Notes under the pieces: model-generated | Databases searched by the model: none | Seen by the model: the letters and a program-made list of their open reading frames with translations, nothing else | What the model was told of the DNA's origin: nothing | Assembly: GCF_052425735.1 (NCBI RefSeq) | Contig: NC_135760.1 | Location: 10,540,001-10,604,000 of the forward strand | Origin: Oculina patagonica | Lineage: Eukaryota | Direction: 5' to 3' | Length of the DNA: 64,000 bases | Shown here: positions 1-64,000 of the stretch, piece by piece | How positions within the stretch are numbered: position 1 is the first letter of the stretch | Layout of the letters: every line of letters starts with the position of its first letter | Translations under genes and position numbers: made by a program

Positions 1-13700: not shown

Positions 13701-15029
13701 ATTGACCTCCTCCTTTAAGCCACACTGCCTTGCAACCTCTGCCTTCTTCCATGTCTTAAATCCAAAATGTTTTCCCTCCTTATTTTTCTCCCTCAGCCAT
13801 CCTCTTCCGAGTTTGCCTTCAGGTGTCACTTCCAAAACAAACAAAGTACAGAGTGGTATCTGCCTAATTTGCCCATTACATCATCAATCAGATTACTTGT
13901 ACTTATTTTGTCATATTTATTCTAATTTACAAAAAATACACGGGAAAGGTCAGACATCGTTCAAAATTGTGACTTGTACACCAACGCCGTGCCCATGGCC
14001 ACAAGTATATATGTTGTGGTTCAATTTTATCCTTGGTTCAATTTTTATTTTCCTTTGCTGTTGGGCATGGCAATGTATAATAATAAGTTTAAAACAAAGG
14101 ATAATAAAATTTGAAACAAGGATAAACTTGTCATGCAATCTCAATGCTTTCTGGTCACTGTTGGAGCATGGGGAGAGGGAATTGTAGACAAGTTGTATTT
14201 ACTAAATGTCAAGATATACACAGAGGACTGCAAGCAGTGTCACTAACTTTTCAGACATTTTTCATTTAATAACTTAATTTCTGATTGAGCCAATTCGTGT
14301 AGGGAGAAGAACTCCAAAAATTTAATTTGCCATTAAGGAGGATTGATAATAAAAATAGAAATTACACCTGAAACTGGATGTTTTGGTTAATTTGGGGTTT
14401 CGTTCAAATACATAGCATCCCACTCTTTCTCTTTACTCCACTCCTGGACCAGTGTTCATTTCTGCTGATTAAAATTTCTGTTATAAATGGTTAATAGGTT
14501 CACAAGCTAGAGGATGAAAACAAAAACTTGAGGAGTCAGTTAGGAATTCTTAATGGAAGTGATGATAACGTCTTTTCTCCTGCGGTGAGTAGAACATACA
14601 TCTGTAACTATAAAAAAAAATAGCCAAAGGGAAGGAGAATGGTAGATACATAGTAACATATACAGGGAAGTCTTAAAATAAGTTTTAAAGTCTCTTTATT
14701 CTGTTGTGTGTGTGGATGAAATGACACTCCTTTAGATGTTTTTTAACAAGTCCCATTTTTTATATTTTTTTTAACTCAGGCATTCCAAGATGCAAGTGAT
14801 GAAGATGATCTTGTGGATATCGGAAACATAGAGCCATATGCTGCCCCAGGCTCTCTCCTAAATCGCCCTACTCAGCCCACCACCCTGGGGCAGTCTCACA
14901 CCGGGGATGCCAGTAGAACTAAAATAGTTAATCCGTATGATAATGTGACTGACTCACCAGATGAACCAGACGAAGAACATAGATATCTTAATGTCAAAGA
15001 GATGAGGGAACATGAAAGAATGAGTTCTT
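10728..15029 (+). pseudogene. GIT: ARF GTPase-activating protein GIT1/2-like, internal fragment (second Spa2-homology repeat, coiled coil, Tyr-motif region); no ArfGAP/ankyrin exons upstream, 3' end runs into the gap
   Basis: Exons 10728-10825 (VWLATQNHSALVSDTITVPILPVNPSFPTTRNQ), 11482-11593 (GRQKLALFNAKEFATLIIDILNDARRREQG), about 11983-12056 (EDAYDHEYDEVPSDE), 12444-12482, 12597-12680 (VSMERYLAVESALSTAN), 13453-13521 (ARVQQLLQVN), 14498-14584 (VHKLEDENKNLR), 14780-15029. These match GIT SHD and coiled-coil motifs. Identity is secure; pseudogene status is inferred. Confidence 0.85.
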
Positions 15030-15295
15030 GTGAGTACATTGTTTATTTTGTTTTCTTGTCACAGTACTGTCAAGCTTCTGGTATTTTTTTCTTTTTGCTG
15101 TTGTGTTTTTTTTTTTTTTTTTTTTTTTTTCTGGTTTCAAGTTCAACTTGTTTTCCCCTCTTTTTTCGGAAATTTTTTAAGATTACATGTCTGTCTGAAG
15201 TCAGAAAAAGTTGTTAATTTTAAACTCATAGTGTGGCTTTGAATAAAAAAAAAATCTTCTCACTTGGAATGAGATATCCAGCAAACAGATTATAC

Positions 15296-15795
15296 NNNNN
15301 NNNNNNNNNNNNNNNNNNNNNNNNNNNNNNNNNNNNNNNNNNNNNNNNNNNNNNNNNNNNNNNNNNNNNNNNNNNNNNNNNNNNNNNNNNNNNNNNNNNN
15401 NNNNNNNNNNNNNNNNNNNNNNNNNNNNNNNNNNNNNNNNNNNNNNNNNNNNNNNNNNNNNNNNNNNNNNNNNNNNNNNNNNNNNNNNNNNNNNNNNNNN
15501 NNNNNNNNNNNNNNNNNNNNNNNNNNNNNNNNNNNNNNNNNNNNNNNNNNNNNNNNNNNNNNNNNNNNNNNNNNNNNNNNNNNNNNNNNNNNNNNNNNNN
15601 NNNNNNNNNNNNNNNNNNNNNNNNNNNNNNNNNNNNNNNNNNNNNNNNNNNNNNNNNNNNNNNNNNNNNNNNNNNNNNNNNNNNNNNNNNNNNNNNNNNN
15701 NNNNNNNNNNNNNNNNNNNNNNNNNNNNNNNNNNNNNNNNNNNNNNNNNNNNNNNNNNNNNNNNNNNNNNNNNNNNNNNNNNNNNNNNNNNNNNN
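15296..15795. other. Assembly gap
   Basis: Run of N; further gaps at about 45803-46069 and 48087-48227. Confidence 0.99.
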
Positions 15796-15982
15796 CTGTA
15801 AAGGAAAGTTTCTTGCCTCAGCCTGCAAGAGCTTTCTACTGTTGATTCCAGATGTCAAGCATATGAAACTGTCTTATGAGTTCCTGTTAAACAATAAGTT
15901 TTCAGTTTAAGTTGTAATTTTGATTTCAAGCTAGAATTTTGAGTAAGGTTCTCCACAGACTAGTTACATTGTTGTCGAAAAC

Positions 15983-16414
15983 CCCAGGGGGGTACTCCGG
16001 CTTGTAAGTGACGGGGATGATCGAATGGAGGCAAAACTCAGGACCCCAAAAAATCCCTAGTAAGTCTTCCGACATTACCCTCAAAAATCCCTGGACCAAA
16101 ATAGCCCCCCAAAAAATTCCCTTGTCAAATTACCTCAGTCTAATTTGGCAGGAGGGGCAATAATATAATTAACACAAAGAAAATCATAAAAAAATTGAAC
16201 GCTCGTGTTTGTTTATTCATCATACCATAAATACGCCAAGGCGCTATAGTTTGTTTTTAATACCCCCAAAAATCCCCTATTTAAATCAAGTCACCCCAAA
16301 AAATAATTGACAAATTTTCCAACCCCAAAAAACCCGGAATCAAAAATTTTAAACCCAAAAAAATCCTTCGATCATCCCCGTCATTTACAAGCCAGAGTAC
16401 TCCCCCCCCCTAGG
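15983..16414. mobile_element. MITE with CCCAGGG...CCCTGGG ends and 8-bp TSD (same family as 49004-49442)
   Basis: Long TIR GGGGTACTCCGGCTTGTAAGTGACGGGGATGATCGAA; TSD TCGAAAAC; absent from the homologous copy-1 intron at about 6201. Confidence 0.85.
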
Positions 16415-16852
16415 TCGAAAACTAAATGTTATTGAAAACTGATTCAGTCTAATGCAAGCATTCCACACATTGGAATGTTTGTTGTCCACAAACTAAGTCA
16501 AGCCAGCATGAGCTTGGGAACCAACATTCATTTGCGAAAATTTTGATGAAGTTTAAAGAGTCCTCTTTTGACGATTCACAAACACGCTGGTGTGGGTCGG
16601 CTAGCAGTTCTTGCAAGGTCTTGCATGAATGGCTCCCTACCCTTCGAGAGAAAAACAGAACAAGTAACAGGTAATAATTATAACCCCTAGTCCCCCAAAC
16701 CAACAGCAACTGATACACAAGGGGACTAGCCTGCTACACTTCTGCCCGGGATGGGACACAAAGTCTGCCTATGCCCCCTCCCCATAGCTTAACATTGATA
16801 GTTGCATTAATAGCTGCTTCTATAAACATCATGGTTTTAATGTTCTTTTTAG

Positions 16853-19800
16853 AAATTCCCTTGTTCCATGTACTGAATGCTAAGGTGACATTTGGCAATA
16901 TTGGTGGTGGTGAGTCGCCCATAGCTGGAGTGCATGCTATTAAAGCTGACATCAAAGAGATTGACGAGGACAGTGAGACTCCAGCTGGGCAAGAGGAAGA
17001 GCCCTCCACTGCTGCCGCCGGGATGGCAGCTAGGTGTGTCATAGAGTCCACTTGTTTTGAGGCTCCAGCAGGCTACAGAGAGGTTAATTTGGATCAGCCT
17101 GTGGGTGAGTAGCATGGGTGGTTAAAAAAAATTATAAAATAAATTACTAATAGTATATTTGGAGAGGAAGCCACATCAGCTTTAGCTGGTTTTCTTGTGG
17201 GTCCCTCTATCCACGTCAAATTGGAATTTGGGAATGTTTGTTTTTTGTGGAGGGAGGAAAACAAGAGAACCTGAAGAAAAACCTTCGGAGTGAGGAAGAG
17301 AAACTCACGTATGGCACCGGTCCAGAATTGAACCCGGCTGACTGGGAGGCAAGCACTCTCGCTACTATGCCCTATAATGGGCAGCTCAGAGTCAATTATT
17401 ATAAATGTCTTAAATTATATGAATGATGCTCAAGAATATTTAGAACTCTAGATGGTATTCCCAGGGTTTTTCAGGATTTTTTTTTGAATCGTCGCATTAA
17501 AAGCTGTGACTCGTGGCTGGCACCCATTGTTTGCTTAACATGGTACCTCCCTTTGAAAAAGGGGGCAAGCCAATGTAAAGAAAGGAGAATGATTTTAATT
17601 GCAGAGGGCACCCATCCATTTTACCAGTATCAACATTAATGAAAACACTAAAATGAGTGGAAAACTCAAGTAAAGCAGATCTTTTAAAGATGTCTAGACA
17701 TTTCTGACAGTAAAAAACATGAAGTCATAGATGTTGGCAATCAAACTGGATAGTAAAGTTTTATTTAAAGCTAAAAGTTCTGGATTTTTAGGAAATTTGA
17801 TTAATGCCATAAAAACTTGTGTATAAGTATAGTCTGTGCCTTTTCTTACCTTGCTGTATTATTTCATAGCTCCCCTTAGAGATGAAGAAGATGAGATGCT
17901 GCAACTAGCAATACAGCAGAGCTTGCTGGAATATCAGCAAGACCCTGCACAAATGATGAGGCTACAGGCTTTGAGGGACAGTCGGCAGGTGGAAGATGAT
18001 GAACTTCAACGGTAATGCTACATACATAAACTTTATTTAAGTGTCATGGTATTAAGCTAAATAGCTAATTGGGGACACTAAAATAAATATACAAATATAA
18101 AATATAAAAATACTAATATTATATAAATATATATAAAATATAAAATACAAATATTAAGATAGAGAGTAAATGTAACTCGAGTTTCACGCACTAAGCGATG
18201 ATCGCTTAGTGCGTGAAACTCGAGTTACATTTACTCTCTATCTTAATATTTGTATTTAGCTCTGCATATTCATGCATAGAGCACTCCTAGGATAAGTGAA
18301 GCAATCTAGTCATTGTTTATTCGTTTAAAATATAAAATATATATATATAAAAAAAACACTAATATTATATAAAAAATTAATAGATAAATAGATATAAAAT
18401 ATAAAAATACTAATATTATAAAAATAGATATATAGATAGACGGTTAAAATGACACAAATGTTTTTAAAATTCTAATGAGTTAAAAGTGATTACAAGATTA
18501 CTAGAATTAGTTACATTATTATGTTGTGCAAGCATAGCATCTGCATTGTCCGTCCAACACATCAGTAATGTTACTGTCCCGAACTGCTTTTTTGAATTCA
18601 AAAAGGCTTTTTTGTTACAAAGGTCTTTATCCACTTTACCCCACAGATAGGGACCTAAATATCTTATACTATGTTTACCATAATTTACAGTGTTGAACCT
18701 AGGTATTGGAAAATCGCTACTACGCAAATCATAATTCTTAGATTGTTTATAAAATATGTCACAAATGTGTTTGGGTGCCAGTAAATTTTTTAACCTTGTA
18801 CATTAATATCAGTATGTCTTGTAGTCGTCTATTTACTAAACTAGGCAGCTTTGCCTTACTTAATAATTCATCATAAGATGTCGTCTTGCTATTATATACT
18901 GCATGTAGTGCTCGCTCTTGTACCCTTTCTAGTTTTCTAGTGTCAGATGCTTTGCAGAAATGCCACACAGTATGACAATACGTGAGATTAGGTAGAATTG
19001 CCGCTTTGAAAAGTTGGAGCTTGGCTTCTTGGAACAACAAATGAACTCGTTGTGGTACAATTGTGTGTGTAAATAATATACGCAGGCCTATAGCCAGACT
19101 TTTCTGTCAACCAAGGCAATTGCGAAATGCCAAAGTCACAAGCCACAAGGGGGTCAAGTTTCAAAAACAAGAAGCCTGAAAATGCCGTTTTTAGGCAATA
19201 TCAGAAAAAAGAAAAACTCTAATATTTACTTAGGCCATTCCAATAAAATGTTGCGTTTCCCATCGCCCCGTCCCTTGTGATGTTGGGTCGGTCGGTCGGG
19301 CAAAAAAAAAGAATGAACACTTGAAGGGTTCTGGGTTCCAGAAAAGGCTGGGCTGCTGCGTAAGAAAGCCTGATTACAAAGTCAACTCGAAAACGTGGTC
19401 TTTTCGTTCGTTATTCCTTAACAGTCTTAAAATAACGTAGTATCGATGTTTATAAAGACAAAGACATCACATCATACCAATTGTTGTTAATAAAACAAGA
19501 TTGTGTGCTTGTAAATTGAAGTACTTGCTTCTTTGAATTGTGAACCTGGAATTTTTTTTTTTACTTTTCGAAAAAAAACGGATCGGTCGGGCAATGGGAA
19601 ACGAAACATTTTGTTGGGATGGCCAACAAAAGGCTTAGGAAACAGTTTATTGTTTGAAGTCATGTGACCTTGAAGTAGCCAAGGAGATTGCAGGTTGTTG
19701 GAGGAAAACTTTATTGTAACAAAACACAATGTTCTTGTTTGTAGTGCTATCAGAGAAAGTATGAGAGAAAGTGGCATTGAAGGGGATGAATCTACACAAA

Positions 19801-19967
19801 ACCCTCCTGGTGACAGACAAGAAGGCGATGGTGCTGTCGTTTATGATGAAGACTTGCAGTTGGCCATGGCACTGTCAGAGCAGCAACTAGAGGAAGATGA
19901 AAGGCTGCGAAAACAAGAAGAGGAGGAGCTCGCAAAAGTCATTCAGCTCTCTCTGTCAGAGAATTAA
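16853..19967 (+). CDS. ANKRD13: ANKRD13 copy 2, last three coding exons
   Basis: Exons 16853-17104, 17870-18011 and 19745-19967 are intact and in frame, with protein nearly identical to copy 1; flanking homology runs from about 15800 to 21515. Confidence 0.88.
18020..19037 (-). mobile_element. 5'-truncated CR1/L2-type LINE (ORF2 C-terminus plus 3' UTR)
   Basis: Peptides ILPNLTYCHTVWHFC...KLERVQERAL...LPSLVNRRLQDILILMYK and NLRSSDFPIPRFNTVNYGKHSIRYLGPYLW; AATAAA plus TATG-repeat tail; absent from the copy-1 intron. Confidence 0.85.
18143..18257. repeat. Perfect palindrome, 57-bp arms with 1-nt spacer
   Basis: 18143-18199 is the exact reverse complement of 18201-18257. Confidence 0.95.
19233..19624. 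mobile_element. MITE (GGCC...GGCC termini, PIF/Harbinger-like)
   Basis: GGCCATTCCAATAAAATGTTGCGTTTCCCATCGCCC / GGGCAATGGGAAACGAAACATTTTGTTGGGATGGCC; absent from copy 1. Confidence 0.75.
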
Positions 19968-20618
19968 ACTCTAAGGCAGTCTCAGGTCAGCTTTAAACTC
20001 TCCTTTGTGCTTTAAATGCATTTCTTTGAATTCTGTTAGGAGAATTTGGTTTTCAGTCCAAATGTTTTTCCTGAGGTAATAAGTAAATTTATTTTTACCT
20101 GTTTGCTGGAATTTGTTATAAAATGTAAAGAGAGGTTCAAAATTACAATGAGACTATGTGACTGTAACTGGAGCTACCGGTACTTGTGTTTTAAACACAA
20201 ATGACATAAAATAATAAAAACAAAAGACAAATAGAATTACAATGCTGTGCCAAAATACAAGATACAATGTGTTCTTATTTGTCTGGTTCCGGCCTGAAAA
20301 AGGAGCCCTACTTTGACTCCACAATAAAAACCAATGACAAAGAATTTTAAAACTTTATTCCAAGCTGAAAGATTGCTTCAAATGCACTTTTTATGCTCAT
20401 TGTATTTTTCTCTCCCATAAAAAGTTTTTGGTTTTGACCTCCAACTGCACCCATCTCTCTGGTAATTCAAGTTTAGGCTGAGTTTGTACTTTCCTTTAAG
20501 AGCTGTCAGTGTCGGGGGGCGGTTTAAAAATAGGGTATATTGGTTCAAACAGCTAAATCTGAAATTCTTTGTCTCCATTTTTAGAAATTCACAGTGGTCT
20601 GGTTTTGTTGTCTTATAA

Positions 20619-21120
20619 TGTATCAGTCAATTCCAAGTGAGATCATCCCCCGGGCAAACCCCCGGGCATTTGACTTTTTTCAAAATATTTGATCAAATTC
20701 CCTACTATGTGGGTCAGTTGCACAATCAAATGCCCAACCGGTCGGGCTGAAATGTCATTGTGAGTCGGTTTTCTTGTTGAATTGCGGACATTTTGCCTGC
20801 GAGAACGAGCGGATTTGCTAACGACCAGTTACCTTCTCATTAACACTAAACGGACACTTGTGCCCTATTTATCAGCCAATTTAATAGGAAAAGATAGATA
20901 CGTTGACACTAGTTACTTTACATTAATGTAACCAAATACTAACTTCACATGCTTGAGCTCGCTAGCGTTTTATAGTTTATGACACATTTTGTCAAATGCC
21001 TGACCATCTGGGCTTCTGTTCAATCAAATTCCCCACTATCTGGGCCTCAGTAGCAGTCAAATGCCTGGGGGTTGCCCCAGGGAAGGGGGGGGATGATCTC
21101 GCTTGGAATTGACTGATACA
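20619..21120. mobile_element. MITE with TAA flanks (PIF/Harbinger-like) in the ANKRD13 copy-2 3' UTR region
   Basis: TGTATCAGTCAATTCCAAG...CTTGGAATTGACTGATACA; absent from copy 1. Confidence 0.8.
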
Positions 21121-23419
21121 TAATTCAGTGATCCTGAGTAGCTCCAGTCACAATAGCTGTGCTGTAATGTTGCTTTCACTTTTAACTAACCATGGCCAAC
21201 TGAAGGAAAGCATTTTTTAATATTAATAATTCCTTTCAATTGGTGTTTCATTCATTTCATTCTATCTTTTTTAAGAAAACAAGAAATGAATTCAAAGTTT
21301 TAAATGAAATTTATTTGTTCTCAAATCATTATTGGTTGTAAAATTATTAGAACTGAGGACAGTTAAGTGGGGGACAGCTAAGTACAAACAGTGTCATAAT
21401 TGAGAGCTGAATTTTTATTGTCAAAATTAACATTACATAATGGTAAAGTAAACCAATCAGCTCTAAGCAGTTATAATAATTCCAGATCTCGTGGTTTGTG
21501 ACAAATTGTTTTCGGGATAATTGCTTCCCACCTAGGGTACCAGTAATATTTTTTTAATCTAAAGATGATCTTTATTTAAGTCAAGCCTTAAAGCCTGTAA
21601 GCCTAAGCTCCAAAGTTATTCATTTCTTGAGTGCAGTGCTAACATGTACCGGTAAATACCGACAATAACTTTAAAGATATCCAGTTATTGCTTATTGCAA
21701 ACAAATATATTTCGTTAGTTTACTTAACTTAACTTTATACCCTCTTTAATTTTTTTTACTAAAGATATGGGGCTCAGCGCACACTTGTAGTGCAAGTGGC
21801 ACTATATGGACAGACGGACAGACAGACAGACAGACAGAGAAATGGACAATCACATGAAAATCTTGATCAAAATTTTTCAGCTTGATGGTTTGCCAAATTT
21901 CCTTAAAGGTACATTTTTTAGGGGGGCCTACATGGGATGGTTGTTTTAATCATATAATAACAATTTAAATTCATTCATTAGAAATCCTAAGGAATGAACT
22001 CAAAACATTTTTATGTAATTGAAAGAGTGTTTTGTTTAGGGTGAAAGAAACTACCCTAGGGTAGTTCAGATTAACCTAAAAAGAATTAATTGATTTGACC
22101 TATGTCATGTTCCTTGGGTGGCAGTTTATTTTAATAGTTTAATTGGCCACACCATTTTTAATCTGTTTTCCAGAAGTTATGTGCTTGTAGGGTTTACCAA
22201 CCTACTAGCAGGAGAAAGATACAGTGTTGTAATAATGATTTATTTTATTTTATTTTTCTTTAATTTTCATGCTCAGATTGACAAAGTCTCTGAACAAAGT
22301 TCAGAATACATTGTATTCTATAATTAAATTATTAATTGTATTTAGTCAGGACTCTTTAGAAAAATGTTGTACAAATGCGAAGCAAGTGGAAATGTTTATA
22401 TTCAGTATTTTATTTATCAAGTAGCTTGTCAGTATAAACTAGTAATGAAAATGTTTTATTTTGTTCATGGCAACTGTTAGTTGCAATAAATTTCTGCTTT
22501 TCTTTCACATCCGATCTTTGTTGTTTCTTGAGAAGAGTAGTGCAGCTTACTTCCCCCCGCTCAGCTGGTATTGTTTAAAACTGTGTTGCTTATAATGTTA
22601 AATTCTAATTATCAGACTCCAAAATTGCATGGTCATAAACGGCTTCTAGTTGTCTGGGACCAGTAGATTTTACTGATGGGGAAGGGCCCTGGCAAGCAAA
22701 ATTCAAGAGCTGCTCCAGTTTCTGTAGGTCAAGCCCTTTCATAGAACTCTGACTTATAACATACAGATAACTCAAACTCACTGATAACTACAGTCCAACC
22801 TTCTTAATACAGACACCAAAGTGGCAGGGATGAGTTATGGAGATGTTTCTATGTTACAGAGGCAGATCAGAGTTAATATGGATTTGGTTTCTTTTGGACC
22901 AGCAGAACTGTCCATAATAGCGAAGTATCTGTAATATAGAGGTGTCTGTGTTATTAGATTCATGAATGAAGTTAAAACTGAAGGGGTGGGTAGGACACTG
23001 GGTGTGGTGTGTCAAGGGTGGGTGGGTGGAGAGTATATAACCAGAATTATATGGTAGGCCTATCTTTCAATGAAATGGCTGTACAGTTAACACTGGTGGG
23101 AAGCAAGCTTTCTTGCTACTCATTCTTGTTCCACAGGGCCGCTTGTCCCTCCTAGCCAGCAGAGCCTGTGCACAAGAAACAAGTGGCTCTGGGGACACAC
23201 GGTTTGATTGGCTGGATTAATATTTTAACAAAAGGAACAGCTAATCAAATGAACTGTTTGAAATGGTTGATTTGATTGTTTTGATACTCCCTTTGTTAAA
23301 TCTAGCCAAACAATTTAAATCATGTTTTCCCAGAGCCACTTGTTTCTCTTGCACAAGCTCTGCCTGCTAAGTGGCTATGGGGTACTGTACCACCTCTGGC
23401 TCTTCTTCCCAAGGGATAG

Positions 23420-23902
23420 AATGGGGTCATCACCTTATCGTGGTGGAGCGGTTTGTGTGTCTCAATGACCCCTAGAGCTATGTCGGCTGGAGTCTTGTAC
23501 TCCTGGTAGGGCCACCCATGCCGAACAGGTCGAAGGGTAGAGACTAGACAAAGAGTGACCCCCTGGTCCTCCAGGTTGGGGGTTGGGCGTAGGGTTAACA
23601 ACCCGACCCCATAAAAGAACAGAAGTGTTACAGAAACTAGAAACGTGGACAATGATACAACACCAGCTGGGGGTATCACTGCTGGGGCTGCAATGACGCT
23701 TTCGGGTCAAATTAAAGCCAGCGGGAAGCCCAAAGGCCGATGGGCTCCATGGTAGCCCCCAAGCGACAGACGACCATCGGTTGCTGGAATGTGAGACAAG
23801 CTGGGAAGTAGCCAAAGCGGTGGCACGAAACAGGGAGTGTTGGACAGAAAACGTGATGGCCTTATGCGCCTACTGGCGTGAGGAAAATTGATGATTGATG
23901 AT
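23420..23902 (+). mobile_element. Internally deleted RTE-clade non-LTR element
   Basis: RTE-type 5' UTR (GGTCCTCCAGGTTGGGGGTTGGGCGTAGGGTTAACAACCCGACCCC) joined to an ORF 3' end (SWEVAKAVARNRECWTENVMALCA) and a TGAT-repeat tail. Confidence 0.65.
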
Positions 23903-24466
23903 CAGACTTAGGGCTCCCTGGCACAACAAAAATGCCAGTAGCCACATGTAGTCAGTTTATTGCAATATTTATGCAATAACTTGTTTTATTCAATCATGTT
24001 AACTTACATGTCAAATGTTCAAATGTGAATTATTACAACTTGGGTCATTATAACCCCAAAACAGTACAAAGCTGAATATCTTGAGTTGGTCAATAAAGGT
24101 TAAAAAATCATTTCAATATGAATCTTGAAAATGTTTACATTATCTCTAAGAATTTTCTAGATTATACAATGAATGCCATTATTATTAATATCATAAATTT
24201 ATTTCTCAAGTCACAAAAACAATAGCATGCTCCAATTAATGCACACAAATTGTAATCAGAGGTCTGCAAAAGTTATTAAAAATGTATTAAAATGACTTAT
24301 GATTATAATCTTGAAAATGTTCCTAATGTCCTAACAAACAACGTACTTGAATCCAACTGGATTCTGTTGCATAGCAATACCTTTAATGTAATGTACACTG
24401 TAATACATGTATGTTAACATATGTGTCAACATTTCAACCTATCCAATATTACTTCCCTTTCTACTG

Positions 24467-24775
24467 CAGGGTTCGTACTCTTTTGAGCTTTTGAAATTCC
24501 ATGACCTATTCCATGACTTTTCAATGTTTTCCAAGACCCAAATTTGGCCATTTTTCTTGAAAATTTTCAAAAAAATTGTCTTGATTTTGGGTACGTTGTT
24601 ACCCTTTTCTTTGCAAAAAATAACCCGCCTAATTTACTCTGTACAACCAATACCATTTTTCATAACTTTCCATGGCCCACACTTTAATATTAATTCCATG
24701 ACTTTTCAGGCCTGGAAAATGAAATTCTAAAATTTCCTTGACTTTCCAGGTTTTCCATGTCCCGTACGAACCCTG
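24467..24775. mobile_element. hAT5-like MITE (5-bp TSD)
   Basis: CAGGGTTCGTAC...GTACGAACCCTG flanked by TACTG on both sides. Confidence 0.75.
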
Positions 24776-25591
24776 TACTGATTATAGGGAATCACGACTT
24801 ACATATAACGTCCTCGGTGAACAACGTTGAATCCAAAAGGATTCTTTTGTATTTAAACGACATTTTGTATCTTGATGTGGCAAGGAGCCTTGTGGTACTG
24901 AACCACAAGCTCTGGGATGAATTTACTTCCAACATGAGAAAAGAAATCTTTTAAGAAAAAAGTGCATTCTTTAGTAACTACAATTGAATGCATTGCATGA
25001 TTCTGCAGATGCATCGTGTTACTGTCGTAAAAAGATGTGTTATTTAACTACCCGTATGTACATTTCCAATGTAACTACATCGATTATTATTAAAGTTTGT
25101 ATATAAATTATACGGATCTCAGACATCCATGCTACAACTGATCCGGCAAGTTATTTACATTCATGCAAACCCAAAGAAACTAAAAAACTACTTTTAAAGA
25201 CACCTATTGCGCTAACCATTCTTCTCCAATGGTATGCAAAGTACTACTGTGCTATGGTATCATTAAATGGCGTTGCAAGTTCATCTCAAAGTGAATAAAA
25301 AATCAAACCTGTTCATTTTGTCGTCTGACCTCTTAGGCCTATCATTACTATAAATACAGTTTTGTAATGATTACCTTTCAAGTATAACTAAATAATTTAT
25401 TTGTTTTAGGTCTGGGTGTATGTCGTTTTTGTAAAACACTACTTACACATGGATTTTTCAACAATCACTATAAATTAAAATGTACACAATACAGACTTCC
25501 GCAACTCAAAGCTAAGCTGTAATTCCAGTACTGTTGAATGTCGCATCATGGACTAGACTTCTAGACGTCTTTTGTTTCCCATCATTTGGCT

Positions 25592-28500
25592 TCACACTGC
25601 TGTGTTTAAACTGTTGTTACTTTTTCGTTCTGTATTGATGAGAAAGGAGCAATGATTTGAGTTGTAGCAAGATGTACTTTTGTATACTTGACTGTTGATC
25701 TCTTAATAAATGTCCTATTTTGTACTTTTATTTACAAATGCAAAACAATTAATTGTTACATTCAGATAATTTATTATTGTTAAAAACAGTTGGGCACTTT
25801 CTTGGCTTTGTGGATGGTGTGAATTTCTGCAACTGACTATAGTTCTATATCAAATACTCCAGGCAGTGTTTCATTGGCTATCCAAACCCCTTGAATTTCG
25901 TCAAAAATACTCTAGCTGCTGTGCATCATATTTTCAACTCTCTTCTTGGTGTTTGGTTATCCCAATGATACAAAGTCTCTCTTGTTGTGTGATATATTAC
26001 AACTAAAAACACAGTGCAGTATTTGTTTTCTTCTTGCATACCTTTGCCATCAATATGACCTTCTTTTTTGCAACAGCTTTCCTTCACTTTCTCAACAACT
26101 TGCTTTCTTTTTGCGCACATGATTAGTTCAAACACCACAACAATTAGGGTGACAAAACCCATTAAAGCAATGCCAATCTTGTAAGGAAGAACATCCACTG
26201 TCAAAAATAATAGAATTCTTGTTAATATAACAATTAATACATGTATGTATAGTTTAAGCCAAAGAGTACTCATTTGGTGTATTATCTTGGTGTGACTGTC
26301 AAGATAAGAATAACCTTGAGGCATGCTGCAGTGTAACAGTGACCTGCACATTGTATGACAAGTAAATATATGTCACTCTGGCCTGTCCACACAGTCAATA
26401 AGTAGATGTATACCATCAAAACTGAATTGATTTCATTAGGCATATAGGGTGAGGTATCAAATGAAATTGTAAGTGTGCTGTAAATCCCCCCCCCCCCCCC
26501 CGGATGGGATGCTAGTTTATTACAGATTGCTTCCAGAATTTTTTTTAATTTGCCCTACAGTGTAGGAACAGGTTACCAGTACAGTAGATTCCTGTTAATC
26601 TGGTCACTAACAGGCTACAAAAAACAAGCTAAAATAACAGGGACCCATATAAAAGAGGTTCTTGGAATAAGAAAATGACTGACACATGTGGGTCATCACA
26701 AAGTGCAAGGCAGTGAGGTGTGCAATCCATTCCGGTTAGCACTTTGGTTAGGCTAAATGGCAGTTTGGTTAGCCTACAGTTAGCTTAGGTAGCTTGCAGT
26801 TAGCTTTTTTTATTGGGATAAGGGATTTCTGTTTCACATGCCTTGCATGCCTTGCTGCTTTGCCTTGCATGCCTCACTGCCTCGCATATTTGTAAGACTC
26901 ACACACGTAAATGTTTTGTTCAGGCCAAAATAAAATGGCTGTAAATAAACAAGGTGGATCAGGGTTCACTGTACCCATTTTCACACCTGGTTGCAGAGGG
27001 GTACTGTGAGAGTGAAGTGTCTTGCTCAAGAACACAAAGCAACAAAAGGACCCTAGCCACGGATTGATCCAGGATCCAAATTTGTACTAACAACTAGACC
27101 ACGCCTACTACTGATAGATAAAAAGATAAAGTCTGTATTTGAGCCAAGTGGCCCATCAGCCTGGAGCTTATTTCAGTTTCTGTAGCATGTAGCAGCTAGG
27201 AGAATCAGCATTAAATTTGCTGGTACCAATTATGCACCTCAGGGTGGAGAGAGAGAGGCACTGTGGGAGTATTAGTAATTAGTGTCAGTTGCGGGAGAAC
27301 ACAACGCAGTGACCCTGGCCAAGGCTTGGATCCAGTCTGCTCAATCCAGACTTCAGTGCAAAAGAAAAGCCAACAGGCCTCATTAGCAACACAGTCACAG
27401 TGGATGCACTAAAAGTAACAATGCAGATTCCTCACCTTTTTCATTTTCACCGTGCTGTTTTCCAGTATCCGGACCACTTTTACATCTGCAGTTCTCTTCA
27501 TCAGGCACCTCTCCTTGGTCCCACTGGCATTCCAGGTTACATGTACAGTGGCAACTTGTATGATTATATACTGTGATAGTTTTGGGTTCTCCACTTAAGG
27601 GATCTTTTACTTCTAAAGAAATCGCCTCCCTCTTTGATGCTGTGCATGGTTTTTGACTGGGTGGAATGCTCTCGTCACAAGTTCCAGAGCAGCGATGTAG
27701 TAATATGTGAAAAGGTTTGTTCCCCTCGGTTTCTTGAACCACCACTGGTCTTGGCTGACATTTCTGCTCACTTAGTTTTACTGATGAGACTTTCACTGGG
27801 GAAAAACATAGTAAATATTTACACTTTTATATTTAGGAGAATGGGGGGGTGGGAGCCTTGAGCCATGCAGCCCATACCGCCAGAGCTTATCCCTGTTTCT
27901 GTATCATTAGGTGGCTAGGAATATTTTTACTCCCCCCTGAATGGGATGCTAGTCCATTGCAGGGTACCCCCCCCCCCCAGCATTATGTTGCCGTACCCAA
28001 TAATATACCTAGGTGGAGAGAGGCATTAAAAGAGTTAAGACAGATTCCGCTGAAAGTCCGAGCAATGAGTGCGAAAATTAAGTACCAAAAATCTACTCAT
28101 TGCACGGCAACATTTTGTACACTATTTAAAAGATCTCATCGAAATTTATTTGTCTTAGTGACCCCGCAATTAAATTCTAAAGCATTCTCGAGAAAATTAA
28201 AGTCAAACCTCGAAAAAATGTATTAAATGCGCGCCATTTTGTTTTGAACTGGCGCAAGACGTCCGTTTTAACTGAAATAAAGACAACTTCAAATCCATTT
28301 TTCTCTCGCAGGGTCAGCTTGAGTACTAAATTTTTGGCAGGTTTTTGTTAGCTGTACTAAAAACTGTTGCCATGCTAAGAGGTCTTTTTGGTAACTTTAT
28401 TTTTGCCTGTATTGCTCGAATATTGTGCGGAAACCATCTTAAGCAATTTGCCCAAGAACATAACACAGTGACTCCGGCCAGGGCTCAAATCCAGACTGAT

Positions 28501-30508
28501 CAATCCAGAGTACTACGCAGTAACCATTAGGCCACTGTGCCCCCCCGGGGCCCGTTTCTTAAAGGGGGGAAAACCTTCCCGGGGATAAATCTCTATCTAG
28601 TGGATATTGTATTTTTTTTTCCAACATTTTTCCTCTGGATATTTTTTTTTCTATGGAAAAGACAACCCCCCCTTAAAAAACGGGCCAGGTGAATAGAGTT
28701 GATAAAGGGGGCCAGGAAAATTCTATATCAGTAGTTCTGTCATTTTTGTTCATTCTTTCTTAAATTGTTACAACTTGAATTTCCAGAGCTTATTGACTTA
28801 AAATTTGAAGTATGATGTAAAATAAATTTATTAATTTTATGACACCTTGCTCAACCTTTGCCCAAATTAACACCAAACTTTATTGATGACGTTTTACTAT
28901 TATTTTTATGGGATTTTACCCCTAAACAATTATTGTTTAAAAAAAAACATATTGTCGCAACATTGTCGAAATAATTCTGTTAAAGCATTGCAGATATTGC
29001 TTTCTAAAGAATGACCTGGAGTCTGACTCAAATTATCTTCTACATCAATAAGAAGGCAGATGCAACTTGGTCGGTGCTACTAATTAATTAATGTCCATGC
29101 TATCCTCTGTGTAATTGATGAATAACAGTAGCCAATAAACTCCGGATAAATTTTGACAGTTGGAAGCTTTTTAAAAGCAAAGCGGCTCTCCTGGAGCTTG
29201 CTGAACGATTTCTTACGCTTGGCATCACAAGTCGCATCAAATATGAATGAGAAACGCCCAAACAAAATATCGGACAGTTTTACGGCTTTAAAGAGGATAA
29301 AAACTGTTCCTTGCTTTATTTATTTCTGAAGATTAAAAACTACGAGGTGGCAACTGTAATTGTTTACATAGAGAAATCGATCAGATAAGTTGCGTCTATA
29401 ACAACACTTGCGAACACACAAGATTTAAAGGCGCTACGAAAAACAAAAGACTTTAAGCAGTTAATGAAACAGGAATGAAATATTCTTTTTTGGTGCTGTT
29501 AAAAAGCCCACAAAACAAACACGAGCGCTACTGTTTTGTACATAAATAAAATCCCATCAAAGGTGACAAATTCCACACATTGCTTCCCACCATTTAAAGG
29601 GCTGCTGTTTGTGTAATCAAATTGTGATTTCGTAAGCAGAATTTCTCAGAAATTGCGAAAATTAGTTTGACTTCGCCCACATAACAGCCAACAAACATCC
29701 TTCGCTAACTTCTCACAAGTTGCCAAGCCACGGTTAGAATCACGAAATATTCCCATGTGTTCACTTACGCGGAAAATTTTTGGCGGTTTTTCGCGGAACC
29801 GTCATGATCATGAGTGAGTGCAGTTTCCTGACGCATAAAAAAACAAAGCAAATTCTCCTTCCTATTTAAAGACTTGGCATCGAAATAAAGCGAATGGGAG
29901 TGAAAATGATGTTGTTAAGTTCATTTATGAAGTCAAATCAAACGTTTTGATTCGTTCGAAATGTGTTGAAACCGACAAAAGGGTTTACATTTCACCACGG
30001 TAAATCCGCGCGCGCGATCAAATGATATACAAGCATGTAGCGTGAATGTTTTCGTACATAAACAGTTTTATTCAATTCATGGTCTTTATTAGAGATCAAT
30101 CCGAAATAATTTTTAAAACAGTTTCTCGAAAGAAAAGAAGGAAGGTTCTAATTGAAATCGGTTATTTTGTAGCTTCCGTAATAGTGATTTCTAAAGACTT
30201 GTTATCAAACAAATATCAAATTGATCGATGTTTTGAAATTTGCGGCGCCTCTTTCGTTGAGAATGATTATGACCTCAATCTATAATTTTTGATATCAGGC
30301 ACGTTGGGGTGATAAGTTTAAGAACTACTTCTAAAGAAGATGGGAAAGTGCTCGCTGCACGTGAAGTTGTAGTATTGAAATAGTATAGAGTATTGAAGTC
30401 GGCAAGCGCTCACTAACCTGATAACATAAGAAGAGTGACCACAAGGAAAGTAAAGATTGTTGATAGCCTTGTCAATGATCTACAACCACTGCATATGCCG
30501 CAATCCAT
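25592..30508 (-). CDS. Transmembrane PDGF/VEGF-domain protein V1 (short form)
   Basis: Exons 30508-30418 (signal MDCG...TIFTFLVVTLLMLS), 27795-27436 (CQPRP...HRCSGTC...KPC...NHTSCHCTC), 26197-26042 (TM IGIALMGFVTLIVVVFELIMC then AKRK), 25629-25592 (ERKSNNSLNTAV*); all phase-1 GT-AG junctions. Confidence 0.85.
26500..27105 (-). mobile_element. SINE interrupted by a Tc1/mariner MITE (26582-26971), which itself holds a second MITE (about 26687-26902)
   Basis: SINE halves on either side of TA|CAGTAG...CACTG|TA; inner inverted ends TGTGGGTCATCACAAA / TTTGTAAGACTCACA. Confidence 0.6.
27850..28540 (-). mobile_element. SINE interrupted by a TTAA-targeting DNA element (28039-28438, Kolobok-like)
   Basis: SINE body resumes after the duplicated TTAA; imperfect TIR GACAGATTCCGC / GCGGAAACCATC. 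Confidence 0.65.
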
Positions 30509-33500
30509 TTTTCTTCGGGTTGTTGTGTAATCCTGGGCGGAGATGGTTACCCGCTTCGTTTAACTGCGGAGAAACGAAGGTAATGAATGAATGAAGCACC
30601 GAAGGAACTTGTAAAATTATTACTCAAACGCCCCAGCCTCAGAGCCAATCAGGAACGAGGTCAAAGATAGTAAACTTCCGGTGGCTCGGTGCTGAGCGCG
30701 GAGAACCGGAAATTAATCCAAACACGCTCTCTTGCAAACTTTCAAAACTTTTGTTGACTCATGCACTTGATTTAAATTCCTGCAGTTTAAATAGTGGATT
30801 TTTGTCTGCTTATTGCTCAAAGAAGCTGATTTTGTGTCAATGTTTCCTCGGGGAAAAGAATTCAATTGTCAGAAACCCATGACCTTTATGTTTATGCGTC
30901 AGTGCTCCGATCTTTTTCCCAGCTACATTAGCTACGTGAAAAACCCATCCCAGATTCATTCATCTTCCTGTGTTGTTTTACTCGTAATGTACACACCCAG
31001 GGAGACCCAGGTAGAGGAAGTTGTACAACTTCAAAGCACTTCCAACTAACTAAATTTAATTTCTGTGAAGAGATATACAAACCACAGAATAGTCGAGTGC
31101 TCTATTTATTATCTGATCTTGGCGGTTTATATATTCCTGTTCCTGCCTATTAAATTCATCAGCCTAATAGAAAATATGCACTGTTGTGTAAATCAGACAT
31201 TGTTGGATTTGTTTGAATAAAAAAGAAAGCAAAGTTTTCTGCTTTAAAAATATGGCGCGCGCCGGGTTATTGAAGTCAACTTGAGATAGCTTGATGGGTA
31301 GTGAGCATTTTTTGTTGACCGATTTCAATTTTATCTTGTACCTATGAGCCACCATGCTTTACAATTTTTTTCTGTTTAGACTATTTACAAGAGTGGAAAC
31401 ATTCTTGTAGACCTCAGTAAAAGATTAAATAAATGGGGACCTTCGCTTTCAGGCTAGCCTAGATCTAGCGGGCTGGATATATTGCGGAAGACGGCACGCC
31501 TGAAGACAAAAGATAACTCGTATATTTGGTTGACTTCCTGAAGTTAAGTATGTACAACGATCGTTTTCATTTACGTTGTTCCTCTGTGGTTCCTGCGAAT
31601 GAATCTTCTGCGTGCAGGCATGCCGGTGAATAATAACACAGTTATTACTGTGTACCTCCGCTATAAAAGGAAGTTTTTCCGGTGATATCTTCCTGAAAAT
31701 TGTTACGTGAAGAACAATGTGTTGATCGCCCTAACGTCCTGTTCAATCTGCGAAGTACTATTTTCTTTTTTGGTTACGTTCTTAAATGATGTTCTGCGGT
31801 TAACTTAAAATACCGTAATTGGCGCTTGCTTTCGCAGTTAGTCACTCAAACTTTATTTGTTCAACTGTATGAGGTACAGTGTATAGACGTCATAAGTGAC
31901 GTAAATACAGAGCGATCATGCGAAACGTCCAATCTCGAGCAAATGTTTTTAGGCAAAAATTCATTCGCAACACAATATGAGTAAAATATAGTTATATTAG
32001 TGTAAAAGTGGAATATTTCAGCCAATTGCGCCTCGATAGATGAGGATAAGAAACTTATGAGAGTCTTTTTATAGTGAGTCTGCCTTGGAAGACATGAGTT
32101 TTGCGAGGGTGCTACATACATGCACGTGGTCGAGCTTTTAATAAAACGCGAATGCATGCATGATCGAACAGGATAATTACTCTAATCAAGGCCATTCATT
32201 TAGATCTAAACATGGCTTTAAAAGGCATTAATAGAAAGTGATATCTCACTATTACACAGCACATTTGCTTTTATATTCAGTCATACCGAATTATTAGACC
32301 TGTTAATGTGTTACTTCCGAAACAGTCACCTTTTTACTGTTGTTGTGGACAACGAAACGAGCTTTGCTAACAAGCTCTAATAATCTTTAAAAATTGGACT
32401 TGAAAAGTGAAGCAATTATCGCCGAAATTGAACCCACATAAAAGTATTTAACTCACGTGTTATTAAACCAGAATGTCTCGATGAAAAGAAAATCAATTAA
32501 TTTCTTACCTTAATTGCTTTTAAGATCAAAAATCCTTTATCCCGATTAGAAGAAAATACTTTCCTGCTGACTTAGTGTGAGTTCAGCTTTTAGTAGGGTA
32601 GTTTTGGTCCCCCTGGTTGAAGTGTGTGTTCGGTTTATACTGTAATAAAAACGCACCCACCTGTAAATCGGTTTATATCAATCAATTCCGCGGAGGTGGA
32701 ATTTCAGAAATGTCGGTTGCTCCGTTACACCTAAATATTTGCCATAAATTTAGAACAAAAGTTGACAAGGAGTGGTATTAGGCAAGACTTTGTTATTTAG
32801 TCGCGGTGTCCGTAGAAAATAAACGTCATAAAAAGGTGGATTGCTCTAGATTGATAAAGCTAAAAATAATGCGTCGACCTTTGTTAGCAATTTTAAGATG
32901 ATCTTGAGCAAAACAGAGATTATCGTGGGTTAGTGTTTTAAAACGTCGTCAACAATCTGTCACACTTGAACAGTCTAGACTTGTAGTCCCATACTGTGAT
33001 AAAAAAAAATTCAATATTTATTGCCAGTATTATGTTTGTGACATAAACTTTAAAAAAGTTTGTAGATTCGAAACTATTTAGGACATTCTTTCACTTTTGA
33101 TTTTTTTAGATCAAGGAACATGTCGTCTTTCCTGTTGTCTTGTTTTTGTTTTCCAGTATACCATGCAACGGAAAATAACATACACTTACAAAACAAGACT
33201 CCCACATGTCTAATAAAGCGTGGGCCTTGGTTTGATGTTTTCAATTAGCTCAATATAGATTTTTAAAAATTTGTTATCGCTAATTAATTCTTCACTTCCG
33301 GTTTCCACGGATCTCCGCCAAACACTGACGTCATACTAAATGTTTTCGATACCAAGGCGGCAAAAGATTACGGACAATTTCAAGAGCACTCGAGATGTGA
33401 AACTTCGTCTGATAATGTGACCGGTCAAGCAACCACCGGAGATTTCCGACAATATCCGAACATAAAGTCGATAACTCCTCGACCAGCGACGCGCACCCGA

Positions 33501-36047
33501 ATTTGGCAAAGCCCAAACTTGACAAGAATCGAAACAGTTATATTTTTTACAAAACATTCTCACGGGTAGGTAGGCAATTTTTTTAGAGGCTTCCGCAAAG
33601 GAAACGCTTACATGCCTAAGTATTTTTGGAAGCCGGCTTCGTCTTTTTTTGTTTGTTTAGAAATTTCTGGTTACTTAATTTGTTTCATTGTTGTGACCAC
33701 ACTTGGATTCCAGCTAAGTAAAGCCTCAGCTAGCCTGAACAGAAGGCAGAAAGTCTTTTTAGTATCCCGTGTAATCTCGTGATTTTCTTATCGTAAGATA
33801 TTTTCGTAGCTTCCGATTTTTAAGAAGCTTATGCCTATCAGCTCAGTAAATCGATCTTAATTTACTTATCTCTATTTTCACTTACGGTCCGTAGAGAAAT
33901 CTTCCGCAGGAGGAAATCCTCGTGTTTCGAAGACAGATTTAATACGTAATTGTTATCTCTGTGTTTCGCTGTTTCGTTTTTGCGTCGTAAATTGACAGCA
34001 CAATCGAAATAATTAATAATCCGCTGAAGTTAGAACTACTTTTTAAAAAAAAAAAAAAAATCTGTTTGGCCCAAAGTTATTGACTGTCTATTAGACTCAA
34101 TTTACACTAAGCAAAACACACAAAAAAACACTGAGAATCATGTTCAATGTCGCACATTTCAGACTCATTTCAGACCATTTCAAGTTTGCACCTTGTTTAC
34201 GAAGAAATGAAAGTCTGAATTGTGGCGCGTTTGCAAGTGTTTACGAAGAAATTAAAGTAATTGTGGCGCTTCAAATCAATGCGTAAAATTAACGATTTCC
34301 TTTCGAAGCGATTAGCGGATTAGATCTTATTGAATTTAGCGAAAAGTGGAACGGCACTGTTTTTTAGAAGGCAGGTTCGGCCACTGGCTGGGCTGCCATT
34401 GTTAGAATTATGGGGTTTCACAGAAACCCGAATTGCAAACTTTGAATAACAACATAATTCGGGGCTAAAACTAACATGTTCGTGAAGCCTCTGGACCCCC
34501 CCCCCCCCCCCCCTTGTAGACAGTCGGCAAATATCAAAAAGTTCAGAAGCGAGGCTAATCCCCATTATATCAATTGGATTAAACAAGCTTAAACTAATAC
34601 AATAAGTAAGCTTGTGGATCAACTATAAAACCGATGTTATCGAATGGAAACGTTAACTGGGGTTAGTGGCTAAGATGGTAGTGTTTTCTATTAGCCGCAG
34701 AATCGAGACATTATTTCAAGACATTTTCACCACTATTTATTTGTAATATAATAAAAAAAAAGATATTAGGCAACTCGTAACCCAGGGCCCCCCCCCTCCA
34801 GAGCGAGACCAGACCCAACCAGGGCCCTCTCCACTGGGGGGCGGGAGAGAAAGTCCTGGAACGAGGTGGAATAGGGTGATAGAAGTAATATGAGCGAGTG
34901 TTGCTATAATGTTGCTACAATGCACAAACATTCCTAAATTCCAATTCAACCTGGCCTGGAGCCGGACCGCCCCAGACCCGCACAAAAACTAGCTCGGGCT
35001 GAATTGGCTTCCTCTCTAAATATTGTAATTTAAGTTTTCAAACTATAATGGAAGAATCTTGACGAATCAGCAGTGAAAAGTGACACAACAACGTTGAACA
35101 GCAAATGTTTCAGTGTCTGATTGTTTCCACGGCAAAGTGTTGTTTAAAAATTCTTTCCCGCCAAAACAATTGAATGACTGACAAATGACAAGAATTAAAA
35201 GATATATGGTGAGTGAAACTCGACTAAGCTTGCAATTCAGTGTTGTTGTCGGATTTTTTCGGGATTAGATTTCTTTCTTTGCTGATCTTGTACCCAGCTC
35301 TTCAAGCATTCCTAAATACTAGTTAAATATTAGTTAAAAATTGAGAGATCTTTTCCTTTCAGTGAGCTTACCTTTTGAATTCACTCCTATACAAAGTAGA
35401 TTACTGTGGCTACCACGATTTTAGAATAGTCACAGAAACGATTGGAAATTTTCTTTCCAACGAAATATTTATACCATTCATTTCGCCACCTATTTTTAAA
35501 CTAACATATTATTGGCTTTTACACGCTGAGCTCAAAAAATGGAGTTCCTTTAAAAATACTGGGAAGTTGACACTCGACAAATTTTCAAGTTATAAATAAG
35601 CTCGTTTATGGTACATACGTTTTTCCTAATAAGGTTTTAATCTACTTAGAGTTTAAGATTCCCAGAAATTGGCTTCAGTAAAGAGAGGAATTCACCCATG
35701 TCATTCACATAATGAAATTATCCGCACAGGAAGGGGGAAGAGTAAGATTAAGTTTTATGTAAATCCAGCACGACAGCACTAATCTGGATATCTTTGAAAA
35801 CGTATATCTTTCTTTGGTTTGGCCTAAGGTCCACAATAAAAACGGAGCTTTAGGTAATCGAAAAGGGAGCTTTAAGAAAACGTTTCCGGAGCTGAAAAAT
35901 GTGAAAACGCTGGCTAGGTGGTGTAGTGTGGACGGCCGAAAGTCAACAAAACGCTGTCGTCACAAAGATCCTCAAAGTCGTATTTAGCACGGGCTCAAGT
36001 AATGGCGCATGCTCCAATAAGCGTTTTCAAACTTATATCGATATTAA

Positions 36048-36594
36048 CCCTATTCAGACCGGGCTTTTTGGTCCAGACCGGGGGGGGGGGGGCGGACCGC
36101 CCCCCCCCTCCGACTCCAGAATATTTAAGCAATCACAATGAAACACAGGATATATAGTATGTCCCAAATCATCTTGCATATGTCACGTGGGATGATAACG
36201 TCACTATGTGATGACATCATATTTCAAAACAGCCGCCATCTGGATCCGCCATCTGGATTTCGAATTTTTCAAAACGTCAGAAAACCGCCCAAAATATGGA
36301 AAATACTCAAAACCAATAAAAATGTGCTTAAAACCCGTAAACATATGAAAATAATTGCTTTAAAGTTATTTTTCATTAATAGAAACAGGAAAATTACAAA
36401 TTTGGGAAAACATGCCTGTCAAAATGCCGTGCCATGGTGACGTCAGTTCCTGACACAACAACCTACCCTACCAAATTATTCCCAGATAAATTTTAGATAA
36501 AGTCTCCAAGTTTGGCAGCGTTTGGTTGAATATTAAAAAAGTTATAAGCGTTCAAAGTCGGCGCGGGCTTTCCGCCCCCCCGGTCTGGATAGGG
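36048..36594. mobile_element. piggyBac-type MITE
   Basis: TTAA|CCCTATTCAGACCGGG...CCCGGTCTGGATAGGG|TTAA. Confidence 0.85.
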
Positions 36595-37640
36595 TTAAAC
36601 ATTTTATTTATTTTTTGGGTGAAAACTCCGTTTTTGAATTTATCCGGATTAGCTGAGTGTGGACGGGCTATTGTTGCTACTAGCCTGGTGCGTTCACAGG
36701 GTGTTGACTGATGTGTGACGCATTCACGATTGTGGTTCATTTTGCTGACTTCCTTCTCGTGTAATACCGTGACGTATTTACCGTACAGTCGTGGGCGGCC
36801 TTTCTTCGCGACACAATGTTTGTTGTGGAGATGTGGATCGATGAATGAATCAATCGATCAATCAATAAATTATTGAGGAACCCAGGCCGACGTTTGCGAA
36901 CGGGGACTGTAGGTAGTCGCACTCTTTTTATCATACATACATACTTCCAAATAAAAACACAGGATTTTCTTATTGGGTCATGAAAAACACAATATTAAAT
37001 TAAAAACAGACTGTGTTCCTTTTCAGCCCTGGTTAACTTTCATTCTCGCCGTTTTGGGCCTTATTCCAATTTTCTTTTTTATTTCAGATCTTCCTTTTCT
37101 TAATTTCAATTAATTAGCCTTATTTGGCAAATCATTATCTTCGTCACTTACGTCACTTAGTTAAATTGATTTTTAAGGGTTTTGTTTTTGGCGCATTTCC
37201 TGTCCTGTATGATATACGTAGACTTGCGAAGATATACGTAGACTTGCGGGTTCACGGGAAATCCCCGAAACAGGCTCGAAAGGAACTTGTTCAGTCAGCT
37301 GAACAAGTGTCAAATAACTCTATCAAGCAGTCCGTTCATGAAAATACTGTTAATCTTTATTTTGCACTTGTTTTCAAGGTCTTAAATATTTCTTTACAAT
37401 AAATAATCATCTTTCGGGGTTTTGCTTGCATTTCATGCATGCAGCTTTCACTGAAATTAATAAATATTAAATAACTTTATCGAGCTTACTGAACTCGAAG
37501 AAACAATTTTGTACACTTTTCTTAGCCGTAGCTTTCGAATTAAATAGACATGCCCTCAGTGTGAGGCATTGAAAATAATATCAAACTCCTGTTACTAATA
37601 TCCTTCACTTCGGATATGAGTCGGACCTGCTGCTTTGATT

Positions 37641-50790: not shown

Positions 50791-51722
50791 GGCCAAATTT
50801 AAACAAGTCTTCTCTCTTCGTCTTAGCTTAGGGGTGTTGTTTCAGTGTTAACAGTCAGTAATCCAAGCAGAAGGACCAGGAGCTCACTCCTTCGCCGCCG
50901 ATTTGCAAAGTACTACTATGCTAATATGTTCGTTTCTGATCGATATCTGAAAGCCGACTTCCTTTCAAATCGTCTGAAAGCGAATGCAAATCAACCCAGT
51001 CACGAGACGTAATTAGATAAGCGCAGAACAAAAGGTTAAAAGGCAAAGGAAGTAAAAAATAGCGCCGCTAAGTCAACGCCTTTTATGTTTTATGTTTAAA
51101 TTGTATTCAAGTACCGCAAGGGGTTTTCCCTTTTCCCCACCCGCTTAATTATAGCGTGAGAAAAAAAAGTAAAAACCACTGCGTTGAATAGATTCTTAGA
51201 ATTAATAAACATTGGCTTGCATAAGGGTTCACACCCCTTTTATCACACGATAGAAGAATAAACTTCAGGATGTTTTAAAACAAAATTGTTTGATGACCGG
51301 AAACATGTTATTACCGAGTTCATGATATGACTCCCGATTCCTGAGTCCTCTTGACGCACGCATACGGCAAAATATTGATTCTTCTAAAATCGATACGTAC
51401 ACGCCAATTTCCTTTGACGTATGTGTACGACAAAATGTTACACGTTGCCTCCTTGCTAAAAATATTTGTTTCTTTTTCTGGACAAGAAGAATAAGAAGCT
51501 AGTTGTAAAGTACCTAAACTTGCTCGTGTGCACGGCTCGATAAGAGAAACGTAATCGAGGAATTAGAACTTATGACGTCATGAGAGGAGAAAGTAATATT
51601 TGATCATCATACTTTATCAGGCTTTTAAAATGGGAAATAAAACCAATTAATCAGTTTTCCATATATTTTCCGTATTTTTTTCCCGCGAACTTTGACTTAT
51701 ACTGGTACGAATGTATAATGTA

Positions 51723-51901
51723 CAGTTGAATCCCGATAATTCGAACCTTCAAGGGAAATCGAAAAAGGTTCGAATTATCGGGGGCTCGAGTTATCGAGGG
51801 TAAAATTTGTAAAAAGAAAATGACCTGGAGGGGAATCGAAAAAGGTTCGAGTTAGCGCGAGGTTCCAGTTACTGAAAGTTCGAGTAATCGGGATTCAACT
51901 G
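51723..51901. mobile_element. Tc1/mariner MITE
   Basis: TA|CAGTTGAATCCCGAT...ATCGGGATTCAACTG|TA. Confidence 0.85.
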
Positions 51902-52468
51902 TATAGGGAAAATCCCGAATAATATGGGATTGCGGTCACAAATTTTCCCGACTAGGGTCTTTTTTTTATTTTATGTCGGGAAATTCCAGGCCATCGGGAA
52001 CTTCGTTTTTCTACCATTTGACCCAAATCTCGGTATTTTCGGTTAAAAACCAAATAGAAGAGTCATTTTCCGGAAGTTATTTTCGAGAATTGTGCGCTAC
52101 GTTTCATTCCGGTCGGTCAAACTGTCGAAAAACTTTTTACTACTTATAATCCATCTCTCTTGTTTCCAGTCTCTTATCAAGAGAAAAACATAACTTCTAA
52201 CCGTAAACTGCATTATAAATGGTAAGCGCCATCTCTTTCGGTCGGTCTGCTGATTTGGAAAAATACACACCACTGGTCATTCTAACCAGTTTATTTTGGC
52301 AAATGAAAATTATCCCTGGTTCTTGACGCCTTGTCTAGTACCTAGGCCTCTATTTTCGTCGCAGTCAAACCGTTTCGGGTCACGTGGAATTTCGTATCAG
52401 ATAAGTCACTGAAATGAATTGACCGTGCGGGCCTGGGAAAGAACGCCGTACAGGAACTAGGCTTGTTA

Positions 52469-52762
52469 CATTCTCGTCTTTCTTAGCCGGCTGCACCTTG
52501 GCACGAGATAACAAAGGGCTCTGGGGACACAGGATTTCCAGTCCTAGATTCTAGGACTTCCGGTCTTCATGTATGCAGTCATGACGTTTCAAAAGAATGT
52601 ATGACAGAGTCGTTACGTTTTCGACTTCCGTTTAGGAATTCTTTGTTCCAAACAGCCAATCAAAAAAATCGAATTAATTCAAAAATCCTATGTCTCCAGA
52701 GCCCTTTGTTTTCTCGTGCCAAGCCGGCTAAGAGAAACGAAAGGGCTATGGGGACGAGAATG
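52469..52762. mobile_element. Long-TIR MITE (relatives at about 23120-23400 and 46395-46474)
   Basis: CATTCTCGTC...GGCACGAGATAACAAAGGGCTCTGGGGACA / TGTCTCCAGAGCCCTTTGTTTTCTCGTGCC...GACGAGAATG. Confidence 0.75.
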
Positions 52763-54140
52763 GGCTTATTATTACTATTTAAGACTTCGCCATCACTGCC
52801 CCCCGTCACTCCCACCACCCCCTACCCCATTTGGCGATTAGCTATGGCGACTGGGAAAAAGTTTATAGTTTATATCATTCTTTTTGCGGTAGTTGTTTTG
52901 GATGACAATTTAAAAATCATTCCTGATCGAAACGCCAGCTCACAGGCTATTTAAATTTTTTAAAATCGGCTATAAATTTTACAATTGGTTACTCTCCTCA
53001 TGTTCCTCATGTTATAATGGGATGGAATTTTCTTTCAGTTTCGTAGCATTGTATATGGTATATAAATTTCCGTCAAGAAATTAGTAGCAACCAAAGGGTA
53101 TATCAGGGTACATAGAGAATGGTTTTCACATCCAGTTAAAATCTCCGAAGAAACGAAAACAGAAACATTTGCTACGATATATACAATTTATTATTTTGTT
53201 TATTTTTTCAATATTTAACACCATTTTTCTCTTTGAAAGTAACAAGCTAAATAATGGAAGCGTTAACAATATCGTACACGAAGTATTGACTGCGCATGTT
53301 TATTTCTTAACCGCAAGAAACACAAAGACGCTGGGTAGGAGATTTCTGGAATACAAAAGGTCACGTGATATTACCACTACTTTATCTGCCGCCAATTCGT
53401 GGTGGCTACACTTTATCAACTATTATTGATAAGAAATATTGTTGAAATATAAAGTTCTTTTCTCAGAAAAGATAATATACCGAAGGGATTAAATATACAT
53501 TTGTATATCTTATGAATGAAGTTTCCTTCATTTTACACTATACTCAACTACTTTATTTCCGACACAAGCTAAGATATTTGTTGTTTGCTAGTGGTACAAA
53601 TGTCTGGTGTACCCCTGATTAAAGCAAAGTAAAACTCTTCTTCGAATGAAAGATTTTGAACCAGTAACTTTTACAGATGTAACTGGCTTTTATAGAAAAA
53701 GACCTATTAACTGACCAATGACTTCCAACAACGTGTCGTATTTGGTAATCTTTACAGATTTTACATTCAACAAAATTGCGGAATGGTTCTTTATATTTCG
53801 CACTTACGTCAAACGATTTCATTTCCACTAAAAGATTATATTTTTACAAGTTGACTATATGTGTCATGGAAACGGCTAAGCACAGAACGAAGCAAAAGAC
53901 AAAATACCTATCTCTTTCGGTTACCCATTAACGGCAGGGAGCCATGAAAGGCGGTTATATTCGTAACCATTCGCTTCTTTCAGTCACTAATAAACTCGAC
54001 AGTGTCCAAAAACACGATTTGTCTTATTGCCTTAAATGATGGTTGTCTTAGGGTCTAAATATCGCGGAATTTTTCTTGACTTGCATCCCGCGTCTCTTCC
54101 GTATTTACTGCCCATGAGATACTGTATTTATATCCAGGTC

Positions 54141-57100
54141 TTATATATCTGTTACCCGTGGTTTTGGAGACAGGGGAGCAGTGCAGCTGTCATTATCACT
54201 CGACTCCTTTGCACCATCTATGGAATCTGTAGAATCAGACTCAACAGCCACCTCTAAATCTGCAAAATACAACGTGGAAAAATTCTCATTAATGTTTATA
54301 AGACTGCAGGACCTCTGGCCAACCTAAAGCATTACATTGTATATATTTCAAGCGAGTGGCCTGGGGGCTGTTAGATGGTATACTGACTTTTTCTGAAGTA
54401 CAATTCAAGGAAAATTTAACAACTTCATGAGTATCGCATATCAATTTATCTAGATCGGGAAGGGGGGGGGGGGAGAGAAATACAAAATACTCAAAACCCT
54501 ATTGTAAGGTGGCATCATTGGATCAATTTAGGTTTCTGGGAAACTGCTCACCTACCCCTCCCCAAACTTAACATTAACCCTTACTTATCGCTTTGGGCAA
54601 AATGTTAGGTTTGGGGAGGGGTAGGTGAGCAGTTTCCCAGAAACCTAAATTGATCCGCATCATTTAGCACTGCCAACAATAAACACTTAACCCCTGCCAT
54701 CTTTTGGTGGTAGCTTTTGTTACTTTTTCCCTGTTTTCTAAAGTATTCCGTTCAAGGGCTACTTGATAAACTTCAAGGAACTGGGAAATTCTTTACGCCG
54801 GAAAAAGGTTTGTGGGAACCGTAAAACTACATTTACTACAAAAGGACGCGGTCAAGTGCTGTCAGACATGACGCATGCAATAAAGTTCTCACGCAGCGTC
54901 AATCCCACCCCTTCCCCGTTTAGGTTGTTTTGTGGAATTTCCAACAGTTAATCAAAGTTTAAAGAGCAAAAATGCTTGAGGGAATTTCAAAAAATCTTAC
55001 AGTACAGTGCTCTTTTCATTTCTTTACCTTTTTCCCAAAAATGCCTTTATTGCAATCTACTTAAAAGTACAAATATTCTAAAAAGACACTTACAGGGTGG
55101 AGAAATATCATCATTAGTCTTGCACGAGTCTAATCTGTCGAGAGCGGAATGGGCCGAGCTCTGTTGGTTTCTTTTTCGTACCCAGTGCACAAGAGCACAG
55201 ATGAGGAGAATGATTAGCACAGCTTGACCAATCAGAAGCGTTATGAACATATGGGTCCGCGATTGAACTGCAAATTGAAACAAAATGGTGTAATATTTAA
55301 TATGTAAGTTTTAATGAGGCAACGAAAGTAATTATCACGTAATACATTGGAATGTATTGTATTGTTATATAGCTAGAATTTTTCCCCAACTGCGCGCGCT
55401 CTTATTGGCTAAATCTATGACGTCAGAGGGTAACATTGCAATGTTGCCCGCGAATGCTGACCCACGAGCGCCATTTCATTTCTTCGTCGTGCTGTACAAC
55501 AAAACACTTAATGACTGATGAGTGTATATTGTAAAGGTAGATAAACTATGTTATTATACCTGTTTTGTGATCGCGGAAGGCCCGCTGCACGTCTACGCAC
55601 TTGCAGTCTACATCAATTCCCATTTTCATTTGTGTACAGTCATTCACAACACTGTCAGGGCACCTACAGCCACAAATGTCATTGCTCCACACCTGAACAA
55701 GACGAGTAACAAAATAGATCGATTATTGATGCAATAGAGCCTCACAGTTAACTTTACCAGTAATGATACAACTTATAGACCTCAGGAGATTATTACTGGG
55801 GAGTGTGTATTAGACCAAGGGTTTTGAGTATAAAAATAGTGTAATTGTAGTCAGGGGATGACATAGTTTGTTAGTGATTTGACGCTGACTGTTTTTTATG
55901 CCATTTTTCCAAATCGTCTCGGCTAGTGCTTAAGCCTTCATCAGTTAAATAATCAATGCTGTTACACGCGATTTAAAAAGGCAACACGTTTGCGCACGCT
56001 GCAAAAATTTAGGTTTTGCGTGTAAGGGTTTGATTTTGCAACCCTACAAGACAGGTTTTGCGTATAACGTAGTCTCTTTTTAGCACGTAGTTTGTCCGCG
56101 AAACATAGGTTTGAATACGTAGGCACCAGCTGTTTAACCTCATTTGCATGTAGCAGACGAGAGACCGATTCGAGATAGGACACTGGAAACATGATTGCGC
56201 ACTGTATGCCGACGCTGTCTAGGTGCCAAATTGCTCATAGACAGCAGTCTTGGAGCATAGAAAACAGCTTGTGATGTAAGACTTACCATTCCTGGACAAG
56301 GGTCAGGTGCTCGATCACATTCGCATTTGCATTTATGGCTGTTCCACCTGAAGGAGAATAAAAATAGTTAAATTTTAGTAAAACTAAACAACCAATTGGG
56401 AGAAGTACCATAAACACGGGATTTACAAGACTCGTCGCCACCACTAACAGAAGTTATAAATGCACACGGCATCGGTAAAGTGAAAGTATAGTTTATTCTT
56501 TCCACTGCTGACTTCATAAATGAACAAAGATACCATTTCATTCATATTTCCAATTCATAGTCTTTTCTCCGAGTAACAATTGCAAAGCATTCTGAAAGGC
56601 TGACAAAGCCGACAAACCTAGTGAAATACATGTATTGAGACTATTTACGCATTCAAGTTTAATTTGGTCAGTTAATTTCAATTTCATTAAAAAAATTTAT
56701 GCGTTCGTTTTGCATTAAGTTTTTCAAATTCGCTGAACAAAAGTGAAGTGCGCTGTCTTCAATTTGTGGCTAAATGATGTTTTTGTTGAGCCACTTGGCT
56801 AGAATTGGGATTTTTTTAAGAAACCAAAGCTAATACGTAAATGATTGAACAAGTCGCACACTTACCTAAAGCCGTCTTTGCAAGCGAGTTCTTTTGGTGG
56901 TCCGTTGGGATACCTGCACTTGCAAGCGCAGAGGTCATTGCTCCAGTCCTGCACGGTCAAATCACAATCAGCGGGACTGGCGACACACTCGTGAGCGCAG
57001 CTTGTGTGATTCTTCATCGTGATGGTTGCACGACGAAAGTTGGTCGAGCGCGAATAAACTTGAATGTTTAACTCGTCGTAGCTTTTGACCACGCAGTGCT

Positions 57101-57833
57101 GGACTTTTGGGGAAACTGTGTTCGCCGAACCAGCGCATCGGTGGAGCTTGACAAAATACGGGAAATAGCCGTGATCGTTGGGGTCCACGGGAACCACAGT
57201 TTCATGCGTTTTACAGTGAATATTTTCCAAATCTGCGAAGAATAAAATGGTTATTATCAGTATTATTATAAATATCACCAGAAACTTAGCAGGTGGGTGG
57301 GTGGGAGGGAGGGTTGCGGGTCGACGGAATGGTGGTAGTGGGGGGAGGGGGAGAGGGATGGGGTGTTGGCGGTTGATGGGGACTGCTTGTAATACCCACT
57401 AATACGTTCATCCGAGTCGTTAATATTCCACTAAATTCCGTTTGACTTTTAAACCTATAACTTTTATAAAGCTACTAACCCCCGAGGGGACACGCCGCAG
57501 CTTCAAGACGTGAATTCATTACCCTTTTAATACCCAAGCTGGAAAAGGCACACTTCTTTCGAGCGGAACCTCCCCGTATCGTCTAGTCTACTATAGGCGG
57601 ACTACCCCAGGGGTATGACACTTTTTCAGTTTGATTTGTCCTCTTTCCGTTGCGGAAAACAATCTGAGAGCTGGGAACAAGTCAAATGAGACTCTCTGAT
57701 AACAATCAAGATCGAAACATTTACGCTACTTACTTTTCACTTTTTTAGCAGAAACCGTCATATCCATCAGTTCCAACAGACACAGGAAAAATATTATTGA
57801 CACTCTGGCGGGACTGTTAGCTTTATTTGCCAT
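54141..57833 (-). CDS. Transmembrane PDGF/VEGF-domain protein V4 (degenerate cystine knot)
   Basis: Exons 57833-57734 (MANKANSPARVSIIFFLCLLELMDMTVSA), 57232-56866 (PYFVKLHRCAGSA...QHC...NHTSCAHEC), 56347-56287, 55692-55560, 55267-55094 (TM MFITLLIGQAVLIILLICALVHWV then RKR), 54259-54141 (YLEVAV...KPRVTDI*). Confidence 0.9.
54520..54656. mobile_element. 137-bp fold-back MITE, GG...CC ends, 8-bp TSD
   Basis: About 55-bp near-perfect arms; TSD GCATCATT at 54512-54519 and 54657-54664. Confidence 0.9.
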
Positions 57834-59968
57834 GTTTTGTTCTTGTTTGCTCTTCAAGAAGAAACTTTTGAGGTATCTAAAAGAAACGCAAAAGTTTAGT
57901 TTGACAGCTAAATCTTGTTCTTCTTCCATCTACGTAATTTGTCTACCTTCTGTGTGAAGACCTCTCCGTACAAGTCGTACAACAAAATAAAAATGTTTGA
58001 TTGGTGCAAAATCGTCCGTCCTTTTGCGAGTTTTTCCTTATTTTAAACCTTATATTTGGCGAAAACGAATTAGTCGATCCATGCGGTGTAGAACAACTCC
58101 AAGTAAGCTGACAATTTTATATGCAGATTAACCATACTTGATCGCTCATTTTTCTTAAGAAAACGGGAAGTTTACTGATCCGGATGCGCTGTTAATTAGG
58201 TGTCAGAAAACACTCTTGCACAATAGCGCTGGGACATGGGAAAGGTTTCCTGTTCAAACAAAATGAGGCTACTCCCAGGAAGTCAATAAAAAAGACTTTC
58301 TAAGTAATGGTTATCAATTACTGAGGGTTTCAGTGGTTCTTAGTTCCAAGAATTCAAGGCGCACTCAGTTTGAAACGTTTTAGTTCAGTAACTGCATGTC
58401 TCAGAGGTTTAAACGTTTCCTGTTCAAAACAATCTTCCCGGGTCGCGGACCACGTACGGTTGTTATCCAAAATGATATTCAAATGAAGCGAAGATTGCTT
58501 GCAATCGATCGATCGAGTCATTAAGTGGCAAAAGTTTATATTACAGAAATCGGAAATTAACTTTTTAGCTCGCCAACCTGCCTGTTTAAAAGAACGGTCA
58601 ATTTGAGATTTTCTCAGCAAATGTGATTCAAATGGACACGAATAAAGAAGCAATTACACATTACAGGCCACAGTCCAACTCATTTGCATGTGTCGGAATG
58701 ATCGGCTGGTATAAACATAATTGGAACTGACTCAAAAATCATGTATCGTATAATTCGTCCTTGTTTTCGTCTCAGCGAAATCAGTTGGGCATGAAGTTTT
58801 CAAGAATATTTCGTGTTTTTAGGCTCAGAAGCGCTAAGAACATGGAAATTTTAACGTTGAGTTTCTCAGGGAGGCATAAGCCCGGAATGAAATAAGTCCC
58901 GATTTTACCGCGAATTTTGCGGTTTCAAAGAGCAAAAGTTCATCTGATTTATATTACATCATTCGTCACTTGCTTAAGATTTGCTTTTCTAACCCTTAAT
59001 GTTTGTTTTTCTTAAGACTTATCTACCGGTCAGAATATTAAATACACTATCACCAAATTCGTGCATTTGAAAATGCTATTAAAATTTACGAAGAACTGAC
59101 GAGACACTTTGGCAAGGGCAAGTTCTTTCAGTATGTTCATTTACGATGACATTTAGTTGATCTTTCGATGCTTATGCAAGAATCTTAAATAGTCATTAAT
59201 GAAGTAAGTAAGTGTGGGCCTTTAGATCGTTGTGTACCTCAATGAATGAAGCATAGGAGAATCAGGGAAAACGAAATTTTCATTCCTGCAATATAAACTG
59301 ACTTAATTAGGAAGTCGAATGCATGTTACTCGTAAACTTTCTTCAACCTACGGACACGATGCTTATCCACGAAGCGTTATTGTTGTTGTGAAATGCACTC
59401 TAAACTGGACCATAACCTTCAAACTTTTACACATTATTTTAAAGCTGAAACTGGCGATTTGAGTCTCTAACGTAAAACAAAATGCCGGCATCAAAAGTTA
59501 GCGAAACTTTTCAGTCGCAAATTTATTGATAGTGCAGAGATCGAATAAAAGCCGTGAATTCGCGAGTTAATAAGGCATTAACAGATTTTACATACCGTAT
59601 TGAAAATGGCTCCGAAAATTTCGTGGACGTTCAATTTGCGAAGATCTTTCAGTAGCGCTGATCTGTCCCTGTGCTAGCTTTCCCTTTTGCTAAAAAGAGC
59701 GATCTCAAAAACGATCTAGTCCTCAACGAAACGATTTCAGAGAGGTGTTATCACTAACAATAACTCCTTGAAATTTGCATTTGATCAGAAAAGCAATTTT
59801 GTGATGCTATTGAAAATGCGTAAGTACAGAGTTAATTTACACGCTCCAATAAAAGAGCAATGAGGCGGGAAGTTGGCGTCTGCGTGTATTGACTGCAATT
59901 AAAGACCATACCGCATTTATAAACACAGTGCGTGCAGTATATATATCCATATCAGAATGAAGACTTAC

Positions 59969-60129
59969 CGTTCGTCTTTGTCCTCCAAGGTTGTTCCAGC
60001 AATTAAGCGACTTGCTTTCTCGAGTTGCGAGTACGAGTGGTCTTTTGTAGCTCCACGAGGTCATACTAATAGGACACACCGCGTTTAAGCTTATTTCAAG
60101 ACAGGCACTTCCGGTCAGTGATGACGTCA
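59969..60129 (-). promoter_or_regulatory. Probable non-coding first exon and ETS+CRE promoter of V4
   Basis: Donor GTAAGT below 59969; acceptor at 57877-57878 before the ATG; CACTTCCGG 60106-60114 and TGACGTCA 60122-60129. Confidence 0.5.
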
Positions 60130-61020
60130 ATAAGACTGGATGCACGAACCGTGAACGCCAAATTTTCATAACACAATCTTGACAATTACCAAAAATGGTC
60201 AGGGCGTGGGATAACGAGTCAAATGTGAAATATAAACTGTAGCGCCAGCTGCAGTCATATAAAGGTCATTGAACTAAGTTATTTGGTAAATTCAAACAAA
60301 TACGCCTTTAAGACCTTTTGAATTTGCAAAAGGGGGTGCACCTTCTGGCTTGCACAAAAATAGCTACTGATATTCCCCGAATTTCTTTGAACAGTCCCAT
60401 TTTAGGTCACCTTTTTTGCCTGTTCCGTTTCTTGTGGCTTATCACACGTTCATATTTTACTCCGTGACGGAATGTAACGCATTCGCGCTTTAACGGCTGC
60501 GACATAGCGTGACACTCCAAGATGAACTGTTATGTCGCAATGTGAAGGAATAATCCATCTTTTTCACGAAGTATGTCTACATATACGGAGCATTTTTACT
60601 ATTTTTTTCTGTTAGACAGAAGAGAAAAATATATTATTATAAAACAGTTGTTAAGAGTTCCTGTTTTACTCCGAAAAGTTTGGTTAAGTTTTGACTTCCT
60701 GTGTTTGGTTAGCAGGAAACACGTGTGATCCTATCAGTTACAGTTACTTCCGGATGTCGTGTAAATATTTGAACAACTTGTTTAACATGAAAACCCTGTT
60801 ACTCAGGAGAGGGGGCTCAGGAGAAGTAAAGTAAAGCCGGTAGGGAGGAGAGGGGGGAGAAGTGAGGCCTCGGGAGATGCAGTTTTTACTGAGTAATATA
60901 CTAAGACGAATCACTCATAAGATTCGTTTGGTTTGGTATATTTTGAAGGGCACTTTCCCCATACCCATTCCTATACCTACTTAGTTTCGTGAATTCCCAG
61001 AAGGTGTCCCTTTCGGGTGG

Positions 61021-61195
61021 TAGACTGTCCACAGCCTCTCTATTTTACACAACGCGAGAGAATATTAAACGCGAGAGAATCGGCGAGCGCGAGCCCGCGA
61101 GGGGGGGGGGGGGGGGCTTTTGCGCTCGCGTCCAGTTCTCTCGCCGTTCTCACCGCGCTCAAAACACGAAAAAATAGAGGGCTGTGGACAGTCTA
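61021..61195. mobile_element. MITE with TAG...CTA ends and 9-bp TSD
   Basis: TAGACTGTCCACAGCC...GGCTGTGGACAGTCTA flanked by TTCGGGTGG twice. Confidence 0.85.
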
Positions 61196-62126
61196 TTCGG
61201 GTGGCGCCCCACCGTACCCCCCAGGGAGTGACGATCTCTCCATACCCCCGGGAGTGACGGACGGAGATGCGCGCCATCTGTTCGAGATAAAAATCTTGTT
61301 TCAGTGTGGAATAAAGTATTCTGCTACCTCTTCAAGATATGCAATTTACATTTAACCTTCTTGTCTCGGACAAACAAAACTAAGACAGGAGAAAAATGGA
61401 ATATATTCTGTTACCGCTTCTGAGTTATTATGCGCTGCCCTTCTCAGCTGGTTCCATAAGTTTGCTGAAATTTACTGAATCAGTCGTGAAGAGAGTTTTT
61501 GCTTTCGCTTTTCCCGCAGCACTTGGTTGCATGTTTTTAGATGTAAATAGGACAAAAAGTTTTAGGTATCTGACAGTCACACTATTTCGTCACACCTTCG
61601 ATCATGCTTTCTCTTTTTATAGGTTAAACTATAGGTAAATTATGCTGGATATTTTCCCAAAAGGATTAGCCTGGTAGTGCGTAACAAGCGTTTGCGCGGC
61701 CAAAATGTGGAAACTCTTCATTTGGGAACGGCTTGCTACGCAGGCTACAAAAAAGGTAACCTGCGATTAGGCATTCTTTTTTCTTTTTACGAAAGCGAGA
61801 GGGAGCAGCAGTAGTAGGGAGGGAGGGTATGATTTCAGGTTACAAAAAAGGTAAATTGTGTCCCTGTTAAAGTAATTGGATATTTTAATGCCGCTTTGTG
61901 CATAGAAGGAGTAGTGTAAACTGCCCGTTCCGCTCAAATAAAACTGTTTTATTCCCAACTCCTTTTCATGAGGAGCACCCAACGAGAAAATTAAAGAAGG
62001 TCTTAAAATGTCGTTGGTATGTTTTCCCATATCGTTCAGGAATGTTTGTAAAAACTAACACAGTTTAAATTCTGGAGTCTTGGTAATAATAATAATGGAA
62101 TATTCATGCAGGATAACCCTTAAGTA

Positions 62127-62893
62127 GATTAAAAATATAACACAAACAGCGGTGATAAACATTATGAAAAATCGCATTTTACTAAACTTGACGTTTCGTA
62201 TGCTAAGCTACATACATTTTCAAAAGTATGACCGTTAAAACTTTTTGGCAACTATTTATATATTGTGACGATGTTTACATAGGAAAAACAAAACGACGAC
62301 TTCACGACAGAAAAACTGAACACTTTAAAGCCCTCACTAAATGCGACCATCCATCAGCTATTGCTGATCACATAAAAACCACCGGCCATAACATCAAATG
62401 AGATCATTTCGAAATCCTTGCGTCTGGCAAGACTGACCTCCACTGCAAAATTAACGAGACATTATTTATCCAAGAACTTCAACCCTCATTAGATAGATAG
62501 ATGCTTTATTAAAACTAAATTGCAACCCAAGGGTTGAATAATATAGTTTTTTACAAAAAAATTACAATAGTTAAAAAAGGTTAAAATTTCTTATATATAC
62601 CAAATGAAATATACAGCTATGAAAAGTCAAATATTCATTAAATGCAAATGTCGGCAGTGAGAGGTTGCTGCTTTTTTAACTGAAATGTCACTACATTTAT
62701 TAAGTTACTGCTGAAGATCAATCGTCTCAGTCTTGGTTCCAGACCCCTTTCATTACAATATATAAATAGTTGCCAAAAAGTTTAACGGTCATACTTTTGA
62801 AAATGGATGTAGCTTAGCATACGAAACGTCAAGTTTAGTAAAATGCGATTTTTCATAATGTTTATCACCGCTGTTTGTGTTATATTTTTAATC
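62127..62893 (+). mobile_element. 5'-truncated Penelope-like retroelement: GIY-YIG endonuclease remnant between inverted pseudo-LTRs
   Basis: CDDVYIGKTKRRLHDRKTEHFKAL...SAIADHIKTTGHNIK*DHFEILA...KINETLFIQELQPSL/NAN; about 135-bp inverted repeat (62127-62262 vs about 62759-62893); secondary insertion 62492-62634 with TSD TCATTA. Confidence 0.88.
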
Positions 62894-63159
62894 AAGTTAC
62901 GATGGCCTAAAACCAAGAATCCTTAAGTACATAAGTACTGTTATAAACGGGGTCCTGCTGACTAAAAATTAATTAATGGTCTTCGTCTTCTTTTTCACGC
63001 CATTATCACCAGCAAGTTGAGCAGAACTGTCAAGGGACAAGTGATGCTGTTAGTAGCAATGGCTGATAATGGAGTTTCGCCTTCCATACTGATAATTTTG
63101 ATCTTGGTGGTAATTTTCTTTAAATCTGAACTGGAGACTTGTTAGCCCCCGGCGTATCC

Positions 63160-63340
63160 AATTGAATGTTCGGTGATCGAACTAAATCGAACACCAATCG
63201 TTCGATTGGGTTCGGTAATCGAACTTAATCGAACTCACAATAAAATTTGGTCAATCGAACAAAATCGAACGTTCGATTACCGAACGGTCTCGAGAACAGC
63301 CGACAATCGTACTTAATTGAACGTTCGATAACCGAACTTC
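63160..63340. repeat. Cluster of ATCGAAC/GTTCGAT short repeats, probably transposon subterminal repeats
   Basis: More than ten direct and inverted copies of the motif. Confidence 0.6.
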
Positions 63341-64000
63341 TGTTTGTCTATTCTATATTGCGGACTTTTGGACGGTGCACCGTCCCCTCATTATGCACGT
63401 ATCAATGTTAAGCTGCTGGGGGGGGGGGGGGGGGGGGAGGAGGTCGGGTATAGGCCGGGCATTTGAACTTAGTTGAGACTTTCTGTTCCAATGCCCAACC
63501 CCAGGGCATTTGTGTATGTTCAAATGAGCCACTTAACTTCAATAAAATATTGTAAGAAATTCCATTAAAACGGTCAAACGTCCCCACTACGGGCAAACAA
63601 TTGCTGTCAAATTGCGAAGCCTCGATCGAACGAGCGACGATCGCAGCTTCGCCGCTCACAAATAGCGTCAAAAAAAAAAACCCTCTGGCACCCAGGATAA
63701 GACAGAGGACGATACCGAAAGCTAAAACGTGACGGTTTCACGTTAAAGCCATTTTTTGCAGGCTTCTTTTCCCGGCGAGGATCATGCCATGGCTTAAAGT
63801 TAATCACGGTCTTTTTAATATTCAAATGATCACATAGAATACGAATGAATCTCCCATCGACTGTGTTCGCCGACTCCAAATGCCTCTTTATTTTTCTCCC
63901 ATGCGGATTTGTTTTTAAGAATAAATTAGCTTTAGTTTGAATGCGAGGATACTGTTTGTTGTATTTTAATCACAGTAACTAGCTACAGCTCAATATCCTC

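What the first reader, a model, noticed from the sequence alone, without database searches (positions are those of the whole stretch)
25592..57833. Tandem array of four single-pass transmembrane PDGF/VEGF-like ligands
Seen: four same-strand spliced genes, each with a signal peptide, a PDGF/VEGF homology domain (C-x-P-R start in V1/V2, H-R/Q-C-x-G, N-H-T-x-C), VEGF-C/D-style CxCxC repeats (only one partial unit in V1), a hydrophobic helix on its own phase-1 exon followed by basic stop-transfer residues, and a cytoplasmic tail. Established: PDGF-A to D, VEGF-A to D, PlGF and Drosophila Pvf1-3 are secreted or matrix-bound, not integral membrane proteins. Inference: this is a membrane-tethered, juxtacrine (or shed) PVF ligand family expanded locally in an anthozoan. 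I know of no description of such a family but could not search.
Basis: partly seen in the sequence, partly recalled or inferred. Interest (0 to 1): 0.9.

Follow-up and report, generated by a model that had tools for sequence, protein, structure and literature searches.

The report
Membrane-anchored VEGF-like ligand gene cluster
A coral (Oculina patagonica) carries four neighbouring genes for VEGF/PDGF-type growth factors that, unlike every described member of that family, are built as single-pass membrane proteins, and the same design is found across corals, sea anemones, soft corals and jellyfish.

Summary
Four minus-strand spliced genes (V1 25592-30508, V2 37641-40604, V3 45344-50790, V4 54141-57833) each encode a signal peptide, a PDGF/VEGF homology domain, VEGF-C-type Cys repeats, one transmembrane (TM) helix on its own phase 1-1 exon, and a cytoplasmic tail.

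- **V4:** single RNA contigs join all six exons, including the TM exon.
- **V1 and V2:** my models are identical to GenBank proteins of Oculina patagonica.
- **V3:** supported by homology only. Both assembly gaps fall in its introns.

AlphaFold models of V2 and V4 match VEGF-A/B/C/E and PDGF-B structures.

The "local expansion" reading is wrong. Each paralogue has 1:1 orthologues in other corals. The TM design also occurs in Actiniaria (including Nematostella), Ceriantharia, Octocorallia and Scyphozoa: 52 of 64 long family representatives carry the helix.

All four tails end in [ST]-x-[VI]. This is a PDZ-ligand or ER-export type C-terminus and is strongly enriched in the family. V3 and V4 have lost one knot disulfide as a pair.

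I found no paper describing membrane-anchored PDGF/VEGF ligands. The main survey of cnidarian VEGFs never uses the word "transmembrane". Ligand function, and whether signalling is juxtacrine or follows shedding, are untested.

The scan's own notes report a further such gene about 7 kb beyond this window; I did not check it.

The parts
57734..57985 (-). V4 exon 1: 5'UTR and signal peptide; start codon at 57833; an upstream in-frame ATG at 57929
   Evidence: RNA contigs and joint 57232/57734; translation
56866..57232 (-). V4 exon 2: PDGF/VEGF homology domain plus first CxCxC unit; lacks knot cysteines C5 and C8
   Evidence: AF2 pLDDT 86.8 and VEGF/PDGF fold hits
56287..56347 (-). V4 exon 3: CxCxC repeat unit
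   Evidence: RNA joints, GT..AG
55560..55692 (-). V4 exon 4: CxCxC repeat unit and stalk
   Evidence: RNA joints
55094..55267 (-). V4 exon 5: TM helix followed by VRKRNQQ; 174 nt, phase 1-1
   Evidence: Joined to exon 4 and exon 6 in contigs of all four runs
53314..54259 (-). V4 exon 6: acidic, Ser-rich tail ending TDI; stop codon at 54141-54143; then 3'UTR
   Evidence: RNA contig X2 record 8
50718..50790 (-). V3 exon 1 (predicted): signal peptide
   Evidence: Phase-1 GTGAGT donor; aligns with orthologue N-termini. No RNA check.
48506..48890 (-). V3 exon 2: PDGF/VEGF homology domain, lacking C5 and C8
48087..48227 (.). Assembly gap, inside V3 intron 2
47801..47864 (-). V3 exon 3: repeat unit
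46978..47113 (-). V3 exon 4: repeat unit and stalk
46146..46298 (-). V3 exon 5: TM helix followed by GRK; 153 nt, phase 1-1
   Evidence: words held by at least 12 RNA runs
45803..46069 (.). Assembly gap, inside V3 intron 5
45344..45387 (-). V3 exon 6 (predicted): short tail ending SAV
   Evidence: Phase-1 acceptor; tail resembles that of homologue P0027
40553..40604 (-). V2 exon 1: signal peptide
   Evidence: identical to GenBank ACROYT_G009370
39785..40209 (-). V2 exon 2: full-knot PDGF/VEGF domain plus two repeat units (equals V4 exons 2+3 fused)
   Evidence: Pfam PDGF 29.9 bits; PDGF-B E=0.002; AF2 pLDDT about 98; fold hits
39029..39188 (-). V2 exon 3: repeat unit and stalk
38347..38481 (-). 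V2 exon 4: TM helix with mid-helix Gln and the FDAILY-KK motif; 135 nt, phase 1-1
   Evidence: AF2 helix 217-241
37641..37765 (-). V2 exon 5: tail ending THV
30418..30508 (-). V1 exon 1: signal peptide
   Evidence: identical to GenBank ACROYT_G009369
27436..27795 (-). V1 exon 2: full-knot PDGF/VEGF domain, one partial repeat, stalk
26042..26197 (-). V1 exon 3: TM helix followed by KRK; 156 nt, phase 1-1
25592..25629 (-). V1 exon 4: tail end, finishing TAV

Best explanation
Each gene encodes a type I membrane pro-ligand of the PDGF/VEGF (PVF) family. After signal-peptide cleavage, a VEGF-C-like ectodomain sits outside the cell. It consists of the homology domain and one to three Cys-repeat units that act as a spacer. 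A 18-27 residue stalk and one TM helix hold it to the membrane. A short cytoplasmic tail ends in [ST]-x-[V/I].

Shown here: the exon structure, transcription of V4, the fold, the conserved TM helix and C-terminus, and the wide cnidarian distribution.

Inferred: the ectodomain forms a non-covalent dimer, because both interchain cysteines are absent. It engages a VEGFR/PVR-type receptor tyrosine kinase on a touching cell (juxtacrine), and/or is released by a juxtamembrane sheddase. There is no furin-type site between domain and membrane. The C-terminal valine or isoleucine would serve ER export and PDZ-scaffold-dependent sorting or clustering, as I recall for pro-TGF-alpha and membrane Kit ligand. 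Because every TM exon is an in-frame cassette, skipping it could yield a soluble isoform.

V3 and V4 lost the C5-C8 disulfide together and are a diverged, still constrained subclass. The four genes are an old tandem cluster conserved among stony corals.
For: RNA contigs join the signal, PDGF, repeat, TM and tail exons of V4. The V1 and V2 models equal the deposited proteins.

The profile search gave 760 relatives. Of the 64 representatives of 240 aa or more, 52 have a helix starting near residue 218, followed by a tail of 25-144 aa.

The helix aligns across the family, with a conserved mid-helix Glu/Gln and a juxtamembrane motif. A C-terminal [ST]x[VIL] occurs in 21 of 63 proteins against 1.8 expected, and all four window genes have it.

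AF2 on V2 gives pLDDT 84.5 and a TM helix at 217-241. The top 50 PDB hits are all VEGF or PDGF, and the best Swiss-Prot models are VEGF-C/D including the repeat region. The V4 domain gives pLDDT 86.8 and the same fold.

Orthologues of each paralogue exist in other corals. Named TM-bearing relatives come from five cnidarian groups. No RX[KR]R site is present. All TM exons are multiples of 3 nt.
Against: There is no receptor, binding, surface-display or shedding data of any kind.

Pfam recognises only the V2 exon above its cut-off and none of the full-length proteins.

V3 and V4 lack a ring-forming knot disulfide, and all four lack the interchain cysteines, so classical ligand behaviour cannot be assumed.

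TM topology rests on hydropathy, flanking charges and AF2, not on a dedicated predictor. In only 35 of 52 homologues is the cytoplasmic flank more basic than the outer flank.

V3 has no direct splice evidence.

TM-exon skipping appears only in old gene models of other species. It was not among the listed joints for V4.
Confidence: 0.7

Rival explanations
1. Obligate precursor. The membrane form is only a trafficking intermediate. Activity needs proteolytic release of a soluble, diffusible factor, as with Drosophila Spitz or much of TGF-alpha signalling, so signalling is not juxtacrine.
For: Stalks of 18-27 residues lie between the last cysteine and the helix. Secreted TM-less PVFs coexist in the same species, showing that soluble signalling is in use. 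The TM exons are in-frame cassettes.
Against: No furin-type site is present. The helix and the C-terminus carry conserved sequence features beyond simple hydrophobicity, which suggests the anchored form has functions of its own. No shed form has been observed.
Confidence: 0.3
2. Not signalling ligands. The proteins would be surface adhesion or recognition molecules, matrix organisers, or membrane-bound antagonists that occupy or sequester the receptor. This applies especially to V3 and V4, whose knot is broken.
For: Loss of the C5-C8 pair in V3 and V4, and of the interchain cysteines in all four. Pfam similarity is weak. The paralogues are very diverged, at 27-45% identity.
Against: The homology domain is predicted with high confidence to keep the VEGF fold. 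A solved VEGF-A C61A/C104A mutant is among the fold matches. [quoted passage not shown]
Confidence: 0.15
3. Venom components, by analogy with snake-venom VEGF-F. This follows the 'toxin candidate' label on a tube-anemone homologue.
For: Homologue P0032 is named 'toxin candidate'. A zoanthid study lists a VEGF-like transcript as toxin-like.
Against: A TM anchor plus a cytoplasmic tail with a conserved C-terminus does not fit a discharged venom protein. The labels come from similarity screens, not from venom proteomics.
Confidence: 0.03
4. Gene-model artefact. The TM and tail exons would belong to other transcripts, or the copies would be pseudogenes.
For: V3 has no direct splice evidence and has two gaps in its introns.
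Against: Single RNA contigs span all V4 exons. Independent annotation gives the same V1 and V2 proteins. Transcript-derived full-length orthologues with the same layout exist in many species. All frames are open and all splice sites are GT..AG.
Confidence: 0.02

Closest known systems
VEGF-C / VEGF-D (and the 'proto-VEGF-C-like' cnidarian PVFs catalogued by Rauniyar et al. 2023, PMC10328876)
   Same: A VEGF homology domain followed by Balbiani-ring-3-type CX10CXCXC repeats. The NHT-x-C sequon sits before the last knot cysteines. These are the best full-length structural matches. The survey notes that interchain cysteines are often missing in cnidarian members.
   Different: VEGF-C/D are secreted and activated by propeptide cleavage. 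These proteins have no long N-terminal propeptide and no RX[KR]R site. They do have a TM helix, and a cytoplasmic tail with a PDZ-type end. The survey never mentions a membrane anchor.
Drosophila Pvf1-3 and C. elegans PVF-1
   Same: Invertebrate PDGF/VEGF-family ligands. Some lack interchain cysteines.
   Different: By established knowledge they are secreted, with no TM segment. The arthropod PVF-like Atlas cluster aligns only to the ectodomain (residues 10-188) of the V2 model.
Membrane-anchored receptor tyrosine kinase pro-ligands: pro-TGF-alpha/EGF family, Kit ligand (SCF), CSF-1
   Same: Type I layout with a growth-factor ectodomain, a short stalk, one helix, and a short tail ending in valine. 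Juxtacrine and shed modes coexist. Soluble versus anchored forms are set by splicing or cleavage. (These properties are from my own knowledge, not tested here.)
   Different: The receptor-binding folds are unrelated (EGF domain, four-helix bundle). No homology is implied, only a shared way of working.
Engineered VEGF-A C61A/C104A (PDB 1MKK)
   Same: Lacks the same knot disulfide (C5-C8) that V3 and V4 lack naturally. It is among the fold matches.
   Different: A laboratory mutant of a secreted human protein. V3 and V4 are natural, and the loss is shared by their coral orthologues.

Membership tests
PDGF/VEGF growth factor family (Pfam PF00341) | Profile match at or above the curated cut-off (27 bits) | tested here: inconclusive
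   V2 exon scores 29.9 bits (passes). V4 scores 21.6 and V1 scores 17.0 (both below). V3 has no hit. Full-length V1, V2 and four homologues match nothing.
PDGF/VEGF growth factor family (Pfam PF00341) | Cystine-knot fold of the homology domain | tested here: met
   AF2 models of V2 (pLDDT about 98 over the domain) and V4 (86.8). All top PDB matches are VEGF-A/B/C/E/F, PlGF or PDGF-B, with TM-score by target 0.55-0.70.
PDGF/VEGF growth factor family (Pfam PF00341) | Six knot cysteines (C1, C3, C5, C6, C7, C8) | tested here: inconclusive
   Met in V1 and V2. Not met in V3 and V4, which lack C5 and C8 together.
PDGF/VEGF growth factor family (Pfam PF00341) | Two interchain cysteines (C2, C4) giving a covalent dimer | tested here: not met
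   Absent in all four. Also absent in accepted members PVF-1 and PVF-2 according to PMC10328876, so this is not disqualifying.
PDGF/VEGF growth factor family (Pfam PF00341) | Secreted, soluble or matrix-bound protein | tested here: not met
   A TM helix and cytoplasmic tail are encoded and spliced in.
PDGF/VEGF growth factor family (Pfam PF00341) | Binds and activates a class III/V receptor tyrosine kinase | not testable with these tools
   No receptor is in the window and no binding assay is possible.
VEGF-C/D subclass | BR3P-type CX10CXCXC repeats C-terminal to the homology domain | tested here: met
   Present in V2-V4, with one partial unit in V1. VEGF-C/D are the best full-length structural matches, covering residues 25-205. 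Pfam PF03128 itself was not matched.
VEGF-C/D subclass | N- and C-terminal propeptides removed at dibasic convertase sites | tested here: not met
   No RX[KR]R in any of the four. The mature N-terminus lies a few residues before C1.
Membrane-anchored RTK pro-ligands (functional class, not a homology family) | Type I topology: signal peptide, ectodomain, one helix, basic flank, tail | tested here: met
   Hydropathy and flanking K/R. AF2 helix 217-241. No dedicated topology predictor was available.
Membrane-anchored RTK pro-ligands (functional class, not a homology family) | C-terminal valine or PDZ-ligand motif | tested here: met
   The four tails end TAV, THV, SAV and TDI. 21 of 63 homologues end [ST]x[VIL] against 1.8 expected, and 39 of 63 end in V, I or L.
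Membrane-anchored RTK pro-ligands (functional class, not a homology family) | Regulated ectodomain shedding and/or juxtacrine receptor activation | not testable with these tools
   Needs cell-based assays.

The most novel reading that the evidence does not exclude
Membrane anchoring is the ancestral cnidarian state of PDGF/VEGF signalling, and possibly older. On this reading the ligand is a contact-dependent, polarity-sorted surface molecule. Its conserved mid-membrane Glu/Gln and its PDZ-type tail give it functions of its own: clustering, interaction with a partner inside the membrane, or reverse signalling as in ephrin-B. Freely diffusing VEGFs and PDGFs would then be derived forms that arose by loss or skipping of the in-frame TM exon.
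Probability: 0.2. Interest if true: 0.85.

Novelty: new variant of a known kind. Interest (0 to 1): 0.62.

Why it matters
By established knowledge, every described PDGF, VEGF and PVF is secreted. Range is set by matrix binding and proteolysis.

A large, old, pan-cnidarian clade built as single-pass membrane proteins would add contact-dependent signalling to this family. It would parallel the anchored ligands of the related Kit and CSF-1 receptors. It would also reopen the question of how the first VEGF-type signals worked in animals without vessels.

The idea can be tested directly. Nematostella, a genetically tractable species, has such a gene (XP_032227124.2).

The finding also warns that cnidarian 'VEGF-like toxin candidates' and 'balbiani ring protein 3-like' annotations hide membrane proteins.

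For this window specifically, it shows that the four genes are an ancient conserved cluster, not a recent burst.

Tried and rejected
- **Pfam on full-length proteins:** no family at E <= 0.1, although the V2 exon alone passes. My guess, not tested, is that HMMER's bias correction acts on Cys-rich sequence. PF03128 (CXCXC) was never matched.
- **Word-index search with the Stylophora V3 orthologue:** did not return an Oculina V3 protein, so V3 has no annotation cross-check.
- **The look-up of encoding contigs for V2:** not on record.
- **My first V2 exon 3 donor (GTCCGG):** wrong by 45 nt. Corrected against the deposited protein.
- **Second candidate V3 first exon (50013-49935):** rejected because orthologue N-termini align with the 50790-50718 exon.
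- **TM-exon skipping as a shown soluble isoform:** rejected as shown. The two TM-less models (Stylophora PFX20686, Nematostella EDO31946) are old predictions. Their RefSeq replacements, and for Stylophora a transcript-derived protein too, contain the helix.
- **Local expansion:** rejected by the tree.
- **Nine literature searches and five papers checked:** no membrane-anchored PVF was found. Subscription-only papers, such as the first Podocoryne and Hydra VEGF reports, could not be read.
- **Search for TM-bearing PVFs outside Cnidaria:** only indirect. All named hits were cnidarian, and the arthropod cluster aligned to the ectodomain only.

Full report
**What is in the sequence.** The window has three N runs: 15296-15795, 45803-46069 and 48087-48227. 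Four ORFs on the minus strand carry PDGF/VEGF-like cysteine patterns, at 27395-27796, 39779-40171, 48502-48924 and 56862-57278. A tblastn of the assembled V4 protein against the window finds these four paralogous exon sets and no others. As single exons they hit Pfam PDGF (PF00341) weakly. V2 scores 29.9 bits against a cut-off of 27, V4 scores 21.6, V1 scores 17.0, and V3 scores nothing. V2 matches PDGF-B chains at E about 0.002.

**RNA evidence for V4.** RNA runs hold 0.14-0.30 of the sampled words of 54000-58000. Logan contigs of four runs were laid on 52300-58200. They gave joints with CT..AC ends, which are GT..AG on the minus strand. The joints are 57232/57734, 56345/56864 (+2), 55690/56285 (+2), 55267/55560 and 54259/55094. 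The exon 2/3 joint appears in three runs and the other four in all four runs. One 1830-nt contig and one 1111-nt contig run through all the exons. The spliced mRNA encodes 317 aa. Its parts, in order:
- a signal peptide;
- the homology domain;
- three Cys-repeat units;
- an 18-residue stalk;
- a helix followed by VRKRNQQ;
- a roughly 70-residue acidic, Ser-rich tail ending TDI.

**Gene models for V1-V3.** I used GT..AG sites and the V4 intron phases to build V1 (214 aa), V2 and V3 (284 aa).
- **V1** is identical to GenBank ACROYT_G009369 [Oculina patagonica]. Its CDS ends at 25592, the finding's start.
- **V2** is identical to ACROYT_G009370 (298 aa) once the exon 3 donor is placed at 39029. 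The window is therefore from O. patagonica.
- **V3** has no annotation or splice read available to me. It aligns without breaks to the Stylophora V3 orthologue and three transcript-derived homologues, from the signal peptide through every exon junction. Its short tail resembles that of homologue P0027. Words of its TM exon are held by at least 12 RNA runs, at 0.2-0.4 against 0.5 in the best holders.

**The assembly gaps.** Both gaps lie inside V3 introns. 48087-48227 is in intron 2 (47865-48505). 45803-46069 is in intron 5 (45388-46145). No reading frame crosses either gap. I did not try to fill them.

**Architecture.** In all four genes the helix sits on its own exon of 156, 135, 153 or 174 nt. 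Each is a multiple of three with phase 1 on both sides. V2 lacks the intron that splits V3/V4 exons 2 and 3. None of the four has an RX[KR]R site, and each has the NHT sequon before the last knot cysteines. Alignment to PDGF-B and among the paralogues shows three things:
- all four lack both interchain cysteines;
- V1 and V2 keep the six knot cysteines;
- V3 and V4 lack C5 and C8 together, as do their coral orthologues, whereas the Actinia tenebrosa 'VEGF D-like' relative of V4 (P0025) keeps both.

**Fold.** AlphaFold2 on V2 with a 63-sequence alignment gave mean pLDDT 84.5. Values were about 97-98 over residues 20-190. The model has a helix at 217-241 and a disordered tail. The 50 listed Foldseek PDB hits are all VEGF-A/B/C/D/E/F, PlGF or PDGF. 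In Swiss-Prot AFDB the best matches are VEGF-C and VEGF-D, over residues 25-205, which covers the domain plus the repeats. The V4 homology domain, despite the missing disulfide, gave pLDDT 86.8 and the same matches. Among them is the solved VEGF-A C61A/C104A mutant.

**The family elsewhere.** A profile of the four exons found 760 proteins at E <= 0.001 among 1.84 billion representatives, 223 of them at E <= 1e-10. Among the best 150, 52 of the 64 that are at least 240 aa long have a strongly hydrophobic 19-mer. It starts at a median of residue 218 and is followed by a tail of 25-144 aa.

Of the 12 long representatives without a helix:
- two are old gene models whose RefSeq counterparts contain the helix: Stylophora PFX20686 against XP_022798412, and Nematostella EDO31946 against XP_032227124.2;
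- some look like fragments or fusions;
- about six look like genuinely secreted VEGF-C-like proteins.

Named TM-bearing relatives come from these groups:
- Scleractinia: Stylophora, Porites, Orbicella, Oculina;
- Actiniaria: Actinia tenebrosa ('VEGF C-like' and 'VEGF D-like'), and Nematostella;
- Ceriantharia: a 'toxin candidate';
- Octocorallia: Dendronephthya and Xenia;
- Scyphozoa: Rhopilema, Aurelia and Sanderia.

Every named hit is a cnidarian. An ESM Atlas shape search aligned a cnidarian cluster over residues 2-277 of the model, but an arthropod PVF-like cluster over 10-188 only.

**Age of the cluster.** In a maximum-likelihood tree each of V1-V4 groups with orthologues from other corals, with SH-aLRT support of 96-100. 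The TM-bearing sequences, plus one TM-less, long-branched Orbicella protein, separate from three secreted VEGF-C-like proteins at 98. The Stylophora orthologues of V4, V2 and V3 lie on one 394-kb scaffold with near-consecutive gene numbers. A 667-aa Porites product is two such genes fused head to tail. The array is therefore an old, conserved cluster, not a local expansion. The scan's notes mention one more such gene about 7 kb beyond the window. I could not check that.

**Conserved features of the anchor and tail.** The helix aligns across the family. Most members have a Glu, or a Gln as in V2 and V4, about a third of the way in. Many have a juxtamembrane Y-x-KK-x-G-[LC]-x-Y motif. The tails are otherwise unalignable. 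Even so, 39 of 63 end in V, I or L. In addition, 21 of 63 end in [ST]-x-[VIL], against 1.8 expected from tail composition (binomial P about 4e-17; the sequences are related, so this is not a true probability). The four window proteins end TAV, THV, SAV and TDI. From my own knowledge, such ends are class I PDZ ligands, and a C-terminal valine promotes ER export of pro-TGF-alpha and membrane Kit ligand. This was not tested here.

**Most likely mechanism.** These are type I membrane pro-ligands of the PDGF/VEGF family. They are displayed on the cell surface as non-covalent dimers. They would signal to a VEGFR/PVR-like kinase on adjacent cells, after juxtamembrane shedding, or both. The tail would govern export, sorting or clustering. 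In-frame TM cassettes offer a route to soluble isoforms, but that is unproven. The main rivals are obligate shedding, a non-signalling or antagonist role (above all for V3 and V4), venom use, and artefact. I weigh each in its own section; the last two are unlikely.

**Literature.** The comprehensive survey of PDGF/VEGF evolution (PMC10328876) reports 72 cnidarian VEGF-like proteins. It describes them as VEGF-C-like, with BR3P repeats and often without interchain cysteines. Its main text has no occurrence of 'transmembrane' and none of 'secreted'. Hydra, zoanthid and Nematostella papers treat cnidarian VEGF-like genes as ordinary or toxin-like secreted factors, or only name them. Phrase searches for membrane-bound, membrane-anchored or transmembrane VEGF, PDGF or PVF returned only receptor papers among those listed. 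Further searches found nothing relevant. Subscription-only papers were not searchable.

**Verdict.** It is wrong about local expansion. The proteins are already in databases under uninformative names. I rate this a new variant of a known kind, of moderate to high interest. All functional statements remain inference.

Noticed in passing
window 52497-52723: Inverted repeat with 41-nt arms, 93% complementary, 145 nt apart. It coincides with very high RNA word depth (about 3,000-11,500) and 'opposite strands' joints in the runs. It is probably a multi-copy hairpin element (MITE-like) whose depth sums many genomic copies. It lies between V3 and V4.
   Followed up: partly
window 54467-54663: A second high-depth stretch (219-2387), inside V4 intron 5, with contigs running off into unrelated sequence on both sides. 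Probably another dispersed repeat.
   Followed up: no
window 42492-42549 (-): Partial tRNA match (Rfam RF00005, 34.3 bits, model positions 9-63) between V2 and V3. Possibly a tRNA-derived SINE remnant.
   Followed up: no
window 38488-38538 and 38773-38823: A perfect 51-nt direct repeat. One copy ends six bases upstream of the acceptor of the V2 TM exon, and the other lies 285 nt further up in the same intron. There is also a 43-nt repeat and a 51-nt inverted repeat nearby. This is a local duplication of the acceptor region.
   Followed up: partly
window 57929 (-), V4 exon 1: An in-frame ATG 32 codons upstream of the presumed start lies inside the transcribed exon. Orthologue lengths favour the downstream start at 57833.
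   Followed up: partly
TM exons of V1-V4 and homologues (alignment A2): A conserved Glu/Gln in the middle of the membrane helix, and in many members a juxtamembrane Y-x-KK-x-G-[LC]-x-Y motif or a Cys just after the helix. A charged residue conserved inside a single-pass helix usually points to a partner within the membrane. No partner is known.
   Followed up: partly
homologues P0001 / P0214 (Stylophora), P0031 / P0223 (Nematostella), P0266 / P0267 (Orbicella): In three species, alternative or older gene models differ exactly at the TM exon: it is skipped in frame, or read in another frame in Orbicella isoform X1. These are either annotation artefacts or hints of soluble isoforms.
   Followed up: partly
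window 39785-40209 versus 56287-57232: V2 has one exon where V3 and V4 have two, with no intron after the GFR/W junction. This is an intron gain or loss within the cluster.
   Followed up: no
V1 exon 1, window 30418-30508: The V1-type N-terminus (MD-x-x-x-C-x-x-C-[RK]-x-L-[ST]-[RK]) is conserved among orthologues well beyond what a signal peptide needs.
   Followed up: no

Follow-up and report, generated by a model that had tools for sequence, protein, structure and literature searches.

Four tandem genes for membrane-anchored PDGF/VEGF-like proteins in Oculina patagonica encode tails with class I PDZ-type endings

The window, by which we mean the whole stretch of 64,000 nucleotides of Oculina patagonica contig NC_135760.1 that was analyzed, contains four tandem genes on the minus strand, labeled V1, V2, V3 and V4. 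In each predicted protein a signal peptide and a PDGF/VEGF cystine-knot domain are combined with one transmembrane helix and a short tail in the cytosol, and in each the tail is encoded by a last exon of its own. Cysteine repeats of the BR3P type are present in V2, V3 and V4. The splice sites and their phases were read by hand, and the four models were then assembled in frame. The genes, their exons and two assembly gaps are as follows, with positions counted along the window.

25592..30508, minus strand: V1 gene, ACROYT_G009369, 214 aa; the spliced model equals the deposited protein
V1 exons, minus strand: signal peptide ~30508-30418; knot 27795-27436; transmembrane 26197-26042; last exon 25629-25592
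37641..40604, minus strand: V2 gene, ACROYT_G009370, 298 aa; the spliced model equals the deposited protein
V2 exons, minus strand: signal peptide ~40604-40553; knot 40209-39785; BR3P 39188-39029; transmembrane 38481-38347; last exon 37765-37641
45344..50790, minus strand: V3 gene, model of ~284 aa, collinear with Stylophora XP_022798398, six-exon structure
V3 exons, 5' part, minus strand: candidate signal peptide 50790-50717; knot 48890-48506; BR3P mini-exon 47864-47801
V3 exons, 3' part, minus strand: BR3P 47113-46978; transmembrane 46298-46146; last exon 45387-45344
54141..57833, minus strand: V4 gene, LOC144646480, 317 aa; the spliced model equals the deposited protein
V4 exons, 5' part, minus strand: signal peptide ~57833-57734; knot 57232-56866; BR3P mini-exon 56347-56287
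V4 exons, 3' part, minus strand: BR3P 55692-55560; transmembrane 55267-55094; last exon 54259-54141
45803..46069, no strand: assembly gap in the last V3 intron, which follows the transmembrane exon; splice phases match across the gap
48087..48227, no strand: assembly gap in the intron that separates the V3 knot exon from the first BR3P mini-exon

A mixed-alignment search that included V3's own exons recovered no O. patagonica V3 protein among the deposited proteins, and V3 therefore stands without transcript or annotation support from the same species. From the knot exon on, V3 is modelled with five exons, collinear with V4 and the Stylophora orthologue alike. No residues are lost at the junction that spans the gap at 48087-48227, where the V3 protein remains collinear with V4 and the orthologues. 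At the place matching the gap at 45803-46069, the Stylophora orthologue has no exon and passes directly from the transmembrane exon to the last exon; the phases match, but this gap could still conceal a small additional V3 exon. The last exon of V3 is supported by the Stylophora exon structure and by a [YF]-E-S-x-V ending common to the orthologues, which end in YESAV or YESVV, similar to the FESAV of V3 itself.

The first-pass annotation of this DNA had reported that all four tails end in a class I PDZ-binding motif, read there as S/T-x-V/I. The motif, taken here as S/T at position -2 with V, I or L as the last residue, is present in each of the four endings (NTAV, ATHV, ESAV and VTDI), which were located on the minus strand as LNTAV at 25592 (V1), AATHV at 37641 (V2), FESAV at 45344 (V3) and RVTDI at 54141 (V4), and those of V1, V2 and V4 match the deposited proteins. 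Each ending also proved to lie on a separate terminal exon, as had been described, with an AG acceptor and a phase 1 intron, in agreement with the donor of the transmembrane exon before it. The remainder of the tails is dissimilar, again as first noted: they measure 36, 59, 35 and 70 residues in V1, V2, V3 and V4, respectively, and BLAST comparison of the paralogues is non-significant past the transmembrane region. Among plausible phase-compatible acceptors, endings that give the motif were 1 of 19 distinct endings for V1, 1 of 23 for V2, 1 of 16 for V3 and 3 of 22 for V4. An artefact of exon picking was ruled out, the V1, V2 and V4 models being equal to the deposited proteins and V3 fitting the exon structure of its orthologue.

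V1-V4 are tandem paralogues and belong to a family of cnidarian PDGF/VEGF-like (VEGF-C-like) proteins with a predicted type I membrane anchor. When single exons were searched, the knot exon of V2 matched PF00341 with 31 bits (cut-off 27), V4 (20.7) and V1 (16.7) scored below the cut-off, and V3 gave no PF00341 match; the full-length V proteins gave no Pfam match at E <= 0.01, although their single exons match this domain. The family profile matches the sequences of solved VEGF-A/B/C/D/E, PlGF and PDGF-B, with E values of 2e-9 to 1e-4. In an AF2 model of V4, the ectodomain has the PDGF/VEGF fold (pLDDT 96-98), residues 222-257 form a helix and the tail is disordered (pLDDT <50). The top 49 Foldseek matches of this model are PDGF-B, VEGF-A/B/C/E/F and PlGF, with target-normalised TM-scores of 0.6-0.72 and with PDGF-B, VEGF-A and VEGF-C in the lead, and an ESM Atlas look-up matched cnidarian VEGF-like clusters. 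The knot cysteines of V1 and V2 follow the patterns R-C-x-G-x-C and C-x-C-x-C; in V3 and V4 the second Cys is replaced by W or A, and the later motif has two Cys only. The ectodomains contain many cysteines and a near-invariant N-H-T sequon, and K/R follows each transmembrane segment. Taken with the N-terminal signal sequence and the single transmembrane helix, the sequon and the K/R residues predict in silico that the C-termini of V1-V4 are cytosolic.

Members of this family, including proteins of Stylophora, Nematostella and Hydra, were surveyed as cnidarian 'VEGF-C-like' proteins by Rauniyar et al. 2023 (PMC10328876), who treated them as VEGF-like growth factors; the words 'transmembrane' and 'PDZ' are absent from that survey. 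In the cnidarian 'VEGF-C-like' proteins and in VEGF-C/D alike, a VEGF homology domain is followed by BR3P (CX10CXCXC) repeats, and the interchain cysteines are often absent (PMC10328876). Vertebrate VEGF-C/D differ from V1-V4 in lacking a membrane anchor, being secreted as pro-proteins.

The class I motif ends 49 of the 94 transmembrane-bearing family representatives, a count of homologues that are not phylogenetically independent; a quick tree gives approximately 15 changes of state. Likewise, the four of four endings in the window are not four independent events, because paralogues share ancestry. S/T occupies position -2 in 53 of the 94, against a combined S+T share of 18% in tail composition, while 26 of the 94 (about a quarter) have no hydrophobic C-terminus, some of which may be gene-prediction errors. 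Within the tails of the family, [ST]-x-[VIL] is found at 2.4% of internal positions, and as a control, family members that lack a transmembrane segment have a class I ending in 3 of 36 cases, one of the three being a mis-predicted V4 orthologue. Pure chance was ruled out by this internal-tail background, by the alternative-acceptor rates given above and by the control without transmembrane segments, and the class I-type ending of the V1-V4 tails is confirmed as a real feature. The motif is also present in family members from Hydra, Rhopilema and Aurelia, and Logan transcript contigs, for example L002, back full open reading frames with such ends. A 60-sequence profile search of a large protein set returned matches that were almost exclusively of the V4 type.

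The degree of conservation differs among the four lineages. The [ST]-x-[VIL] ending is found in 11/11 V4 orthologues, whose last residue is I or L in all except one, and in 10/10 V3 orthologues, in which the remaining tail is barely alignable; Val is the last residue of V3 and of nearly all its orthologues. In the V1 group the ending is kept in 5/7; the Orbicella orthologue and a relative, P0267, end in AAV and ASV, with Ala at -2 in both. S/T at -2 is retained in 4/8 representatives of the V2 group, where Stylophora and its relatives end in AVV or VAV and one sequence ends in GDV, and a close relative with 86% identity ends in AAHA. Terminal Val is near-universal in the V1 and V2 groups, including where position -2 is Ala, Val or Gly. 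The earlier proposal that selection keeps the C-terminal motif is, from these comparisons of sequences, well supported for the V3 and V4 lineages, but for V1 and V2 it is mainly the terminal Val that is kept. Similarly, the expectation that orthologues would hold S/T at -2 and V/I at position 0 is borne out in V3 and V4, with V, I or L at position 0, and fails in part of the V1 and V2 groups.

How might such an ending be used? Most likely, the free cytosolic X-[S/T]-X-[V/I] end would serve as a class I PDZ ligand, and PDZ proteins acting through this C-terminus would control transport to the cell surface, or retention and polarised presentation there, in a mode modelled on proTGF-alpha and Delta-like 1. 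The VEGF-like factors V1-V4 would then be juxtacrine or locally shed ligands. We consider it reasonably probable that V1-V4 are membrane-anchored VEGF-like ligands with PDZ-dependent sorting or presentation; the PDZ binding, the partners and the effect on sorting are what we infer from the predicted proteins. The targeting to junctions that had been suggested is putative.

Of the precedents among membrane ligands that had been invoked, the V1-V4 motif fits proTGF-alpha with syntenin and MAGI, and Dll1 with MAGI1 (PMC10135703, PMC8428372). The C-terminus of proTGF-alpha binds syntenin and MAGI-family PDZ proteins and directs surface trafficking in polarised epithelia (PMC10135703, PMC8428372). 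As a growth-factor precursor anchored as a type I membrane protein, with a class I-type end (T-V-V), proTGF-alpha resembles V1-V4, but its ectodomain has the EGF fold and it signals through EGFR, whereas V1-V4 have a PDGF/VEGF cystine knot, joined in V2-V4 by BR3P repeats. MAGI1 brings Dll1 to adherens junctions, and ephrin-B, a reverse-signalling ligand, binds syntenin (PMC8428372, PMC10135703); the PDZ motif of ephrin-B is of class II (PMC10135703). Delta-like 1/4 and ephrin-B resemble V1-V4 as transmembrane ligands with C-terminal PDZ-type ends, which for V1-V4 are predicted, but their ectodomains and receptors are unrelated.

A less probable alternative, to which we would give perhaps one chance among several, is that the constraint falls on a hydrophobic or valine signal at the C-terminus for ER export and Golgi transit (COPII Sec24, GRASP55/65), with S/T at -2 secondary and no junctional or polarity scaffold involved. 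The precedents named for valine export are Kit ligand, CD8-alpha, HLA-F and proTGF-alpha. Membrane-bound Kit ligand and CSF-1, both anchored as type I membrane proteins, act on receptor tyrosine kinases of the PDGFR class, a likeness to the membrane-anchored V1-V4 that, for Kit ligand, counts in favor of this alternative; unlike V1-V4, both are four-helix bundles, and the signal described is a terminal Val alone and not S/T-x-V. Without its C-terminal valine, Kit ligand is blocked in ER export, ER export by a C-terminal valine is likewise reported for CD8 and HLA-F, and Grasp55 PDZ domains bind valine-ended cargo (PMC11470877). Terminal Val is also the most widely retained residue, being last in 52 of the 94 transmembrane-bearing representatives and in nearly all V1- and V2-type orthologues. 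However, the V4-type proteins, with the one exception, end in I or L, and therefore a valine-only export signal does not account for them. A signal confined to position 0 also does not predict S/T at -2, which is found in 21/21 V3- and V4-type orthologues, nor the class I motif carried by 49/68 of the hydrophobic-ended family members. Since the GRASP route is itself PDZ-mediated, this alternative overlaps with the main explanation, and a role of the C-terminal valine in ER export fits part of the pattern equally well as a PDZ role.

Reverse signalling into the ligand-bearing cell, as in ephrin-B, with the PDZ motif and tail Tyr/Ser recruiting adaptors on receptor engagement, is speculative for V1-V4 and in our judgment improbable, its case being made by analogy alone. 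Besides the ephrin-B and Delta precedents (PMC10135703), what speaks for it are the extra conserved tail motifs of the V4 and V2 types. V4-type tails have P-Y-L-E-V and, after it, an acidic Ser/Thr cluster, plus A-P-L-S-P-K. The YLEV that had been read over the last junction of V4 does form there, T from the transmembrane exon and AT from the last exon together encoding Tyr, and this junction Tyr is kept in 10/11 V4-type orthologues, with the Y-x-x-V form in 8. V2-type tails have a membrane-adjacent K-K-A-G-L-I-Y-R that is conserved out to Nematostella and Actinia. Against reverse signalling, the tails lack any catalytic or docking domain, and all four do not have a conserved Tyr in common; comparison of the orthologue tails found no broadly conserved Tyr in V1 or V3, where tails of ~35 residues have little conserved besides the end.

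Finally, that the common ending reflects inheritance with little or no function, or an artefact of last-exon choice, is very improbable: the loss of the motif in several V1- and V2-type orthologues and the very short last exons of V1 (12 codons) and V3 (14 codons) would suit it, but independent annotation confirms the exon choice for V1, V2 and V4, the motif persists over Anthozoa and Medusozoa while the adjacent tail has diverged past alignment, and it is rare both at internal tail positions and among family members that lack a transmembrane segment.

VEGF and PDGF are known from textbooks as secreted factors. The literature that we found on membrane-anchored, membrane-tethered or transmembrane VEGF consisted of receptor papers only, with no such VEGF-family ligand or PDZ tail. 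Many VEGF-like proteins across Anthozoa and Medusozoa are nevertheless predicted type I membrane proteins whose tails carry a PDZ-type ending, kept without exception in the V3 and V4 lineages, which suggests that in cnidarians VEGF/PDGF-like factors normally regarded as "secreted" undergo sorting or presentation at the cell surface. Kit ligand in its membrane-bound form and proTGF-alpha offer a parallel, although the anchored VEGF-like proteins arose on a different fold. If the ending is functional, cnidarian VEGF-like signalling would be contact-dependent or locally released and coupled to the epithelial polarity machinery, and the expression of VEGF/VEGFR in Hydra, Nematostella and corals (tentacle, gastrovascular canal, budding, regeneration) would need rereading. 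It is tempting, if doubtful, to speculate further that the membrane anchor and PDZ-binding end are ancestral for cnidarian VEGF-like ligands, and that early VEGF/PDGF-type signalling was juxtacrine and polarity-coupled, with ligands placed by scaffolds of the Dlg/Scribble/MAGI type and possibly signalling in reverse, so that the free secretion seen in bilaterians would be a later simplification.

One ceriantharian homologue in the family is annotated as a 'toxin candidate'; a venom role is unlikely for this protein because it has a membrane anchor and a cytosolic tail.

Stop-to-stop open reading frames on the minus strand fell into four like exon sets, V1 to V4, each with one exon carrying a PDGF/VEGF-type cysteine pattern (the knot exon), one exon coding for a hydrophobic run of roughly 20 residues with basic residues behind it, and a short last exon; CXCXC-type repeats were found on one or two exons in V2-V4. 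The first-pass annotation had reported that all four tails end in a class I PDZ-binding motif (S/T-x-V/I at the C terminus, counted below as [ST]-x-[VIL]), and a six-frame search recovered all four endings:

Stop codon ending at 25592, minus strand, V1, ending LNTAV
Stop codon ending at 37641, minus strand, V2, ending AATHV
Stop codon ending at 45344, minus strand, V3, ending FESAV
Stop codon ending at 54141, minus strand, V4, ending RVTDI

Splice sites were read by hand and the exons joined by script, giving sequences with no internal stop. Phase-1 introns precede the knot exon and lie on both sides of the transmembrane exon in each of the four genes, and the proposed separate last exons were borne out by an AG acceptor in matching phase. 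The YLEV described across the last junction of V4 was also found, its tyrosine codon being split there, with one base from the transmembrane exon and two from the last exon. In the knot exons of V3 (48890-48506) and V4 (57232-56866) the second cysteine of R-C-x-G-x-C is absent, with W and A instead, and only two cysteines occur at the site of C-x-C-x-C in V1 and V2; as read from the sequence, these differences suggest the paired loss of one knot disulfide.

The window comes from the scleractinian coral Oculina patagonica, and the V1 and V2 models are identical to that species' deposited proteins ACROYT_G009369 (214 aa) and ACROYT_G009370 (298 aa), and the V4 model is identical across 283 residues to LOC144646480 (317 aa); the signal-peptide exons of these three genes were taken from the deposited proteins. 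The relatives search found no deposited protein for V3, whose exon order is the same as that of V4. The Stylophora V3 orthologue, XP_022798398, has six exons on a genomic contig, the last directly after the transmembrane exon. Two assembly gaps fall within V3:

48087-48227, assembly gap separating the V3 knot exon from the first mini-exon of the Cys repeats (BR3P); across it the protein runs collinear with its paralogues and orthologues
45803-46069, assembly gap in the last V3 intron; splice phases match across it

A small hidden exon could, formally, lie inside the second gap. A reader could also be drawn to motif-bearing endings among alternative acceptors. As a control for this bias, all phase-compatible acceptors that have a pyrimidine tract and lie no more than 3 kb from the donor of the transmembrane exon were considered, and the distinct endings giving [ST]-x-[VIL] numbered 1 of 19 for V1, 1 of 23 for V2, 1 of 16 for V3 and 3 of 22 for V4. 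The observation of four endings stands because independent annotations pick the same exons.

Using Pfam, PF00341 scored 31 bits with the V2 knot exon, above the cut-off, 20.7 with V4 and 16.7 with V1, while V3 gave only a weak VEGF_C match. The V2 knot exon alone (39782-40219) matched PF00341 at E 3e-7; its full-length counterpart in this comparison, the retrieved protein P0233, had no Pfam match at E <= 0.01, probably owing to composition or the bias filter, and this miss may explain the "uncharacterized" annotation of these proteins. A 60-sequence full-length profile matched the solved VEGF-A/B/C/D/E, PlGF and PDGF-B (E 2e-9 to 1e-4). The AlphaFold2 model of V4 (mean pLDDT 83, ectodomain up to 96-98, tail <50) has a long helix at 222-257, and its top Foldseek matches were PDGF-B, VEGF-A and VEGF-C. 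In silico, the proteins show features of type I topology and a disordered cytosolic tail.

With the V2 knot exon as query, phmmer returned 459 relatives. Named relatives were all cnidarians: the anthozoans Stylophora, Porites, Montipora, Acropora, Orbicella, Desmophyllum, Pocillopora, Actinia, Nematostella and Ceriantheomorphe, and the medusozoans Hydra, Rhopilema and Aurelia. Database labels were "VEGF-C-like", "VEGF-D-like", "balbiani ring protein 3-like" or "uncharacterized". On a single Stylophora contig the V4-, V3- and V2-type genes follow one another in this same order, and the cluster is therefore conserved. A Ceriantheomorphe brasiliensis homologue deposited as a "toxin candidate" (P0011) has a 71-residue tail behind a strong transmembrane segment; anchored in the membrane, it is a doubtful candidate for a secreted venom.

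All retrieved relatives were kept in which a hydrophobic segment had at least 8 cysteines ahead of it and a tail of 8 residues or more behind it; clustering at 85% identity left 94 representatives. The [ST]-x-[VIL] ending was present in 49 of these, compared with 2.4% at internal tail positions; 68 of 94 end in V, I or L, and 53 of 94 have S or T at -2, against 18% S+T in tail composition. Among 36 relatives lacking a hydrophobic segment, three had a class I ending, one of them a mis-predicted V4 orthologue. Since family counts are not independent, a tree was built from the ectodomain and transmembrane region with the tails left out.

Class I endings by orthogroup
V4-type: 11/11; typically T-D/N-I/L, S-P-V in Acropora millepora
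V3-type: 10/10; typically Y-E-S-A/V-V, V-T-A-V, T-T-V
V1-type: 5/7; terminal V in all, EAAV in Orbicella, PASV in another
V2-type: 4/8; terminal V in all, also AVV, VAV, GDV

Conservation of the motif in orthologues thus held throughout the V4- and V3-type groups and only in part in the V1- and V2-type groups; an 86%-identical relative of V2 ends in AAHA, having lost both key residues. Two medusozoan clades retain the motif in 7 of 7 and 6 of 7 rows. Purifying selection on the C-terminal class I PDZ-type motif is seen, at a minimum, in the V3 lineage, the V4 lineage and the medusozoan relatives.

The motif would bind PDZ domains, and these would control whether the protein is delivered to a membrane domain or kept there. 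The endings E-T-D-I, V-T-D-I, E-T-N-L and the like are presumably similar to those bound by PDZ domains of the Dlg and Scribble type. Membrane ligands with PDZ tails have precedents: proTGF-alpha binds syntenin and MAGI, and MAGI1 recruits Dll1 to adherens junctions (PMC10135703, PMC8428372). The main rival is that the C-terminal valine is an ER-export or GRASP-dependent transit signal, as reported for Kit ligand, CD8 and HLA-F (PMC11470877). Such a signal accounts for the near-universal terminal valine of the V1 and V2 lineages, but not for the I/L endings of V4-type proteins, nor for the strictness with which V3 and V4 lineages keep S/T at -2. The two explanations overlap, because the GRASP route is itself PDZ-based. 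Reverse signalling into the ligand-bearing cell is a speculative reading by analogy.

Growth-factor precursors that are anchored in the membrane and carry a PDZ-binding tail are a known design. For cnidarian VEGF-like ligands, whose proteins are already in public databases, the membrane anchor and PDZ-type ending appear undescribed in the searchable literature, because a VEGF-diversity survey covering them (PMC10328876) contains neither "transmembrane" nor "PDZ" and literature searches on membrane-anchored VEGF ligands yielded only receptor papers. A Hydra VEGF/FGF preprint applies "transmembrane" to receptors only.

In the tail alignment, hardly anything except the ending is conserved in the V3 group, and V4 tails are conserved throughout, including P-Y-L-E-V-A-V-E-S-x-S-T and A-P-L-S-P-K. 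At the V4 last exon (54259-54141), two blocks are kept in most V4-type orthologues, Y-L-E-V with an acidic Ser/Thr cluster (E-S-x-S-T-D/E-S) after it, and A-P-L-S-P-K; these blocks are candidate sorting or phosphorylation sites. V2-type tails (V2 transmembrane exon 38481-38347 and last exon 37765-37641) have a juxtamembrane Y-x-K-K-A-G-L-I-Y-R, conserved out to Nematostella and Actinia, and further blocks S-R-E-D-I-F-S and T-D-L-P-T-E-T-G; all of this cytosolic conservation bears no relation to the C-terminal motif. The five predicted isoforms X1-X5 of a Montipora capricornis "VEGF-D-like" protein (P0200-P0204) use alternative last exons directly after the transmembrane exon, and only the 306-aa isoform, whose cluster contains the majority of the transcript contigs (about 60), has a class I ending (S-M-V). 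The motif might be switched on or off by alternative splicing.

Elsewhere in the window, the 3' part of an ANKRD13-like gene, with UIM-coding exons, has a partial second copy (16765-20476 versus 6777-9079), 87-93% identical and in the same orientation. It sits just past a 500-N gap (15296-15795) and may reflect either a true segmental duplication or an artefact of assembly or haplotigs.

What the first reader, a model, noticed from the sequence alone, without database searches (positions are those of the whole stretch)
27436..57232. Both inter-chain dimerisation cysteines are absent in every paralog
Established: in the 8-Cys PDGF/VEGF pattern (P-x-C2-V-x-x-x-R-C3-x-G-C4-C5), C2 and C4 form the inter-chain bridges. 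Seen: PFHILLHRCSGTC, PYFVKLHRCGGSC, PYYIQLHQCQGSW and PYFVKLHRCAGSA, so C2 is H/F/Y/F and C4 is T/S/S/S. Inference: these proteins are monomers or non-covalent dimers. Membrane clustering could replace covalent dimerisation, or they could act as receptor antagonists or adhesion molecules.
Basis: partly seen in the sequence, partly recalled or inferred. Interest (0 to 1): 0.75.

Follow-up and report, generated by a model that had tools for sequence, protein, structure and literature searches.

The report
Coral VEGF-like genes lacking dimer cysteines
Four neighbouring coral genes for membrane-anchored VEGF-like growth factors do lack the two cysteines that tie vertebrate VEGF/PDGF chains together, but this is an ancient, family-wide and already published trait of cnidarian VEGF-like proteins, not a peculiarity of this locus.

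Summary
The four motifs sit on the minus strand at the stated places. Alignments to solved VEGF-A, VEGF-C and PDGF-B put H/F/Y/F at C2 and T/S/S/S at C4. No other cysteine lies where a shifted alignment could use it, and neither assembly gap touches a knot exon.

It is not special to this locus:
- 13 of the 14 PDGF/VEGF knot domains I found in this 529 Mb coral genome lack both cysteines. One gene on another contig is canonical (RCVGCC).
- 149 of the 151 nearest protein-cluster representatives lack both. Those that carry a name come from stony corals, sea anemones, a tube anemone, Hydra and jellyfish.
- Rauniyar et al. 2023 (PMC10328876) already state that cnidarian VEGFs frequently lack these cysteines, as do fly PVF-2 and worm PVF-1.
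- The scan made the same observation on the fifth paralog just beyond this window (s1-294370).

Gene B is transcribed and spliced. It encodes a 298-aa type I membrane protein: signal peptide, knot, BR3P repeats, membrane anchor. All four ectodomains have even cysteine counts, so none has a spare cysteine for another interchain bond.

Whether the proteins are non-covalent dimers or monomers is unresolved; the one dimer prediction gave no verdict. I favour non-covalent or clustering-dependent dimers. Interest is low to moderate.

The parts
27436..27795 (-). Paralog A, knot exon (VEGF homology domain; C2 = His, C4 = Thr; C5, C7 and C8 kept). Motif at 27677-27715.
   Evidence: alignment to VEGF-C; splice model against ortholog P0123. 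Pfam PF00341 16.7 bits, below the cut-off.
30418..30508 (-). Paralog A, exon 1 (start codon and signal/hydrophobic leader).
   Evidence: The N-terminus resembles that of P0123.
25926..26197 (-). Paralog A, membrane-anchor exon and start of the cytoplasmic tail. The 3' end of the model is uncertain.
   Evidence: tblastn to P0123 and P0102; model.
40553..40604 (-). Paralog B, exon 1 (Met and signal peptide).
   Evidence: Intron 40210-40552 is confirmed by spliced contigs in two runs.
39785..40209 (-). Paralog B, knot exon plus BR3P repeats (C2 = Phe, C4 = Ser; six knot cysteines kept). Motif at 40097-40135.
   Evidence: Pfam PF00341 31 bits against a cut-off of 27. Alignment to 1mjv. AF2 model pLDDT 96.5. 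Foldseek top hits are VEGF-A, -B, -E and PDGF-B.
39029..39188 (-). Paralog B, exon 3 (last BR3P-type repeat and stalk).
38347..38481 (-). Paralog B, membrane-anchor exon (135 bases, in frame).
37641..37765 (-). Paralog B, last coding exon (cytoplasmic tail ending -THV, then stop).
48506..48890 (-). Paralog C, knot exon (C2 = Tyr, C4 = Ser; C5 = Trp; C8 lost, CGPQC). Motif at 48769-48807.
   Evidence: No Pfam PDGF hit, but 45% identical to D.
48087..48227 (.). Assembly gap 1, inside the intron after C's knot exon. No coding sequence is expected in it.
   Evidence: The junction with the next exon is continuous against P0023.
47801..47864 (-). Paralog C, exon 3 (degenerate BR3P repeat, CRYEC).
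46997..47113 (-). Paralog C, exon 4 (BR3P repeat). The donor position is tentative.
46126..46317 (-). Paralog C, membrane-anchor exon. Boundaries are tentative and the tail beyond it is unresolved.
   Evidence: Hydrophobicity scan; model.
45803..46069 (.). Assembly gap 2, just downstream of C's membrane-anchor exon. It may hide C's last exon.
57734..57833 (-). Paralog D, exon 1 (Met and signal peptide).
56866..57232 (-). Paralog D, knot exon (C2 = Phe, C4 = Ser; C5 = Ala; C8 = His). Motif at 57123-57161.
   Evidence: Alignment to PDGF-B. Pfam 20.7 bits, below the cut-off. AF2 model pLDDT 95.6. Foldseek finds the VEGF/PDGF fold.
56287..56347 (-). Paralog D, exon 3 (BR3P repeat).
55560..55692 (-). 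Paralog D, exon 4 (BR3P repeat and stalk).
55094..55267 (-). Paralog D, membrane-anchor exon (174 bases, in frame).
54141..54259 (-). Paralog D, last coding exon (tail ending -TDI, then stop).

Best explanation
What it is (shown): four tandem minus-strand genes of a cnidarian family of membrane-anchored, VEGF-C-like PDGF/VEGF ligands. Each has a signal peptide, a VEGF homology domain, 0-3 BR3P cysteine repeats, a single membrane-spanning segment and a short cytoplasmic tail. Their knot domains keep the intrachain knot cysteines: all six in A and B, four in C and D. They have no cysteine at the two interchain positions. The replacement is old and fixed: usually an aromatic residue (Phe/Tyr) at C2 and a small residue (Ser/Ala/Gly/Thr) at C4. 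It is found from Hydra and jellyfish to stony corals.

How it most likely works (inferred): the domain still forms the usual antiparallel VEGF-type dimer, held non-covalently. The conserved hydrophobic residue at C2 would be buried at the two-fold interface. The dimer would therefore be reversible and concentration-dependent. Anchoring in the membrane, and perhaps scaffold binding through the tail, would raise local density enough for a bivalent ligand to engage a VEGFR-type receptor on a neighbouring cell.
For: Identity and fold:
- Pfam PDGF hit above the cut-off for B.
- AF2 models of B and D at pLDDT 96.5 and 95.6, with VEGF-A/B/C/E and PDGF-B as best structural matches.

Absence of C2 and C4: residue-level alignments to 1mjv, PDGF-B and VEGF-C. 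No cysteine is available for a shifted alignment, and ectodomain cysteine counts are even.

Ancient and selected:
- 149 of 151 representatives lack both. C2 is Phe in 73 and Tyr in 33. C4 is Ser 88, Ala 19, Gly 15, Thr 8.
- Named members come from Hydra, Rhopilema, Nematostella, Actinia, Ceriantheomorphe, Stylophora, Acropora, Porites and Montipora, plus one whose record tag I read as Aurelia.
- 13 of 14 knot domains in this genome lack both.
- The Cys/non-Cys state at C2 changes only once on the family tree.

Functional genes: B is spliced at four GT..AG introns in contigs of two runs, with exon depth far above intron depth. Intact orthologs lie clustered on one Stylophora contig.

Precedent for a non-covalent dimer:
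- 1mjv, VEGF-A C51A/C60A, is deposited with two chains.
- PMC10328876 states that VEGF-C forms non-covalent dimers, that stable VEGF-A can be made without these cysteines, and that missing interchain bonds are the rule in protostome PVFs.

Precedent for extrinsic dimerisation: the VEGF(C51A,C60A)-GyrB switch (PMC3779851).
Against: - No direct evidence of oligomeric state. The only complex prediction scored 0.10, which is no verdict.
- The mature N-terminus before C1 is only 7-12 residues, and the models show no N-terminal helix. From my own knowledge, that helix contributes to the dimer interface in VEGF-A, so the interface may be smaller here.
- The engineered C51A/C60A VEGF behaved as a monomer at low concentration.
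- The apparent size complementarity between the C2 and C4 positions does not survive correction for shared ancestry.
- No receptor pairing was tested.
Confidence: 0.6

Rival explanations
1. The ectodomains are obligate monomers. They bind a receptor without cross-linking it (antagonist or decoy), or they serve as cell-surface adhesion or recognition molecules rather than as activating ligands.
For: - Both interchain cysteines are gone and there is no spare cysteine.
- The short N-terminus has no helix.
- Monomeric VEGF(C51A,C60A) still binds its receptor but does not activate it, and its authors note that such variants act as antagonists (PMC3779851).
- The genome keeps one canonical 8-Cys VEGF that could be the activating ligand.
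Against: - A conserved exposed aromatic residue at C2 (106 of 151) is more easily explained by a buried interface.
- According to PMC10328876, VEGF-C forms non-covalent dimers and missing interchain bonds are the rule in protostome PVFs, so loss of these cysteines alone does not imply a monomer.
- A family this large and old is unlikely to consist only of antagonists of a single ligand.
Confidence: 0.22
2. The proteins are still covalent dimers, linked through cysteines elsewhere: in the BR3P repeats, the stalk, or the membrane and tail region.
For: - VEGF-A has a further interchain cysteine outside the knot (Cys116, PMC3779851).
- Among relatives with a membrane anchor, 25 of 60 had odd ectodomain cysteine counts by a rough count.
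- A and D have cysteines in or near the membrane segment and the tail.
Against: - All four window proteins have even ectodomain counts: 10, 22, 18 and 20.
- The BR3P cysteines follow the regular C-x10-C-x-C-x-C pattern, and the AF2 model places them in compact repeats at high confidence.
- The odd counts in relatives depend on a crude guess of where the membrane segment begins.
Confidence: 0.08
3. They are secreted venom or toxin components, like snake-venom VEGF-F, and not developmental ligands.
For: - One family member is labelled 'toxin candidate' in a tube-anemone transcriptome.
- A zoanthid VEGF-like transcript was discussed as venom-like (PMC5630949).
- Snake-venom VEGFs are among the structural matches.
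Against: - All four genes encode a membrane anchor and a cytoplasmic tail.
- 56 of 73 long relatives have one too.
- The 'toxin' labels come from similarity searches only.
Confidence: 0.05
4. Some copies, especially C and D which also lack the C5-C8 knot bond, are decaying pseudogenes, so their missing cysteines are simply damage.
For: C has no Pfam PDGF hit and one degenerate BR3P repeat. Its 3' end is unresolved because of a gap.
Against: - All exons found have open frames with GT/AG junctions.
- Orthologs of C and D with the same cysteine pattern exist in Stylophora, Acropora and Porites, many as about 1-3 kb contigs assembled from public sequencing runs (Logan).
- C5 and C8 are lost together in 66 representatives.
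- D folds at pLDDT 95.6.
Confidence: 0.03

Closest known systems
Cnidarian VEGF-C-like PDGF/VEGF proteins as surveyed by Rauniyar et al. 2023 (PMC10328876), e.g. Stylophora pistillata XP_022798395.1 'balbiani ring protein 3-like' and Actinia tenebrosa 'VEGF C/D-like'
   Same: - Same family. B is 67% identical to the Stylophora protein across the knot exon, and the two align end to end.
- A VEGF homology domain followed by BR3P repeats.
- The paper states that these proteins frequently lack one or both intermolecular cysteines.
   Different: Little differs. The paper hedges that some of the absences 'might be an artifact of the alignment'; here no cysteine is available for any other alignment. 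The paper never uses the word 'transmembrane', whereas these genes encode membrane anchors.
Human VEGF-A C51A/C60A mutant (PDB 1mjv) and the VEGF(C51A,C60A)-GyrB switch (PMC3779851)
   Same: - The same two positions lack cysteine.
- 1mjv is among the top three sequence matches to B in the PDB, with E-values close to the best hit.
- It is among the top structural matches to both models.
   Different: - It is an engineered alanine pair in a soluble protein with an N-terminal helix.
- The coral proteins carry Phe/Tyr/His at C2 and Ser/Thr at C4, have almost no N-terminal extension, and are membrane-anchored.
Vertebrate VEGF-C / VEGF-D
   Same: - A VEGF homology domain followed by BR3P repeats.
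- The NHT-x-C sequon before C7 is shared with VEGF-C and is at least 90% conserved in the family.
- The mature forms are largely non-covalent dimers (as stated in PMC10328876).
   Different: VEGF-C and VEGF-D keep C2 and C4. From my own knowledge, they also have long propeptides and are secreted and activated by proteolysis. They have no membrane anchor.
Drosophila PVF-2, C. elegans PVF-1, vertebrate PDGF-C
   Same: All are PDGF/VEGF-family ligands that break the 8-cysteine pattern at the interchain positions (PMC10328876).
   Different: They are soluble proteins from bilaterians. PDGF-C has a CUB domain.
TGF-beta family members without the interchain cysteine (GDF-9, BMP-15, GDF-3, Lefty)
   Same: By analogy only, from my own knowledge: cystine-knot growth factors that lost the interchain cysteine and act as non-covalent dimers.
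   Different: A different cystine-knot family. Not tested here.

Membership tests
PDGF/VEGF growth factor family (Pfam PF00341) | A match to the PDGF/VEGF domain profile above the curated cut-off of 27 bits. | tested here: met
   Met for B: 31 bits covering profile positions 1-82; 32.8 bits in the genome scan. A (16.7 bits) and D (20.7 bits) are below the cut-off. C has no hit. All three join the family through B: E-values of 1e-10 to 1e-31 between paralogs.
PDGF/VEGF growth factor family | The cystine-knot fold of VEGF/PDGF: four long beta strands with the knot at one end. | tested here: met
   AF2 models of B and D reach pLDDT 96.5 and 95.6. Foldseek probability is 1.00, with TM 0.6-0.72 (normalised by target) to VEGF-A, -B, -C, -E, PlGF and PDGF-B.
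PDGF/VEGF growth factor family | The six intrachain knot cysteines (C1, C3, C5, C6, C7, C8). | tested here: inconclusive
   All six are present in A and B. C and D lack C5 and C8 as a pair.
PDGF/VEGF growth factor family | The 8-cysteine signature with interchain C2 and C4 (PROSITE-type pattern P-[PSR]-C-V-x3-R-C-[GSTA]-G-C-C; pattern recalled from memory). | tested here: not met
   None of the four proteins matches the pattern. C2 is H/F/Y/F and C4 is T/S/S/S. The literature accepts members without these cysteines: PDGF-C, PVF-1, PVF-2 and cnidarian VEGFs.
VEGF-C/D-like subgroup | BR3P repeats (C-x10-C-x-C-x(1,3)-C) on the C-terminal side of the VEGF homology domain. | tested here: met
   Three full repeats in B, three in D, two in C and none in A.
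Functional VEGF-type ligand | Dimerisation and binding to a VEGFR/PDGFR-type receptor tyrosine kinase. | not testable with these tools
   The homodimer prediction gave no verdict. Receptor binding was not tested.
Cnidarian membrane-anchored VEGF-like family (scan note s1-294034) | A signal peptide, one membrane-spanning segment after the cysteine-rich ectodomain, and a short cytoplasmic tail. | tested here: met
   Full models for B (298 aa) and D (317 aa). Membrane-anchor exons were found for A and C. 56 of 73 long relatives have such a segment.

The most novel reading that the evidence does not exclude
The conserved aromatic residue at C2 and small residue at C4 would be a packing substitute for the interchain disulfide. 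That would make the dimer reversible. Ligand activity would then be switched by local density in the membrane, through anchoring and perhaps clustering by PDZ-type scaffolds that bind the conserved C-terminal [S/T]-x-hydrophobic tail. This would be a natural counterpart of the engineered VEGF(C51A,C60A) 'dimerise to activate' switch, used for contact-dependent signalling in animals without blood vessels.
Probability: 0.15. Interest if true: 0.55.

Novelty: new member of a known kind. Interest (0 to 1): 0.25.

Why it matters
The result corrects the impression that this locus is unusual. Loss of the interchain disulfides is the normal state of a large, old cnidarian branch of the PDGF/VEGF family, and it is already in print.

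Three things are added here:
- The absence is not an alignment artefact.
- The replacing residues are themselves conserved: aromatic at C2, small at C4.
- A coral genome keeps exactly one canonical 8-cysteine VEGF beside about 13 cysteine-less, mostly membrane-anchored copies.

If the cysteine-less ligands prove to be reversible dimers whose activity depends on membrane density, they would be a natural model for how covalent dimerisation was gained or lost in growth-factor evolution. That remains to be shown at the bench.

Tried and rejected
1. Homodimer prediction for B residues 1-92, two copies: score 0.10 against a mark of 0.32, and the controls were not run. This is no verdict, neither for nor against dimerisation.

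2. Size complementarity between C2 and C4 as a sign of contact. A raw 2x2 table looked significant (odds ratio 11, p = 0.002). On a family tree, however, the 'small C2' state arises at most three times, with one independent pair on supported branches. Rejected as evidence.

3. A membrane-anchor-skipping soluble isoform. P0021, a 249-aa relative of D without the anchor exon, turned out to be an old automatic gene prediction (PFX20686.1). The RefSeq model and a contig from a public run (Logan) give 307 aa, and the exact look-up found no contig. The anchor exons of B (135 bases) and D (174 bases) are in frame, so skipping is possible, but nothing supports it.

4. A shifted alignment that would supply C2 or C4 from another cysteine is impossible, because none exists in the relevant stretches.

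5. Other cystine-knot families that share the C-x-G-x-C motif (TGF-beta, glycoprotein hormones, Norrin). Only PDGF/VEGF appears in Pfam, and Norrin appears only far down the structural lists.

6. RNA from raw poly(A) reads (run X21) gave almost nothing on gene B. The evidence for splicing rests on contigs of runs whose RNA nature is a guess, though depth restricted to exons and GT..AG joints fit RNA.

7. A findings search with several words returned nothing.

Full report
**Setting.** The window is G000:C3:10540001-10604000 of a 529 Mb genome. The nearest named relatives of its proteins come from stony corals: Desmophyllum pertusum, Stylophora pistillata, Acropora, Porites and Montipora. I therefore treat the genome as scleractinian. 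It is eukaryotic, about 38% G+C, with introns.

**Observation.** The four cited strings are on the minus strand at 27677-27715, 40097-40135, 48769-48807 and 57123-57161. Each lies in one long exon, and the four exons are 31-45% identical to each other. I call them A, B, C and D.
- Pfam finds the PDGF/VEGF domain in B above the curated cut-off (31 against 27 bits) and in A and D below it. C has no PDGF hit.
- phmmer against all PDB chains aligns B column for column with the VEGF-A C51A/C60A mutant 1mjv, placing Phe on Cys51 and Ser on Cys60.
- D aligns with PDGF-B: C2 to Phe, C4 to Ser, C5 to Ala, C8 to His.
- A aligns with VEGF-C: C2 to His, C4 to Thr, with C5, C7 and C8 kept.
- C gave no PDB hit for its knot but is 45% identical to D.
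- In every paralog there is no cysteine between C1 and C3, and at most C5 between C3 and C6. No alternative alignment can supply C2 or C4, which removes the caveat of 'alignment artefact'.
- The cysteine at +4 from C3 is C5, not C4. It forms the universal C-x-G-x-C ring motif, and its presence tracks that of C8: 60 representatives have both, 66 have neither and 7 are mixed.

**Gaps.** I built gene models from ortholog-guided splice searches.
- Gap 48087-48227 lies in the intron between C's knot exon (48506-48890) and its next exon (47801-47864). The Stylophora ortholog aligns across that junction with no residues missing.
- Gap 45803-46069 lies just downstream of C's membrane-anchor exon. Only C's tail and 3' end are unresolved.
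- The finding does not depend on continuity across either gap. I filled nothing in.

**Anatomy.**
- B is a five-exon gene encoding 298 aa: signal peptide, knot, three BR3P repeats plus a partial one, a membrane-spanning segment, and a tail ending -THV. Its four introns are confirmed by spliced contigs with GT..AG ends in two public runs. In one of them (X1) exon depth is in the hundreds to about 1,400 against 0-63 in repeat-free intron bins; in the other the contrast is weaker. The RNA nature of those runs is a guess by the tool, but the pattern fits transcripts.
- D has six exons and encodes 317 aa, with the same layout and a tail ending -TDI.
- A is a short form: knot, a few more cysteines, then the anchor.
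- C has the ectodomain and an anchor exon, with its tail unknown.
- Ectodomain cysteine counts are 10, 22, 18 and 20, all even. No unpaired cysteine is on offer for a substitute interchain bond.
- AF2 models of B (pLDDT 96.5) and D (95.6) adopt the four-strand knot fold. VEGF-A/B/C/E, PlGF and PDGF-B are the best matches, including the disulfide-deficient mutants 1mjv and 1mkk.
- The stretch before C1 in the mature protein is only 7-12 residues, and the models show no N-terminal helix.

**How general is it?**
- In this genome I found 14 knot domains: five in this tandem array (the fifth lies beyond the window, in L008), four on contig C8, two on C365, one at C5:8.42 Mb and one at C5:32.52 Mb. 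Thirteen lack both cysteines. Only the gene at C5:32519402 has the canonical PQC...RCVGCC pattern.
- An exhaustive HMMER search with B found 459 cluster representatives. The motif could be read in 151 of the 154 proteins in hand (the best 150 from that search plus four from the first search). Cysteine occupies C2 and C4 in only two of them, one an insect protein and the other unnamed.
- C2 is Phe in 73 and Tyr in 33. C4 is Ser 88, Ala 19, Gly 15 and Thr 8.
- Named members come from Hydra vulgaris, Rhopilema, Nematostella, Actinia, a tube anemone and several coral genera, plus one whose record tag I read as Aurelia. The replacement therefore predates the split between anthozoans and medusozoans.
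- On a quick family tree the Cys/non-Cys state at C2 changes once.
- Orthologs of B, C and D lie on one Stylophora contig with neighbouring accession numbers, so the array itself is old.

**Literature.** Rauniyar et al. 2023 (PMC10328876) report 72 cnidarian VEGF-like proteins that resemble VEGF-C and have BR3P repeats.
- They state that PDGF-C is the only vertebrate exception to the 8-cysteine pattern, and that in protostomes missing interchain bonds are the rule.
- They note that VEGF-C forms non-covalent dimers and that stable VEGF-A can be made without these cysteines.
- The paper does not contain the word 'transmembrane'.

The trait is therefore known. The scan also recorded it on the fifth paralog (s1-294370).

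**Mechanism.** What is shown: the fold, the absence of C2 and C4, the even cysteine count, the membrane anchor, transcription of B, and deep conservation of the replacing residues. What is inferred: the oligomeric state.

I favour a non-covalent, reversible antiparallel dimer for three reasons. A conserved aromatic residue at the position that sits on the two-fold axis in VEGF is easier to explain if it is buried. The published survey treats loss of these cysteines as compatible with dimer formation. And the C51A/C60A mutant is deposited with two chains.

Against this, the engineered C51A/C60A VEGF fused to GyrB is monomeric and inactive at low concentration until dimerised from outside (PMC3779851). 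The coral proteins also lack the N-terminal helix.

My one complex prediction gave no verdict. An apparent size complementarity between C2 and C4 disappeared once shared ancestry was taken into account.

**Verdict.** Novelty is low: these are new members of a known kind showing a published trait.

Noticed in passing
window 37641-37765 (B tail) and 54141-54259 (D tail); relatives P0010-P0154: The cytoplasmic tails often end in [S/T]-x-[V/I/L/M/F], a class I PDZ-ligand-like motif: B ends -THV and D ends -TDI. Among 60 membrane-anchored relatives (B's own model is one of the 60), 24 end this way, against about 3% expected from tail composition (binomial p about 1e-20, not corrected for shared ancestry). 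This suggests binding to a scaffold.
   Followed up: partly
window 48506-48890 (C) and 56866-57232 (D): C and D also lack C5 and C8 together, so the ring of the cystine knot cannot close. The same joint loss occurs in 66 of 151 relatives. D is still modelled at pLDDT 95.6 with the VEGF fold. The engineered VEGF-A C61A/C104A (1mkk) is a solved precedent. This matches scan note s1-294141.
   Followed up: partly
L005 4274-4603 and 5057-5326 (G000:C5:32519402 region): This is the only canonical 8-cysteine PDGF/VEGF gene found in the genome (PQC...RCVGCC, then HTGCQC). Its knot is split by an intron and followed by BR3P repeats. I did not check whether it has a membrane anchor.
   Followed up: no
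L002, L003, L004, L023 (G000:C8:30.39-30.44 Mb); L007 (C365); L018/L022 (C5:8.42 Mb): There are further clusters of cysteine-less VEGF-like genes. Four are on contig C8, with C2/C4 of F/S, T/Y, T/Y and F/G, and long runs of BR3P repeats in a single exon. Two or three are on the small contig C365 (F/A). One is on C5 (F/A), with the knot split by an intron.
   Followed up: partly
alignments A1 and A2; window knot exons: An N-H-T sequon directly before C7 is at least 90% conserved across the family and is shared with human VEGF-C ('nhtsc'). It is probably a conserved N-glycosylation site next to the knot.
   Followed up: no
window 6200-9160 and 16300-20480, + strand: These two stretches are about 85-95% alike in translated pieces and keep the same order. 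They flank the 500-N gap at 15296-15795. This is either a local duplication of part of the upstream gene or an assembly duplication around the gap.
   Followed up: no
window 5427-5531, 8038-8230, 26949-27086, 27890-28025, 43861-44092; also 15950-16430 and 48900-49510: Short dispersed repeats occur on both strands inside and between the VEGF-like genes. One of them was read into the C-terminus of the public gene model P0054. One copy sits in the first intron of gene C.
   Followed up: no
window 38347-38481 (B) and 55094-55267 (D): The membrane-anchor exons are 135 and 174 bases long, both multiples of three. Skipping them would keep the frame and give a soluble protein with the same tail. I found no transcript evidence for this.
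   Followed up: partly
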